A DNA stretch of 64,000 nt from positions 3,200,001 to 3,264,000 of the forward strand of contig CAVXRD010000002.1 in assembly GCA_963764165.1 (NCBI GenBank), given 5' to 3'. The stretch comes from an uncultured Verrucomicrobiae bacterium. Lineage in GTDB: Bacteria; Verrucomicrobiota; Verrucomicrobiia; Limisphaerales; Palsa-1400. Position numbers and translations under genes: made by a program. Below are positions 1 to 64,000 of this stretch, one piece after another. How positions within the stretch are numbered: the stretch's first letter is position 1; every line of letters starts with the position of its first letter. The notes beneath the pieces were generated by a model. The model made no database searches and was not told the origin of the DNA. It saw nothing but the letters and a program-made list of their open reading frames with translations.

Positions 1-152
1 TACTCGACAAATGTGCGGAAATCATCAAGACGCAATTGCCGGTCGCGGGATTCACTGACTTGGGAACTGATTGGCGCGATTGGATCATCGTTCACGCTCT
101 CTTTGACGAAGCAACGAATCTGGCTAACGCGGAACGCCAACCTGGCTTCTGA
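1..152 (+). CDS. 3' end of a TPR-tailed protein (probable Ser/Thr kinase C-terminus), cut by the window edge
   Basis: Frame 3 reads LDKCAEIIKTQLPVAGFTDLGTDWRDWIIVHALFDEA...GF*. It matches the C-terminus of 10259..11368 (DLGREWRDWVIVHSLLNEA), and both precede an ECF sigma gene. Confidence 0.7.
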   Translation, partial: LDKCAEIIKTQLPVAGFTDLGTDWRDWIIVHALFDEATNLANAERQPGF

Positions 153-259
153 AAATGAATCATCTGGTTACTCCGAGACCGAGCGTTGGCGAAATTCATG
201 CTGGCACGGGGCTGTCCGCCGAGGCAGTCTCGGAGGCAGAGCCATTCCGGTCGCAAACG

Positions 260-814
260 ATGAATGACGCAACAGTAGTGCTGGCCGCCGTTGAACGTGG
301 CGATCCCAAAGCCGCCGACCAACTCCTTTCGCTGGTTTATGACGAACTCCGCCGCCTCGCAGCATTCAAGCTCGCGCAGGAATCCCCTGGTCAAACTCTC
401 CAGGCAACCGCCCTTGTCCACGAGGCGTGGCTCCGGCTGGTCGGTGACCGCAATCCAGCCTTCAATGACCGCTGCCATTTTTTTCGCGCCGCCGCCGAGG
501 CAATGCGGCACATACTCATTGATCGGGCCCGCCGAAAGCGGACGCAACGGCACGGCGGAGAATTCGACCACGTCGATTTAGACGGGTTGGAACTCGCCGC
601 TGTCGGTGACGATGACGAATTGTTCGCCGTCCACGAGGCGCTCGACAAATTCTCACGGGAACATCCTGTCCACGCCGAGGTGGTTAAATTGCGCTACTTC
701 ACGGGAATGACCAATGAAGAGGTCTCGCAGGCGCTCGGAATCACCGTTTCCGTTGCTAAAAAATATTGGACATTTTCCCGCGCCTGGCTGCTCAACGAAA
801 TCGAGGGCGAATAA
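260..814 (+). CDS. ECF-type RNA polymerase sigma factor (TIGR02999-like family)
   Basis: LVYDELRRLAA...PGQTLQATALVHEAWLRL...FFRAAAEAMRHILIDRARRK...VVKLRYFTG. ATG at 260. Confidence 0.92.
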   Translation: MNDATVVLAAVERGDPKAADQLLSLVYDELRRLAAFKLAQESPGQTLQATALVHEAWLRLVGDRNPAFNDRCHFFRAAAEAMRHILIDRARRKRTQRHGGEFDHVDLDGLELAAVGDDDELFAVHEALDKFSREHPVHAEVVKLRYFTGMTNEEVSQALGITVSVAKKYWTFSRAWLLNEIEGE

Positions 815-827
815 TTTCGCACTTTTT

Positions 828-857
828 CGGACCTTTTTGCTTCCGATTCTCGCTTGT
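828..857 (+). promoter_or_regulatory. Candidate ECF-dependent promoter motif, copy 1
   Basis: cggacctttttgcttccgattctcgcttgt closely matches 12181-12209. Both copies lie downstream of an ECF gene and upstream of an operon. Confidence 0.45.
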
Positions 858-1083
858 CTGTTTGTGGCTGATGCCTGGTTATGAGCGAAGCCGCAAAAAC
901 GAAGCGTGAAAAAGCGATTTAATCCAGTGGACCCAGCGACGCAATCGTTGCATTCCAGTGCGGGCGTTTCACGGCGGCAATTCATGGTCACGACCGCCAC
1001 GGCCGCCGCCGCGTTTGGCGTTCCAGTGCTGGCATGGTCCAAGCAAGCGGCAAATTACCTCTCCCTGCAAGGGAAATGGATCC

Positions 1084-1908
1084 ATGAGCACAATTACTAC
1101 TAAAGACGGAACACAAATCTACTTCAAGGATTGGGGTAATGGCCAACCCATTGTCTTCAGTCACGGCTGGCCCTTGAGCGCAGACGACTGGGATGCGCAA
1201 ATGATGTTCTTCCTTAACCACGGTTACACGGTGATCGCCCATGACCGCCGCGGCCACGGTCGCTCCAGCCAGCCTGGTGACGGCCACGATATGGATCATT
1301 ACGCGGATGATCTGGCGGCCCTCACCGCCCAGCTTCAACTGAAAGATGCGGTGCATGTCGGTCACTCTACGGGCGGCGGTGAAGTCGTGCGCTACCTGGC
1401 CCGTCATGGCGAGAGCCGCGTCGCCAAAGCAGTACTGATTAGCGCGGTGCCGCCGCTCATGGTGAAAACGGACGCCAATCCTGGAGGTTTGCCGAAAGAG
1501 GTGTTTGATGGGTTTCAGGCGCAACTGGCCTCCAACCGCGCCCAGTTCTATTACGAAATCCCAGCCGGCCCATTCTATGGGTTTAATCGCCCCGGCGCCA
1601 AAACTCAGCCAGGCTTGGTCTGGAATTGGTGGCGTCAAGGAATGATGGGCGGAGCCAAGGCGCATTACGACGGAATCGTCGCATTTTCTCAGACCGATTT
1701 TACCGAGGACCTAAAGAAAATCTCCGTCCCCGTGCTTGTGATGCACGGCGACGACGACCAAATCGTTCCCTACGCTGACTCCGGACCGCTGTCAGCAAAG
1801 TTGCTTAAAAAGGGAATATTGAAAACCTACAAGGGTTTTCCGCACGGCATGCCCACGACGAATGCAGACACAATTAACGCTGACCTGCTTGAATTTATAA
1901 AATCCTAG
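1084..1908 (+). CDS. cpo: Alpha/beta hydrolase, non-heme chloroperoxidase/perhydrolase family
   Basis: [41 protein letters not shown] nucleophile, [12 protein letters not shown]. Confidence 0.92.
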
Positions 1909-1952
1909 TAACCAGATTAACAAAAACAAACGCGCCGAAAGGATAAATAACT

Positions 1953-2627
1953 ATGAATCAATACCACAAACTGTATACGCCGTCTGATTCCGTCATCGTA
2001 TTTATAGATCACCAGCCTCAAATGCTCTTTGGCGTCGCCAACGCCGACCGCGCCACGCTCATCAACAACGTCACGCTTCTCGCGAAAGTTGCGAAGGAGT
2101 TCAAGGTTCCCTCCGTGCTCACAGCGGTCGAGACGGAGTCGTTTAGCGGGTACGTTTGGCCCCAGTTGCTCGACGTGTTCCCCGGGCAGCCTGTCATCGA
2201 GCGCAGTTCAATGAACTCGTGGGATTCCCAGGAATTTCGCAAGGCCATCGAAGCCACGGGTCGCAAAAACATTATCATGACGGGACTGTGGACCGAAGTC
2301 TGCGTTACATGGCCGACGATTGAAATGCTGGGAGAGGGTTACAACATTTATGTCGTAGAAGACTGTTGCGGAGCGACGTCGCCTGCGGCGCAGGAAGCCG
2401 CACTGTCGCGAATGGTGCAAGCTGGCGCTGTGCGCTTAACTACCATTGCTGCTCTTCTGGAATGGCAGCGCGATTGGAAAAACAAGGAGCACTACGGCGC
2501 GCTCATGGGACTTCTTAGGCCTCAGGCGGGCGCTTACGGAATTGGAGTCGAATATGCCTACACCATGGTTCATCACGCTCCGCAGACCGCGCAAAAGCCG
2601 CAAATCGTGCCCAAGAAGACGAGCTAA
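1953..2627 (+). CDS. ycaC: Isochorismatase-family hydrolase (YcaC-like)
   Basis: FIDHQPQM, RSSMNSWD, GLWTEVC catalytic motif, LEWQRDW. Confidence 0.88.
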   Translation: MNQYHKLYTPSDSVIVFIDHQPQMLFGVANADRATLINNVTLLAKVAKEFKVPSVLTAVETESFSGYVWPQLLDVFPGQPVIERSSMNSWDSQEFRKAIEATGRKNIIMTGLWTEVCVTWPTIEMLGEGYNIYVVEDCCGATSPAAQEAALSRMVQAGAVRLTTIAALLEWQRDWKNKEHYGALMGLLRPQAGAYGIGVEYAYTMVHHAPQTAQKPQIVPKKTS

Positions 2628-2652
2628 CCTTCGCAAGTCATCACGGCCAACT

Positions 2653-3381
2653 ATGAAGAATAGAGCTTTTACAATTGCCGCGGTGGTGGCGTGCTTTTTC
2701 GCGACCGCGCGCGCTGACGACTCGGCTCCAGCCAAAGAGAACATTTTTGAGGCGAAGCCTCTTGGCATCCAGGTATCCATCAAAATGATCGGCCCTTACA
2801 CGCAGCCTGCGGACCTGCAGTTGATTTGCCTGTTCAAACATAAGCCCACAGGGGACACCTATCAGGGGGCGGCAAAGGAGACCGACGCGCATCTTGGCGG
2901 GATTCTGTCGGCAGTGCGCAATCGGGGGCAGTTCGCGGGCGAGCTTGGGGAGACATTTCTTTTCACGCCACCGCCCGGAACTATTCCAGCGAAGCGGTTC
3001 ATGGTTATTGGACTGGGTGAGGAAAAGGATTTGACCCTCAATTCATTGCGAGTGGTGGGGCGCGTCGCGGCTCGTGAGGCGGTCAGGCTCAAAGCCAGCC
3101 ATGTCGCGTGGGCGCCGGTCATTCGCGACGAGGGAAACACGTCCGTTGATGTGGGGCTCGGCGACCGCGCTTTTGTTGAGGAGATGTTGTCGGCTTACGA
3201 TACGGAAAAGCGCCTGCAGGACCAGGGATTGGCCGACAAGTTCAGCATTGAATCTCTCGTCATAGAGGCAGGGCCGGCCTTCTTTGATGGGGCAGTTAAA
3301 GAAGTGGGAGAAGGAATCGCGGCTGAAATTGCCGACCTGTCAAAGCGAGAAGGAAGACCGTTTATGTCAGCATCAAAATAG
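2653..3381 (+). CDS. Secreted protein with peptidase M17 N-terminal-like domain
   Basis: Signal peptide MKNRAFTIAAVVACFFATARA, then LGGILSAVRNRGQFAGELGETFL...AKRFMVIGLG. No M17 catalytic domain. Confidence 0.7.
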   Translation: MKNRAFTIAAVVACFFATARADDSAPAKENIFEAKPLGIQVSIKMIGPYTQPADLQLICLFKHKPTGDTYQGAAKETDAHLGGILSAVRNRGQFAGELGETFLFTPPPGTIPAKRFMVIGLGEEKDLTLNSLRVVGRVAAREAVRLKASHVAWAPVIRDEGNTSVDVGLGDRAFVEEMLSAYDTEKRLQDQGLADKFSIESLVIEAGPAFFDGAVKEVGEGIAAEIADLSKREGRPFMSASK

Positions 3382-3385
3382 AACA

Positions 3386-4786
3386 ATGCGTCATGCATGG
3401 CTCATACCGTTGCTAGCTATGTTGCCAAACGCAATTCATGCCCGAGATATGACCAACACGGTAGAGCTGCCTTCGTCGCCTCCCGCCTATGATCTTTTGC
3501 GGTTTAACGAAGATTATTCGCATCTCAGCAATGTCGCCAATCGCAGAGATTTTTTTGATTCGGTCAAATGCATCCCGCTGCGCGCTGGAGATCCTTCCTG
3601 GTATCTGAGCTTTGGCGGGGAAGTTCGAGAGCGGTTTGAGAGCACGGAGGCTCTCAACTTCGGCGTTGGAGCCGGGCCGGATTCGTATTTGTTGCAGCGG
3701 CTTGCGCTTTTGGCCGATCTGCATCTGGGTGAACGAGTTCGGATCTTCGCAGAAGGAATATCCGGACTTGATGAAGGCCATGACGGGCCTGCGCCGCCAG
3801 TCCAGCAGGATCCGATTGATCTGCAATTCGCCTTCGTTGAGGTCGCACCGTATTTGACCTCGGACCAGCGACTGACGATTCGAGCAGGGCGATTTGGAAT
3901 GAGCTTTGGGGCGGGCCGGCTTGTGGCAACGCGCGCGGCCGTGAACATTCCGTTTCGATTTGACGGGGTTGAAATGCTCTATTCGAGTCCTCATTGGGAG
4001 GCAACCGGATTTCTCACCCAGCCCGCCTTGGATTCCGGGCACATCGACGCAGAGGATCACACCACGACGTTTTGGGGGCTTTACGCCACCTGCTGGTTCG
4101 ACAGGCCTCGCACAATCGGCCTCGACCTTTACTACTTTGGAATCCATAGCGAAGAAAGCGTGTATGCATCGGGCACCGGCGACGAACATCGGCATTCGTT
4201 GGGAACTCGGCAGTTTGGAGCCTGGCATAACTGGGATTGGAATACAGAAGAAGTTTTGCAGGTGGGCAGTTTTGGAGACGATTCTATTCTCGCGTGGACG
4301 GGCAGTCTTGATTCCGGCTACACCTGGCAGACGACGGGCAAGCCTCGATTGGGAGTAAAAGCGGATGTCACCAGCGGTGACACAAATCCTCACGATGGCA
4401 GACAGGAGACATTCGACGCGCTCTATTTCAAATCCGGGTATTTTAATGATGCCAGCCTCCTGCGCCCGCAAAACATTATTGACGTTCATCCGAATGGTTC
4501 GTTGCAGCTTTCTCGGTCGCTGGCATTTGATGGAGGTGTTGATTGGTTTTGGCGGTACACGAGGAACGATGCTGTCTATGCTGTCCCGGGATTTATCGCA
4601 ATTCCCGCGATACATACGGATTCCAGCTATGTCGGCACAGCGTTCGATGTGAACCTCAGTTGGCAGATGCAACAGCACGTCAGCGTCCAGGCGTCCTATG
4701 TCCATTTCTTGAGCGGCAGTTTCATTCACCAAGCCGGTGGCAGAGATGTGGATTACGTCTCGACGACATTTAGCTTTCTATTTTGA
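3386..4786 (+). CDS. Alginate export (AlgE-like) outer-membrane beta-barrel
   Basis: Signal peptide, LRFNEDYS, YLSFGGEVRERFE, FDGV, SGDTNPHDG..TFDALY, C-terminal Phe. Confidence 0.82.
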   Translation: MRHAWLIPLLAMLPNAIHARDMTNTVELPSSPPAYDLLRFNEDYSHLSNVANRRDFFDSVKCIPLRAGDPSWYLSFGGEVRERFESTEALNFGVGAGPDSYLLQRLALLADLHLGERVRIFAEGISGLDEGHDGPAPPVQQDPIDLQFAFVEVAPYLTSDQRLTIRAGRFGMSFGAGRLVATRAAVNIPFRFDGVEMLYSSPHWEATGFLTQPALDSGHIDAEDHTTTFWGLYATCWFDRPRTIGLDLYYFGIHSEESVYASGTGDEHRHSLGTRQFGAWHNWDWNTEEVLQVGSFGDDSILAWTGSLDSGYTWQTTGKPRLGVKADVTSGDTNPHDGRQETFDALYFKSGYFNDASLLRPQNIIDVHPNGSLQLSRSLAFDGGVDWFWRYTRNDAVYAVPGFIAIPAIHTDSSYVGTAFDVNLSWQMQQHVSVQASYVHFLSGSFIHQAGGRDVDYVSTTFSFLF

Positions 4787-4788
4787 GG

Positions 4789-5331
4789 ATGAGCGAACCC
4801 ATTCATGTCGCCATCGTGAGAACCGCAAGAGTCGGATGCGAAGCGGCTTTCGAAAAAGCCTTGCATGAGTTCGTGCAGCGATCGCTTTCGCTGCCTGGCC
4901 AAATTGGCGTTGATATCATTCGACCCGCGCCAGGGAGTGAATCGCGCCAATACGGCATTATTCGCAAGTTTGCTGATCGCGACGCCTTGGCCGAATTTCG
5001 CACATCGCCTGAATATCTGGAATGGAACGAAATTGCGCTGGATTTGACGGAAGGAAGCGGAAGGGTCGAAGAATTGTGCGGTTTGGAGAGCTGGTTCACC
5101 CTGCCCGGCCAGCCATTGCGCCCCTTGCCTCAATGGAAAATGGCTGTTGCAACCTATCTAGGCGTTGTGCCAGTCATCATGCTCTTAAGCCTGACTCTTG
5201 GCCGATTGATCCAGAATTGGAATTTTGTCCTGAACAACATTGTCTTTAACGCCTTCGTCGTCGCGCTTTTGACGTGGGTCGTGATGCCGCTTATCACAAA
5301 AGCTCTGCACGGTTGGTTGCAATCCAAATAA
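4789..5331 (+). CDS. ABM-superfamily domain protein with C-terminal membrane helices
   Basis: N-terminal dimeric alpha/beta barrel pattern, GLESWFTLPG..PLPQWKMAV, LLTWVVMPL. Confidence 0.75.
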   Translation: MSEPIHVAIVRTARVGCEAAFEKALHEFVQRSLSLPGQIGVDIIRPAPGSESRQYGIIRKFADRDALAEFRTSPEYLEWNEIALDLTEGSGRVEELCGLESWFTLPGQPLRPLPQWKMAVATYLGVVPVIMLLSLTLGRLIQNWNFVLNNIVFNAFVVALLTWVVMPLITKALHGWLQSK

Positions 5332-5344
5332 TAAATTCTCGCCT

Positions 5345-7222
5345 ATGACCACATCCATCGTTCCTGATCTTATTCTTCACAACGGCCGCATAACCACTCT
5401 TGATCCGAAATATCCCGAAGCCAGGAATATCGCAATCAAGGAGGGACGCATCGTGGCCGTGGACGGCGCGGAGGAATATGAGCGCGGACCCGGCACCAAG
5501 GTAATTGATTTGCAGGGCCGCCGGGTGATTCCGGGTTTGAACGACTCACATCTGCATGTCATTCGCGGCGGGCTGAACTACAACATGGAACTCCGCTGGG
5601 ATGGTGTGCCTTCTTTGGCCGATGCGCTGCGCATCCTTAAGGAGCAGGTTCAGCGGACACCGCCCGGCCAGTGGGTCCGCGTGGTGGGCGGATGGACGGA
5701 ATTTCAATTTGCCGAGCGCCGGATGCCGACGCTGGAAGAGATAAATGCCGCCGCCCCCGAGACGCCTGTTTTCATCCTGCATCTTTACTGCCGCGCCTTG
5801 TTGAACAAGGCTGCGTTGCGCGCATGCGGTTACACGAAGGACACGCCAAATCCGCCCGGCGGCGAAATTCAACGCGATCACAGCGGCAATCCAACGGGCC
5901 TCCTCATCGCCCGACCCAACGCGTCCATTCTATATGCGACGCTTGCCAAAGGTCCGAAATTGCCCCCGGAGCACCAGATGAATTCCACACGCCATTTCAT
6001 GCGCGAATTAAATCGGCTCGGGTTGACCAGTATTATTGACGCGGGTGGCGGGTTTCAGAATTACCCCGAGGATTACTCAATTATTGAAGAGTTGCATAAA
6101 CGCAGAGAGATGACATTGCGGATCGCCTATAATCTGTTCACGCAAAAACCAAAGCAGGAAAAGGAGGATTTCGCACGATGGATCAAAATGACCGGGCCCG
6201 GCAGCGGCGATGATTATTTCCGTTGCAATGGCGCCGGTGAGATGCTCGTGTTTTCTGCGGCTGATTTCGAAGATTTCCTCGAACCGCGCCCCGATCTCGA
6301 TGGGTCGCTTGAAAACGATTTGAAGGGCGTGGTTTCCCTGCTTGCCGCCAACAAATGGCCCTTCCGACTCCACGCGACCTACGATGAAAGCATTTCCCGC
6401 TTCCTCAATGTATTCGAGGAAGTGAATCGCGAATTTCCGTTCAAAGGCTTGAATTGGTTTTTTGACCATTGTGAAACCGTCTCGGACAGGAACCTTGAAC
6501 GCATCAGGGCATTGGGGGGCGGAATTGCAGTTCAACATCGAATGGCCTACCAGGGCGAGTACTTCATGGATCGATACGGCAAGAAGGCGGCAGAACGGAC
6601 ACCGCCGTTGCGAAAGATGTTGGAGATGGGACTGCCGGTGGGCGCTGGCACCGATGCCACGCGGGTGGCGAGTTATAATCCTTGGGTTTCTCTCTATTGG
6701 ATGGTTACCGGCCGAACCGTTGGGGGAGTTTCGATGTATCCCGACAAAAACTGTCTCACCCGGGAAGAGGCTCTTCGGCTCTACACGCAGGGGAGCAGTT
6801 GGTTTTCCAGTGAAAATGGAAAGAAGGGCGCGATTGCGGAGAATCAGTTGGCGGATCTAGTAGTTCTTACGGACGATTACTTTTCCGTAGCCGAAGAGGA
6901 AATCAAAGAAATAGAATCAGTTTTGACCATCGTTGGCGGAAACATTGTCCATGCGATGGGAGAGTTTGCCCCCCACGCTCCGGCGCCCGTCCCTGTTCTG
7001 CCGGAATGGTCTCCCGTAAAATATTTTGGGGGCTATGGCGCGCCTTTAGATGTCCGCAGGGCTGTCCGCGCAGGGATCCCTGTTGCACAGCACCAGCACA
7101 GCGCCACCTGTCATCAACACGGATGCGCGAATGCCTGGCAAATGATCATGTCCTCTGCCGAAGCTGCGCGAAATCGCTACGCCGGATTCTGGGGCCTTGG
7201 TTGCGATTGTTTTGCCTTCTGA
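5345..7222 (+). CDS. Metal-dependent amidohydrolase (YtcJ-like, Amidohydro_3)
   Basis: IPGLNDSHLH, RLHATYDE, FDHCE, GTDATRVA, C-terminal GCDCFAF. Confidence 0.9.
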   Translation: MTTSIVPDLILHNGRITTLDPKYPEARNIAIKEGRIVAVDGAEEYERGPGTKVIDLQGRRVIPGLNDSHLHVIRGGLNYNMELRWDGVPSLADALRILKEQVQRTPPGQWVRVVGGWTEFQFAERRMPTLEEINAAAPETPVFILHLYCRALLNKAALRACGYTKDTPNPPGGEIQRDHSGNPTGLLIARPNASILYATLAKGPKLPPEHQMNSTRHFMRELNRLGLTSIIDAGGGFQNYPEDYSIIEELHKRREMTLRIAYNLFTQKPKQEKEDFARWIKMTGPGSGDDYFRCNGAGEMLVFSAADFEDFLEPRPDLDGSLENDLKGVVSLLAANKWPFRLHATYDESISRFLNVFEEVNREFPFKGLNWFFDHCETVSDRNLERIRALGGGIAVQHRMAYQGEYFMDRYGKKAAERTPPLRKMLEMGLPVGAGTDATRVASYNPWVSLYWMVTGRTVGGVSMYPDKNCLTREEALRLYTQGSSWFSSENGKKGAIAENQLADLVVLTDDYFSVAEEEIKEIESVLTIVGGNIVHAMGEFAPHAPAPVPVLPEWSPVKYFGGYGAPLDVRRAVRAGIPVAQHQHSATCHQHGCANAWQMIMSSAEAARNRYAGFWGLGCDCFAF

Positions 7223-7261
7223 TTCAAATTCGGAGAACATTTGCGGCTAAGGAGGCAAACC

Positions 7262-8089
7262 ATGGCTATTCTGAAATGCAATGTTCCTGAATCCTTGCTC
7301 GTGTCATTGACAAAGACTGCTGGCAGTAACGAAGGCGTGTCGCACATTGTGACGGTTGCGCTATCGCAATATTTAAGTCAACCCTTTCACACGCTCTTTC
7401 AAATTTCCACCTCCGGGTCTCTTGTCGCCGGCATTTATACTGGCGCGGTCTCATCCGGGATAATCTTGCAGCACGGGGATTTCGGTATCGGCACCTTTGA
7501 GAATCTGGACGGAGAAATGGTAGTCCTCGATGGGCATATTTATCAGGTAACCGGCGATGGGAGAGTTACGGAGGCGCCCAATGATGCCGCAGCGCCGTTC
7601 GCGGTGGTAACGCGCTTTGATCCCAAACTCGACATTGAGATACCTCCTTCAGCGTCCCTTGCGAACTTGACCCGGCAATGCGACAAAAATCGCACATCAA
7701 ATAACATCTTTTACGCCTTTCGCATCGATGGCCGATTCCAGAGCGTGAAAGCGCGCGCCGTGAGTCCGCCAAAGGAGCACGGACGCCTTGTCGATGCGGC
7801 CAAGACTCAAGCGGAGTTTGAGTTTACCGACATAGAGGGCACGTTGGTGGGGCTATGGTCTCCTGTCTTCTCCAGCGCTTTTAGCATCCCGGGATATCAC
7901 TTCCATTTCCTCTCCACCGATCGCCAACATGGAGGTCACCTCCTTGCATGTTCGGCGGGAAAACTGCGATTGCGCATGGAGGCGCTGAACGATTTTCGTC
8001 TCGCACTGCCTGAAAACGAATCCTTCCTCAAAGCGGATTTGAGCAAGAATTCCTCCGAAGAGTTGAAGTATGCGGAAGAAGCCCATTAG
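7262..8089 (+). CDS. budA: Alpha-acetolactate decarboxylase
   Basis: HGDFGIGTFENLDGEMVVLDG and GYHFHFLS....GGHL zinc motif. Adjacent to acetolactate synthase. Confidence 0.93.
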   Translation: MAILKCNVPESLLVSLTKTAGSNEGVSHIVTVALSQYLSQPFHTLFQISTSGSLVAGIYTGAVSSGIILQHGDFGIGTFENLDGEMVVLDGHIYQVTGDGRVTEAPNDAAAPFAVVTRFDPKLDIEIPPSASLANLTRQCDKNRTSNNIFYAFRIDGRFQSVKARAVSPPKEHGRLVDAAKTQAEFEFTDIEGTLVGLWSPVFSSAFSIPGYHFHFLSTDRQHGGHLLACSAGKLRLRMEALNDFRLALPENESFLKADLSKNSSEELKYAEEAH

Positions 8090-8098
8090 AAACCAGCT

Positions 8099-9775
8099 AT
8101 GGCCACTAAAAATCAAAATCCACCCAAGAACGGAGCTGAGGTCGTCGTGCGAGCGCTTGAGGCCCACGGTGTCAATTATGTTTTCGGCATTCCGGGGGCA
8201 AAAATCGATGCGGTCTTCAACGCTCTTGTTGATTCGGACATAAAAACCGTCGTCTGCCGTCACGAACAAAACGCCGCCTTTATCGCCGGAGGAATTGGTC
8301 GGATGACGGGCAAAGCTGGCGTGGCCATAGCCACTTCCGGTCCAGGAGTGTCCAATCTCGTGACTGGATTGGCTACCGCTACTTCGGAAGGAGATCCAAT
8401 GGTCGCCTTAGGCGGAGCCGTAGCGACAGATGAAAGCCTGAAGCAAATCCATCAAACGATGGACTCCGTTTCGCTTTGCAAACCAGTGACCAAGTTCAGC
8501 GCTGCTGTCGGAGCACCGCGTGCGATAACCGAAGTTGTCTATAACGCGTTTCGCGCGGCGGAGTCGGGCCGCCCCGGAGCCGCCTTTGTCAGCCTGCCGA
8601 AGGACATCATGGCGGCTGACGCCAATGCCCGGCTTCTGACGCCTCCTGCACTTACGGGCTTGGGCCCAGCAGATGGCACAGCGATCGCGGAAGCCGCCCG
8701 ATTGATACAGGCCGCCGAAACGCCGGTTGTACTTCTGGGCTTGCTGGCAAGCAGAGCCGCCAATGCCGATGCAGCTAGGAATTTTATAGATGTTAACCAT
8801 CTGCCTGTTGTTGGAACATTTCAGGCGGCGGGAGCCGTATCCGCGCATTTACTGGATAATTTTGGTGGACGCATTGGGCAACTTGCGAATCAGCCCGCGG
8901 ATAAGCTACTTCAGGCGGCAGACCTTGTCATCACAGTTGGCTACGATCCAGTCGAATATGATCCCTCGATCTGGAACAAGGTTGGAGTTCGTAAGATCAT
9001 TCACATCGATGTTCTCCCGGCGGATCTTGATGCATGCTATTCTCCATCCATCGAACTCATCGGAGACATCTCCCAAACGCTCTCAGCCCTAATTCCTTTG
9101 TGCAAACGAAGCCGACGTTCTGCGGTGGCGGATGGCATCCTTAAAACTATTGCAGCCGGGCGAATTCATTTTAACGAAACTGCGTCGAAGAAGAACGGAG
9201 TTCCGATCCACCCGACGAGAATCATTTTCGAGCTGCAGCAGATACTGAACTCGGATGTGACGGTCTGTCTGGATATGGGGTCGTTTCATTTGTGGATTGC
9301 CCATCACCTTTATAGCTTTAAAGCCAGGCAAATTTTGATATCCAATGGTCAGCAAACACTTGGTGTTGCGATGCCTTGGGCCATTGCCGCTACGCTTGTG
9401 AGACCCGGCGAAAAAGTATTATCCATCTCGGGCGACGGCGGTTTTTTGTTTTCTGCCATGGAATTGGAAACAGCGGTTCGTCTGAAATGTAATCTCGTTC
9501 ACATGATCTGGATCGATGGCACTTATGACATGGTGGCGGTGCAAGAAATACAGAAATACGGGCGCGCATCCGGAACCGATTTCGGGCCTATTGATTACGT
9601 AAAGTATGCCGAGGCTTTCGGGGCAACGGGACTCATGATTCGCACTGCGGAGGAAATAAGGTCCGTCTTGACAAAAGCGTTTGATACGCCGGGACCGGTG
9701 CTGGTCGGAATCCATGTCGACTACCGCGATAATCATACGCTCTTCGAAATGATCCACGAAGGCAGTTTGCATTAG
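8099..9775 (+). CDS. alsS: Catabolic acetolactate synthase (ThDP enzyme)
   Basis: FGIPGAKID, RHEQNAAF, SNGQQTLGVAMPW, SGDGGFLFSAMELETA. Confidence 0.93.
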   Translation: MATKNQNPPKNGAEVVVRALEAHGVNYVFGIPGAKIDAVFNALVDSDIKTVVCRHEQNAAFIAGGIGRMTGKAGVAIATSGPGVSNLVTGLATATSEGDPMVALGGAVATDESLKQIHQTMDSVSLCKPVTKFSAAVGAPRAITEVVYNAFRAAESGRPGAAFVSLPKDIMAADANARLLTPPALTGLGPADGTAIAEAARLIQAAETPVVLLGLLASRAANADAARNFIDVNHLPVVGTFQAAGAVSAHLLDNFGGRIGQLANQPADKLLQAADLVITVGYDPVEYDPSIWNKVGVRKIIHIDVLPADLDACYSPSIELIGDISQTLSALIPLCKRSRRSAVADGILKTIAAGRIHFNETASKKNGVPIHPTRIIFELQQILNSDVTVCLDMGSFHLWIAHHLYSFKARQILISNGQQTLGVAMPWAIAATLVRPGEKVLSISGDGGFLFSAMELETAVRLKCNLVHMIWIDGTYDMVAVQEIQKYGRASGTDFGPIDYVKYAEAFGATGLMIRTAEEIRSVLTKAFDTPGPVLVGIHVDYRDNHTLFEMIHEGSLH

Positions 9776-9938
9776 AGCGTGTTTTAAAAATAGCTTGGGC
9801 GGTCTTGCGGCGGGCAGGGCGGCTGGCTTCGTTGCTCCTCAGTCGAAGATCCACGAGGGATATTCTCCTTCGTCGCGCCTCGCCAGCCTCCCCGCCGCGC
9901 TCGCAATCCCTATCCCAAGCTATTTTCAAAACACGCTC
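9775..9938. mobile_element. MITE (164 bp) with 25-bp terminal inverted repeats and TTA target duplication
   Basis: Left gagcgtgttttaaaaatagcttggg, right cccaagctattttcaaaacacgctc (1 mismatch). TTA at 9772-9774 and 9939-9941. Confidence 0.85.
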
Positions 9939-10258
9939 TTAGGCAGGCGTCGTGCCAGGCGATTCCTTCAGCACGCCGTAAAAGGGCTGAGGCGCTGAGT
10001 CCGAAAACATTCGAGCTGATGATGGCTTGTTCGCATTCGTTCACTGGCAGCCCCGGAACTGACTCGAAAGGAGTAGGCGACATTCACTCCGCCGCAATAA
10101 ACGGAATACCGCCGCAAGCAAAGTATGAATCATCGCCGCAGACCGCTAAAGTCGATTCGCCGATGAAATCATCACAGCCTTCAATGCCAAGCGCCGCCCG
10201 GCCTTTGAGTCTGCGTTCAAATCGAAGGCAATAAATTTAACTCACGAGGAAATCGTCT

Positions 10259-11368
10259 ATGCCCTATCAGAGCGTTAATCCCGCGACTGGCGAATTACTG
10301 CAAACATTCGAAGAACACTCTAATCAACAAATGTTTGAGGCGTTGGCCGCGGCGGACAATGTTTATCGCAATTTCTGGTCCACGGCGACTTACAAGGAGC
10401 GCGCCAAATGCATCGGCAGAGCAGCGGCGCTCATGCTCCAGCAGAAAGACGCACTCTCACGCCTTTCCACAATTGAAATGGGAAAACGGATCGCGGAGAG
10501 CCGGAGCGAGGTGGAGCTGAGCGCGGCCATTTTGAAATACTACGCTGATAATGGGGAGAAGTTTCTTGCGCCTCGCGACTTGAACTCTGTCATGGGGGAT
10601 GTCCTGGCCAACCAGCAGAAGAATGCAGAGATCGACCGTTTGTTTCATGAATTGCTGGCCGCAGCAGTTCCGAATGGTATCCAAGCCGCCTCACTCTGGC
10701 AGAACCGAGTAGAGTATCTCGCCCGCGCCAGTCGATGGAATGACGCCACGGAAGCTGCGATCCAAGTCCTCAGTCTTCGCCCATCTGACCCCGAGAGTTA
10801 CCACACGCTAGCCCCACTCTTTGCGATAACCGGAAACGCTAGTGCTTATGAGGAACTTTGCGAAAAGTTAGCCGCCCGTTTTCCAAGCACGAACGATCCG
10901 GTTGTTGCCGCCAAATTGGCCGAGGATTGTCTGCTGCTTCCGCGACCCGGAGTGGACTTGAAGGTGGCTGGTGGCCTTGCCGACTCGGCTGTCACTGTTC
11001 GCCATAACACGACCTCGAACGCCGTATTCGAGTGTTGCAATGCCTTGACGGAATATCGGCTGGGGCATTGGAACGAGGCCACTCATTGGGCGCGTCGTGC
11101 CCCCACTAATGCCCCGCCTTTCGCACGAGCCAAGGCTTTTGCCGTCCTCAGTCTGGCGCAGTTCGAAATGGGTCAAGTTGAAGCGGCGCGCACGAATCTA
11201 TCGGCATGTGAACAGCTCGTTAAAGCTCAACTGCTGGCGCCCGATGCCCATGATCTGGGTCGAGAGTGGCGTGACTGGGTCATCGTCCATTCACTATTAA
11301 ACGAAGCTCAAGACCTCATTCGTTCGCCGACTGCCATTACAGAAACGCCTCAGCCAACAAACAAATGA
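10259..11368 (+). pseudogene. In-frame chimera: N-terminal ~110 aa of NAD(P)-dependent succinate-semialdehyde dehydrogenase fused to a TPR-like kinase tail
   Basis: MPYQSVNPATGE...TIEMGKRIAESRSEVELSAAILKYYADNGEKFLAP is ALDH. After ~10590 the sequence is helical repeats ending in WRDW, paralogous to 1..152. Confidence 0.75.
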
Positions 11369-11466
11369 GGATTCGATTTGGCCGTCTCTTTTCCCACGTT
11401 GCGGCAATTGGACAAAACGAAATGGCTGAATTAATCTTTTATGGTGATCAGGCCACTTCATCGAAA

Positions 11467-12021
11467 ATGAGCGACGCCACTGCCATTTTGACTGCTTTGG
11501 AGCGCGGCGGGCCAAACGGAGGCGAACAGCTATTTGTTCTCGTTTACGAAGAACTGCGCCGGATGGCCGCCACCAAGATGGCTCGCGAAGCGCCCGGGCA
11601 GACCATACAGCCGACCGAATTAGTGCATGAAGCCTGGTTGCGCTTGATGGGACGCGAAAATCAAAAATTTGCAAATCGCGCGCACTTTTTCTCCGCCGCT
11701 GGCGAAGCCATGCGCCGCATATTGATTGACAGGGCACGCAAGAAACTCACCGTCCGTCACGGCGGTAATTTCGAGAGGATTGACCTGGAGGTGCAGGATT
11801 TTGCCGCGCCCGGCACTGACCAGCAACTGCTGGCCGTGCATGAGGTCCTTGACAGCCTCGCCAAGGATCATCCCGTGGAAGCTGAAGTGGTGAAATTGCG
11901 ATACTTTGCCGGCATGACGAACGAGGAGACGGCGCAGGCTCTCGGCATTTCTCTCACCACCACAAAATGCTATTGGACATTCGCCCGCACGTGGATTCTC
12001 CATGCCCTTGAACATTCCTAG
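11467..12021 (+). CDS. ECF-type sigma factor (TIGR02999-like), paralog of 260..814
   Basis: LVYEELRRMAA..PGQTIQPTELVHEAWLRL..VVKLRYFAGMTNEE. ATG at 11467. Confidence 0.92.
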   Translation: MSDATAILTALERGGPNGGEQLFVLVYEELRRMAATKMAREAPGQTIQPTELVHEAWLRLMGRENQKFANRAHFFSAAGEAMRRILIDRARKKLTVRHGGNFERIDLEVQDFAAPGTDQQLLAVHEVLDSLAKDHPVEAEVVKLRYFAGMTNEETAQALGISLTTTKCYWTFARTWILHALEHS

Positions 12022-12180
12022 TCCCGTCCAGTCCTCCTTCCGATAAAAGAGCGCAACGTGGCGCCGTCACCGATGCCGAGAATCTTCGACGATATCGGTC
12101 ACTTGGCCCACGTTTCGCACGACCGTCGATGACCCGTCCGCGCGAGAAATTCGCCAGCGGAATAAATCTTCAGCAGCAAG

Positions 12181-12209
12181 CGGCCTGTTTGCCTTAAATT
12201 CTCGCTTGT
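12181..12209 (+). promoter_or_regulatory. Candidate ECF-dependent promoter motif, copy 2
   Basis: cggcctgtttgccttaaattctcgcttgt. Shares the ttctcgcttgt core and cgg..c.t.tttgc with 828-857. Confidence 0.45.
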
Positions 12210-12300
12210 ATCTTTGGCGGAAGATACCGCCCGCGAAACAAACTTGCGGCAGCCGCGACTCAATATGCAAACAAACCGAGGAATTGGCCCGGCCCCTTCG

Positions 12301-13122
12301 ATGCTAACCAAGCTGTCTTTTGTTATCTTCGCGCTATGGGCGGTTGCGTCTGTCACTCCAAACGCCAAAGCGCAGGACGGCCAGAATGAAAGCAACACTA
12401 CGGAACTTGCGAAAAAGACACAAAATCCAGTGGCGGATGTCATTAGCGTCCCGGTCGAAAATTACTTCTACTTCAACGCCGGTCCGAATCACGAGACGCT
12501 CTATAATCTCAACGTAAAGCCAGTCATCCCGTTCCACCTAAACGCGGACTGGAACCTGATCACGCGGACGATCATACCTGTCTTCAATGAGCCATCGCTA
12601 TCACGAGGCTCTCGCTCCGCGCTTGGACTGGGAGATGTAAACCCCAGCTTTTATCTCTCACCCGCCAAGTCCAGTGGATTTATTTGGGGTATCGGCCCGA
12701 CCTTTACACTTCCGACGGCGTCGTCCGATGTATTTGGAAGTGGAAAGTTTAGCATGGGGCCATCGGCTGTCGCGCTTGTCAATCGGGGGCCGTGGCTTTT
12801 CGGGGCGCTCGCCTACAACCAGTGGTCGGTCACTGGCTGGGGCAGGCAAAACGTGAACGAAATGCTGATTCAACCGTTCGCAAATTACAATTTCGGCAAA
12901 GGGTGGCATTTGTCGACCGGGCCTCTTATCACGGCGAATTGGGAGGCGGATAGCAGACAGCAATGGACAGTGCCAGTCGGGGCCGGGATCGGCAAACTGG
13001 TTTGGTTGGGCAAACTCCCGGCTGACTTTCTGATCCAGGCCTACTCGAATGTGGAGCGGCCGAAATATGCCCCTGACTGGGAGCTCCGCTGTCAAATTAC
13101 ATTCCTCCTTCCACGATTCTAA
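12301..13122 (+). CDS. Outer-membrane beta-barrel (family often misannotated 'neuromedin U')
   Basis: Signal peptide, LAKKTQNPVADVISVP, KPVIPF, WNLITRTIIP, GLGD, WTVPVG. Start uncertain. Confidence 0.75.
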   Translation: MLTKLSFVIFALWAVASVTPNAKAQDGQNESNTTELAKKTQNPVADVISVPVENYFYFNAGPNHETLYNLNVKPVIPFHLNADWNLITRTIIPVFNEPSLSRGSRSALGLGDVNPSFYLSPAKSSGFIWGIGPTFTLPTASSDVFGSGKFSMGPSAVALVNRGPWLFGALAYNQWSVTGWGRQNVNEMLIQPFANYNFGKGWHLSTGPLITANWEADSRQQWTVPVGAGIGKLVWLGKLPADFLIQAYSNVERPKYAPDWELRCQITFLLPRF

Positions 13123-14120
13123 TGCCTCCGCTGTCGTCGCAAATGAAGTCAAAGCCGGCAAGGCGTTTATCCGCCGTGTCCGTCGCACTGGCTGTGTTGG
13201 TTTTGGCCGCGAATTCTAACGCAAAAGCGGGCGAAACCAACAACGTCGCGGGTGCCAACAGCACTTCCATTCCCCCAGAAAAGCCCACGCCGTTACCGTT
13301 GCATCAGATCGGCGGAAGCGGAGGGGTCTTTGTTACGCTGTCAGCCTACATCGTCAACCCGCCTCGAAACGGCGAATTGGTGGGACGGCCAGCCGTGGGA
13401 TTCTCGTATGCCAATCTTGGCCACGGAGAAAACCTCGAGGCGCCAACGATCAGTGAATCGCCATTCAAACGGCTTGAATTGAGTTACGGGTGGGACCGCT
13501 TTGGTCTGGGCGACCTGCCGCAGGCGCTAAGAAACGCCGGCCTCGCTACTTATCACCAAAACGAGGTGCAACTGCACAATCTCAATACCCGGCTGCAACT
13601 TCTGAAGGAGGACGAGTTCGATCAAAAATGGATTCCCGCGCTGACCTTTGGCGCCCATTACAAATACAACGATGGCATTAGCGAGGTGAACAAAGAAGTC
13701 TTCGGGTTGTTGGCCAGCCACGGCATTAGAAGAAGCCACGGATTGGACTACACGCTTTACGCAACGAAAATGTTCACACAACTGCCGGTGCCTGTCCTGC
13801 TTGACATTGGCGGACGCGCCACTGAAGGCGTGTGGGAAGGATTGGGTGGGTTTACTGACAGTTATAATTTTGTCTTCGAAGGCAACCTCGCGGTGTTTCT
13901 AAGCCACCATCTGGCGCTTGCGGCGGAGTATAAGCAACAGCCGACGGACTATCAGCCGATCGGCAGTCTGGTCCAGAAGGCAGATGATTGGTTCACGGCG
14001 GACACCGTATACATCGTCAACAGCCACATGACGCTCGCGGCAGGATACGCTCACTTCGGCAAGATGTTAAATCACGAGGCCAATGGTGTCTGGGGCATAA
14101 CCGCAAAATGGGAATTTTAG
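13122..14120 (+). CDS. Outer-membrane protein, DUF3034-like
   Basis: Signal peptide, QIGGSGGVF, DYTLYATK, EYKQQP, ADDW, C-terminal WEF. Confidence 0.65.
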   Translation: MPPLSSQMKSKPARRLSAVSVALAVLVLAANSNAKAGETNNVAGANSTSIPPEKPTPLPLHQIGGSGGVFVTLSAYIVNPPRNGELVGRPAVGFSYANLGHGENLEAPTISESPFKRLELSYGWDRFGLGDLPQALRNAGLATYHQNEVQLHNLNTRLQLLKEDEFDQKWIPALTFGAHYKYNDGISEVNKEVFGLLASHGIRRSHGLDYTLYATKMFTQLPVPVLLDIGGRATEGVWEGLGGFTDSYNFVFEGNLAVFLSHHLALAAEYKQQPTDYQPIGSLVQKADDWFTADTVYIVNSHMTLAAGYAHFGKMLNHEANGVWGITAKWEF

Positions 14121-14216
14121 CAAATCTATGCGCCGAAGGAGATAGCACAGCCGATCCAAAAAGAGAACACCGCAGGGCAACTATTGAAAACATAACGATC
14201 CAACAAAAGGACAAAT

Positions 14217-15899
14217 ATGAAAGCCATCAAAAGCGAGAGAAAAGCGGATACTACCATTGTCATCGATTACATCGTTCAGAGACTTGCCGACGAGGGCATT
14301 GAGCATTGCTTCGGCGTGCCGGGTGACTACGCTTTTCCAGTTTGCGATGCCGTCGAGCGCAACCAAAAGATCAAATGGATCGGCTGCTCAAATGAATTGA
14401 ATGCATCGTACGCCGCCGATGGCTACGCACGGGTCCGTGGGGCCGCAATGCTATCGACGACTTATGCCGTGGGAGAGTTGTCGGCGATCAACGGAGTCAT
14501 GGGTGCGAAGGCAGAGCACTCCCTCGTCTATCATGTGGTTGGAGTTCCTTCTTACCAGAACCAGCGTCTGCGCAAGAGCATGCACCACACCTTCGGAGAT
14601 GGGAATTTCGGAAATTTTGTTAATATTTCGGCGCAATCGGCCTGCTGTCACGCCGTGATTAATCCGGACAACTGCATCATCGAGATGGAGCGAGTCATCG
14701 CCGAGGCGCGCCGCAATAATCAGCCCGCCTATATCGTTGTCCCAGGAGACTACGCTCTGGCAGCGGTAACACCATATAAGGTTCAGCCATTGACACTCAA
14801 ATCCAACGAGGCTTCGCTGGGAAAAGCGATCGCCGCGGTAACCGATCGGCTCGCGAAAGCGAAATCCATAGTCGCCATTCCAGCGTTCACGTTGTCGCGG
14901 CTCCGCTTGCAAACAGAGGCCCGGCAGGCAATCGAGGCGCTAGGCTGCGCGTTCGTCACCACCGCGATGGAGAAATGCATCATCGACGAAAGCCACCCGC
15001 AATTTGCCGGGATGTATGCGGGTGCGTTGTCGGCGCAGAATACGCGGCAAATAGTAGAGAATGCCGAGGTGGTTCTTGATCTCGGCGGGGTCAGCCTGAA
15101 CGACGAAACTACCATCGCTTTTTCTGGCCGGATTGATCCTTCGCGATTCGTCTCCATCGGGCTGAATGATGTTCGAGTGGGCGAGCAGGTATTCGGAAAC
15201 GTGCGCCTTGCAGACATGCTGGCGGGGATCGCGAAGCTTAAGCCATGTGGGACTCCTTACCATCGAACCCCGGTGAGTATTTCGCCGCCCATAGGAAACC
15301 CGTCGGACAAAATCACCATGGATGCTCTCTATTCACGTTATGCGGCGTTTATCAAGGCAGGCGATAACTTGGTGTTGGAAAGTGGCAGCTCAAGCATCGG
15401 GCTGGCGCCCGTGACGCTGACAGATGATGTGCAGTTGCATATTCAAATGCTATGGGGATCCATCGGGTGGGCCACTGGGGCCACGTTTGGGATTGCGCTC
15501 GCTGACCTCAGCCGAAGAACGATCCTTATCACTGGCGAAGGTTCCCATCAGCTAACCGCCAACGAGATCGGAAACATGGGTCGCTTCCAAGCCAACCCGA
15601 TTATTTTCGTCCTTAATAACGATGGCTACCTGGTGGAGCGGGCGTTGGAACTAAATCCAGACTGGTCCTACAACGATCTGGCAAAATGGCATTATGCGGA
15701 TTTGCCGCGAGCTCTCGGATGCGATGACTGGTTCACGGCGCGTGTCGAAACACTCGGCGAACTTGACGACGCCATGAAAGCGGCCCGAAAGAGCAAAGCG
15801 GGCGCATATATCGAAATCATCGGCGGACGAATGGATATGCCCGAAGGCCTCGCTTACGCGCATACCCGTCTTAAGGAAATGTACGGAGATACTCCATAA
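14217..15899 (+). CDS. ThDP-dependent alpha-keto acid decarboxylase (pyruvate/indolepyruvate decarboxylase family)
   Basis: FGVPGDY, NELNASYAADGYAR, HHT, LWGSIGW, GEGSHQLT, LNNDGY. Confidence 0.92.
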   Translation: MKAIKSERKADTTIVIDYIVQRLADEGIEHCFGVPGDYAFPVCDAVERNQKIKWIGCSNELNASYAADGYARVRGAAMLSTTYAVGELSAINGVMGAKAEHSLVYHVVGVPSYQNQRLRKSMHHTFGDGNFGNFVNISAQSACCHAVINPDNCIIEMERVIAEARRNNQPAYIVVPGDYALAAVTPYKVQPLTLKSNEASLGKAIAAVTDRLAKAKSIVAIPAFTLSRLRLQTEARQAIEALGCAFVTTAMEKCIIDESHPQFAGMYAGALSAQNTRQIVENAEVVLDLGGVSLNDETTIAFSGRIDPSRFVSIGLNDVRVGEQVFGNVRLADMLAGIAKLKPCGTPYHRTPVSISPPIGNPSDKITMDALYSRYAAFIKAGDNLVLESGSSSIGLAPVTLTDDVQLHIQMLWGSIGWATGATFGIALADLSRRTILITGEGSHQLTANEIGNMGRFQANPIIFVLNNDGYLVERALELNPDWSYNDLAKWHYADLPRALGCDDWFTARVETLGELDDAMKAARKSKAGAYIEIIGGRMDMPEGLAYAHTRLKEMYGDTP

Positions 15900-15906
15900 C
15901 AACGCC

Positions 15907-16881
15907 ATGAATAAATTTCGAATTTTCACGGATTTCGCCGCGCCGCCGGATGTTTTGGAGCTGTTTCGAGCTGGTACCAAAGGACACGAATTGGTATTTG
16001 CAGCGACGACCGTCTCTTCCGTTCTGGCCACGGCTGGACGGGATCCTCAGTTTGCGACGGTGGATATCGCATTTGGCCAGCCCGACCCCGAAGCAATTAT
16101 GGAAGCCAAACATCTCAAGTGGATCCACATTAGTTCCTCCGGGATCACCCGCTACGACAACCCGCCATTTCGAGCGCTGATGGCCGGACGCAAAATCGCC
16201 CTTACCAACAGCGCCTCCGTTTATAACGAGGCGTGCGCTCTTCACGTCCTGAGCTTCATTACGGCGCAGGCCAGGCAATTGCCAAGGGGACTCAAGAGCC
16301 ACGCGGTCACAGGCACGGTGGAGTGGCAGGAGCTTCGCGCTTCCTGCGGGACGCTTCGGAGCGAAAACGTCTTGATTTTGGGTTACGGCGCCATCGGCAA
16401 AAGGCTGGCCGAGCTGCTCCGGCCCTTTGATTTGAATATCGTCGCATACCGCCGAAAGCCGCGCGGCGATGAAGGATTGCAAACAATTACCAAACAGCAA
16501 CTGCCCGACGCGCTCGCCGAGGCCCATCACATTGTTAATCTCCTTCCCGACAGCGCGGAAACTCGGCACTTCTTCAATTCTGCGCGATTTGCGATGGTTA
16601 GGCCGGGCGCGATTTTTTACAACATTGGCCGTGGGACAACGGTGGATCAGGATGCCCTGCTTGCCGGCTTGCGCTCTGGGACAATCGGATCCGCCTGGCT
16701 GGATGTGACCGATCCTGAGGTATTGCCGGACGAAAGTCCGTTGAGGAGGCAATCGAATTGTTTTATCACTCCGCACATTGCTGGCGGCCATACCCACGAA
16801 GCCGAAACGCTGGTCGCGCATTTCCTTGGAAATTTTGATCGTTTTGTTCGAGGAGAGCCATTGTTGGACCGCGTCATGTAG
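15907..16881 (+). CDS. D-2-hydroxyacid dehydrogenase family protein
   Basis: GYGAIG Rossmann fold, NIGRG, LDVTDPE, ITPHIAG. Confidence 0.9.
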   Translation: MNKFRIFTDFAAPPDVLELFRAGTKGHELVFAATTVSSVLATAGRDPQFATVDIAFGQPDPEAIMEAKHLKWIHISSSGITRYDNPPFRALMAGRKIALTNSASVYNEACALHVLSFITAQARQLPRGLKSHAVTGTVEWQELRASCGTLRSENVLILGYGAIGKRLAELLRPFDLNIVAYRRKPRGDEGLQTITKQQLPDALAEAHHIVNLLPDSAETRHFFNSARFAMVRPGAIFYNIGRGTTVDQDALLAGLRSGTIGSAWLDVTDPEVLPDESPLRRQSNCFITPHIAGGHTHEAETLVAHFLGNFDRFVRGEPLLDRVM

Positions 16882-16940
16882 CAAGTCCATGCGCGGTTTT
16901 CAGCGAATGCTTCCTCATTCCTGCGCCGCCAGCCACCACG

Positions 16941-17537
16941 TTAATTGGCTTTGGCAAAATCCGCTCTTAAGCTCTCCAGAATTTCGCGCAGATCGGTTTC
17001 CCAGGCGACCATAAGTTCTGTCGGAGTTTTCCGCGCCAATGCTGATTCGTGCGAATACGTTTTATTGACTAAGACACGTCCGGCAAATCCGCCATCGGCT
17101 TGGTAAACGACAAAATGAATTTCCATGACTCCGCCAGGATGCGAGGGTTGCCGAAAGTCTCCGCAGAGTTCAGTGACGGTGGCTTCCACCAACACATTGG
17201 GGATCAGTGCGCTGCCGGGTTCCGCCAGGTTCCCGAAGGCGCGGCTGTTGCGCATCCAGCTCCGCATGGCTTCTGCCACGGCCCTTTCAGGCGAGATCAG
17301 AAAGCCCGCATAGGGATCATGCTCGTAAGCATTCTCGCCGACCTCGTAGGTGAACGACTGGCTTTGAAAGAGCGGTGAAATCGAAACGCGCTTCAAGGCA
17401 ATCACGTTTGTGGTCGCCCCATTGGCGGGCGGGGCAGCGGGCACGGAAAAGGCAAAAGTTTGTCGCTTCCACACTGGATTGGCGCCGCACCCGCAGAAAA
17501 ACGCGGCGGCAAGCATATAGGACAAGGCGATTCTCAT
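16941..17537 (-). CDS. ABC-transport auxiliary lipoprotein (PqiC-like)
   Basis: Lipobox FFCGC. Last gene of the MlaE/MlaF/MlaD operon. Confidence 0.75.
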   Translation of the reverse strand: MRIALSYMLAAAFFCGCGANPVWKRQTFAFSVPAAPPANGATTNVIALKRVSISPLFQSQSFTYEVGENAYEHDPYAGFLISPERAVAEAMRSWMRNSRAFGNLAEPGSALIPNVLVEATVTELCGDFRQPSHPGGVMEIHFVVYQADGGFAGRVLVNKTYSHESALARKTPTELMVAWETDLREILESLRADFAKAN

Positions 17538-18526
17538 TTTTTTGGCGGCGTTTCCATCTGAGTGGCCGGTTTGGGCGGTTTGCTGAACAGAACGGAGGAA
17601 GGTTGCTGTTGCAGTTTTTGGAGCAGGACAATTAATTCGTCCGTGGCCGCGCGCACGTTGGCGAGCGATTCGCTCAACTCCCGCGCGTCGACATTTGCCA
17701 GCGTGCGGCGTAAATCAACTGCGGCGACCGAAATCTTGGCTTCCAAATCTGCCGTGTCGCGGCTGAGGCCGGGTAAATCGGCGCCGTGAATGGCGTCCTG
17801 CGCGGTGGAAAGGGTTTGTCGTGCTCTGTCAAGAGTTCGTTGCAGGCCGCGGTTGGTTTCCCTAAATTCGACGACCAATGAATTGGCGTTGGTGCCAATC
17901 TGTTGGAAGTCCACCTTGTCCACGTCCTTCGCAAGATGATTAGCTGTGTCAATAAGAACACCAGCCCGCGCCAGCAAATTCGTCAGATCAAGGTCTTCCG
18001 CATTCCGCAGGCTTTTTTCCAGTGAGGTCATGAGCCGGTTGAATTGACTCGGGGCGGAAGGGATGAAGTAATGGAGCGGCTTCCATCGAGCAGGCTCTGC
18101 GGGATACATCCGAGGGTCGACGTATTCAAGCGCCACGATGCCGGCCCCGAGAAATCCCTGGCCCTGGACACGGGCGCGCAGGCCATCCGCAATTTCGGCA
18201 TCGAGCGTTTTTTGCACGTCGCCAGGTTCCTCGCTCCAGACGGTGTTTTTGGGAATCTCAAACTGGATGACGACATACTTGTTGTTAAATCCCGGGTAGT
18301 CCTTGCCAGCAAAGTGGATTGAGGAAACCTTGCCGATGGGCACCCCGCGGAGCATGACCAGCGCGCCTACGGAAAGATTCTCCACTTTGCCCGTGACGCA
18401 CGTTTCATAGACATCTTTTTGGCCAAAATAACTTCGCAACCCCATCGCGAAAAGCGCTCCGATTAGCAACAGCGCGCCAACCACGACAAACAGCCCGATT
18501 CGAAAATGGTGTGTCCGAGTGCTCAT
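17534..18526 (-). CDS. mlaD: MCE/MlaD family protein
   Basis: FRIGLFVVVG transmembrane helix, LSVGALVMLRGVPIGKV, helical tail ending PSSVLF. Confidence 0.88.
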   Translation of the reverse strand: MSTRTHHFRIGLFVVVGALLLIGALFAMGLRSYFGQKDVYETCVTGKVENLSVGALVMLRGVPIGKVSSIHFAGKDYPGFNNKYVVIQFEIPKNTVWSEEPGDVQKTLDAEIADGLRARVQGQGFLGAGIVALEYVDPRMYPAEPARWKPLHYFIPSAPSQFNRLMTSLEKSLRNAEDLDLTNLLARAGVLIDTANHLAKDVDKVDFQQIGTNANSLVVEFRETNRGLQRTLDRARQTLSTAQDAIHGADLPGLSRDTADLEAKISVAAVDLRRTLANVDARELSESLANVRAATDELIVLLQKLQQQPSSVLFSKPPKPATQMETPPKK

Positions 18527-19281
18527 GAAACCTCCCGATTTAAAAACTGCCGCACCCACGGAAGAGGCGCGTGCTCTCGGAGCCAGGCCGGCTGGCCTTC
18601 GGCAACGATGCTTCGTTCCTTGGGATCCAGCACCACCACGCGGTCTGCCACCGAAAAAATGCTGGCCAATTCGTGTGTAACCATGACGAAGGTAATTCCC
18701 AAGCCGCTCGCCAGTTCGCGAATGAGCGCATCAAGCCCCGCCGAAGTAATGGGATCAAGTCCCGCGGATGGTTCGTCCAGAAAAAGCACACATGGATCAA
18801 GCACAATGGCTCTCGCGATGCCGGCGCGCTTTTGCATCCCGCCGCTCAAGTCGGCAGGCAGGCGGGTGGCAGCCGCTTCCAATCCCACCAGCCGCAGTTT
18901 GGAAAGCGCGATCAAGTCCTTGGCCATGGCTGGCAAATTCGTGAATTCATCGAGCGGCAATCGAACATTCTCGAATGTCGTCAACGAACCGAACAACGCC
19001 GCGCCTTGATAGAGAACTCCGAACTTCCGCAGTATGGCCATTCGCTCGTCGCCTTCCGCTTGGACAAGATTATCGCCTGAGATTAGGACGTCGCCCGAAA
19101 CGGGCGGGTAGAGTCCGATGAGATGTTTTAGCAGCGTGCTCTTGCCGGAGCCGGAGGCGCCAAGGATGGCGAACACTTCGCCGCGATGCACCTTGAAGTT
19201 GATCTTCTCCAAGACCACACGCTCGCCGTAACCAATCGTCAGGTCACGTGCCTCAATCAGGACTTTGCGTTCGTCACTCAT
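18523..19281 (-). CDS. mlaF: MlaF-like ABC ATPase
   Basis: GASGSGKS, LSGGMQKR, FLDEPSAGLDP, VTHE. Confidence 0.92.
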   Translation of the reverse strand: MSDERKVLIEARDLTIGYGERVVLEKINFKVHRGEVFAILGASGSGKSTLLKHLIGLYPPVSGDVLISGDNLVQAEGDERMAILRKFGVLYQGAALFGSLTTFENVRLPLDEFTNLPAMAKDLIALSKLRLVGLEAAATRLPADLSGGMQKRAGIARAIVLDPCVLFLDEPSAGLDPITSAGLDALIRELASGLGITFVMVTHELASIFSVADRVVVLDPKERSIVAEGQPAWLREHAPLPWVRQFLNREVS

Positions 19282-20423
19282 TTTTTCAACACGAACGTCA
19301 CGGCCGCAAATACTGCGTCCGCCAGAATGATCAGCAAAATGCTGCTGACAACGGAGCGTGTGGTGGATTCGCCGACGGCGCGCGGGCCTTCTCCGGTTTG
19401 GAGTCCTCGCAGGCAGCTTACCGAAGCGACGATTCCGCCGAAAATCACGCTCTTGCAAAGTCCTTCGGCCAAATCTCCGATGTGAAGTCCGGCTTGAATT
19501 TGGTAAAAAACCATCCGCAACGGGAAGCCCAGCCCGATTAGAACTGGAATTCCGCCGAGGACGCCCGCATACATGGCGAATACGGTCAGGATCGGTGTCA
19601 ATAAAATGCCGGCCACGACGCGCTGGACGACTAAGAATTGCACCGGCGAAAGCCCCATCGTTTGCAAGGCATTCAGCTCTTCATTAACTTTCATCGTGCC
19701 CAGCTCGGCTGCGAAGGCCGAACCGGAGCGACCGGCGAGCATAATGGCAGCCATAACCGGCCCCAGCTCGCGGGAAATGGTCAGCCCGAGCAACTGGGCG
19801 ACGAACACCTGCGCCCCCAATTTGGCGAGCGGCTGGGCTGATTCAAAAGCGATGACCATGCCGATTAGGAACGTCAACAGGCAAACGATCGGCAAGGCGT
19901 TAACGCCGGCTGTTTCAAAGACGCGCATCACTTCATGCCACCGCATCCGGCGGGGAATGAAGAGACTCTTGGCGATTCCGAGCGAAACCTCCCCGATGAA
20001 TTCCACCTGCTGCCGTAAATCGCCCAACCAGGCTGCCACCGCCGCGCCAATATCTTCCAGTATAAAGCTGCAATGGGGTTCGTGATCCTGGATGGCCTTG
20101 TAATCTGCGTTCGAAAAACTGTGGAACAGGTGGTCGAGTTCCCGGCTCAATCCTGTCAATTCAACTTTCGCGCCTGGCGTCATGGTTCCGGAAGAAAGGC
20201 AATAGAGAAGCGCCAGTCCCGCGCTGTCGCAAGAGGAAAGCTGCCCCGCGTCGATTTTGAGAGTGGTTGCCTTTGCTTCGATCAAGTCGCGACCAAGGCG
20301 CTCCCAGGCGCGAGCGGTGGATGCGGCGTCAAGCTCACCCGCGAAGGTGAGTGTCGCCGTCCCATCCGCCCCGCTGGAAAGCACCCAGCGTAAAGGTGTG
20401 TCAGTTGCTTCGATTTCAGGCAT
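19278..20423 (-). CDS. mlaE: MlaE-family permease with N-terminal STAS domain
   Basis: DSAGLALL (STAS), RELGPVMAAIMLAGRSGSAFAAELGTMKVNEE. Confidence 0.92.
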   Translation of the reverse strand: MPEIEATDTPLRWVLSSGADGTATLTFAGELDAASTARAWERLGRDLIEAKATTLKIDAGQLSSCDSAGLALLYCLSSGTMTPGAKVELTGLSRELDHLFHSFSNADYKAIQDHEPHCSFILEDIGAAVAAWLGDLRQQVEFIGEVSLGIAKSLFIPRRMRWHEVMRVFETAGVNALPIVCLLTFLIGMVIAFESAQPLAKLGAQVFVAQLLGLTISRELGPVMAAIMLAGRSGSAFAAELGTMKVNEELNALQTMGLSPVQFLVVQRVVAGILLTPILTVFAMYAGVLGGIPVLIGLGFPLRMVFYQIQAGLHIGDLAEGLCKSVIFGGIVASVSCLRGLQTGEGPRAVGESTTRSVVSSILLIILADAVFAAVTFVLKK

Positions 20424-20677
20424 TCAAAGTTCGCCCCTATTCTTTTGTGACCGTGCGAAAATCTGAGCTTTCCGATCGCTTCGCCCCAGCATCGCGCGCA
20501 ATGACGGGAAGTCGGGTTGCGTTCATATGTTCTATCAAAACCTAATGGTAACCGCTGGTGGCAACGTCAGCATAACGACCTCGCCTTCATGCCAGTTATT
20601 TTTGCAAACTGCAAGTTGCGATGCGACCCGCTGATTCGGGAAAACTCAAGTCTCGCGATGCTTCGTGATGCCTCCTC

Positions 20678-22594
20678 TTATTGATTTTCCGGCGCGGCCA
20701 AGCCATCGAGAGCTTCCAGGATCGCCCGTTGCACTTCCGGCTGACACAGATTGCCCGTATGCCCCCCGTGCTCAAAAACTTTCAATCTTCCGGACTCGAA
20801 CTCCGACTCCATCCACGCGGTATCTTCGGGCGCCATGAACAAGTCGTTTCGGTTGGCGATGATCCGAATATTCTGATTCCCTCGCAGTTCGGCAGAATAG
20901 GCGTGCAAATCCGTCCCCTTGTCAATTACTGCCGGATCGTCGAGATCAATGCCTCGGGTCTTGTCATATGGTTTTGCGAATTTTTGAATGTATTGTCGAA
21001 GGGAATACCGCATGATCTCGTCATAGGCCGCCCAACGTCTGGATTTCTTCAACGGTTGTATTAGGACTCCCTGATTGTGGCGTAGTTGACTGCTGAAAAT
21101 AACATCCCGCAATGTCAATCGAAAGGCCAGACCAATCAGGAAACGGCTTTCAATAGAGTTGAAAGGCAGGGAGGATCTTTGCTCCGGCGATTTCATGCTT
21201 ACGGCCGCGACCTTGAGCAATGTATTTTCGATGTTGGCGGTTCGGTCAGTCGCAGGCCACTCCAATGCGGCATCGTAAAACTTGTCCACGTTAGTTACAG
21301 CATATTGCAAACGCACTGGCGTATCGATGGCAACATAGCGTTCAAATTTGATCGATGGCGACCCGGTAGCATTCGTTTGCGCCGCCAGCAACATGGCCTG
21401 AAAACCTCCCATTGAGTAACCCATGAGTGCTCTTGGTCCGAGTCGATGCGGATACGCAACCTGCAATTGGCGGTCTATTTCGGTCAGAGCAACTTGAACA
21501 TCTTGCGCGTCGATTGGTGGATAGCTTGGAAGGTCTGTTGTTGAAGCACGTTCCATGAATTCTGGATGAAAGGAGCTGCTGACGCAAACCGCGGAAAAGC
21601 CGTGCGTGTAAAGGAGTTCGGCCAGGGCCAGTTCATTCCCCGCCAACCGATGGGCGCCAATGCCCGGCACTAAATACACGATAGGGGCATGTTTCGGCTG
21701 GAGCCAGAAAGTAAAACCTAATTTTCTGCCCGTGGCGGGAATTAAGACAGACATAGTCTTTCCGTGAGCTGGAAACTCGGGGTTTTTATATGTGCAAAAG
21801 ACCGCTTGCAGCGTTTCGAGCGTCGGTTCGTCCTGTTCTCCGACAACGCGCATGTCGGCCTTTTGATTTTCATGGGAAAGAGACCACGCGTATTCAAGGA
21901 TCGAATAAGGGTCTGCTTGGGACTCGCTAAAGCAAACAGATGCCTCTACGGTGTCACTAAAATTGTTCACCGTGGCCCCAGTGTTAATTAAGCTGTAGGG
22001 AAAGAAATAAGTTTGCGGCTCAACTGCCGTGTCCCCCGCCAGGCCAACAGCATCGCGGTCGTCGCTTGGCCCGAAAATGGGCAACATCAAATACAGTCCC
22101 GGGCTCCAGCCCCATTCTTTGAAGGTTTGCCCGAAATCGGCCTCGCTCTTTGCTATGTTCCATTTCGTCGCCACATCAAAAAAGCCTCCCAGCCCTAAGA
22201 CCGCGTTGCACAAGCATCGCTCCGTTTCATTTGCCGCGCCCGTCCACCTCCCTTGCAACAGATTATTCGCAAGCCGCCCGGGGTAGGTGAAGTTTTTGCC
22301 AACATTCCCGATGCCGGTCCGCACCGGCTTAACAACAACGAACCGATAGCCTCGAGAGAACGGCCGGACCACCGAAGTCATAAAACCCTTGTTGAAATCC
22401 CACATCGCGCGATTGAATGGCTCGATGGGATCTTTAAAACCTGTGGGCAGGACAATGGAATTTTCGACGGCAATCGGTGACGGCGTTTGCACCGGCGCAT
22501 TGGAATCAGAAACGGCCAGAGTCTGCGCTGATCCAGATTGAGACAACAACCAGCCCATTGTTATAAGAATTAGTGATTTAGCTTGGTTGAACAT
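20678..22594 (-). CDS. MlaA/VacJ domain fused to an alpha/beta hydrolase (lipase-like) domain
   Basis: DPIEPFNRAM..GLGGFFDVA..DFGQT..YLMLPIFGPS..RD (MlaA), then GYSMGG nucleophile elbow, NDL, GGH. Confidence 0.82.
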   Translation of the reverse strand: MFNQAKSLILITMGWLLSQSGSAQTLAVSDSNAPVQTPSPIAVENSIVLPTGFKDPIEPFNRAMWDFNKGFMTSVVRPFSRGYRFVVVKPVRTGIGNVGKNFTYPGRLANNLLQGRWTGAANETERCLCNAVLGLGGFFDVATKWNIAKSEADFGQTFKEWGWSPGLYLMLPIFGPSDDRDAVGLAGDTAVEPQTYFFPYSLINTGATVNNFSDTVEASVCFSESQADPYSILEYAWSLSHENQKADMRVVGEQDEPTLETLQAVFCTYKNPEFPAHGKTMSVLIPATGRKLGFTFWLQPKHAPIVYLVPGIGAHRLAGNELALAELLYTHGFSAVCVSSSFHPEFMERASTTDLPSYPPIDAQDVQVALTEIDRQLQVAYPHRLGPRALMGYSMGGFQAMLLAAQTNATGSPSIKFERYVAIDTPVRLQYAVTNVDKFYDAALEWPATDRTANIENTLLKVAAVSMKSPEQRSSLPFNSIESRFLIGLAFRLTLRDVIFSSQLRHNQGVLIQPLKKSRRWAAYDEIMRYSLRQYIQKFAKPYDKTRGIDLDDPAVIDKGTDLHAYSAELRGNQNIRIIANRNDLFMAPEDTAWMESEFESGRLKVFEHGGHTGNLCQPEVQRAILEALDGLAAPENQ

Positions 22595-22803
22595 ATGTGA
22601 GTTTGTTCCTAATTTCTGAGTCACCTGAAGATGCCTCATCTTGCAGGTGGGCGTCCTGACGAACTCGTCCGGGATCGGAAGCAGATCACCGATATTGAAA
22701 TTAGGAGCGACATTTTCTTTTCCAATGCACCAGTATGGAACAGCCAGCGGAAGGCTGCCATCAGACCTCTAACATAGTGCCGGCTGCCTCCTTGGAGGGG
22801 GAC

Positions 22804-23895
22804 TCACGCTGATAAATTTTCACGCACGAGGGGCGCGACCTTTGTTCCCAGTAGTTCAATTCCCCGCATGAAATTAGCCTGGGACAATTCAGCAACATCC
22901 ATCTGAAACGTGATCCTTGAGATTCCGCCCAAGGCTTCGCTATGGAGCAGGATTTTTTCAGCCACTTCTTCCGGGTTCCCGGTCATCATCGCGCCGTTTG
23001 TGCTCCGCGCGGCATCAAAATGAGACCGCGTGATCGGTGGCCAGCCCCGTTCCTTGCCAATCCGCGAAAACGTCTTGGCGTAACCGGGAAAAAAATCTGC
23101 AATGGCTTTCTCCGTCGTTTCCGCCACATATCCAACAACGTGGATTCCCACTTTAAGTTTGCCGGGCGCATGGCCTGCCCTGCTCCCGTACTCACGATAG
23201 ATATCCACCAGCGGGCGAAACCGTCTCGTCTCTCCGCCAATGATCGCGATCATCAACGGCAAGCCCAGTGCGCCCGCACGCGCTGCAGATTCCGGTCTGC
23301 CGCCAATACCGACCCAAACCGGGAAGGGATTTTGCACGGGACGAGGATAAACACCCTGGCCTGTCAATGGCGGCCGGAACTTGCCTGCCCAATGCACGAA
23401 TTCGTTCTCGCGCAGCTTTAAAAGCAATTCGAGCTTTTCGACAAAGAGATCATCGTAGTCTTCGATTTTGAGACCGAACAATGGAAAGGACTCCGTGAAC
23501 GAACCGCGGCCAACGACCATCTCCGCGCGGCCCTTGGAGAGAAGGTCGAGCGTGGCAAAACTTTGGAACACGCGAACCGGATCGGCCGCGCTTAACACCG
23601 TGACGGCGCTGGTGAGACGAATCTGATTGGTCTGCGCAGCCGCTGCCGCGAGAATCATCGCCGGCGCGGAATCGAGAAACTCGGGGCGATGATGCTCGCC
23701 CACGCCGAAGACATCCAAGCCAGTCTGATCAGCAAGTTTGATGCGCTCGACAAGATTAAGCACGCTGTCCGATGCGCTGATTTGGTTGTCCGAGGACCTT
23801 GCGGCAAAGCTGTCAACGCCGACCTGAATCGGCGGGACGGGGCCATTCCGTTCTGTCTTGAGATATTCGGCTGTTGTCTGCATCGATTCACTCAT
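22804..23895 (-). CDS. Luciferase-like (LLM) flavin-dependent oxidoreductase
   Basis: GVGEHHR, RLTSAVTVLSAADPVRVFQ, GRGSFTES. Confidence 0.9.
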   Translation of the reverse strand: MSESMQTTAEYLKTERNGPVPPIQVGVDSFAARSSDNQISASDSVLNLVERIKLADQTGLDVFGVGEHHRPEFLDSAPAMILAAAAAQTNQIRLTSAVTVLSAADPVRVFQSFATLDLLSKGRAEMVVGRGSFTESFPLFGLKIEDYDDLFVEKLELLLKLRENEFVHWAGKFRPPLTGQGVYPRPVQNPFPVWVGIGGRPESAARAGALGLPLMIAIIGGETRRFRPLVDIYREYGSRAGHAPGKLKVGIHVVGYVAETTEKAIADFFPGYAKTFSRIGKERGWPPITRSHFDAARSTNGAMMTGNPEEVAEKILLHSEALGGISRITFQMDVAELSQANFMRGIELLGTKVAPLVRENLSA

Positions 23896-24068
23896 GTCTC
23901 CAAATTACATGGGGCCATCACATCTGTGAAATATGATGATCCTTGGCTCAGCATAACTTTAAGGCATGCCTCTCGACCAATGCGACACGCGGATGCCTGA
24001 TAATTATTCTCCGAGCCGAATAACACCAGCGAAGCAAGACACAAAGAGCGCGAGTAAAACTCATTCTA

Positions 24069-25169
24069 TTGATCTCTGTATAATATAGTGACAATATCAC
24101 CAAAGCTCGGCTTGCTTCCAGAAGGCAGTGACCAATTTGGGTCTGCGCCGCATCCGGCTCAGGGCCTTGCGCCCGCAATGACTCAACTTCGCCAGGTCGG
24201 CCGCGCAAAGATTGGGCAACTCGTGCTGCTTGAAGTAACCCCAGACATACTCGGTGGGATTGAGTTCGGGCGCATAGGCAGGCAGTCGTTCCACCCAGAT
24301 TTTGCCTTTCAGTTGATCCACATAGTCCCGCACCAGCCGGCTGCGGTGGATGGGACCACCGTCCCAAATGACCAGAAGCTTGCCCGGGATGTGGCGTTGC
24401 AGATGTTTCAAGAATTCGATCACCTGCGGGCCTTTGATGGTGCCGGGGTAAAGCCGGAAGTAAAAGTTCCAGACCGTCACCCCGGCGATGATCGAAAGCT
24501 TTTTCCAGTTGAAGTCGAACTGCAATACCGGGGTCTGGCCGCGCGGCGCCCAAGTGCGAACCCGGTGCGGCTTCTGGCTCAATCCGCTCTCGTCGATGAA
24601 AACCACGATTCGCCTCTCGCGGAGGGCTTTTTTTTAAGCTGCGGCCAGCGCACTTTGCGCCAGCGGGTGATCTCCCGCTCATGGCGCTGCCGAGCCTGGG
24701 TGGTGGGCCGCTGGCAGCTCCAACCCAGCTTTTGCAGAAGCCGGCAAACATGGTCCTCGTGGTATTGGACGCCCGTCAACCGTTGGATAACGGCGGCCAC
24801 CCGCCGGGTGGTCCAAAGCTGGGTGCCAAAGTCATGGGCTTCGGGTCCCTGTTTGAGGGCCCGTTCCAACTGGCGGAAGTTCTCGTCGGTCAGGCGGGGC
24901 TTGCGCCCGGCTCGCCCAGCCTTTTTGAGAGAGGGCGCGCCATGGTCCTGCCAAGCCTTATGCCAGCGGCTGACCGATTGCCGGTGGACGCCAACTTGGC
25001 GGGCGACCTCGGCCTGGCTCAAGCCTCGGTCGAAAAGTTTGACGGCTTTCATGCGCCGCCGTTCCAGTTGTGCAAACTGCGCCAAATCGCGTTTTACGCC
25101 TTTAGGATTTCCCATACCCAAAAATTAGCATAAAAACAATAATGTGTCACTATATTATGCAGAGATCAA
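24069..25169 (-). mobile_element. IS630-family insertion sequence (~1.1 kb)
   Basis: TIRs ttgatctctgtataatatagtgaca / tgtcactatattatgcagagatcaa. TA duplicated (CTAG target). Two ORFs joined at an A8 slippery run (24628-24635). Confidence 0.92.
24097..25121 (-). CDS. IS630 transposase: orfA HTH 24579-25121 plus orfB DDE 24097-24606, probable programmed frameshift
   Basis: VFIDESG, WDGGPIH, LPAYAPELNPTEYVW. HTH SQAEVARQVGVHRQSVSRW. Confidence 0.9.
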
Positions 25170-25171
25170 TA

Positions 25172-26805
25172 GGTGCGAAAGCCGCCCATCAAGGCGGATG
25201 CTTTTGCCTTCCGTGATATCGATGGCCACGGTCTTTCCGTTGTAGGAAAATTGGTAAGTGCCGCGCGCGGTGCCCTTGATCGTTGCGCTAACAAGAACTC
25301 GTTGCTTCCACACCATATCGACTTCAAGGCCACCCCGCGCGCGAAGGCCTCTAACCAATCCGTCGTTCCACGCCTCAGGCAAGGCAGGCAGCAAATAGAT
25401 TTGGATACACTCCGCCTCCGCTGTCATATCGAATATCCATGCCTGAGGCGGGCGCGAGCGCGGCGCGCACCAACTTCCAAGCGTGGTCGCCGTCTTCCAA
25501 TCGACTCCATAATAAGGCCTTGTAAGCAAGCGCCCAGCCCACCCCGTCATCCCCTCTCGCTTCCAACGTTTTGCGCGCTGCGGTGGCAAGACTTGGTGTG
25601 GCCAGCGGTGAAATTTGGCCGCCCGGGTACAATCCCCACAAATGCGACACGTGCCGATGGTGCGGATCCGCTTCCTTGTATGGCTCAGGCCATTCCATGA
25701 TGCGCCCGTCCGGCCCAATTTGTACTGGCATCAGCTTCGCGAGTTGTCTCGCGAGCTTGCTTCGGAACTCCTGATCAACCCCCAGGATCGTCGCTGACTC
25801 GATACAAGCATCAAATAAACTACGTGTGATTTCCGATTGATAGGCCGAGCCCAAAGCGATGGCTGGCTGCTGATGGTCGGGCGATTCAAAATGATTTTCC
25901 GGTGAATTTGCCGGGGCGTCAACGAGCCAGTGATGTTTCGGATCCTCAATCAAAAGATCGGAATAAAATTCAGCGGCGCCTTTCATGATGGGATAAGCCC
26001 ATTTGAGGAACTCCTTATCGCGCGTGAATAAGTAGTGATCCCACAAATGCTGACAGAGCCAGCCGGAACCGCTCATGGTGGATCCCCACGAAGCGGATTC
26101 GCCCGGAGACGTGTATCCCCACGGATTGGTGATGACGTGTGCCACCCAGCCGGTTGCATGGTAATAAGAACGGGCCGTTTGCGCTCCCGGCTTTTGCAAT
26201 GAGTCTATGAGCGCGAACAGGGGCTGTGTCAAATCCGAGAGATTACAAACTTCCGCCGGCCAATAGTTCATCTCTACATTCATGTCCAGATGCCAGTCTC
26301 CCGTCCACGGCGTGTGGATTTCTTCGGCCCATATCCCTTGCAAGTTTGGCGGCAGCCCGCCGGGGCGGGAGGAGGAAATCAACAAATATCGGCCAAAATT
26401 AAAATACAGCGCCGCCAGGCTTGGATCGCCACTCTTATTCGCCAGCCGGACGCGTTCAGGTGTCGGCTTCGCCTCTGCCGTTACATCAGATGGACTGAGA
26501 TGAAGCGAGACTCGCTGGTAGTATTTTTGATAATCCGCAATATGCGCATCGCGCAATGAGGCATACGATTTCTCCGCCGCTTTGTTTAAATCGTCCAGCG
26601 TTGCGCTTGACGGATCTTTTGTCTCGCGACCAGCGAAACCCTGGTAATCCGTCGCGGCGGCAATCAACAAAATAGCTTCATCCGCGTGGCTGACACTCAA
26701 AAGATTCCCCTGAGCGGAGGTTTGCCCGCCTCGAATGAGAACGCGCGCGCGCACGGCATAGCGAATGCCGTCGCCACCTTTGCCGTTGTCCAATTGGCCG
26801 GTCAT
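25172..26805 (-). pseudogene. GH95 alpha-L-fucosidase remnant (5'-truncated, internal deletion, IS630 in last codons)
   Basis: FNFGRYLLISSSRPG, NLQGIW, EMNYWP, HRHVSHLWGLYPG. After YPNLF it jumps frame to LLPALPEAW..GLRARGG, and the usual PPFQIDGNFG segment is missing. Confidence 0.85.
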
Positions 26806-26916
26806 CGGAGTCGCTCGGGTTCGCCTGGCACACCCGCAGCCATTCCCAAGACACCAGGAAAGCTTGCCGAGCCGATGACGCGATAGGAAGCCTGGCTGAG
26901 ATTGTATGGCGAAATT

Positions 26917-27473
26917 TTAGGAGCGGATGACGATCTCGAGTTTCTTGAGAGTAAAATCGTGGTAGGTTTGAGCCATTGTTACACGCTCCCGTGCGGCCGT
27001 GAGCAAATGGATGTTGCTCAATAGCAATCGCACCAAATTCGCACAACCCAAACGCAAAATAGGGCAGAGGCAATCAGCACCGCCATCCGCCAGTATTCGG
27101 GATGCCATTTTTCGGGGTCTTGAATTCCTTTTGGCGGTTCCATCATGCCTTTGACTTCTGGAATCAGAAAGTAAAGCGACGTTCCTGCCGCAATTGCACA
27201 AACAACGGCGTAAACCCATGACAAAATCAGATGCGATTTTGCCTTTTTTGTCCAATATGTCACAGGCGAGCGCAATACCAAAGCGTCGTCATACGTTTTT
27301 CTCAATTCTGTCCATTCGGTCTTGGCCCTCGTCATTTTGTAATCGTTATCTGTGGCCCAATCCGACAGCGACACCCATTCCATAGAGGAAATAGCTGACG
27401 GTTGGGGCTCGGCGTTTTTGGGAGCAACCAAGCCGGAAAGCACCGCCAAGAGAACTACTGGTGACAATTTCAT
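26917..27473 (-). pseudogene. Mosaic remnant: exported-protein N-terminus joined to a frameshifted DUF6161-like membrane domain
   Basis: TYDDALVLRSPVTYWTKKAKSH...TM..TM, then in another frame LVRLLLSNIHLLTAARERVTMAQTY. Confidence 0.5.
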
Positions 27474-27604
27474 GGTAATCCGTCTGTCTTGTCCGGCTTG
27501 AATACCGATCCGGGGCGGCAACAGACTAGCCGCAAATGAACCAGGGAAATCCTCTTGGAGTGAATGAGCGGCGCAATAAATGCGCCGAAGCCCAAATTCA
27601 AATG

Positions 27605-27951
27605 TTAGAGGCCAGAGTCGAAGCTAGGGAAGGTTGCTTGGGGCCCGCGCTCGTGCGGCAATTGATTTGGCTGGGCTGCCGGCAGAAGGGTTCGGGGAAG
27701 GCCGACAAACCAGACCAAGCAAGTATCGGCGCGGCCAGAACTAGTGCTTCGGTTGATGGAAGAACCTGGGAGTGGGCAAACAGAGTAATCGCGCACTCAT
27801 GATCCGGAGCATCCGCATCCGAGTGAACCAGCCGGTGAAGGAATGAGCTTGCTGAAAGAAAACCTAAGACCAGCACCAAACCGACGCCAAGAACCGCTGC
27901 CGCACGGCGCAGGGCTTTAACAAGATTGAAATTCAGCGTCTGTAAATGCAA
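27605..27951 (-). pseudogene. His-rich leader peptide copy 1 (frameshifted; the other frame ends QLPHERGPQ)
   Basis: TM helix plus LHRLVHSDADAPDHECAITLFAH. One added base near 27690 would join it to LLPAAQPNQLPHERGPQA. Confidence 0.65.
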
Positions 27952-27961
27952 ATCATTTGCA
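27947..27961. promoter_or_regulatory. TGCAA-N5-TTGCA palindrome (candidate Fur/Zur-family operator)
   Basis: TGCAAatcatTTGCA overlaps the TTG start of leader copy 1. Confidence 0.6.
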
Positions 27962-28128
27962 ATTAGACACCATCTCTAGTGCTTTGCAAGCTGTTTTTTG
28001 GGAGATTGTTTGCCGCTTGGCTGACGACCAGGGTATTTCCCAAAAAAGCTCGAGTCTGTGTTTGACGGAGGGTGAATCCGTTCGCATTGGCAATCCGAGA
28101 ATCGAGATTAGCCGGCACTAACCTAGGC

Positions 28129-28902
28129 TCAGCCTTTGAGATGAAATCCCACCACAAGCAAGGCAATGACAAGAAATCCGATGCTGAAAAAGCCAAGAAC
28201 AATTCCCTTATGATGCTTCCAAATTTCCCCCAGAATTGCATGAATGCCGAGAAAGACAAATCCGCCCCCTGCGTGAGCCAAGGCCACGCCCAGCCAAAGT
28301 TCGGAAACTCCATGCAGAACGAATAGGCCGATCAGTCCTCCCAAAACAGTAGTCAATTCAACGGCTGCAACCATCAAGAGCATTCTGCTGGAAGTGAAGC
28401 CGGCGCCGAGCAGCAAGGCTCCGAGAGCCATGCCTTCCGGCGCCTTGTGAACGCATATTGCGAACATCATCGCCGCATCCAGCACATGGGCGTTCGTGCC
28501 TGTTTCCTCATGGCCCGCAGCCAAGGCCAATCCGTCGACCGCGCAATGAATTGCCAGCGCCACCGTCATGGCCAGCGCAATCTCGCCAAAATGGTGGGTG
28601 GTTGCCTCGTCAAAATGACTGGCCGCGCAGGCAGGGCAGACATGGAAGACATATTTGCTGATTAACGCGAAGAGGAAATAGCCGCTGGCGGCTGCTAGTG
28701 CGAACTGCCAGAGATGCAAGGATTCCAGGCACTCCGGCACGATGGCGAACACGGTCACGCCTAACAGCGTGCCCGCCCCAAGGCTGATCAGAGCGCAAAG
28801 CCGTTTGTGCGTTCCAGCTATGCACGCGCTGGCCACGCCACCAGCCAAGGCGATCAAAAATGCCGCCCCGGTGCGAATCAAGATGGCAGCAGCGGCGCTC
28901 AT
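28129..28902 (-). CDS. ZIP-family divalent metal transporter
   Basis: SLGAGTLLG, AIHCAVDG, CVHKAPEG, AGGGFVF. Loop contains HVCPAC. Confidence 0.85.
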   Translation of the reverse strand: MSAAAAILIRTGAAFLIALAGGVASACIAGTHKRLCALISLGAGTLLGVTVFAIVPECLESLHLWQFALAAASGYFLFALISKYVFHVCPACAASHFDEATTHHFGEIALAMTVALAIHCAVDGLALAAGHEETGTNAHVLDAAMMFAICVHKAPEGMALGALLLGAGFTSSRMLLMVAAVELTTVLGGLIGLFVLHGVSELWLGVALAHAGGGFVFLGIHAILGEIWKHHKGIVLGFFSIGFLVIALLVVGFHLKG

Positions 28903-29804
28903 GGGGTTTTGTTGCCCTTCAACCGTTCCTTCCAGGTCTGCACGGCTTGCGGGGTGGTAGAAACCACCTGTAACTGTTCCAGCCATCCGATTGCCTCATT
29001 GGTGTGATGTTCTGATTCCGCCAGGTGTGCGAGCGAGGCAAGAATTTCCTCGGCGATAAACTTGTTGTGGTCGCTGTCTTTGTCCGGCAAACGCGCCAGA
29101 TTGCGCAGTCCCGCTTCCCAGACGTTGCGCGCGCCAATGGGATTGTGGCGCGCCTCGGAAAAGAGACGGCCGAGGTCGAAGAGCAACTGCGGGTCGCCCG
29201 GATTCTCTTTGAGTCCCTCGCGCAGCTCTTGTTCGCTGTCGTCAATCTTGTCCATTCGGCGCAGCCAGTAAGCGGTCACCAGATAGACTTCCACCCGCTT
29301 TGGGTCCAGCTCCGTGGAGAGCTTCAGCCAGGGCAGGATTTCCCCCACTGAACTTTCGTCCTCTTTGCCGTTGGCGCCGCCTTCGATTAAGTGGGTATGC
29401 ACCGAGGGGTAAAATTGCCTGCCGAAGGCGTCGATCCAATTGCGCGGCGGACCAAGAAAAGTTGTCTCGTCACCGGTGTTCTTCCCTTTCATGGCCCCGG
29501 AATCTTCGGCGATGTGCGGCGTTTTGTACGATTGGCGATTGTCATAAATCGTCGGATACATGCCGCTGTGGAAATAGGCGTCCGCTTTCACAAAGAATTG
29601 ATCGGCGAATAGGCGTCGCGCATCTCCAATGGCGACGGCCATGAGGTTGGCGGAAGCGGCCCGGTTGCCGGGCCAATCCTGAAACCACAAGCTCAAATTA
29701 GCGGCAAGAGAAAAGCTGCCGACCAGCAGCAGCAAAAGCCAAAGTTCTCCTGCGAAACTTCTGCTGCTACGGTTGGCGTTGGAATGGAGAGTCATCGGCA
29801 TCAT
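28899..29804 (-). CDS. Membrane-anchored TPR protein
   Basis: N-terminal TM, KADAYFHSG, HTHL, EILPWLKLSTELDP..VEVYLVTAYWL..LREGLKENP. Confidence 0.7.
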   Translation of the reverse strand: MMPMTLHSNANRSSRSFAGELWLLLLLVGSFSLAANLSLWFQDWPGNRAASANLMAVAIGDARRLFADQFFVKADAYFHSGMYPTIYDNRQSYKTPHIAEDSGAMKGKNTGDETTFLGPPRNWIDAFGRQFYPSVHTHLIEGGANGKEDESSVGEILPWLKLSTELDPKRVEVYLVTAYWLRRMDKIDDSEQELREGLKENPGDPQLLFDLGRLFSEARHNPIGARNVWEAGLRNLARLPDKDSDHNKFIAEEILASLAHLAESEHHTNEAIGWLEQLQVVSTTPQAVQTWKERLKGNKTP

Positions 29805-29818
29805 CAATTCAGATCGTC

Positions 29819-30595
29819 CTAGTTCAAAGCACGGCGACGGAAAAGCATGCACGCCGCGAGCAGAAAGAAAGCACCGTAAACCGCGCCGTAAGCCGTCGCT
29901 TTCAAGCAGACCAGCCAGTGGATGGACGGCCAGTTATGTATCACCAGATCGCGCACGTCGAAGAATTCCAAATGGGGTATGACAAAAAAGAGCGCCATAA
30001 GCAGGCTCCGCGCCGGCTCGCCAGCCTGCGTGGCAACCTGGTCCAAATGGCGGCCCACCATCAGGATGAACGCCACCGCGACGAAGGAAATGGCGACGTT
30101 GGCCGATACTGCGCTGAACAGCAACGAACCGAGGATGCTCATCGCGATGATAACCCCCAGCATGAACCAATGCAGCCAGATAGCCTGGAAGTAATTTGCC
30201 AGCGGCCAGTGATGTTCTTTTGACATCGCCATTAATCCAAAGAAGGCATAAAAGGCCAGCAATGAGATTCCCGCCGCGATCCAGCAACCGAGGAACTTGC
30301 CCAACAGGACCTCGTTTCGTCCGATTGGTTTGGCTAGGAGGGGATAAATCGTGCGATTCTCGCGTTCCGTTGGAATTTGCCGCGCGGCCATCGTAATGGC
30401 GATCACCAGCGAAGAAATCCAGATGAGCAGCAGACATATCTCCTTCATGTAGCGGTCAATTTGACTGTCGTGGAAAAGATTGACCGAACCCATCATCAAT
30501 GTAATCACTGCGGTGACGACAAACAGCACGTAAAAATCCTTGCGGCGGATGCTTTCTTTTACAACGACGGAGGACAATGCCCAAATGTTTTTCAT
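29819..30595 (-). CDS. ABC-2 type permease
   Basis: KESIRRK, ERENRTIYPLLAKPIGRNEVLLGKFLG, six TM helices. Confidence 0.85.
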   Translation of the reverse strand: MKNIWALSSVVVKESIRRKDFYVLFVVTAVITLMMGSVNLFHDSQIDRYMKEICLLLIWISSLVIAITMAARQIPTERENRTIYPLLAKPIGRNEVLLGKFLGCWIAAGISLLAFYAFFGLMAMSKEHHWPLANYFQAIWLHWFMLGVIIAMSILGSLLFSAVSANVAISFVAVAFILMVGRHLDQVATQAGEPARSLLMALFFVIPHLEFFDVRDLVIHNWPSIHWLVCLKATAYGAVYGAFFLLAACMLFRRRALN

Positions 30596-31419
30596 ATTTG
30601 CTCGGGTGCGTGGTAGCCGATTACGCGCAGAAATACTTGTTCGAGATTGCACTCGTATTTTTTAACAAGAGCCTTGACGCTGCCCCCTTCCTTAAGCTCC
30701 CCTTCGTGAAGGATCGCCACACGATCGCAAACCGTTTCCACTTCACCCAATTCATGGGATGAAAAGAAAACGGTCTTGCCCTCGTTCTTGAGCCGCTGAA
30801 TGATTTCCCGGACTTTCATCCGGCCAATGGGATCAAGACCGCTTGTGGGTTCGTCGAGAATAAGCAAATCAGGATTGTTCACCAATGCCTGTGCCAGCCC
30901 AATTCGCTGCTGCATGCCCTTGGAGTAGGTCTTTATAAGGCGTTTTCGGGCGTGCTCCAAATCCACCAGTTTCAAAGCGGCATCCACCAGCCCATCCATC
31001 TTCGGACGCGGGATGCCGAAAATGGTGGCATATAGCCGGAGCAGTTCCTCCGCGCTCAGAAATTTGTAATAGTAAGTTAATTCCGGCAAATAGCCGATTC
31101 GCTGGCGCGCAATAGGTTCCCGCACGCTGGTGCCGAACAAGAAGGCATCGCCTCTGGTGGCGCGGTTGAATCCGAGCAAAACATTCATCGTCGTGGTCTT
31201 GCCGGCGCCGTTTGGGCCAAGGAATCCAAAAACCTCCCCCTGTCGCACTTTAAACGTGAGGTCTTTCACCGCCACTTTCACCTCTTGCCGCAATTCCCGG
31301 CTGGTAAATTCGACGCGAAGATGTTCGACGCGCAAAACCTCTTCCGACCTGGCGCACGGTGGTGCGGTGGATAAATTCTGCAAGTCGTTAGTCGCAAAAA
31401 ACTCTGTGGATTCTTTCAT
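30592..31419 (-). CDS. ABC transporter ATP-binding protein
   Basis: GPNGAGKTT, YSKGMQQR, LDEPTSGLDP, SSH. Confidence 0.92.
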   Translation of the reverse strand: MKESTEFFATNDLQNLSTAPPCARSEEVLRVEHLRVEFTSRELRQEVKVAVKDLTFKVRQGEVFGFLGPNGAGKTTTMNVLLGFNRATRGDAFLFGTSVREPIARQRIGYLPELTYYYKFLSAEELLRLYATIFGIPRPKMDGLVDAALKLVDLEHARKRLIKTYSKGMQQRIGLAQALVNNPDLLILDEPTSGLDPIGRMKVREIIQRLKNEGKTVFFSSHELGEVETVCDRVAILHEGELKEGGSVKALVKKYECNLEQVFLRVIGYHAPEQI

Positions 31420-31566
31420 AAGCTATCGGACGATTCTTCGCGGCCGCAACCGGGCCATTCAAAGATATCGACTATTCTAAGTCTGCTTTTGACTGAGATG
31501 CTTCAAATCGCCGCGCACTGTGGGCGGCAGCTTTGAATGGATGCCGAAATCTGGCAAAAACCTGGA

Positions 31567-31899
31567 CTAAGCGAAGAGGACGGGAGGAGCGCGGCCGGGC
31601 AGGAGTAAATAGTCGCGCGAAACGAAGATTGCATGTTGGAAAGCATTTTCAGCCGCAAAGGCAAGAAAGATCGGAATCGCGGCAACAGGGCTTCCATCCG
31701 TTAAATTAACTTTTCCGTGCGCGAATGCGGTGACAGCGCAATCGTGATGCGCGTTGTCGGCGTCCGAATGAATGAGTCGATGAAGGCCAGGATCGCTCGC
31801 CAGCGCCCCACAGAATAAAATTCCAAGCACCAGCGCGGCCGTTAGCCACCGGCCAATCAGGCCATCCGTCCGAAAAAGGTGTTTCGCGTCTAATTGCAA
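31567..31899 (-). CDS. His-rich leader peptide copy 2 with C-terminal RAPP arrest motif (DUF2946/CruR-like architecture)
   Basis: TM helix plus LHRLIHSDADNAHHDCAVTAFAHG...DYLLLPGRAPPVLFA*. Confidence 0.8.
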   Translation of the reverse strand: MQLDAKHLFRTDGLIGRWLTAALVLGILFCGALASDPGLHRLIHSDADNAHHDCAVTAFAHGKVNLTDGSPVAAIPIFLAFAAENAFQHAIFVSRDYLLLPGRAPPVLFA

Positions 31900-31913
31900 C
31901 TGATTTGCAATTA
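31891..31913. promoter_or_regulatory. Perfect palindrome TAATTGCAA-N5-TTGCAATTA (candidate Fur/Zur-family operator)
   Basis: 9-bp arms; overlaps the start of leader copy 2. Confidence 0.65.
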
Positions 31914-31988
31914 AACATGGAAGGCCTTTTCACGCAAGCCATTTATCGCGTTTCAACAAGCGCCCCGCAAGTTCAGGCGGGAGGGCAG

Positions 31989-32772
31989 CTAAAAGGGCGC
32001 GATGACTTTTTCTCCGTCCATGCGATAAATCCCAGCCAAACAGCCATTTTCCTCAATCGGGCCGACGTGCAACACCCCGGCCACGGTGATGGGTTGATCC
32101 ATCACAGGTTTGACTCCCTTCCCGTTGAGTTCAACGGTAATCCACTCGTTGACTTTGGGAGGCACGCCATAGCAGCACATGGATTGATTGCGCATGAGCA
32201 AAAATTCGACCGCCAGGCTCCCATTCATTCGGTACTGGCAGGAGAAATCCCCGGATGACGACCTTTTTATCGCTGAGGGCCGACACTTTCGCCGGGATCT
32301 GCGCATTTGCTTGCCTGTAGAGGGCCGCCGGGTCACCGGTTCCATCCGTCATCCCTTTGGTCATCACAAAACCGAAGCAGGCCAGGGTGTCAAAGGTCAC
32401 ATCCATGTATCCCGGAACTTCCTGCACAGCGCTGGAAAGGCTGCTCACCGAAGGCAAATTTGTCTTGGCGAGATCGGCAGCCGATCCCTTCGTTCCCGAT
32501 GGCATGGGGCCGGTCCAGTCGTTGGTCTGCGTCGACTCGATGAACTCGACCGCCACCATCCTTCTTTGGGTCGATGCGGGCTTTGGATGTTTTCGTTTCG
32601 TTTGATTATCGGCGGCCTTATTGGATGGCGAAACGTTTTCATCAACAACGGGTGATTCAATCGGCTCGCCGCGAATTACTGATGCAGAGGCAGTTTCGGG
32701 CGACTGCGGATTCCTCCCGCAGGATGTCACGGCGATCAGAGCCAGCACGGGCCAAAAATTGCGAAACGTCAT
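31989..32772 (-). pseudogene. DUF3299-family lipoprotein, frameshifted near 32232
   Basis: Lipobox VTSC, KVVIRGFLLPV, then shifted frame EFLLMRNQSMCCYGVPPKVNEWI..GVLHVG..GIYRMDG. Confidence 0.75.
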
Positions 32773-32947
32773 CAACATCTCAGCAGTTTGACTATGCATT
32801 CGCAACGGGTATTCACCTGGCCCTCACGGGCACAAGTTCCTCAAGACAGGCTCTACCGGGGGCTCTCGATCACCGTGCCGGGGACCGTCTGCCAATTGCG
32901 AAGGAACTAATGGACCTGGCGGAGGATGGCGCAGCGGCTGCCTTTAA

Positions 32948-32986
32948 TGGAAATGATTTGCATTTCTTTATTGCAAACGGTTTGCG
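32948..32986. promoter_or_regulatory. Tandem imperfect TGCAA-N5-TTGCA boxes in a divergent promoter region
   Basis: TGGAAatgatTTGCA (32948) and TGCAAacggtTTGCG (32972), between the DUF3299 and COG0523 genes. Confidence 0.55.
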
Positions 32987-33183
32987 TTTATGAGAATCGT
33001 TGGCGCGTGAATTTGACTCGCGTTTCATTTTTGCAGGCACTGGTGGCATTCAGCGCTTTCCATGCCGGCTTTTTTGGCCCCGTCGCGGTGGGACACCGGA
33101 GGCGGGTGCTCTTGGGATTTGAGCTTGCCTGCCTGCGGCGCAACCGAAGGCAATTCATCGACGCTTAAGCGGAAAAAACCAAT

Positions 33184-34239
33184 TTGAATTCTGTGTCAAC
33201 ATCCAAGGGAATCGTGCCGACGAGGATTCTAGTGCTTTTGACCGGCTTTCTCGGCGCTGGCAAGACCACTTTTCTGAAGAATTTGACCGTCGAATTGCAG
33301 CGCCGCGGGCTTTTGCCGCATGTCATTTTGAACGATTACGAAAACGCAAGTGTGGACGCGACTTCTGTCCGGCAGGTTACCCGCGATGTGAAAACCGTTG
33401 GCGGCACTTGCGTCTGCTGCGAATCGCGGGATGCGCTTTTTGACAGTTTGGAAGGGCAGCCTGCCGGGATGCGTGACGTCGTCCTGGTGGAAACCAACGG
33501 CACCACCGATCCGCTGGCCTTGTTGGATAATCTGGCGTGTGACCCGCGCACCCGTTCTTTTCGCGTGAAGCAAATCGCGCTGGCCAATGCGCAACGCTGG
33601 GGCAAACGGAGGAGCCACCAGTCGCTGGAACGGCAGCAAGTGCTCACGGCAAGCCATCTTTTTATTTCGTATCGCGACGTTGCGCAGCCAGGAGATTTTG
33701 AGGAAACTCTGGCCGCCATTCAGAAAATAAATCCGCGCGTGGCACTCACGGATCCAACGGCCTTTGCCGCTGAAATTGAAAGAGCGTTAAGCTGCCAGGA
33801 GACTCAAATATCGCCGACTCTGGGTCCGTCCGCCTCGAACCGCAATTCCGCGCCACCCATATTCGGATTCAAAATGATTCCGTTCGCAAAATTTTCACAT
33901 AATCAGGCGCACGCATTTTGCTCGGCGCAAGTTGACATTCCGCCGCTGGTTGAAGAAGCGGCCGTGGCTGCCTGGCTGGATTCGCTGCCGCCAGAAGTAT
34001 TGCGCGTCAAGGGTGTGACGCAACTTCCGTCAGCGCCCGGCCAGGTTTTATGTTTTCAAAAAGTCGAGGACAAGGCCCAGATGAAGCTGTTTCCGCTGCC
34101 GGAAGGTTTTGAGTGGAGTCCCAGGGCAGTGTTGATCGGCTCCTGGCTGCCGACGGAAGATTTTCAAGCTCATGCGGACACACATTTGCCCCTGGCGCTG
34201 CGAACGGGCAACGCGTTGACCTCCTTCATGCCTAACTAA
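33184..34239 (+). CDS. COG0523/CobW-family G3E metallochaperone GTPase
   Basis: LTGFLGAGKTT, GGTCVCC, VETNG..DP, C-terminal LPPEVLRVKG. Confidence 0.88.
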   Translation: MNSVSTSKGIVPTRILVLLTGFLGAGKTTFLKNLTVELQRRGLLPHVILNDYENASVDATSVRQVTRDVKTVGGTCVCCESRDALFDSLEGQPAGMRDVVLVETNGTTDPLALLDNLACDPRTRSFRVKQIALANAQRWGKRRSHQSLERQQVLTASHLFISYRDVAQPGDFEETLAAIQKINPRVALTDPTAFAAEIERALSCQETQISPTLGPSASNRNSAPPIFGFKMIPFAKFSHNQAHAFCSAQVDIPPLVEEAAVAAWLDSLPPEVLRVKGVTQLPSAPGQVLCFQKVEDKAQMKLFPLPEGFEWSPRAVLIGSWLPTEDFQAHADTHLPLALRTGNALTSFMPN

Positions 34240-34257
34240 TGATGTCCGGCGCATAAT

Positions 34258-34710
34258 TTGAACCCACTTCGACAAATCAATGTCATGATGGCTGTCTCCT
34301 GGGTCAGCTTGATCGTGTGCTTGCCGGTGTATCTTTATATCTCTCACTCGGCCTTGGGCACCGTTCTCATCGGCGACGAGAAAACCGATGCCCAAAACGT
34401 CCGCGAGATTGCGCTCAATGTCGACGTGCACGCCCTGCAGGAGCAAGCCGCCTTTCTGGTCCGGGAGGGGCACGCCAAAAGCAAATTGTCCATGTTTTTG
34501 TGCAATCTTGCGCTGATCGGGTTATTCGTCGCCATGGCTTGCTCCACCGTCGTCATCCTTCAAATTCGCAAATTAAAGAAGCATACGAATTCCGCCCAAG
34601 CCATTCCGACAGCCTGCCCTATCACGTTGCTCCAATTTGAAACGAAGCGCTCCATGAACGATGCAAGCTCGTTAAACTCAGGTGTATTGCCCGGCGCGGA
34701 ACAGAAATGA
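34258..34710 (+). CDS. Hypothetical membrane protein (2 TM)
   Basis: Two hydrophobic segments; sits between cobW and merC-like genes in the operon. Confidence 0.5.
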   Translation: MNPLRQINVMMAVSWVSLIVCLPVYLYISHSALGTVLIGDEKTDAQNVREIALNVDVHALQEQAAFLVREGHAKSKLSMFLCNLALIGLFVAMACSTVVILQIRKLKKHTNSAQAIPTACPITLLQFETKRSMNDASSLNSGVLPGAEQK

Positions 34711-35159
34711 AATTTGATGCTTCTGACTCGAGCGCCCCATCGCTGCTGAACCGCGCCGACCGAATCGGCTCAGTGCTGTCATCGGCGTGCGCGATCCATT
34801 GCATGTGCATGCCCGCGCTCATAGGTTTGCTGCCGGTGATTGGATTATCCTTTCTCGGCAGCCATAAGTTCGAGCAGCTTGCGTGCGTCTCCATGGTCTT
34901 GCTCGCCGCTGCGTGTGTATGGTCAGGCTGCCGCGTCCATCGGCGCTGGGGACTGCTCGTGCTTTTGTGCGCGGGCGCGGCGGTCGTGCTTTACACTCAG
35001 TTTGGCGGACCTTTGGAAGAAACTGAATCCCGGACCGATTGGCACGAAGCCATAGCGATGTTCGTTGGCGGCGCGCTGATTGCCACATCTCATTTGATAA
35101 ACCTTAAGTTGCGCGCCCGCTGCCACTGCGCACATTGTGAAGAGACTTTCAAACAATAA
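34707..35159 (+). CDS. MerC-domain membrane protein
   Basis: DRIGSVLSSACAIHCMCMP, four TM helices, SHLIN, C-terminal CHCAHC. Confidence 0.8.
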   Translation: MKFDASDSSAPSLLNRADRIGSVLSSACAIHCMCMPALIGLLPVIGLSFLGSHKFEQLACVSMVLLAAACVWSGCRVHRRWGLLVLLCAGAAVVLYTQFGGPLEETESRTDWHEAIAMFVGGALIATSHLINLKLRARCHCAHCEETFKQ

Positions 35160-35241
35160 AATTCGCGGGCGCGCGAAGGTGTTGAAGCGCGCATTCATTT
35201 AGATGTTCTGGGAGGCTTCCAAGCAACCCACACCCACCCCT

Positions 35242-36675
35242 TTAATGTCCGGTGTTCCAGTCCGTGAACGGGTCCCAAGGTGGCAGCAATAATGTTTTCT
35301 GCTTGCTTGCCGCCAGCAGTCCCTCCGGCACAAAGCGGCGGTCGATGATGACTTGAAAGACGTGCCGGTCAAACCAGCCGCTGTCGATGGTGAACCACCC
35401 CTTGTCGCCAGCCTTTTCCCCCCAGGAATTTTCCACCTTCCACTTGACAGGCCTGCCCTTCTGCACGTCCACCCCCGTAATGACCATGGCGTGGTCGGGA
35501 GTGCCGTCGTCGTATGCCAGCGTGTCCGACTTGCTCATCGTAAAATCCATGCCGAACAGATCCTGCTTGTCCTGGATGCCCTGGAGCCAAAGGCCCTTCT
35601 TTTTGTCGCCTTCCGCGCCGGAGTTGGCCCCAAACCAAACCGGCTGATCGGCCAGAATGGATTTGAGTGTCATGTCCACCATTTCCTCCATGGAAATATT
35701 GACTGCCTCCATATTTGTCTGGTCGGCCATGTTCCGTTCCCAAGCCCATTCCAGGTGGGCATGCAAGGGCTGGCTTGGGTAATTCACAAAGCTCGCGTAG
35801 CGGCTCAAATCGGTGTCCAGGAATTTCCGGCGGAACGATTGCGGCGTGTAGCTCTCGAGCTCGGTAACTTTGCCGTCCTTGTTTTCGTAGCGCCATTCGA
35901 AGCTTTCCGGCGGTTGTCCCAGGCAGAGCACCAGGATTTTGTAAACATCCTTTAGCGCCCCCATTTTCCAATCACGCAGATCGTGTTCCTGGGCGCCCGC
36001 GAATCTCGGCTGGCGAAGCTCAACCACCGCCTTGCGCAGGCGAGTGGACAGCAGCGCGACCATCTCGTCTGTGTGAGACGCCGCGTAGTCGTCCGGCATG
36101 ATAGATTCGGGCACCGCTCCATATTTCCCGATCAAAGCTCGCACGTAGTTCCAATTGCCGCCATCACTGATCAGGTGCTGAAGAAACGTGTCCATGCGGC
36201 GGCTGTGAATTTCCTCATGACGCAAGGCAATCGCTAGATCAAGCGAGCGGTTGGCTGATTCCAGCTTTTGATAAAATTGCTCATAAGCCTGCGAGAGCAT
36301 GAAATCCTTCATCTTCTCTTTGGCGATCACTCCCGGCCGCAGCATGTTCAACCCGGCGAACAGCCAGCAGCGCCCCGATTTGTCCTGGTCCGCGATCGAC
36401 CCGGCCTCCTTGATTTCGTGGTTGAACAGAGAGTCGGTCCGATTTTCCACGTCTGGATTGACAACAAGGGAATAGACGCTATTGCTCGCCAGCGCATCCC
36501 GGACGGCCCGCATTTGAGGTGTCATGGGAACCGCGTCTGCGAGTGTCTTCAGCATCTCGGGCGAGAGCGCCGCCGCGGCTGACGGGGCGTCCCCGGTTGC
36601 AGGTTCGTATTGCGCCAGCACGGGAATGGAGGCCAAAAATCCGCAAACCAAAAGAGACTTAACAAGTGTTTTCAT
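35242..36675 (-). CDS. pepC: Exported cysteine aminopeptidase C (bleomycin hydrolase, C1B)
   Basis: Signal peptide, DQDKSGRCWLFA, DHAM, WKVENSWG, LPPWDP. Confidence 0.9.
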   Translation of the reverse strand: MKTLVKSLLVCGFLASIPVLAQYEPATGDAPSAAAALSPEMLKTLADAVPMTPQMRAVRDALASNSVYSLVVNPDVENRTDSLFNHEIKEAGSIADQDKSGRCWLFAGLNMLRPGVIAKEKMKDFMLSQAYEQFYQKLESANRSLDLAIALRHEEIHSRRMDTFLQHLISDGGNWNYVRALIGKYGAVPESIMPDDYAASHTDEMVALLSTRLRKAVVELRQPRFAGAQEHDLRDWKMGALKDVYKILVLCLGQPPESFEWRYENKDGKVTELESYTPQSFRRKFLDTDLSRYASFVNYPSQPLHAHLEWAWERNMADQTNMEAVNISMEEMVDMTLKSILADQPVWFGANSGAEGDKKKGLWLQGIQDKQDLFGMDFTMSKSDTLAYDDGTPDHAMVITGVDVQKGRPVKWKVENSWGEKAGDKGWFTIDSGWFDRHVFQVIIDRRFVPEGLLAASKQKTLLLPPWDPFTDWNTGH

Positions 36676-36945
36676 CGCTTATCAAACGCGTCGGCAAACT
36701 TGCGCCATAGATTACTCTGTGTCAATTCTGGCCTAAAAGGCGAAGACTAACACCTTGGCATTCCGCTCCCGGTCTGCGCGCGAAGTCGCGGGCTGTCAAC
36801 AAGACGGACTTGAGGTTTGCTGTTTCAAGCGAAACGGGGCGCCCTTGGAAAAGTATCCGTAACTCCGCCTGTGCGAGGTCAATTTTTCAAAATTGAATTT
36901 ACTCGTTGCATTTCAAAGCGCGTTCTTGTTAAATGCAAATGGATT

Positions 36946-37275
36946 GTGATAGCCACGACGATTCAAGCTCTGCGAAAGCCGGTAGCGAGGTGGATATGTT
37001 CCACCATGATGCTGGTCGTTGTTGTGTTCTGCGGCATCGCTTCGAGCAGCCAATCTCTGCACCGGTTTATTCACCCCGATGCCAACTCCCCGGTTCATGA
37101 GTGCGGCATCACACTGTTCAGTCACGGCATGGTCGACGCCACGGCAGGAACGCCGGAGCTTGCGGTGCCCATCTTTCAGCAGTTCACTCTCTGCACTTTC
37201 TTTAGCGAGATCGCTTTCTACCCAGCGGACTATGTCTTGCTGCCCGGTCGCGCCCCTCCCATAGCTGCTGCCTAA
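36946..37275 (+). CDS. His-rich leader peptide copy 3 with C-terminal RAPP arrest motif
   Basis: TM helix plus LHRFIHPDANSPVHECGITLFSHG...DYVLLPGRAPPIAAA*. GTG start at 36946 is inferred and overlaps the degenerate box TGCAAatggaTTGTG. Confidence 0.8.
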   Translation: MIATTIQALRKPVARWICSTMMLVVVVFCGIASSSQSLHRFIHPDANSPVHECGITLFSHGMVDATAGTPELAVPIFQQFTLCTFFSEIAFYPADYVLLPGRAPPIAAA

Positions 37276-37428
37276 TCCCGGATTTCTCCGGGTTCATTCC
37301 GTTGGTTTCAATTCGCCATCGCGCATCGCTCTGGCCCTTTGATTCCGGTTATTCCCTGTAGATCATTTTTCGTAGAGCCGTACTTGGCTGCTCTTGAGGC
37401 AGCGGGAGCACGGCCGGGCAGCAATTAA

Positions 37429-38136
37429 ATGAAAGAATCACAAGAAACGCTCCTGCAAATAGCGGGATTGCAGAAAACGTTTGCGGCGCCTGACGGCGAA
37501 CGGCACCGCATTGTCGACATCGAGGAATTCTCTCTTGGCAATGGCGAGCAAGTAGCGCTTGCGGGAGAAAGCGGCTCGGGCAAGACGACATTTCTGCATT
37601 TGATAGCCGGGATACTAAAGCCAGACTCCGGAAGTATTCGACTGGCTGGCCGAGAGATGTCGACATTAAGCGAGGCGCAGCGAGATCGGCTTCGGGCCAC
37701 GACCATCGGTTACATATTTCAAACATTCAACTTGCTCCAAGGCTATACGTGTTTGGAAAATGTTTTGCTGGGTATGTCATTCGGACCTGGCGCGGACCGC
37801 GCCTTCGCGGCAGAACTGCTGAATCGCGTGGGTCTGGGAAATCGGCTTCGCCATTATCCCCGGCAGTTGTCCACAGGGCAGCAGCAAAGGGTCGCTGTGG
37901 CGCGAGCGCTGGCCAATCGCCCCAAACTCGCGCTGGCCGACGAACCCACGGGCAATCTCGATCACAAGAATGCGCGCGAGGCCCTGGCTCTGATCCGGGC
38001 CGTTTGCAAGGAAAATGGGGCCGCCCTTCTTTTGGTAAGCCACGACCGCGACGTCTTGAGCCAATTCGAGACCGTCAAATCACTGGAACAAATCAATCGC
38101 GCCGCACAAACGAAGGGGGGGGGACAAAAAGTATGA
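37429..38136 (+). CDS. ABC ATPase (LolD/MacB-like; Zrg-type)
   Basis: GESGSGKTT, LSTGQQQRVAVARAL, ADEPTGNLD, VSHD. Confidence 0.92.
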   Translation: MKESQETLLQIAGLQKTFAAPDGERHRIVDIEEFSLGNGEQVALAGESGSGKTTFLHLIAGILKPDSGSIRLAGREMSTLSEAQRDRLRATTIGYIFQTFNLLQGYTCLENVLLGMSFGPGADRAFAAELLNRVGLGNRLRHYPRQLSTGQQQRVAVARALANRPKLALADEPTGNLDHKNAREALALIRAVCKENGAALLLVSHDRDVLSQFETVKSLEQINRAAQTKGGGQKV

Positions 38137-39341
38137 CACTTTGGCTCATTGTTTTTCGCAGTTTGCGCCAGCACGCGCTGTCCACCTTGATTACGGCGTT
38201 CTCGATATCGCTGGCCGGAGGACTGCTCATGTCGGTATGGACGGTGAAGGACCAGGCGCGCGCCACTTTTACAGGGATTAACGGCGGTTTCGACGCCGTT
38301 TTGGGAGCGCGCGGGTCAAAATTACAGCTTGTTTTGAACTCGATATTTCATTTGGAAGCTTCGCCCGGAAACGTGACCGCGCCGGATTATTTGGACATTA
38401 AGAAAAATCCGAATGTGGCCTTGGCGATACCCATTGCCGTGGGTGACAACTACAAAGGCTATCGGCTGGTTGGGACTATACCGGAGATGTTCGAGAAAGT
38501 GGAATACGCTCCCGGCAGGCATTATGAAGTCGAACCGGGGGGGCATCTGTTTGATCCGACGCGGCGAGAAGCGGTGGCCGGAAGTTTTGTGGCGCAGAAA
38601 ATGGGCCTGAAAGTGGGTGACACATTTCATCCCTACCACGGCCTGATATTCAACGAGCGCGACCAGCACGCGGAAACATACGTGGTCGTGGGCATCTTGA
38701 AGCCATCGAATACGCCAAGCGACCGTGTGATTTGGATTCCGCTCGAAGGAATTCAAAAAATGAAGGGCCACGATCCAAAAGCTGCAACGGACGTAAGCGC
38801 GGAATTGGTGAAGCTCAAGGGCGAAGGCGCAGTCGGTTTTCGAATGGATATGATGTACAACAAGCAGGGCAATCGTTTAACTTTCGCATGGCCGATTGCC
38901 AGCACCATTGCGGAATTGTTCGATAAAATCGGATGGTTTGACAAAGTGCTGCAAATCGTAGCCTACCTAGTCGCCCTGGTTGCCACCGCGTCAATTCTAG
39001 CCAGCATCTACAATTCAATGAACGAACGTCGCCGCGAAATTGCCATTCTTCGCGCCTTGGGAGCGCGGCGGCACACGATTTTTAGCGCCATTCTGCTGGA
39101 ATCGGCCGCTATTTCTACTTTGGGAATGGCCGTGGGCTTTGTGGTTTATCTGGGCATCATGTCGGCAGCGGCCAAAATCATTCGCACGCAAACCGGCATT
39201 GTTCTGGACCCTTGGCAATTCAATACCGTGATGCTGTGGGCTCCCGCGGTTCTTATCGGCCTTGGGGCACTGGCGGGAATCGTTCCGGCCACAAAAGCGT
39301 ATCAAACCGATGTAGCCACTCACCTCGCGCCAACGTCATGA
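38133..39341 (+). CDS. FtsX/MacB-family ABC permease (Zrg-type)
   Basis: DAVLGARGSKLQLVLNSIFH, IPIAVGDNYKGYRLVGT, HPYHG, ERRREIAILRALGA. Confidence 0.88.
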   Translation: MTLWLIVFRSLRQHALSTLITAFSISLAGGLLMSVWTVKDQARATFTGINGGFDAVLGARGSKLQLVLNSIFHLEASPGNVTAPDYLDIKKNPNVALAIPIAVGDNYKGYRLVGTIPEMFEKVEYAPGRHYEVEPGGHLFDPTRREAVAGSFVAQKMGLKVGDTFHPYHGLIFNERDQHAETYVVVGILKPSNTPSDRVIWIPLEGIQKMKGHDPKAATDVSAELVKLKGEGAVGFRMDMMYNKQGNRLTFAWPIASTIAELFDKIGWFDKVLQIVAYLVALVATASILASIYNSMNERRREIAILRALGARRHTIFSAILLESAAISTLGMAVGFVVYLGIMSAAAKIIRTQTGIVLDPWQFNTVMLWAPAVLIGLGALAGIVPATKAYQTDVATHLAPTS

Positions 39342-39823
39342 AAGCGCTTTTATCCATTATTGCTTTGGGAGCCGCAGCATTCATTGCCGGGTGCGGCGAA
39401 CATAAAGAAGCGACCTCCGCCAACGCCGCGCCGCATCTGCATGTGGACGTGCCGCCTCATGGTGGGACGCCTGTGCCGCTGGAAGACGATTATCAGATCG
39501 AATTGGTCTTGGACCCGTCGCTCCGGACGCTCAATGCCTACTTTCTGGATGGCGAGATGGAGAATTTCGTGCGCATAGCCCCGCCTTCCTTTGATCTCAA
39601 AGTGACGCTGACAAATCGGCAGGAAGTTCTTCATTTCTCGGCTGTTCCCAATTCCGCCACTGGGGAAAAGGTGGGTAGCACATCGTTGTTTGAGGCCAAA
39701 GCCGACTGGTTGACAACCAATGTGACCTTTAACGCCGTTTTGCCGGAAATAAATGTGGAGGGGACTGTCTATACCAACGTTGCCTTCAATTTTCCCAAAG
39801 GGGTCGAGGAACAAACAAAATAG
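39338..39823 (+). CDS. His-containing lipoprotein (candidate periplasmic metal chaperone)
   Basis: Lipobox FIAGC, HLHVDVPPHGG. Confidence 0.7.
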   Translation: MKALLSIIALGAAAFIAGCGEHKEATSANAAPHLHVDVPPHGGTPVPLEDDYQIELVLDPSLRTLNAYFLDGEMENFVRIAPPSFDLKVTLTNRQEVLHFSAVPNSATGEKVGSTSLFEAKADWLTTNVTFNAVLPEINVEGTVYTNVAFNFPKGVEEQTK

Positions 39824-39845
39824 AAACTAACAAAAGGATATCAAA

Positions 39846-40424
39846 ATGATACGAATGCGAACTGCGATAGTTCTGGCGGCTGCAACGGCGCTCGGCGCTT
39901 GGAATGCGTCAACCGGATTGGCTCAGGCTGTCAAAGGAGAAGCGGGCCTTCCGGCGTCGAGTCAGGGTGTTTCGCCGCCAGGCTTGACCAACCCGCCGTC
40001 CGCCAAAGCTGAAAAAACGATCGACGCCGATTTTGATTTGCTCGCCGCGTTTTCCTTTGACCTGCCCGACAGTCCGATCACCAATGACGTCTTAAAGGCG
40101 AGCATCGAAAAACATATCCCGGACTCCATCAAAAAACTGGACGGCAAGATGGTTAAGGTGACTGGGTTTATGATGGCTACCAAAGAGGACGCTGGAAGGG
40201 TCACCCAGTTTTTGGTCACGCGCAACCAGCCTTCTTGCTGCTACAGCGGCGCCACCGCGCTTAACGAGTTTGTTGACGTCAAGATGGCCGGAAAAGGAGT
40301 CCATGAATCCAGGGACGAGCCAATCGCCGTTGAAGGGAAATTGCACGTTGGACTTGTCATCGACGGGGGCTATGTCTCCGGCGTGTATACCATGGAAGGA
40401 CTGAGGCTGGTGCCGGTGCAGTAA
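39846..40424 (+). CDS. DUF3299-family exported protein
   Basis: IKKLDGKMVKVTGFM, FLVTRNQPSCCY, GKLHVG, VYTME. Confidence 0.78.
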   Translation: MIRMRTAIVLAAATALGAWNASTGLAQAVKGEAGLPASSQGVSPPGLTNPPSAKAEKTIDADFDLLAAFSFDLPDSPITNDVLKASIEKHIPDSIKKLDGKMVKVTGFMMATKEDAGRVTQFLVTRNQPSCCYSGATALNEFVDVKMAGKGVHESRDEPIAVEGKLHVGLVIDGGYVSGVYTMEGLRLVPVQ

Positions 40425-40448
40425 ATTGGGTTGCGTGGAAAAGGCACG

Positions 40449-41105
40449 ATGAAAGGCCAGAGAAAAATGCGCCTGCGCCAGTTGGAGTCGCGCGAGAATT
40501 GTTTCGGCGTCGCGAAGGTAATTCTAATTGTCGCCGGTGTTTCTGCGTTTGCTTGGTGCATAGTTACAACCCCCATGCCGGTGTCTCCTGCGCGAATGGT
40601 GGCGGCCCAACGCGCCAGAACATGCACCCGTTCGGTTGGCAAGGTTTCAGAAGCGGGAAAAGAACCGAAAACCCGAGTCGTCTATCCGCCATACCTCACG
40701 GTGTCCTTTTCCGAACTCTCGTCGTATCCGTTCACAGTCACCGATATGATGACAAATTCAAACCCGGCGTCTGCGGCGGTGCTGGACCAGATTCCAGAAC
40801 GAATCCGCGGCATGTCGCGCCAAAAGGTGGCGGTCACAGGGTTCATGCTGCCAGTGCAATTAAAGGGAAACCTCGCAACAGAATTTCTAATACTGGCGAA
40901 CCGCTCCGCCTGCTGTTACGGCATTGCGCCCGACATCAATCAATGGATCATCGCCCGCGCAAAAAACGGAGGCGTCCAACCTTTGATGGATGTGCCGGTC
41001 ACGGCGTTGGGAACATTTCACGTCGGCGAGCAGCGTGAGAATGGGGAGTTGGCTGGGATATATGAACTTGACTGCGACAAAATCATCGCCGGCGATCAAT
41101 TCTAA
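40449..41105 (+). CDS. DUF3299-family membrane-anchored protein
   Basis: KVAVTGFMLPV, EFLILANRSACCYG..P.INQWI, GIYEL. Start uncertain. Confidence 0.78.
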   Translation: MKGQRKMRLRQLESRENCFGVAKVILIVAGVSAFAWCIVTTPMPVSPARMVAAQRARTCTRSVGKVSEAGKEPKTRVVYPPYLTVSFSELSSYPFTVTDMMTNSNPASAAVLDQIPERIRGMSRQKVAVTGFMLPVQLKGNLATEFLILANRSACCYGIAPDINQWIIARAKNGGVQPLMDVPVTALGTFHVGEQRENGELAGIYELDCDKIIAGDQF

Positions 41106-41292
41106 TGGCTGCCCAAACTCGAGCAAGAATCCAGTATCCGACCGCCGTCTGGTTCGAGGTCGGGTCTGCGGGACTGTTCGGAAGCCGTGGATGCGGGGGC
41201 TTCCCAACCGTCGCATCAATGAGACGCAATTCAAGCTGCCGGAAACCAAAGCTCTGCGCGTCCGCGCGAAGCGAATGAATCAGGAACCAACA

Positions 41293-41751
41293 TCAACTGC
41301 ACTTGGCGCAGCGGCCTTCGATTTGCAAAAAATGGCTCTCCACGCTTGCATTGAGGTGCTTTCTGACAAATTTGGCCACCTCTTCAATCAAACACAACTT
41401 GACCTCGTCGACCTTGCCGCATTGCCGGCAAATGAAATGGTGATGATGGCCCGCTTCGATGTCGCGGCAGATGAAGTACCTCAACTCCCGCTCGTCATTT
41501 GCGGCAGTCAAGAGGATCCCGCAATGGGCCAGATTCTCAAGGATTCTATAAACTGTGGGGAGCCCGAGGCCCTTGAATTTCCGCTGCAACTTGGCCTGAA
41601 CCTCAAACGGGTCGAGAATAGTTCCGCGCTCGAGAAACAATTCGAGCACGGCCCGCACTTTGGGAGTGACCCGGTTGCCCCGCCTCTTCAGGCGGGCGAG
41701 ATAAATGTCGATGCTCAGATGGATCTTTTTCACGCTGTTCCCATGGTGCAT
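41293..41751 (-). CDS. Fur-family metalloregulator (Zur-like)
   Basis: GLPTVYRIL, HHHHFICRQCG, GRCAKC. Confidence 0.88.
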   Translation of the reverse strand: MHHGNSVKKIHLSIDIYLARLKRRGNRVTPKVRAVLELFLERGTILDPFEVQAKLQRKFKGLGLPTVYRILENLAHCGILLTAANDERELRYFICRDIEAGHHHHFICRQCGKVDEVKLCLIEEVAKFVRKHLNASVESHFLQIEGRCAKCS

Positions 41752-42028
41752 TCGGCTGCCGGCGAAGGCAAACCTGATCTCCCCGCCACCCCGTCGATGG
41801 ATTCTGCCGCCATTTGGCCGAACGAGACAGTGCATCGAAGCGTTGGCGCTGTTGCCCTTTTTACCGCTGATGTTCAATTGCTGGCCGTCCGCGGACCTCC
41901 GCTATTCCGCTCCGCTAGCCGAATATTCGATTGACCTTTGGTTGGCCCGACGCGGTGTCGCGGTCAACGGACCGAAGAAAAAAACGTTTGTTCCAGAGAA
42001 ATTCACTTAGAAATCCGAATTGTAATTT

Positions 42029-44242
42029 ATGAATTTAACAAAAAAGCTAGAACAGAAAGTCTCCCGGCGGTTGTTGAGCCTGACCTTGGCAGGCGGCTCA
42101 ATGGTTTCCAATGCTGTGTTGGGCCAAACCAACACCGCTCCCTCAGCCACCAATGTTTTGGATACGGTTGTGGTGGAAGGGCAGCTCAACCAGGCGCGCA
42201 GTGGCATACTCACGTCCGTCGGAGCGACGTCCTACAACATCAGCAGCGAAGCAATTTTGAATGAGGCGCAGGGCAACAACGCGTCATTTAACCAGCTTTT
42301 GCTGCGAGCGCCCGGGGTGGCGGAGGACTCGCTTGGGCAGGTTCACGTCCGTGGGGAGCACGCCAATTTGCAGTATCGAATTAATGATGTGCTGCTTCCA
42401 GAAGGCATTACAGGCTTCGGGCAGGAACCGGACCCGCGGTTCGTCCAGGATATGCAGTTGATCAACGGTTCTTTGCCGGCGGAGTATGGCTTCCGAACGG
42501 CAGGTATCGTGGATATTCAGACCAAGAGCGGAGCCGCGTTGAACGGGGGTTCGGCGGAAGTCTTCGGAGGCAGCTACGACACAATCCGCCCGAGCTTCGA
42601 GTATGGGAGCACCGTCGGCAAATCGAGTTTTTTCATCGATGGGAGTTATACCCATGATAATATCGGCATTGAGAATCCGACCCCGTCTTCCGTGCCAATT
42701 CACGATTACACGGATCAGTATAAGACGTTCTTGTACTATTCGTACATCATGGACCCGACCAGCCGGATTATTGCAATGGGCAGCATTTCCTACAGCCAAT
42801 TTGAAATCCCCATCGACCCCGGACTGGCAGCCACCCCGCAACCGAATGGAAGCCCATGGGTGGGGGCCGCGAGTCCCTCGCCGTTCGCCCTCAATGACAC
42901 CCAGAATGAGATCAATGACTATGGAGTTCTAGCCTATCAGAAATCCGCAGGCGATTTGAACTACCAATTGTCAGCCTATGGACGAAACAGCGGGGCACAC
43001 TATGTTCCAAACAATCTTCCGGCGACGCTCGACTACAATAACGGCATTGCGACCGACGAGAATCGGGCCATCTATTCGGGTGGCGCACAGTTGGATCTCA
43101 GTTACGCGTTGGGAGATTCACATACACTGCGCGGTGGATTAACATATCTCCATGAATATGTGGTTTCCGATACTTCGACTACGGTTTTTGATGTCGACGG
43201 AAATGGGAATGCCATGGGCGGGCCGTTCTCCATCAACCAAAACAACACTCCTCACGCGGATTTTGGCGGGGCATACCTGCAAGATGAGTGGAAAATAATT
43301 CCGCAACTGACGCTTAACGCCGGTGTGCGCTTTGACGCCTATACGTCGGATTCGGATTCCGAGAATCAAGTCAGCCCGCGCGCCAATCTTGTCTATAAAC
43401 CGATCGATTCCACGACGCTGCACGGCGGCTATTCCAGGTATTTTACGCCGCCGCCTTTGGAAACGGTGCCATCTGGAGATATCACGGCGTTCAACGGCAC
43501 GTCCGACGCACCCGGATTGGCGGGCCCTTATGACACAGTTAAAGCTGAGCGCGCGAACTACTATGACTTGGGCGTCAGCCAGAAAATTCCATTCGTTCCG
43601 GGATTGACGCTCGGGGTAGACGGGTATTACAAGACCGCGCAACAGCAGCTTGACGATGGATTCTTCGGCCAATCGCTGATCCTCTCCTCCTTTAATTACG
43701 AGCGGGGGCGCGTTCGCGGAATTGAATTCACAACCAGCTATGAAACGAACGGACTGTCGTTGTACGCCAACGTGGCATACTCGGTAGCCCAAGGCGAAGG
43801 CGCCTCCTCAGCGCAGTACCTCTGGGGAGATCCGGCTACCGTCAATTACGTCAATCATAATTGGATTTATCTTGATCATGACCAACGGCTGACCGGTTCC
43901 TTCGGCGCAGCTTACACATTAAACGAACCCGGCCGCTGGAGCACGCGGCTGCTCGTCGATGCCATTTATGGCAGCGGCCTCCGGCAGGACGCTGGCTTTA
44001 TTGCCGGGTCGGACGGCGAAGCCGTTCCTAACGCCGCAAGCGTCGGAGCCTACTATTCGCTCAATTTCGGCGTCGCCGAAAGATTGCGCCTGTCTCATAA
44101 GCAAGCGCTGGTGGCTCGGTTGGATATTGTCAATATCACCGACAACGTTTATCCGCTTCGCACAGGAAGCGGCGTGGGAGTCAATGCCGCTCAATACGGA
44201 GAACGTCGAGGCATCTTCGGCTCGTTGAGCTACGAATTCTGA
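42029..44242 (+). CDS. TonB-dependent receptor
   Basis: Signal peptide, TonB box DTVVVEG, plug HVRGEHANLQYRIN, C-terminal YEF. Confidence 0.9.
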   Translation: MNLTKKLEQKVSRRLLSLTLAGGSMVSNAVLGQTNTAPSATNVLDTVVVEGQLNQARSGILTSVGATSYNISSEAILNEAQGNNASFNQLLLRAPGVAEDSLGQVHVRGEHANLQYRINDVLLPEGITGFGQEPDPRFVQDMQLINGSLPAEYGFRTAGIVDIQTKSGAALNGGSAEVFGGSYDTIRPSFEYGSTVGKSSFFIDGSYTHDNIGIENPTPSSVPIHDYTDQYKTFLYYSYIMDPTSRIIAMGSISYSQFEIPIDPGLAATPQPNGSPWVGAASPSPFALNDTQNEINDYGVLAYQKSAGDLNYQLSAYGRNSGAHYVPNNLPATLDYNNGIATDENRAIYSGGAQLDLSYALGDSHTLRGGLTYLHEYVVSDTSTTVFDVDGNGNAMGGPFSINQNNTPHADFGGAYLQDEWKIIPQLTLNAGVRFDAYTSDSDSENQVSPRANLVYKPIDSTTLHGGYSRYFTPPPLETVPSGDITAFNGTSDAPGLAGPYDTVKAERANYYDLGVSQKIPFVPGLTLGVDGYYKTAQQQLDDGFFGQSLILSSFNYERGRVRGIEFTTSYETNGLSLYANVAYSVAQGEGASSAQYLWGDPATVNYVNHNWIYLDHDQRLTGSFGAAYTLNEPGRWSTRLLVDAIYGSGLRQDAGFIAGSDGEAVPNAASVGAYYSLNFGVAERLRLSHKQALVARLDIVNITDNVYPLRTGSGVGVNAAQYGERRGIFGSLSYEF

Positions 44243-44388
44243 GGCCCAAACGAGTTTGGCCTGATTCAGAGCAGACAGTTCTTGGACGGCCATGGGATTC
44301 GGTTCATCTTACAATCTGGCACGGGTTCTACCCCCGCGTCAGAAATCAACAGCCTGTTAGACAGCGGAACGAATGACCTTTCGGCCGC

Positions 44389-46644
44389 CTAAAAAAACGC
44401 CGTCAGACCGCCATAAAATGCGCGACGCGGCCCGTAGGCCGGCGCGGCGACACCAAGCCCGCTGCCGTCGCGAAGTTTGACAATCTCATCGAACAGATTG
44501 AGGCAGTCAAAACGCAGCTTCAGTTCGCTAATGCCCGCCAAGTGCGGGCGCCAGACATGTTCCACGCCGAGATTCACCGTCACATAGGAGGGATTTTTTC
44601 CAAGATTGGCAAAGCCTCTGCGCAGCCCGTCCCCATAGAGGAAATCAGTATGCAGCAGGGTGTCTGTCAGAAGAGTATAAGATAGGCCGCCCGAACCGGT
44701 GAACTGGCCCTGGTGATCGAGTTGAATGTAGTTGTTGGCGATGTAGTTGAATTCGTTGTCGGGGAATTCATTTTGCACGGAGTTGATGTCCGAGGCCTCG
44801 GCCTGGACATACGAGAAATTTCCATACAGCGAAAGCGGCCCGTGCTTGTAGATGCTGCTCAATTCCGCGCCGTAAACGCGGGCTTTGGCGTAATTGAAAT
44901 TATCCAGAATGACGGCGGTGCCAAATTGCCCATCGTCAATGAGATTCCTGGCCTGCTTGTAATAGCCGTCCAGTGTCACCTGCCAGGCGGGCGTAATCTG
45001 CCGGGAAATGCCGGCGTCATAATAATTATCGCGTTCGCATTTTTGCGGACCATCCTGGCCATTGAACGGCGCGTCGGTTGTGTATTCAAATTGTTTGACA
45101 ACGGACGGTGGAATGTATTGCAGCGTCGGCGTCTGAAAATAACGCGCGTAGCCGATGTGCGCGGTGGTGGCCTCGTCCATTTGCCAGACCAGATTCGCGC
45201 GCGGACTCACCTGGCCTTCGTGATCGGATTGGACATCGAAGCGGTCATAGCGAAGGCCGTAATTTAATGTCAGCCGGTCCGTCAACTGCCATTGGCCCTG
45301 CAAATAAACGCCGGACTTGATGCCGCTGTTCCGCCCCCTGGCGTTGATCGTCTCCGGCGTTGACGACGATTGCGGCGTGGGAGTTGGTTCGTCCTGGCCC
45401 ATCCCGCTGGGCGCGAATTGCGAGGCGGATGGAAAAACCGAGGCCGTGTTTTCAAGCTGCTCGGCATCGAAAGTCGCCACAAAACCGCCGCGCAGCGTGT
45501 GATGCTCACCCAGTGTGTAATCTCCATCCGCCTGCACGCCATTGGCCAAATCCGTGTTTTTCACTTTCGACGCGTTGCCGTTGAACAGCAGGTCTCGCAC
45601 TTCGTCCGGGCTGAAATCCAAGTCCAAGTAACGACTGAACACCGACATTTGTCCGGAAAAATTACGAGCAAACTTTTGGTAAGACAGCACGGCGTAATAA
45701 TTCTGCTCGTTCTGATTCTCGTTGATGATGGAGGAATTTGCGGTCGGACCGCCATTCAATGTGTAGCTCGGTGTCAGCCCCGGCGTGTTCGGAATCTGAA
45801 AATCTGAATACGACGCGCTCAACAGCAACGTCGCTCGGCTCGTCTTGTCGAACCGGTCGGCGAAATAACCAAAGAGTTTTTCCTGATCTGTGAGGTCGTG
45901 AAGCGGGTTCCGGTCGGCTGTCGTGTTGTCAATACCAAGGTTGTTGTGCAGGTATGACGCCGTGATAAAATAATCGATATTGCTCTTCGTGCCGCCAAAT
46001 GAGCCGGAGGGATGGATGGTGTCGTAACTGCCTCCGTAAACGGAAACGTCATTGCCGTTAAGCTGGCTGCCCGACTTGGTCGTGATGTCAAAAATTCCCG
46101 CTATGCGGTCGCCATACTGCGCGGGCAGCGTCCCGGTCAGAAGGGTGACCGAATGGATCAGATGGGGATCGACCGCCTGCGCGAAGCCGTTCAGGCCCTC
46201 TGGAAGCGAAACGCCATTGAGACGGTATTGCACATTGCCGTGATCGCCGCGTACATGAACCTCGCCGAATTCATCCTGCACCACGCCCGGTTCTTGCAGG
46301 AGTATCTCCTGAAATGAGGCATTCTCGCCCTGTCCCATTGCCTGAATCTGGCTGGAGCCGATCGTATAGGCCACCGCTCCGAGACTCGGCGCAATTTCGT
46401 CAGGCGATTTGTCCGGATCCGCCGTGACCGTCACCGTTGGCAGCGTGGTGGTGGAGTTGGTCCCGGGGGGCGAGGCGCTTTTTGGTTCCTGCCCGGCCAC
46501 AGTCGTCTCGGGTCCGCTCCGGGAGTTGGTGGGGCCGGAGTGTCCTTCCGTCGTTCCGGGTTGAATGTTTTGCGCGTCCGACGTGGCGCAACACGAGCAG
46601 AACAGCGCGAACGACGCCACGCCTTGGGCCGCGCACCATCTCAT
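44389..46644 (-). CDS. TonB-dependent receptor, paralog of 42029..44242
   Basis: LPTVTVTA TonB box, HVRGDHGNVQYRLNG, C-terminal FF. Start 46644 or 46668. Confidence 0.9.
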   Translation of the reverse strand: MRWCAAQGVASFALFCSCCATSDAQNIQPGTTEGHSGPTNSRSGPETTVAGQEPKSASPPGTNSTTTLPTVTVTADPDKSPDEIAPSLGAVAYTIGSSQIQAMGQGENASFQEILLQEPGVVQDEFGEVHVRGDHGNVQYRLNGVSLPEGLNGFAQAVDPHLIHSVTLLTGTLPAQYGDRIAGIFDITTKSGSQLNGNDVSVYGGSYDTIHPSGSFGGTKSNIDYFITASYLHNNLGIDNTTADRNPLHDLTDQEKLFGYFADRFDKTSRATLLLSASYSDFQIPNTPGLTPSYTLNGGPTANSSIINENQNEQNYYAVLSYQKFARNFSGQMSVFSRYLDLDFSPDEVRDLLFNGNASKVKNTDLANGVQADGDYTLGEHHTLRGGFVATFDAEQLENTASVFPSASQFAPSGMGQDEPTPTPQSSSTPETINARGRNSGIKSGVYLQGQWQLTDRLTLNYGLRYDRFDVQSDHEGQVSPRANLVWQMDEATTAHIGYARYFQTPTLQYIPPSVVKQFEYTTDAPFNGQDGPQKCERDNYYDAGISRQITPAWQVTLDGYYKQARNLIDDGQFGTAVILDNFNYAKARVYGAELSSIYKHGPLSLYGNFSYVQAEASDINSVQNEFPDNEFNYIANNYIQLDHQGQFTGSGGLSYTLLTDTLLHTDFLYGDGLRRGFANLGKNPSYVTVNLGVEHVWRPHLAGISELKLRFDCLNLFDEIVKLRDGSGLGVAAPAYGPRRAFYGGLTAFF

Positions 46645-46666
46645 CGTGTGTAGCCGAATAGTTATC

Positions 46667-46684
46667 ATGTAGCTACAGCTACAT
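46667..46684. promoter_or_regulatory. MntR-type operator
   Basis: Perfect palindrome ATGTAGC-taca-GCTACAT (TAGC-N4-GCTA core, as in the enterobacterial MntR box), between the TBDT and mntR. Confidence 0.75.
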
Positions 46685-46732
46685 CATATGGCCTCGACTC
46701 GTCAATCCATTTTGCGCAGGATAAAATAAAAT

Positions 46733-47209
46733 ATGACCAGACCGTCCAAAGTCTCGCCTGGCCGGGAACAAAGTCGCGGCACGCCTCGCTCGGCGGAAAC
46801 CCAGGCGGCCGCCCTGCGCCGGACCCGTCTCGAACACGCCGCTGAAACGGCGCAGGATTACGCCGAGGCAATCGCCGATCTTTGCGCCCTTCAGGGGGAG
46901 GCCCGAGCCGTGGATTTGGCCCGACGCCTCGGCGTGTCTCATGTGACGGTCATTCGAACCATCGCCCGCCTGCAACGGGATGGGTACGTCTCCACACGTC
47001 CGTATCGTTCCATATTTCTGACACAGAAGGGATCCACCCTGGCGGAGGAATCCCGGCGCCGCCACGACATTGTGCTGGCGTTTCTGCGTTCACTCGGCGT
47101 CCCGGAGGAAGTCGCCCAAACTGACGCGGAGGGCATTGAACACCACGTAAGCCCGGCGACTCTCGCCGCGTTCAAACACCATGCCGCGTCGATGGAGAAG
47201 CGGCGCTAA
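46733..47209 (+). CDS. mntR: Manganese-sensing regulator MntR (DtxR family)
   Basis: AQDYAEAI, ARAVDLARRLGVSHVTV, RPYRSIFLT, DAEGIEHHVS. Confidence 0.9.
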   Translation: MTRPSKVSPGREQSRGTPRSAETQAAALRRTRLEHAAETAQDYAEAIADLCALQGEARAVDLARRLGVSHVTVIRTIARLQRDGYVSTRPYRSIFLTQKGSTLAEESRRRHDIVLAFLRSLGVPEEVAQTDAEGIEHHVSPATLAAFKHHAASMEKRR

Positions 47210-47245
47210 TCTTCAAAATGGGCAGATCCTTCGAAAGATCGAACG

Positions 47246-48364
47246 TCAAGATTTACCCGCCGATTTTAGAACCGGATAATCCGTGTAGCCTTTTTCCGTG
47301 CCGCCGTAAAACGTCTGGCGGTCGGAGGGATTGAGCGGCGCGTTCTGCGCAAAACGTTCGACCAAATCGGGATTGGCGATGAACTGGCTTCCCCAGGCGA
47401 TGGCATCGGCTTCGCCCCTTTGCACCGCTTCCACTCCGCTGGCCAACGTGTGGCCGCCTGCGGAAATCAACTTCGTGTCGCCGGTGATCAACGGTTTGAA
47501 ATGGCGCGAAGCAAGCGCCGCGTCAAATTGCCCGGCTTCCACGTTGCCCGCGACGCGCGGTTCAATCAGGTGAATATACGCGAGCTGAAACCGATTCAAT
47601 TCGCTGATGACATGCGCGTAGGTGCCGAAACGATCGGTATGCGCAATGCCGTCGTGGGCGTTCGCGGGCGAAAAGCGAATGCCGACGCGGCTTCCTTGCC
47701 AAACGGAGGCCACCGCTTCGGTGACTTCGAGGACCAGCCGCGCACGATTCGCCACGTTGCCGCCGTATCTATCCGTCCGCACATTCGCATGGTCGGATAG
47801 GAATTGTTCAAGTAGATAGCCGTTGGCCGCGTGGATTTCCACACCGTCAAAGCCGGCCCGCTTGGCCAGTTCCGCCGCGCGCCTGTGTTCCTCGACGACA
47901 CCGGCAATCTCGTTCGTTTCCAATGCGCGCGGCACGGGACAATCTTTCAACACGCCGGGCGAGACCGGCGACTTCCCTTGGCTGGGAATGGCGCTGGGCG
48001 CCACCGGTGATTCGCCATTTGGTTGAAAATCGTTGTGCGACATCCGTCCAGCGTGGAAGAGTTGCAGGAACATTTTTCCACCCGCTTCATGGACGGCGCC
48101 CGTCACGAGTTTCCAAGCCTCGGCCTGTGCATTCGTATGAATGCAAGGCATGTGAAAATAGCCGTGCCCTCGCGGCGAAACCGGCGTTGCCTCGCTGATG
48201 ATCAATCCGGCGGACGCACGCTGGCGATAATACGTCGCATTGAGTTCCCACGGCATGTTGCCGGGCATTCTCGCCCGCATCCGCGTGGTCGGGGCCATGA
48301 GAATGCGATTGCGCAAGCTAACGGAGCCAAGCTCCAGCGGGGTGAAGAGTGTGATTGGTTTCAT
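47246..48364 (-). CDS. Old yellow enzyme / alkene reductase (NemA-like)
   Basis: NRILMAP, YYRQRASAGLIISE, GFDGVEIHAANGYL, RTDRYGG, GYTDYP. Confidence 0.92.
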   Translation of the reverse strand: MKPITLFTPLELGSVSLRNRILMAPTTRMRARMPGNMPWELNATYYRQRASAGLIISEATPVSPRGHGYFHMPCIHTNAQAEAWKLVTGAVHEAGGKMFLQLFHAGRMSHNDFQPNGESPVAPSAIPSQGKSPVSPGVLKDCPVPRALETNEIAGVVEEHRRAAELAKRAGFDGVEIHAANGYLLEQFLSDHANVRTDRYGGNVANRARLVLEVTEAVASVWQGSRVGIRFSPANAHDGIAHTDRFGTYAHVISELNRFQLAYIHLIEPRVAGNVEAGQFDAALASRHFKPLITGDTKLISAGGHTLASGVEAVQRGEADAIAWGSQFIANPDLVERFAQNAPLNPSDRQTFYGGTEKGYTDYPVLKSAGKS

Positions 48365-48366
48365 AT

Positions 48367-49041
48367 TCAGGCCGTGACCGTGTTGAGATTGAGGACCAGG
48401 TTCAAAACTTCCAGCGGTTCCGAGCGCCGCGTGTAATCGGCATCCACGCGCGCATACGCAATCGTGCGGTCGCCACGAATGACAAACGTCGCCGGCATGG
48501 GCAATTCCTTGGCTCCTTCCGCGCCATTGGATTTTTCCAGCGAAACATCGAAGTCCGCGTAGACGTTGAGCAACGCCTTCGGCAGTTCAAAGGCCACGCC
48601 GAACGCGCGCGCGGCGCCGAGGCCGACATCGCTCAATACGGGGAAGGCGAGTTCCGCCTTCTCCTGCGTGGACAACGATTGGTCCGGCAGTTGCGGTGAA
48701 ATGGCCACCACCTGCGCGCCAGCCGCTGTGAACGCCGTGAGCGACTTTTGGAAGCCGCGCAGATGGATGTTGCAATACGGACACCAGCCGCCGCGGTAAA
48801 ACACCAGCACCACCGGCCCCCGTTCCAGTTCCGTATAAAGCCGCACGCTACGGCCGTCCACGTTGGGCAGGATAAAATCCGGCGCGATGTCGCCGGGCTC
48901 GAGCGCATGGCCCGCGGCGGCGTTGTTCTCGAGTTCCGCCGTGGCGGCGTCCATGATCTTCAACGCGGGCTTCGGAATTCTTTGGTCGCGGTAAAGGCTG
49001 CGGGCCGAGTCCAGTTCCTGGGTGGTTGTTAGAGTGTCCAT
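48367..49041 (-). CDS. Peroxiredoxin-like AhpC/TSA family protein
   Basis: APDFILP, FYRGGWCPYCN, LPMPATFVI. Confidence 0.88.
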   Translation of the reverse strand: MDTLTTTQELDSARSLYRDQRIPKPALKIMDAATAELENNAAAGHALEPGDIAPDFILPNVDGRSVRLYTELERGPVVLVFYRGGWCPYCNIHLRGFQKSLTAFTAAGAQVVAISPQLPDQSLSTQEKAELAFPVLSDVGLGAARAFGVAFELPKALLNVYADFDVSLEKSNGAEGAKELPMPATFVIRGDRTIAYARVDADYTRRSEPLEVLNLVLNLNTVTA

Positions 49042-49070
49042 AGTGGTTCTTGTCAAAGTTGTGGCAAGGG

Positions 49071-49623
49071 TTATTTCTCGGGCGCAAACGCGGCATCGAG
49101 CGGGGCGGGATTGATGTGATCGAGGTAGTTGCTGATCGTCTTAAGCGCGACCGCCATCAAGACTTCCATCACCTGTGTCTTGGTGAAGCCCGCGGCAAGG
49201 AAGTCATCGATTGTCCCGCGAGCCGCATGACCGCGCTTCGAAACAAGCTCCCGGACAAGCGTCATCAGCGCATCCGTCTTCTTGTCGCCGGTGGGTTTGC
49301 CTGCACGAATGGCGGCCACAGTCTCGGCGGGCACTTTTTGGAAGGCCTTCAACCGTGCTGTGGGCGGCGACGCAATAGCCGCATTCGTTCTCCAGGCTCG
49401 CAGCGAGCAGGGCGAGCGTGCGCTGTTGCGGGGTGAACGACGTTTTATTCCATTCGGCGTCCAACGCCAGGTAGCCTTTCAGCATCTCGGGCGAATTGGC
49501 AAAGGTTGCCATCAGGTTGGGGACGAAGCCGAAGCTTTTCTGGATGCCTTCCATGACGGGCTTGGATGCCGCAGGGGCATCGGCGATGGTCAGCGGTTGC
49601 AGGAGGTTTGCGGTGGTATTCAT
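49071..49623 (-). pseudogene. Carboxymuconolactone decarboxylase/AhpD-family protein, frameshift near 49352
   Basis: GFVPNL..NECGYCVAAH in one frame; RGH..FLAAGF..EVLMAVALKTISNY in the next. Confidence 0.8.
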
Positions 49624-49760
49624 ATTATTTCCTTGGATTTATCGTTTTAGTGTTAGTTCTGTTTGCCGCACCGATCTTCGGGCGACAGGATGAGGTTAGT
49701 GTGTCGTCAGTTATTGTTGAAATAGGGCTTTCTTTTCTCAGTAATAAGTTGGAACGCTTA
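49621..49760 (-). repeat. Conserved ~135-bp leader/promoter, copy 1
   Basis: catattatttcc...gccgc.ccg....gggcgac...gatgag.ttag...gttattgt.gaaatag...cagtaataag, shared with 50535 and 52229. Confidence 0.85.
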
Positions 49761-49778
49761 CTCTTCAAAACGCCGCGG

Positions 49779-50537
49779 TTATTTCGTGGTGGCGCGGGCC
49801 GCTTGTTTGATCACGTCGACCACGACCTCCGGGAAAGTGACGGGGATGGCATGCGAAGATTTCAGTTCAATAACGGTAGAGTGGGCGCGTTCGGCTTCGA
49901 ATTTGAATTCTTCCACGGGGATGACGGGATCCAGCAGGGGCCTGATTTGCCAACTCGGCTTGCTCGACCACGCCGCCGAGGTCAGTTTCTCGTTGAGGGC
50001 TGCCAAGGCGATGGGGCGTTGGGTGGCGATCATCAGGGCGACCACGTTCTCAGGCACGTCGGCGGCGACGAGGTTGCGGTATTTGTCCGCTTTGACGTGG
50101 ACATTTGTGCCGGTGGTTCCGTCGGGCAAAGTGAACGGGGTCAGCTCGACCGACGAGGCAAAGTCGCCGCCCGGAAACCGGACGAGACAATCGTTGGCGG
50201 ATTCCCCCGCCCCAGGCATGGGAGAGCCCGCGTAAACAAGGGCCTTGACCTTTGGATCGTCCCCCGCCTGGGTGATGACGGCCCCGCCATAGGCGTGGGA
50301 AACCAGGATCACGGGGCCGACAATCGTGTCAAGCAGGCTGCGGAGGTAGGCGGCATCGTGCGCCACGCCCCGCAAGGGGTTCGAAAAGACCCTGACGGGG
50401 TAGCCGTCCCGTTGGAGCCCTTGGATCACCCCATGAGTCCAGAGCGCCGAGTCTTCGAGGGCCCCATGCACGAGCACGATGGTGGGCTTGGACAAGTCGC
50501 CACTTCCCGAGGCGTTTGTATTGTCGATGGTATTCAT
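49779..50537 (-). CDS. Alpha/beta hydrolase (Abhydrolase_6-like)
   Basis: PTIVLVHGA, VILVSHAYGG (Ala at the usual Ser position), SSHA. Confidence 0.8.
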   Translation of the reverse strand: MNTIDNTNASGSGDLSKPTIVLVHGALEDSALWTHGVIQGLQRDGYPVRVFSNPLRGVAHDAAYLRSLLDTIVGPVILVSHAYGGAVITQAGDDPKVKALVYAGSPMPGAGESANDCLVRFPGGDFASSVELTPFTLPDGTTGTNVHVKADKYRNLVAADVPENVVALMIATQRPIALAALNEKLTSAAWSSKPSWQIRPLLDPVIPVEEFKFEAERAHSTVIELKSSHAIPVTFPEVVVDVIKQAARATTK

Positions 50538-50678
50538 ATTATTTCCTTGGGTCTGTTGTTTTAGTGTTTAGTTCTGTTTGCCGCGCCGTTCTTTGGGCGA
50601 CACGATGAGATTAGCGAGGGCTCTGTTATTGTGGAAATAGTGGTTTATTCTGGCAGTAATAAGAGATAACGATTATTA
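50535..50678 (-). repeat. Conserved leader/promoter, copy 2 (divergent from lysR)
   Basis: Same blocks as copy 1; ends taataagagataacgattatta, a LysR-type T-N11-A dyad. Confidence 0.85.
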
Positions 50679-50686
50679 TTTTCAGC

Positions 50687-51601
50687 GTGGAACTACGCTA
50701 TCTCAGATACTTCGTCACCGTCGCCGAGCGGCAGAACTTCACCCGCGCGGCGGAGCAACTGCACGTGGCGCAACCGGCCATCAGCCAGCAGATCAAAGCC
50801 TTGGAGGAAGAGCTTGGCGTCTCGCTGCTGCACCGCAACAAGCGCAGCGTCAAGCTCACGGCGGCGGGCCACGCTTTTCTGTCCGAAGCCAGGGAAATAC
50901 TCGCCCACGCGGAACTTTCCAAACAAGTCGCGCGCCGCGCCGCGCGGGGCGAAACCGGGTCGCTCGCCATCGGCTGCGTCGGGGCGGGGGCGTCCGCCTT
51001 TCTGCCGGAAGTGATCCGGTCCTATCGCAAGAAGTATCCCGCCGTTCGCGTGCATTTGTTTGAGCTGACGCCGGAACAGCAATTGCAGGCTTTCGCCCGG
51101 GAGGGAATCGACGTCGGTTTCACGCGCCCGCTGGCCTCGTCGGACGAGAAGAATTTTACTCAAGAACGGATTTACCGCGACCGCTTGATGCTGGCGGTGC
51201 CGGAAAACCATGCGCTCGCCAAGGCTGAACACGTGCGCTTGGACAAATTCGCCAATGAGGATTTCGTGATGTTCAAACGGAGCGAAGCGCCCAGATTGGC
51301 TGACGCGATGACACAACTTTGCGCCAAGGCCGGCTTCACCCCGCAAGTTGTCAGCGTATTGCCCATGATTCAAACCATGTTGATGGCCGTGGCCTCCGGC
51401 ATTGGCGTGGCGCTCGCGCCGGGATGTGTCCGCACCTTTCGTCAACCCGGCGTGGCGATTCTGTCCGTGCGCCCCGTTTCGCCGCCGATCGATCTTGTGC
51501 TTGTACGACCCAAAGGCGAGCCTTCTCCAACCGTCTCCGCCTGGTTGGATCTGGTGCGGGAACGCCTGCCGACCATTCGCCTGCGAATGGAAAAGGAATG
51601 A
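50687..51601 (+). CDS. LysR-family transcriptional regulator
   Basis: MELRYLRYFVTVAE..NFTRAAEQLHVAQPAISQQIKALEEELG. Confidence 0.95.
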   Translation: MELRYLRYFVTVAERQNFTRAAEQLHVAQPAISQQIKALEEELGVSLLHRNKRSVKLTAAGHAFLSEAREILAHAELSKQVARRAARGETGSLAIGCVGAGASAFLPEVIRSYRKKYPAVRVHLFELTPEQQLQAFAREGIDVGFTRPLASSDEKNFTQERIYRDRLMLAVPENHALAKAEHVRLDKFANEDFVMFKRSEAPRLADAMTQLCAKAGFTPQVVSVLPMIQTMLMAVASGIGVALAPGCVRTFRQPGVAILSVRPVSPPIDLVLVRPKGEPSPTVSAWLDLVRERLPTIRLRMEKE

Positions 51602-51931
51602 CCGTATTCACTTTCTCGCACCACTCCGTGAGTGCGTTCTGAAACCGTTGGTCCGTCCGGCCGGAAGGGAGAGCACGGCCCGGCCCGCGCCCAAGGCGGT
51701 TCCGAGTCAACCGCACCGCGACACTCACGGAACCCGGTCGGCTGTGCCTCTTTATTTGATTGTATAGCGCCGCTGGTTGAACAAACGGGCCGGTTGCATA
51801 ATGCGGCAGGCAGCCCGTTTTGAACAGGCCGCCTGCCGCACTAGATGCCGCTCCACCGTTGTAACCTGGAGCGAATCCAGATTTGCGATTCAAAGGCGGG
51901 TTTCCCGCCGCGAAGCGCCGTCCCCATGAAC

Positions 51932-52231
51932 TTATTTCTGGGCAACCAACTGGAGCCGATGAATCTTGGCGTCGGAGAAGAGGCGCTCCGCATTTGCCAC
52001 AAACTCCTTTCCAGCCTCGCCGTTCAAATGAGCCTCGCGGGCGGCTTCATCATTGAAGGTGTCGAAGATTCGATATACTCCGGGTTCGCCTTCGATTTTC
52101 GCCGCGTGCCACGTCACTGTTCCGGATTCGCCACTTACCAGCCTGGCCTCTTCCTTGAGAAAGGCTTCGACTTCCGATTCCTTGCCGGGTTTGGCCTTCA
52201 ATTCCACCAGAAACGCGAATTTAGTGTTCAT
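51932..52231 (-). CDS. ABM-family (putative quinol monooxygenase) small protein
   Basis: LKAKPGKE..ESGTVTW..IFDTFNDEAAREAHLNG. Confidence 0.85.
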   Translation of the reverse strand: MNTKFAFLVELKAKPGKESEVEAFLKEEARLVSGESGTVTWHAAKIEGEPGVYRIFDTFNDEAAREAHLNGEAGKEFVANAERLFSDAKIHRLQLVAQK

Positions 52232-52361
52232 ATTATTTCCTATGCTTTGTGGTTTAGTTCGTTCTGCCGCGCCGTTTCTCGGGCGACGTGATGAGATTAG
52301 CGGGTGTGCTGTTATTGTGGAAATAGTGCTTTATTCTCGCAGTAATAAGATATAACGATTA
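52229..52361 (-). repeat. Conserved leader/promoter, copy 3
   Basis: Same blocks as copies 1 and 2. Confidence 0.85.
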
Positions 52362-53093
52362 CTGCTTCGGCATGCGTTGTCCGGGATCGACCGTGGGCAG
52401 GTAAGCCATGCCGACTTCCCGCGAGACCACTGGCTTCGAGGACAAACAAACCCACCGAAAAGATCTGCCCTCCATACCCGCGACCGGCAGCAAGCCGAGC
52501 GCCTAATTCACGCGCGCAACGAGTCGTCCCGTGGGTTGTTTTAGTGTGTTGACACAATGATTCAGCACCAATGTGTTGGGAGAAACTTGCAACACAGTGC
52601 GACATAAGTGGACAAACCGCGATTTTCCCGAACCGCGTGACTCCTGCTGTGGCTATTCGGCCCAACTCGAAAATACGAGATTCTTACTTCCCGCCGGAAG
52701 AAACCCGTTCGGTCATCTGTTCTCTTCACAATTTTCAAATCTCGACCAGCAGGCCCGGATTAAAAACTCTGCAGCTCTGAGACGGATATTCGAATCGTTA
52801 TGCCGCGCACTTTCTGCGGCAGCACCAATCAATGCCCTCTGCGCCCTGCAACGTTGGAAGAACAAACTTCGGTTGATGGTCGATGATGAATATCCGCCCG
52901 CGACCTTGAGCATTGGGCTATTGACGTTCCCAATTCCCGAGTGTTCAGGCGTTGTTTCACAGGTTTGTTTCTTGCGACCGGGATGTTTTTCTTCTCTCCG
53001 ACCTCCCCAATCAATTTGGCAAAGAAATTTTAATGTGGGCTAGGCCAAAACTTTATCTTCGTGCCGTCTACTATTGGCGTAATTTGTGGGGTT

Positions 53094-53312
53094 ATGCGCC
53101 TCTTCATTGTTGAAGATGAAGTAAAGGGGGCGGAATTCGTAGCTCGCGGATTGCGCGACGAACTCTATGAGGTTGACATAGCCCATGACGGAGAAACGGC
53201 TTGGCGCATGGTTTCCACCACCGATTACGACCTAGTCGTTTCTCGATCCCATGTTGCCGAGATTTATGTGCTGGATTTGAGCTGGGAACGCATGATTAAC
53301 CGGACCTCATAA
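53094..53312 (+). pseudogene. Truncated OmpR/CusR-type response regulator receiver domain
   Basis: MRLFIVEDE..AEFVARGLRDELYEVDIAHDGE....YDLV, then degenerates. Confidence 0.7.
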
Positions 53313-53404
53313 CCAATGACTTCGGTTGGTTGGTTTTCATTACAGGATCTCCTCGTGCCTTCGTTCTGAAAAAAACATCGACTTCACAGCCGCGGTTCCG
53401 GCTT

Positions 53405-54163
53405 TCATCCGCGCCTGGCTCTGGCATGAGATCCCTGTACCGCACAGAATTGATCCAAATCCCTTCTCACGCTGACGTAATGTCGAACCCACCGTCCCAC
53501 GTCCACGCCCAATCGCTTGGCAAGGTTGATCATGGTGTCATTTCCACTCGCATACTCCAAAATTGCGGTGATGCGCAGCGCTGGGTTTTCCAGGAAAGGT
53601 CCGCCAAAGCCGGCGGGGTCTTCGATCTTGTCCGCTTCGATTTCCTTCGCTCGTCTGGCTTTAAGTTCTTCGATCTCTGCTGGCGAGAGCGTCAGCGCTT
53701 TCCTGGCCGGCGTCGATTTGGGGAGCTTTGGAAGCGACCGGAAGGGCCTGGAGTTTCTCGAGGCTGCTTGGCACCACTTATAAACTGCGGAAAGACTGGC
53801 CGTCTTGCCGCTCCAACTTTCGTACCAGACAAGAACGTCCTTCGCGTTGGTAAACTCGTTCCCGAGCTTTCTCTTGAGCTCGCCCAAGCGGTTCGAATTT
53901 AGAAGAGCGTCCCTTCGGAATGTGAAGCCCACCAGTTGGTTATAAAGGCGCGCTCGCACAATCTTGAGGAGGGCAAATACATGCTTGCGCCCACAGCCAG
54001 CCTGGCGCGCGAGGACTTCGGCGCTTAAGCCATGGCCGTTTAGAATCGCGTTGAGAATCGCCTTGCTGGCATTGGTGCGTTCCCCAGCAGGCGTCCCCTG
54101 CTTTTGGCAGAATGACAATGCCTCCTTCACCGAAACCTCTGATATGGAAATCCGACGCGCCAT
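53405..54163 (-). CDS. Hypothetical protein with HTH-like segments
   Basis: 252-aa ORF; SAEVLARQAGCGRKHVFALL looks like an HTH. Confidence 0.45.
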   Translation of the reverse strand: MARRISISEVSVKEALSFCQKQGTPAGERTNASKAILNAILNGHGLSAEVLARQAGCGRKHVFALLKIVRARLYNQLVGFTFRRDALLNSNRLGELKRKLGNEFTNAKDVLVWYESWSGKTASLSAVYKWCQAASRNSRPFRSLPKLPKSTPARKALTLSPAEIEELKARRAKEIEADKIEDPAGFGGPFLENPALRITAILEYASGNDTMINLAKRLGVDVGRWVRHYVSVRRDLDQFCAVQGSHARARRG

Positions 54164-54538
54164 GGGAAGATTATAAGTCCCCTGTTTATAATTTTCAATG
54201 TCTCAAACAGCCGCAACAAGGGGGTCGCAAACGATAAAACGAGCTATGAACGATCAGGTTCAGTGGGGAAAGCAAACGAAACGGCTCCGCGAAATGCCGC
54301 GAGGACGGATTGCCGCCTCGTTGTCGATAATTGATGCGGCGGCCCTCCTGGGTTTGCTGACGCCTCGTGAAAAAGACGGAAAGGAAGGGTCATGAGCGCC
54401 GTCCGTGGCAATTACCCAGCTTCATTGGATTCCGCGAGCAACGCAGAGTTTCTGAAATTGCCACGCCTGCCGGGCCGCGTGAACTCGTGGCAAACAGCGG
54501 CCCTTTTTGGTTTCGACCCATCGCACATTCCCATCCTA

Positions 54539-55361
54539 GGGCCTGTTAACACTAACGTAACGCCTCCACGATGAGCGCGAGGACGACGAATCCGGAGTAC
54601 AACGCATCCAATTTGTCGAAGCGACTGAAGACTCGGCGGTAGCTTTTGAGTCGGCGAAAAAGCCGTTCAATCTCATTGCGGCGTCGGTAAAGGGTTTGGT
54701 CATACTCCCACGGATTTAAGCGTCGGGGGTTAGGAGGAACCACTGGAGCGTAGCCCAATTCCCGCGCCTGTTGCAGAGTCTCGTCCCCTTCATAGGCGCT
54801 GTCCATGATGAGTGGAAGCCCTGCCGGAACCGGCCCGCCCGCCTGCAAAAGCTCGCGTCCTTGCGGCGCGTCCCCCGCCTGGCCGGGGGAAAGCTTGAGC
54901 ATTAAGGCGCACTGGGCATTCGCGGCAACCAGATGAATTTTGGTGGTGCAACCGCCTCGGGAGCGCCCGATGGCCTGTGGGCCGTTTTTTTTAGCGCCCC
55001 GGTGCCGTCGGGGTGAACCTTGATCGTCGTGCTGTCCAAGCAGACTTGCTCGATCCGGATCGCCAGGATTTGCTCCTGCTGGAGCCGGGCGAAGACTCGA
55101 TCCAGCACGCCCGCTTTGCTCCAGCGGTTCATGCGGGTGTAGATCGTATGCCAGTTGCCAAAATGTTTTGGCAGGCCGCGCCATTTGCACCCATGCTCCA
55201 CCACATAGAGCAGGGCGTTGAGAAGTTGCAGATTGGTCATGCTCACGTTGCCGCGCTGCCGCGGCAGACAATCAGCAACCCGCTGATATTGACTCTCTGT
55301 AAGCTCCACCCAGCCATTTTGCCTTGTCGCCTATAAAATGTCAATTAGTGTTAACAGGCCC
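54539..55361 (-). mobile_element. IS5-family insertion sequence (823 bp)
   Basis: 17-bp TIRs gggcctgttaacactaa / ttagtgttaacaggccc. TA duplication (CTAG target). A8 run at 54985-54992. Confidence 0.93.
54552..55309 (-). CDS. IS5-family transposase in two frames (probable programmed frameshift)
   Basis: GCKWRGLPKHFGNWHTIYTR, LDSTTIKVH / GRSRGG.TTKIH, YRRRNEIERLF. Confidence 0.9.
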
Positions 55362-55573
55362 TAGTCCAGGCCAAGCTCCTGAAGCCGATCGGCAGTCCCC
55401 CGACAAACGCGCCCAAATACTTCTTCACCGCTTACGTTCTTCGACTCGCTGCGGATGAACGCTGGATGACGCGCGCCAGCGAAGCGCTCGTGAGTCATTG
55501 GTCCGTCCGAAACCATAATAAGTCAAACAAAAGGAATACGCCTTAACCACCAACTTCCAGCCAGGAAAACCAT

Positions 55574-56662
55574 ATGATCCAAGATTTATCTCAACCCGCC
55601 GCGAACAATAAACCGGTGATTTCACCGGTGCGGCTCTCTGAACTCGTGCTTGATCCAACGATTCAAGCCCGCGTTGAAATCCGCGACGACATCGTCCGCC
55701 AATACGTCGACCGTTTGCAAGCGGGCGATACATTCCCACCACTTGCAGTGTTTCACGTTAGCGCCGAATTCATCCTCGTCGACGGGTATCACCGCTACAG
55801 CGCCGCACTTAAAATCGCTCTTACCACCTTTCCCGCAGAAATCCACGTCGGCAATCGCCACGACGCTCTGATTTTCGGATTAGGCGCCAATGCCGCCCAC
55901 GGCTTGCCACTTTCGGCCGCCGACAAACGGCACGCGGTCCAGATTGCATTGGCACAGTTGCCTGACTGGAGCGATCGTTCCGTTGCTGACATTGTAAAGG
56001 TCAGCCCCGCATTCGTTGGAAAGGTACGAAAACAACTGTTTACGGTAAACAGTTCGCGGCGTATCGGCGCGGATGGCAAGGTTCGGAATCTCCCGGCGAA
56101 AACCAAGAGCAATCGAGCCGACTCGGCGGGATCTGGTGATGCCCTCAAATTTGCAGACGCCAAGACAGATTTAACCACTCGTCTCGAACGGTTCAAATCT
56201 CTCCTTAGCAAAGAGACCTCGTCGCTGGCCCCGCGCGCCGCCATGGACGTCATCCAGCAACTGCGCGGTTTCCTGGAAGAACTCGCTTCCCGTTTGGAGA
56301 GCGCTTCTCCGTCTGAAAATCCCCCAGCGACCCAGAACGACTCCCATCATTCCGAAATGACGGATGGATCTCAGCCGGTTCGTACCAGTTTTACCGGCAT
56401 TGCGATGAAGATTCTCAGCGCCTGCGGAAAACCGATTTCGATGAATGAACTCTGCCTGGCCGCCGAGCCACTTCTCTCGCAAACCGGAACCGCAGGCAAA
56501 ACGCCGATGCAGAGCTTTAAATCCAAAGTCTACGCCGCTGCGAAAGCTGATCCTCGACATGGCGAGTTGGGTAGCCGTCGAACTTCCGCCAAAAGTGTCC
56601 GACTTCCCAGGGCTTGTCGGGATTTTCATCCTGGTCCCAATTCAGAGTGCGAAAAATGGTGA
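55574..56662 (+). CDS. ParB/Srx-like N-terminal domain protein with C-terminal HARE-HTH-like domain (3' end probably rearranged)
   Basis: FPPLAVF..LVDGYHRY, NAAHGLPLS..DKR, WSDRSVA; later AMKILSACGKPISMNEL..TAGKTP. Confidence 0.7.
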   Translation: MIQDLSQPAANNKPVISPVRLSELVLDPTIQARVEIRDDIVRQYVDRLQAGDTFPPLAVFHVSAEFILVDGYHRYSAALKIALTTFPAEIHVGNRHDALIFGLGANAAHGLPLSAADKRHAVQIALAQLPDWSDRSVADIVKVSPAFVGKVRKQLFTVNSSRRIGADGKVRNLPAKTKSNRADSAGSGDALKFADAKTDLTTRLERFKSLLSKETSSLAPRAAMDVIQQLRGFLEELASRLESASPSENPPATQNDSHHSEMTDGSQPVRTSFTGIAMKILSACGKPISMNELCLAAEPLLSQTGTAGKTPMQSFKSKVYAAAKADPRHGELGSRRTSAKSVRLPRACRDFHPGPNSECEKW

Positions 56663-57759
56663 GTGCTGGAGTGCTCATAGATCTGTCCTTTCGTGATGAT
56701 GTTATGTTTGCGGGTCTCAAAGTCTTGGAATGCCGCCGGGATTTCGCGAGTTCTCCACTCCGTCGGCCACTCGTCCCAGTCGCCGCCGTGTCGGTTACCC
56801 AAATGCAGTGGTTGTTCTTTGAAGCAGGGATATTTCCCGAGCTGTTTCAGAAAAAATGCCACGCCCTGGTCGTGGCACTGCTCTCGCAACTGCAACGCCC
56901 ATTCGACCTGAAATGGCGCGGCCAGGACGTCGCTGCCGCCGCCGGTGATCAACCAGTCGATTCCGGCCAGGTCGAGGCGGACCGGGCCAAAGAGCGGTTC
57001 CAACGACAATCCTCGCAGCTTCGCAGGAACGCGGCGAAGTTGATCCACGCGCGCTGCGAACTGTTGGCTGGTGACAGTCGTCATTGCCATCAGATTGTCG
57101 GGCCAGGGGATTCTCTGTTTTGCCAACCATTCGCCAAAGTTCGCCATGCAGGCCGGACGCTTTGTCAACCACAACCAGACGTGCCGGCTCCCGGCCGCTG
57201 AATGGACGTTAGCGATGATTTCGTCGCGAAGAAATTCGAACGCGATGTCATGTGACAACGCATCCCCCATATCCGAAATGAAAATCAGCCGACGCAGTCC
57301 TTGCAGCCAAGGTTTCGCGCTGACTTCCGTCTCTTTGGGCGGCCCCCACGCAGCAGCATCGGCCACGCGTCCCGCATAACGTTTCGGCTGTTCGAAACGG
57401 TCGGCATAACCCTTGTGTCCGGCGCGAGCCGTCCCCAACAAACCCGCGTAACATTTGCATTCGCGTCGGACAGTGTCCACCAGCGCATCGTACAAGTGCG
57501 CGGGTGAATCTGCCCCGGCCCCGCCGCAAAGCGCCTCAGCGACTCCATCGCGATTCTCGTAAATTTCCGAAGTGCTGGACACACCGACAGCCGACAAAGT
57601 CGACATCACATCCTTCGTGTTCGAGATGCACCCCGCGGCTTGAAGCGTTTTATGCAATTTTGCTGCGAGGCTGAATGGCGACGGCCACAGTTCGCAGCCG
57701 TCGCAGCCCATCACGGGATTCACCGTGGAATGGCACCATTGAATTTTTGTTGTCTTCAT
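56626..57759 (-). CDS. DUF5131 (phage Gp37/Gp68-like) family protein
   Basis: TKIQWCHSTVNPVMGC..C, CYA, IFISDMGD, LTKRP, SLEPL, IDWLITGG, AFFLKQLG. Confidence 0.85.
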   Translation of the reverse strand: MKTTKIQWCHSTVNPVMGCDGCELWPSPFSLAAKLHKTLQAAGCISNTKDVMSTLSAVGVSSTSEIYENRDGVAEALCGGAGADSPAHLYDALVDTVRRECKCYAGLLGTARAGHKGYADRFEQPKRYAGRVADAAAWGPPKETEVSAKPWLQGLRRLIFISDMGDALSHDIAFEFLRDEIIANVHSAAGSRHVWLWLTKRPACMANFGEWLAKQRIPWPDNLMAMTTVTSQQFAARVDQLRRVPAKLRGLSLEPLFGPVRLDLAGIDWLITGGGSDVLAAPFQVEWALQLREQCHDQGVAFFLKQLGKYPCFKEQPLHLGNRHGGDWDEWPTEWRTREIPAAFQDFETRKHNIITKGQIYEHSSTHHFSHSELGPG

Positions 57760-57779
57760 GAATTCTGTATTGTTATTGA

Positions 57780-58847
57780 CTATGCAACTTTTGGCACCTC
57801 GGCCTCGGGTTGCAGGGTTACGATTTTGCCTTCAGCGACAGCCTTGCGCCGGGCCTCTTCATACACTTCAAGCGAGCGGATTTCGCCCTGCGCTTTCTTG
57901 GCGTAGGCGCGGTGAACAATTTTTGAACTATGCCCGAGGGCGCGTTGCGCGTAGCGCTCGGGATAGCCGTTGTCGGCCGCGCGTTCGGCCCAGGCGTAAC
58001 GATATGAGTGCAGCGTGATGCCCTCGATGCCGAGGCCATCGCATCGCTGGCCAAACTCGGTGGCGCGATCCGCTTCGCGCACGGTGATCAGGTAGGGGAA
58101 GAGCGGGCCCTGACGCGGTCGGTGCATAATCACTTCCCAGGCCTTGCCGCCAATTTGCGTGCCGCCGAGATGTTTTGTTTTCAACCGATCATAAGCGAAG
58201 CAGCGTTTGCCATAATTGATATCCTCGGCCAGGCGTTGGGCCAGGTCCGATTGGGAAGCGCCGAAGTGCCAGCAGAGTTCGTAAAAGTTACGGCGTTCAG
58301 GATTCTTTTCGCGTTCGATAATGCGCAGGTGTTCCTCCCAAAGGATGGCGCGAGCTTCCTTGTGAACAATCTTCGGGAATTTCTTTTTGGGCAGAATGCG
58401 CGTCGGCAGCCAGCCCATGTCACAGCAGTGATTCTGGAGACGGCGGAGGTAAACATTGGTGCTGACGGTGCCCAGACGCAGCACGGCCAGGAACTCGTCG
58501 GACGTCGTTGAAACGACCACTTTGGGCCGGATCAAATTGAAGGCTTCGTCCTTCATTGCGGTGTTCCATCGGTGCAGGGTGGGGCCGTGTTTGTCTTTCA
58601 CGATGTCCACCATGACGTCATTCCAGGTGCGGGTGCAGAACAGTGGATCGGCAGCCGACAAATACGTCATCCCCATTTGGCGGTTCATGTGGGGATTTCG
58701 AAACGCTTCGTTCCTGGCGTGGACCAGACGCTCGGCTTCCTCTTCATCCTTGGTGCGAAGGCTGGTGCGGACGCCGGTTTCTGTGTCTTCGCAATAAAAG
58801 GTGCCGCCCCGGCTGCCCACCTTCACGGTTCTGAATCTGTTTTTCAC
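57780..58847 (-). CDS. Tyrosine recombinase/integrase
   Basis: N-terminal arm-binding-like RTSLRTKDEEEAERL; LHSYR, LGH, C-terminal catalytic Tyr (HRAYA). GTG start inferred. Confidence 0.88.
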   Translation of the reverse strand: MKNRFRTVKVGSRGGTFYCEDTETGVRTSLRTKDEEEAERLVHARNEAFRNPHMNRQMGMTYLSAADPLFCTRTWNDVMVDIVKDKHGPTLHRWNTAMKDEAFNLIRPKVVVSTTSDEFLAVLRLGTVSTNVYLRRLQNHCCDMGWLPTRILPKKKFPKIVHKEARAILWEEHLRIIEREKNPERRNFYELCWHFGASQSDLAQRLAEDINYGKRCFAYDRLKTKHLGGTQIGGKAWEVIMHRPRQGPLFPYLITVREADRATEFGQRCDGLGIEGITLHSYRYAWAERAADNGYPERYAQRALGHSSKIVHRAYAKKAQGEIRSLEVYEEARRKAVAEGKIVTLQPEAEVPKVA

Positions 58848-59030
58848 AACTGTCACGCTTTCAACATAACAGCCCTGATTCCGAACACTTAACGAGCAGT
58901 GGGCGCCTACGCGCCGAGACGTCAAGCCTACGCCCTGGCTAACGCGCCAGGTGTGCGTTTTGGTGTGCGTTTGGCCATTTTGGCCCCCTTTTTGGCCTTT
59001 TCCGGGGAAAACTCCGAAGGAGTTCCGAGT

Positions 59031-59054
59031 TGGAGGCGAGGGTCGGAATCGAAC
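59031..59054 (-). other. att core: isolated tRNA 3' end (T-arm half to CCA; tRNA-Cys-like)
   Basis: Minus strand GTTCGATTCCGACCCTCGCCTCCA. No 5' tRNA half upstream; ~180 bp from the integrase start. Confidence 0.75.
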
Positions 59055-59105
59055 GAGGAACCCAAACCGTTCCGAGCCTAACACACTCTGTTTCAAGGCA
59101 TACTG

Positions 59106-59226
59106 TAGGTGATTTTCATAGGTGAGTCAAACAACTTTTCTTTGCTCTTTCATAGCCCGCCATTGCTCGCTTACCGCTTATAAATTGCTCCGCAGGTGAA
59201 GATTTAGGTGAAGAATCCGGTGAAAC
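59106..59226 (+). repeat. Five (a)GGTGA direct repeats, candidate integrase arm sites
   Basis: taggtga at 59106 and 59119; aggtgaaga at 59194 and 59206; cggtgaaac at 59218 (12-bp period). Confidence 0.5.
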
Positions 59227-59418
59227 TTTTCCCAACCGCTCTCCAGAATTCCGTCGCTAATCAAACTTTTTGGTTGCAACTGTGGCGAACTTGATTTAGA
59301 AAATCCGCCGAAAGCCACCTGTGGCAGCGATGGCGGGAGTATAATCCCGTAGCTGTTGAACGCAGGCGGCTTTTTTGCTGCCTGCATCCAGACGAAATGA
59401 TTAACCGAAAGGTTCGTT

Positions 59419-62082
59419 ATGCGAATGCACTTAAAGGCAGTATTCTGTTTGCTTTTCCTCCTTCCTACATTAGCTCACGCGCACGCCGCTGGCGGCGCAG
59501 TTAGCGGCTTGCGCGATGGTTTCAATCATCCGCTTCATGGATGGGACCACCTTATTGTCATGATTGGCGTCGGATGGTGGGCGGCTCAACAACGGGGCCG
59601 CGCCGTGTGGTTGATTCCGTTGGTCTTCGTCGGCGTAATGATCGTCGGCAGAGTGGTCGGAGCAAGTGGGCTAACACTGCCAGGAGCCGAGTTGGCGATC
59701 TTATTGTCCGTGGCTGTGTTTACCGCTCTTGTCGTGCGAAAATCCAAAATGGAGCTGACCGCCAGCGTGCCGCTCGTTGGATTTTTCGCATTTTTCCACG
59801 GGTTCGCCCACGGCGAAGAAATGCCCCCGTCGGTAGGCGTTATCATGTTCGCCACCGGCTTTGTGCTGGCGACAGTCCTGTTGCATGCCATTGGGCTGGC
59901 GACGGGACGATTCATCGCCTTTTTGACGGCATTTGCCGTAGGCGGTTCCGCCGTCGCCCAAACAACAAATGCTTCCACCCATGTGCAAAATCCGTCGGCC
60001 ACAAACCAGCCTACTGTGCTTCCCGAAGTCGTGGTCACGGGCCGTCAAGACAGCATGATCGGCATTGCCAGTTCCGCATCGCAAGGAACCGTGGGCGCCA
60101 CTGAGATTCAGGACCGGCCAATCCTTCGTGCAGGGGAAATTCTGGAAACGGTGCCTGGGGTCATCATCACCCAGCACGCCGGGGGCGGCAAAGCCAACCA
60201 ATATTTTTTGCGCGGGTTCAATCTTGATCACGGCACCGACTTCGCCATTTTCCTGGACGACATGCCGTTGAACCTGCCATCCCACGCGCACGGGGAAGGG
60301 TATTCAGACATGAACACAGTCATCCCGGAGTTCGTGCAAAGGTTGAACTACGAAAAAGGACCGTATGACGCGGACGTGGGTAACTACGGTTCAGCCGGCT
60401 CCGCCCACCTAGAGTTTTACAAAACGCTGCCGCAGAATTTCATCACCGTGGAAGGCGGCACGTTTGGATTTGAGCGGGGTGTCTTTGGAGTTTCGGAAAA
60501 AGTCGGTTCGGGCAATTTGCTTTATGGCGGCGAAGCTTACCACGATGACGGCCCCTGGGTGCATCCTGACGATTATTCAAAGTTCAATGGCATTGTAACC
60601 TACAGCCAAGGCGACAACCACACCGGATTCAGCATCACTGGAAAGGCTTATCACGGAAAATGGAATTCAAGCGACCAGCTTCCAGACAGCGCAATTCCGC
60701 TGGTCGGTTATTTCGGAACGCTTAACCTCTCTGACGGTGGCAACTCAAGCCGGTATAGTTTGCAGGCTGAATGGCATCGGCAGGACGAGAATTCCGAAAC
60801 CAAAATCACGGCCTACGGCTTTTATTATGACCTCGATTTGTTTTCTGACTTTACCTATTACTTGACAGACCCTGCGCTCGGCGATCAATTCGAGCAGCAA
60901 GATCGCCGCTGGGTCGGCGGACTGGACGCGCGACATACCATTTTCAGCCAACTGTTCGGACATGAATCGGAGGCTTCCTTTGGTTTGCAAGCCCGCAATG
61001 ATTGGATTAATAATGGTCTTTACCAAACAGAAGACCGGAATCGCGTTAACAAAACGGATATTGACACCGGAACTATTCTGCCCGCCACAACCCAAGCAGA
61101 CCGATTCACCGACACAGAAGTAGGAATCTACGCTGAAGGCAAGGTCCAATGGTCGGAGAGATTCAGATCCGTTTTGGCTCTTCGCGGCGATCTGGATTAT
61201 TTTGATGTGACCAGCCTGAGCAATCCGGCTAATTCCGGGACATCCGCCACATTGCTTCCCAGCCCAAAGTTGAGTTTGATTTTTGGTCCTTGGGATAAAA
61301 CCGAGCTTTATGCCGAAGGCGGATTTAGTTTTCACAGCAACGACGGTCGCGGCGCGACGCAGACAGTCGAGCCGATCTCAGCCGACAACCCCAATCCCAA
61401 TACGCAGGCAACGAAGATCCCGGGCCTAATTCAAACCAAAGGCGCTGAAATTGGAGTTCGTACACTGGCAGTGCCGCATCTTCAAAGCACACTTTCGCTT
61501 TGGTATCTTTACAGCGATTCGGAGTTGCAGCAGGACGGAGACACGGGCGGAACTATTGCGTCAAAGCAACCAAGCAATCGGTATGGCGTGGAATGGGCCA
61601 ACTATTTCACGCCGCTGGAACACCTCACTCTGGATTTTGATGCGGCTGAATCAGTGGCGCGATTTACCTCCGCTGACAGTGACGACGCGGCCCCCGTTGC
61701 CCCCGGAAGCGTCACGCTGGGTTCCGGCGGCACACGTGTGCCCGAAGCAGTGGGAGCCGTGCTTGCGGCAGGCGTTACTCTGCACGACTGGCACCGGTTC
61801 TCCGCCAGTCTGCGCCTGCGCTACTTTGGCCCTCGTGATTTAACTTCAGACGGCATTTACCGTTCGAGTGCTACCATGCTGCTGAACGCCGAAGTCGGGT
61901 ATCAATTCAACAAGACCTGGCGCGTCTCAGCAGAATTATTGAATCTTCTTGACAGTCGCGATCATGATATTGATTACGCTTATGTTTCTCGGGTGTCGCC
62001 AGCATTACGGCCAGCATTTAGTGATGTCTTTCATCCGGTAGAGCCGTTTCAACTGCGGATTGGAGTAACGGCAAAATTTTGA
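59419..62082 (+). CDS. HupE/UreJ-family membrane domain fused to a TonB-dependent receptor
   Basis: AHAHA..GFNHPLHGWDHL..FAFFHGFAHGEEMP..LLHAIG (HupE/UreJ), then LPEVVVTG, TQHAGGGKANQYFLRGFNLDHGTDF, C-terminal HPVEP..KF. Confidence 0.9.
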   Translation: MRMHLKAVFCLLFLLPTLAHAHAAGGAVSGLRDGFNHPLHGWDHLIVMIGVGWWAAQQRGRAVWLIPLVFVGVMIVGRVVGASGLTLPGAELAILLSVAVFTALVVRKSKMELTASVPLVGFFAFFHGFAHGEEMPPSVGVIMFATGFVLATVLLHAIGLATGRFIAFLTAFAVGGSAVAQTTNASTHVQNPSATNQPTVLPEVVVTGRQDSMIGIASSASQGTVGATEIQDRPILRAGEILETVPGVIITQHAGGGKANQYFLRGFNLDHGTDFAIFLDDMPLNLPSHAHGEGYSDMNTVIPEFVQRLNYEKGPYDADVGNYGSAGSAHLEFYKTLPQNFITVEGGTFGFERGVFGVSEKVGSGNLLYGGEAYHDDGPWVHPDDYSKFNGIVTYSQGDNHTGFSITGKAYHGKWNSSDQLPDSAIPLVGYFGTLNLSDGGNSSRYSLQAEWHRQDENSETKITAYGFYYDLDLFSDFTYYLTDPALGDQFEQQDRRWVGGLDARHTIFSQLFGHESEASFGLQARNDWINNGLYQTEDRNRVNKTDIDTGTILPATTQADRFTDTEVGIYAEGKVQWSERFRSVLALRGDLDYFDVTSLSNPANSGTSATLLPSPKLSLIFGPWDKTELYAEGGFSFHSNDGRGATQTVEPISADNPNPNTQATKIPGLIQTKGAEIGVRTLAVPHLQSTLSLWYLYSDSELQQDGDTGGTIASKQPSNRYGVEWANYFTPLEHLTLDFDAAESVARFTSADSDDAAPVAPGSVTLGSGGTRVPEAVGAVLAAGVTLHDWHRFSASLRLRYFGPRDLTSDGIYRSSATMLLNAEVGYQFNKTWRVSAELLNLLDSRDHDIDYAYVSRVSPALRPAFSDVFHPVEPFQLRIGVTAKF

Positions 62083-62151
62083 AGGAGCGCGGCATGCCCT
62101 CGGCTTCTCATCTGCGAGATTTCCGGCTGCTCGGCAACAAGATAGATCACA

Positions 62152-62478
62152 TTAAGTGACGCTTTCTGAATGGGGAGGTTCGGGCGGGGACTGTTGTCGC
62201 CGCTCCCGCTTAAGCCTCCAGTATTTGGAAAGTTCTTTCGTGGCCTTATGAAGCCAGTCGCGGTCCGTGGCCAGTCGAAGGATTTCCACTGCAGCAAACC
62301 ATTTGGGAGCGTTGGGCGCGGGGTCCCCGAGCGGTTCGAGTTTTCCAGTTGCGATCAAGAGTGGAATATCGTGCTCCGCAAAGCCGAGCAACCGGGCCGT
62401 TGCGCCGACGTCGAGACGGGCGGGCAAGTCTTTTGCCGCCCATGTCGAAATTGCCGTTTTTGTCAATTCATCGACCAT
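62152..62478 (-). CDS. Small HTH/excisionase-like DNA-binding protein
   Basis: LPARLDVGATARLLGFAEHDIPLLIATGKLEPLGDPAPNAPKWF. Paralog at 54392. Confidence 0.65.
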   Translation of the reverse strand: MVDELTKTAISTWAAKDLPARLDVGATARLLGFAEHDIPLLIATGKLEPLGDPAPNAPKWFAAVEILRLATDRDWLHKATKELSKYWRLKRERRQQSPPEPPHSESVT

Positions 62479-62509
62479 CTTTCATTGCGGGTATGAATTA
62501 TTATTGCGG

Positions 62510-63385
62510 TTAAATCGCCCCTGCGTCGCTTTGGATGGCCACGAGGAAAGGAACTAGCAAGATTAAACGCCAATCCCACCCTTTGACCTTGGAACCGACA
62601 TCCGCTTTCGCCGCTTCAATTCCAATGCCCGCCGCCGTATTGTAGGTTGCGGCCAGCTCGTAATCCATGCGGAAGTAACCGGAATACTGGCAAATCTGTC
62701 CCGGTTGTCCCGAGAACGGTTCAGGATACGCCGCAAACCGAAAGATCTTGGGCGCAGCAAATGGGCCCACCCGTTTCTTTCCGATGTTGACCACGTAAAT
62801 AAATTCCTGGGTGAACGAGCGAAACATCTTGTCGACGTTCTGCGGTTGTTGCGTATAAACATAAATGTCGTCCCCCAATTTCCTATGCTGAGAGAGATAG
62901 AAAGGAAACTCATCCGGGGCATCCGCGTATTTTCGGACGTTGTAAAACAATTGCAGTTCGTCGAGGTGATAAATAACGCCCTGCCCTGAGAATCTTCCGC
63001 CCTTGAGCCATTGCGAGAAATCGAGGCAAACCGGATTGCGGCTCCCTTTTTCGCGTTCCAGCCGAGGCACATTGTTTGCCTCCTGATGGCGCACGCGATA
63101 AAATTCCGCCAATTCTCCCTCATCCAAAATCCGAATCCGCGAAGGCTGAAACACCATCCCATCGGCATCCGCCTCTTCTCCCGGCAAAGCGGGCCGACGA
63201 TGATCGACCAGGCAGATGTCTTGTGCCGGAAAGCGCTTCGACAGAAAGTCCTGCAAGGCCGCTAGATTCACGGGCAGATTTGTCACGATAAGCCTGTCAT
63301 CGTGAAGCAGTTGGTCCAGAATGGACACCATGCCCCGGTAAGACTTGCCCGCTCCCACTTTCCCGCAGATGAAGTAAAGGCTCAT
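62510..63385 (-). CDS. Zot/pI-like ATPase (filamentous-phage morphogenesis family), possibly C-terminally truncated
   Basis: GKVGAGKSY Walker A at the N-terminus, IVTNLP, LDELQ Walker B, QHRKLG.DI..TQ, then a TM segment and an immediate stop. Confidence 0.82.
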   Translation of the reverse strand: MSLYFICGKVGAGKSYRGMVSILDQLLHDDRLIVTNLPVNLAALQDFLSKRFPAQDICLVDHRRPALPGEEADADGMVFQPSRIRILDEGELAEFYRVRHQEANNVPRLEREKGSRNPVCLDFSQWLKGGRFSGQGVIYHLDELQLFYNVRKYADAPDEFPFYLSQHRKLGDDIYVYTQQPQNVDKMFRSFTQEFIYVVNIGKKRVGPFAAPKIFRFAAYPEPFSGQPGQICQYSGYFRMDYELAATYNTAAGIGIEAAKADVGSKVKGWDWRLILLVPFLVAIQSDAGAI

Positions 63386-63387
63386 GG

Positions 63388-63684
63388 CTCGGGGTTATTG
63401 CCTATATTCCCGTCATCACATTCTGGGCTTTGGATGGCTTTTTCCTCTCGCAGGAAAAGCAATATCGACGGCTCTACTCTGACGTTGCTGCCAAGAAAGA
63501 GGCGGATATTGACTTCAACATGGACGCTTCGAAGTTCGAAAGCGAAGTCGGTGGTTGGTTTTATTGCGCCTTCACCAAGACACTCGCTCCGTTTCACGGC
63601 GCGCTATTATCTACCGTTGGTCTGGTCACGTTCGGTCTATTAATGAGGATTGTTTTACAACTTCTTCCGGGTTATGCCAAATAA
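63388..63684 (+). pseudogene. 5'-truncated multi-TM protein of a type found next to TIR genes
   Basis: In frame LGVIAYIPVITFWALDGFFLSQEKQYRRLY..IDFNMD..TLAPFHG plus TM. In-frame TGA at 63370, no N-terminal half. Confidence 0.55.
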
Positions 63685-63698
63685 CCAAAACACTTGAT

Positions 63699-63968
63699 AT
63701 GGCAAAACAAGTATTTTTCAGTTTTCATTACGACGATGTAAAGACGTTTCGCGCGAACGTCGTTAGAAATCACGGCTTTACAAAAGAAAACGGACAAGAG
63801 GCAGGCTTTTTTGATGCATCTATTTGGGAAGATGCGAAGTTGCATGGTGCCGATTCGGTAAAGCGGCTAATAAACGCAAACCTGGATGGATCAACCGTAA
63901 CCTGTGTTTTAATTGGCACAGGAACCTGGAGTAGGCGTTGGGTGCGGTATGAAATCCTAAAGAGCTAG
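63699..63968 (+). pseudogene. ThsB-like TIR domain (DUF1863/MTH538), truncated at 89 aa
   Basis: KQVFFSFHY.D..RANVVRN..GFFDASIWE..TVTCVLIG..TWSRRWVRYEI, then TAG. Confidence 0.8.
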
Positions 63969-64000
63969 AAGGCACATAATTGTATGTCATTCATTATAAG

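Follow-up and report, generated by a model that had tools for sequence, protein, structure and literature searches.

Leader peptides with a His/Cys motif and a RAPP-type end in a verrucomicrobial metal-transport island, and their possible role as metal-responsive arrest switches

The window analyzed here comprises 64,000 nt of the genome of an uncultured Verrucomicrobiae bacterium (contig CAVXRD010000002.1). We located two intact leader genes, a broken one and a remnant of another, interspersed with genes for metal transport and with palindromic operators. The following features are relevant for the analysis:

27598-27951, minus strand: copy 1, a leader gene that is broken but keeps its TM helix and His/Cys motif, profile E 3e-20
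27944-27964, no strand: palindromic operator TGCAAAT-N-ATTTGCA over the predicted -10 and start of copy 1, score 32.6 (the genome's best)
28129-31419, minus strand: operon headed by copy 2, with ABC ATPase, ABC-2 permease, TPR protein and ZIP transporter
31567-31899, minus strand: copy 2, intact leader of 110 aa, TTG start, RAPP at 31593-31582
31892-31912, no strand: operator over the start of copy 2, score 30.2
31989-32805, minus strand: DUF3299 gene, split by a frameshift
32945-32989, no strand: two tandem operators between the DUF3299 and CobW/COG0523-type genes, scores 23.9 and 23.7
33184-34239, plus strand: CobW/COG0523-type GTPase gene
36931-36951, no strand: degenerate operator covering the copy 3 start, score 17.6 (genome rank 17), weak on its own
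36946-37275, plus strand: copy 3, intact leader of 109 aa, GTG start, RAPP at 37249-37260
37237-37424, plus strand: predicted long-range RNA helix, 37237-37250 pairing with 37411-37424 (13 Watson-Crick pairs, 1 G-U)
37429-41105, plus strand: Zrg-type operon headed by copy 3, with LolD-like ATPase, FtsX/MacB permease, His-containing exported protein and two DUF3299 proteins
41293-41751, minus strand: Fur-family regulator gene, the candidate reader of the operator
41790-41934, plus strand: copy 5, a remnant with only the C-terminal half (RGPP end) and spacer, profile E 0.56

An earlier note on this DNA had described copies 1 to 3 as related leader peptides, and its three open reading frames were found where it placed them (copy 1 is read here as 27598-27951). 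All three have the N-terminal helix and the motif LHRxxHxDAxxxxHxCxxTxFxH; the helix is hydrophobic (best 19-residue Kyte-Doolittle mean 1.9-2.3), and an AlphaFold model, helical and fairly confident (pLDDT 80), places it at residues 14-35. Foldseek found no match for this model in the PDB. Copies 2 and 3 end in DYxLLPGRAPP plus four codons, as described, and the ABC ATPase gene follows after 147 nt (copy 2) or 153 nt (copy 3). The hairpin reported directly after copy 3 is present at 37277-37292, one base off the given position (37277, not 37276). The start codons chosen in the note lie inside the operators, and we considered whether they were wrong for this reason; this was rejected since their spacing from a TTG(A/C) hexamer fits (38, 38 and 40 nt), starts 35-38 nt past such a hexamer being enriched in frame (53 versus 10 out of frame).

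For copy 1 the description holds only in part. Its arrest end does lie in another frame (RGPQ at 27649-27638), but a DNA alignment with intact relatives indicates that two single-base losses, not a single frameshift, separate it from the family ending. Neither does it head a metal operon now: the next gene is unrelated, has no match in 30 family genomes and gives only a weak DUF6161 match, while copy 1 itself sits after the ZIP gene, so that gene order rules it out as head of that gene. Copies 1 and 5 have probably lost their function; copy 5 precedes a TonB receptor gene at 42029-44242. The DUF3299 gene is a single frame in the related loci L062 and L063. A frame check for assembly errors, which may have caused the breaks in copy 1, found 2 changed frames among 44 loci (18,231 aligned residues), one a query artefact and the other an IS-like element, and the check missed the known DUF3299 split. 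A family-profile search of the 7-Mb genome returned only four full copies (E about 1e-20 or better) and one remnant, compared to 330 occurrences of R[AG]PP near a stop in its six frames. The fourth full copy, copy 4, ends in RDPP and heads a TonB receptor gene.

The family is verrucomicrobial and comprises 2,251 clusters at 50% identity. Its core is HxxxH-x7-HxCxxT, followed 44-45 residues on by R[AG]PP. Among 150 representatives, HxxxH-x7-HxC is present in 149, and the C-terminal motif is RAPP in 85, RGPP in 52, CGPP in 5, RDPP in 3 and RSPP in 2, with none in 3. The distance from the metal motif to the RAPP-type end is 44-45 residues in 145 of 147 (45 in copies 2 and 3). The linker shows little conservation of sequence but keeps its length, and the terminal motif is retained. 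The proposal of a leader similar to CruR or CutF with CxxT in place of CxxC agrees with the family as a whole: CxxT was found in 139 of the 150 representatives and in all three copies, CxxC in a single representative. Of the suggested His4/Cys1 signature, the fourth His is kept in only 72 of 150 and does not belong to the core, making this a His3 family. Verrucomicrobial proteomes are depleted ~7- to 10-fold in RAPP and RGPP (PMC12992588, source data), and mutagenesis of ApdA/ApdP showed that G, D and S at the second position retain arrest (PMC12992588); these are the variants found naturally in the family, which favors reading the motif as an arrest sequence.

Across the family there were 73 locus matches, 70 of them assessable; these loci are related to one another, so the counts overstate the evidence. 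Homologs keep the motif and the RAPP-type end in front of transport genes, and 69 of the 70 loci head a transport gene class, so the positional link to metal transport put forward for the three copies is conserved. In the detail the earlier note was wrong: it expected ABC/ZIP operons rather than TonB receptors, whereas 49 of the 70 loci head TonB receptors and only 6 an ABC ATPase, and the genome's own copy 4 contradicts the exclusion as well. Three of the 70 loci head a Zrg-type operon and six an RND efflux pump, so the family is not confined to uptake; four of the six efflux-linked paralogs carry CxxC. The commonest receptor class (26 of 70 loci) has no characterised ligand. In the second class, all three receptors tested score best against ZnuD, and in one outer-membrane-protein operon the genes tested score best against AztC/ZnuA and AztB, all below cut-off. 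The copy 2 operon has an identical gene order in locus L066, and L062 and L063 contain it as a block. The permease behind copy 3 is a homolog of that of the DUF2796-ATPase-permease-DUF3299 operon, which in Vibrio is under Zur repression and serves zinc import (PMC9817125, PMC9820375), and the His-containing protein of the copy 3 operon has no match to ZrgA (PF10986). Judged from this gene context (ZnuD-like receptors, ZnuA/B-like genes, ZIP, CobW, the Zrg-type operon) and the operator, zinc, one of the metals suggested before, is probably the metal concerned.

The palindromic operator over each start codon is consistent with the proposed second layer of repression by a Fur-family protein. Using a matrix trained on other genomes, we found that four of the genome's five top operator sites fall in this island, and in three relatives this box lies ahead of ZIP-fur operons. 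The Fur-family protein behind the box in those relatives has no ortholog in this genome (best 29% identity); the one local Fur protein tested against the Zur model did not pass, and the Fur proteins tested were below all NCBIfam cut-offs. A generic scan gave 6 promoter and 21 terminator sites versus 7 and 22 expected and did not flag the proposed promoters, and Rfam had no match in 26000-62500.

At the RNA level, the arrest codons of copy 3 are predicted to pair with the initiation region of the next gene in a 14-bp helix (z -3.2, -40 kcal/mol) that stops 5 nt short of the ATPase start (37429), and stalling would therefore switch that gene on. Across the family, the energy needed to open the next start falls by more than 2 kcal/mol under ribosome coverage in 36 of 70 loci versus 14-16 of 70 in five shuffles, although only 13 of 70 exceed synonymous recoding. 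The drop amounts to 12.7 kcal/mol for copy 3, while copies 2 (-2.6 kcal/mol) and 4 (-3.2) run the opposite way, so copy 2 has no initiation-site switch in this test. Copy 2 would more likely act through Rho-dependent termination, by analogy with CruR. Rho is present in the genome, and in 56 of 70 loci the final 44 codons, where Rho might load, have a stronger C skew than the gene that follows; we give this skew little weight because Pro, Ala and Ser codons explain part of it.

Taken together, we consider it likely, if by a modest degree, that the membrane-anchored His/Cys leader halts the ribosome translating it at the C-terminal RAPP, thereby switching transport genes on when metal, probably zinc, is scarce. 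In ample zinc a Zur-like Fur-family repressor, bound at the operator seen over the start, would block transcription, and the mRNA would begin at or near the start codon. Once transcribed, the leader would enter the Sec translocon with its N-terminal helix and present the His/Cys motif to the periplasm, with the ribosome paused at RAPP, 48 residues past the Cys. In copy 3 the paused ribosome is predicted to cover the arrest codons and to free the ATPase gene of the Zrg-type operon for initiation. Metal would then fold or pull the chain and release the pause, and with the helix re-formed the operon would be off, as the analogy with CruR suggests.

The closest model is CruR (Bp2923) of Bordetella pertussis, a DUF2946/PF11162 protein (PMC9426467). 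Both head metal-uptake operons, often before a TonB receptor, and both have an export signal, a C-terminal RAPP and a long spacer; the spacing from metal motif to RAPP is 45 +/- 1-2 in CruR (PMC9426467) and 44-45 here. Like CruR-type leaders, the family has a RAPP-type C-terminus (137 of 150 RAPP or RGPP), a TM helix and an operon-head position, the last of which copy 1 lacks. The family differs in having CxxT and three upstream His instead of CxxC, zinc rather than copper neighbors, an operator over the start codon, and, in copy 3, a predicted action on translation initiation where CruR acts via Rho. The match to PF11162 raised as a check failed: copy 2 reached 18.2 bits, below the cut-off of 23.7, copies 1 and 3 gave none, and members had weak matches in 1 of 29 and 5 of 72 cases (best E 8.5e-4). 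No canonical DUF2946 gene was above cut-off in this genome. CutF of Rhodobacter capsulatus is likewise an exported leader with periplasmic metal sensing whose stalled ribosome opens the RNA over the next start (PMC9973294; bioRxiv 10.1101/2025.02.05.636593). However, CutF stalls with copper present and turns detoxification on, whereas the import-linked copies need the opposite polarity, and the occluding helix here, unlike that of CutF, uses the arrest codons themselves.

We weighed three other readings. The leader may be an arrest switch as proposed that responds to a different metal (Co, Ni, Cu, Mn) or to a signal that depends on the subfamily, which we regard as unlikely. His-only CutF-like clusters are tied to Ni/Co genes (PMC9973294), being reported before HupE/UreJ genes rather than at these loci, a NicO transporter lies close to one family locus, and 5 of 72 members have weak CbtB matches; the uncharacterised main receptor class and the CxxC of the efflux-linked paralogs leave room for such a signal. 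Against this, ZnuD-, ZnuA/B-, ZIP-, CobW- and Zrg-type neighbors dominate where they can be named, and no copper chaperone or oxidase is among the classified neighbor classes. Less probable still is a secretion monitor in which Sec pulling frees the arrest, the synthesis of transporters is tuned to export and His/Cys are structural. SecM, ApdA and ApdP, established RAPP/RAGP monitors of this kind, share the arrest motif, its tolerated variants and an N-terminal localisation signal (PMC12992588), the downstream products are mostly exported or membrane proteins, and the RNA layout of copy 3 is SecM-like; but those leaders head sec genes and lack a metal motif. What argues against it is that His3-Cys hardly varies and keeps its distance from RAPP, that all neighbors are metal-transport genes, and that the first gene behind copies 2 and 3 encodes a cytoplasmic ATPase. 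The least probable reading takes the product for a small membrane protein that binds metal and works in trans, as a chaperone or accessory subunit, with an incidental RAPP. The fairly confident helical model and the fact that one leader type serves differing transporter types would suit such a protein, but a linker that keeps its length and terminal motif rather than its sequence, the placement of the leader gene at the head of its unit, followed by a long spacer, and the avoidance of RAPP/RGPP elsewhere in these proteomes speak against it.

This leader class is already known and is predicted to be widespread; members are listed as predicted RAPP leaders in published supplementary or source data (PMC9973294; PMC12992588). 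According to PMC9426467, neither Cu nor Zn has a known riboswitch. In our literature search, which was of limited range, no zinc-sensing arrest peptide was described. To our knowledge, metal-sensing arrest peptides have been shown only for copper (CruR, CutF). Tentatively, and with more doubt than for the switch itself, a zinc-sensing nascent chain might be the missing post-transcriptional Zn sensor and come in two polarities: with His3-Cys (CxxT) leaders the importers would stay on until zinc lifts the stall, while CxxC leaders, which have a second hydrophobic helix, would turn on RND exporters. On this reading Vibrio ZrgD would work in the same way, and relatives from other verrucomicrobial families would use CGPP or HAPP for arrest, dispensing with the Arg regarded as irreplaceable. 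If true, a zinc-responsive leader on top of Zur-type repression would provide a periplasmic, translational reading of zinc, and the family would supply natural pairs (import CxxT versus export CxxC; RAPP, RGPP, RDPP, CGPP and HAPP ends) for studying how metal binding alters stalling.

The Vibrio zrg operon is Zur-repressed and imports zinc (PMC9817125, PMC9820375), and its first gene encodes ZrgD (DUF2607/PF10795), listed among RAPP leaders (PMC12992588 source data). Like the family, ZrgD has ~100 aa, one TM helix, a His-rich motif with a single Cys, an R[AS]PP end and a Fur-family box; it heads the same ATPase/permease/DUF3299 system as copy 3 and is the nearest named ESM Atlas cluster. At the sequence level the two are weakly linked (hhalign probability 19.6%, E 0.0012), PF10795 (cut-off 24 bits) matched none of the three copies and 1 of 29 members (E 0.034), the Cys-to-Arg distance is 44 in ZrgD versus 47-48 in the family, and the gene after the leader is ZrgA in Vibrio but an ATPase here. 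A zrgD knockout, as cited in PMC9820375, had no growth effect under zinc chelation, which would agree with a cis element only on the condition that the inhibitory arm was deleted too. None of three Zrg-type operons in Pseudomonas, Sulfitobacter and Thermus plasmid records carried a leader. The published Vibrio Zur site gave no matches when searched in its exact form, while its 17-nt core did. At seven Vibrio-family loci a His-rich R[AS]PP leader was found behind a Zur box; all five leaders tested pass DUF2607, and both downstream proteins tested pass ZrgA.

We observed the three leader ORFs (copy 1, 27598..27951, minus strand; copy 2, 31567..31899, minus strand; copy 3, 36946..37275, plus strand), their TM helix and their His/Cys motif just as an earlier note had described them, including RAPP plus four codons at the ends of copies 2 and 3 and the ABC ATPase genes 147 and 153 nt downstream. 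Copy 1, claimed to be one frameshift away from such an end, does read RGPQ after a frame shift in the linker, but two bases are missing compared to intact relatives: the alignment places one gap in the linker and the other within the Pro codons. The ZIP gene precedes copy 1, which has its own operator and whose downstream gene found no match in 30 family genomes. By a whole-genome profile search we identified a fourth intact copy on the same contig, ending RDPP with a TonB receptor gene 134 nt downstream, and a remnant at 41790-41934 consisting of the RGPP half and spacer only, before the TonB receptor at 42029.

Matches to the leader family were found in 28 of the 31 genomes of the host's own family and in 40 of 401 genomes of a sample of the phylum, identified as Verrucomicrobiota from homolog labels, where they clustered in a few families, and an exhaustive search yielded 2,251 leader clusters at E 0.001 or better. 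Among the best 150 cluster representatives, for which conservation figures lean high because the seed of the ranking profile had been pre-filtered for the motif (29 of 31 matches kept), 149 kept HxxxH-x7-HxC, 139 had Thr at Cys+3 and 72 the fourth His; the terminal motif was RAPP in 85, RGPP in 52, CGPP in 5, RDPP in 3, RSPP in 2 and absent in 3, lying 44-45 residues from Cys+3 in 145 of 147. HAPP ends occurred in 3 of 70 leader loci. CGPP or HAPP ends at the conserved distance (L036-L038, L042, L043, L045, L049, L050, L052, L054, L055, L059 and L074) do not contain the Arg reported to be irreplaceable in ApcA, ApdA and ApdP. Judged by Pfam score or motif the family falls outside DUF2946 and DUF2607, although it probably branches distantly within the superfamily to which they belong.

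A TGCAAAT-N-ATTTGCA palindrome spans the start codons of copies 1-3. Using an operator matrix of six training sites, all from other genomes, we found four of the five top genome-wide sites in the metal-transport island, the copy 3 site at rank 17, and a score of 21.7 reached once in a shuffled 3-Mb control. In three relatives the same operator stands at the head of operons with ZIP and Fur-family genes, a placement indicative of a Zur-like regulator; the Fur-family regulator of the relatives' ZIP operons has no ortholog in the source genome, and the island's own Fur-family gene is a candidate for reading the operator. An in-frame start codon follows a TTG(A/C) hexamer at a distance of 33-39 nt in 53 of 70 loci, in most cases roughly 37 codons upstream of the first His, and this spacing suggests a leaderless or near-leaderless mRNA. 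The intergenic region of approximately 350 nt that separates the CobW gene from the DUF3299 gene (32829-33170) also contains two tandem operators; a profile search found no family leader in it.

For analysis of the downstream genes, 3 of 73 locus matches were left out (in two the stretch contained no downstream gene, and one lacked the motif), leaving 70 loci including three from the source genome. The downstream gene or operon was a TonB receptor like that at 42029 in 26, a ZnuD-like receptor in 23 (ZnuD being the best family for the three tested, at 243-278 bits on fragments against a cut-off of 950), an unnamed outer-membrane protein in 8 (ZnuA/AztC and AztB labels checked on one of these operons), an RND efflux operon in 6, an ABC-2 ATPase in 3, a LolD-like ATPase in 3 and unclassified in 1. 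The RND-linked paralogs (L065, L067, L072, L076, L078 and L080; CusA/CzcA confirmed for L067) carry CxxC in 4 of 6 cases and a second hydrophobic helix in all 6, a helix that 1 of the 26 leaders of the main receptor class has; these paralogs are candidates for opposite polarity.

The copy 3 permease matches operons ordered DUF2796, ATPase, permease, DUF3299, the form of Vibrio Zrg, a Zur-repressed zinc importer (PMC9817125, PMC9820375; see also PMC6103462). At 7 Vibrio loci (Pfam assignment run on 5) the first zrg gene, zrgD (DUF2607), follows a Zur box and encodes a leader that is rich in His and carries R[AS]PP. Leaders with CxxC and RAPP were also seen directly after a Zur-type box, before outer-membrane proteins, in SAR86 and Colwellia-family genomes (L104, L119, L135), with no match to DUF2946 or DUF2607.

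In copy 3 the LLPGR codons are predicted to pair over 14 bp with a segment whose 3' end lies 5 nt upstream of the ATPase start codon, more strongly than under synonymous recoding (p 0.02). Covering the arrest codons lowered the computed opening cost of the next start by 12.7 kcal/mol in copy 3, and by 4.1 and 4.6 kcal/mol at its two orthologous loci; the effect had the same direction in 4 of 5 Vibrio zrgD loci. Drops above 2 kcal/mol occurred at 36 of 70 loci (the start codon of one, L029, being mis-picked) compared to 14-16 in shuffles, with the opposite direction at 3 of 70, including copies 2 and 4, so that stalling-on is a family trend and not universal.

Anatomy, conservation, context and base complementarity are direct observations. 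The 48 residues from Cys to Arg are about the length that spans exit tunnel and translocon. We propose that the ribosome would stall at the leader end, that His3-Cys would bind metal on the periplasmic side, and that this metal, which would be zinc, would release the stall. We consider arrest-based control highly probable and metal sensing likely, and lean slightly towards the full zinc model.

The predicted mode of action is that of CruR and CutF (bioRxiv 10.1101/2025.02.05.636593). A search of three supplements of PMC9426467, on CruR, found no verrucomicrobial names, and the CutF-like clusters of PMC9973294 may already include this family. The main text of PMC12992588 does not mention zinc; in its Fig. 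4 source data, DUF2796 is among the classes enriched downstream (137 versus 2), and DUF2607 leaders are listed together with at least two peptides resembling our family.

Further features of the window are:

34707-35159, plus strand, MerC-domain membrane protein inside the metal island

35242-36675, minus strand, C1-family aminopeptidase inside the metal island, divergent from copy 3

46668-44389, minus strand, second TonB receptor, left of a palindrome

46733-47209, plus strand, DtxR/MntR-family regulator, right of that palindrome

59419-62082, plus strand, HupE/UreJ domain fused to a TonB-dependent receptor (family search)

The palindrome, ATGTAGC-N4-GCTACAT within 46668-46733, is likely a separate Mn/Fe operator, and we take it to resemble an MntR box. 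The HupE/UreJ fusion is likely a Ni/Co importer; upstream of it we found no RAPP leader by profile search and no Rfam riboswitch. The aminopeptidase gene may share the copy 3 operator. The island is flanked by genes at 24097-25121, 54552-55309, 57780-59096 and 62510-63385 which, from their translations, we take to be two IS-like transposase pairs, an integrase-like gene and a filamentous-phage-type assembly ATPase, and this suggests that the region is mobile or rearranged.
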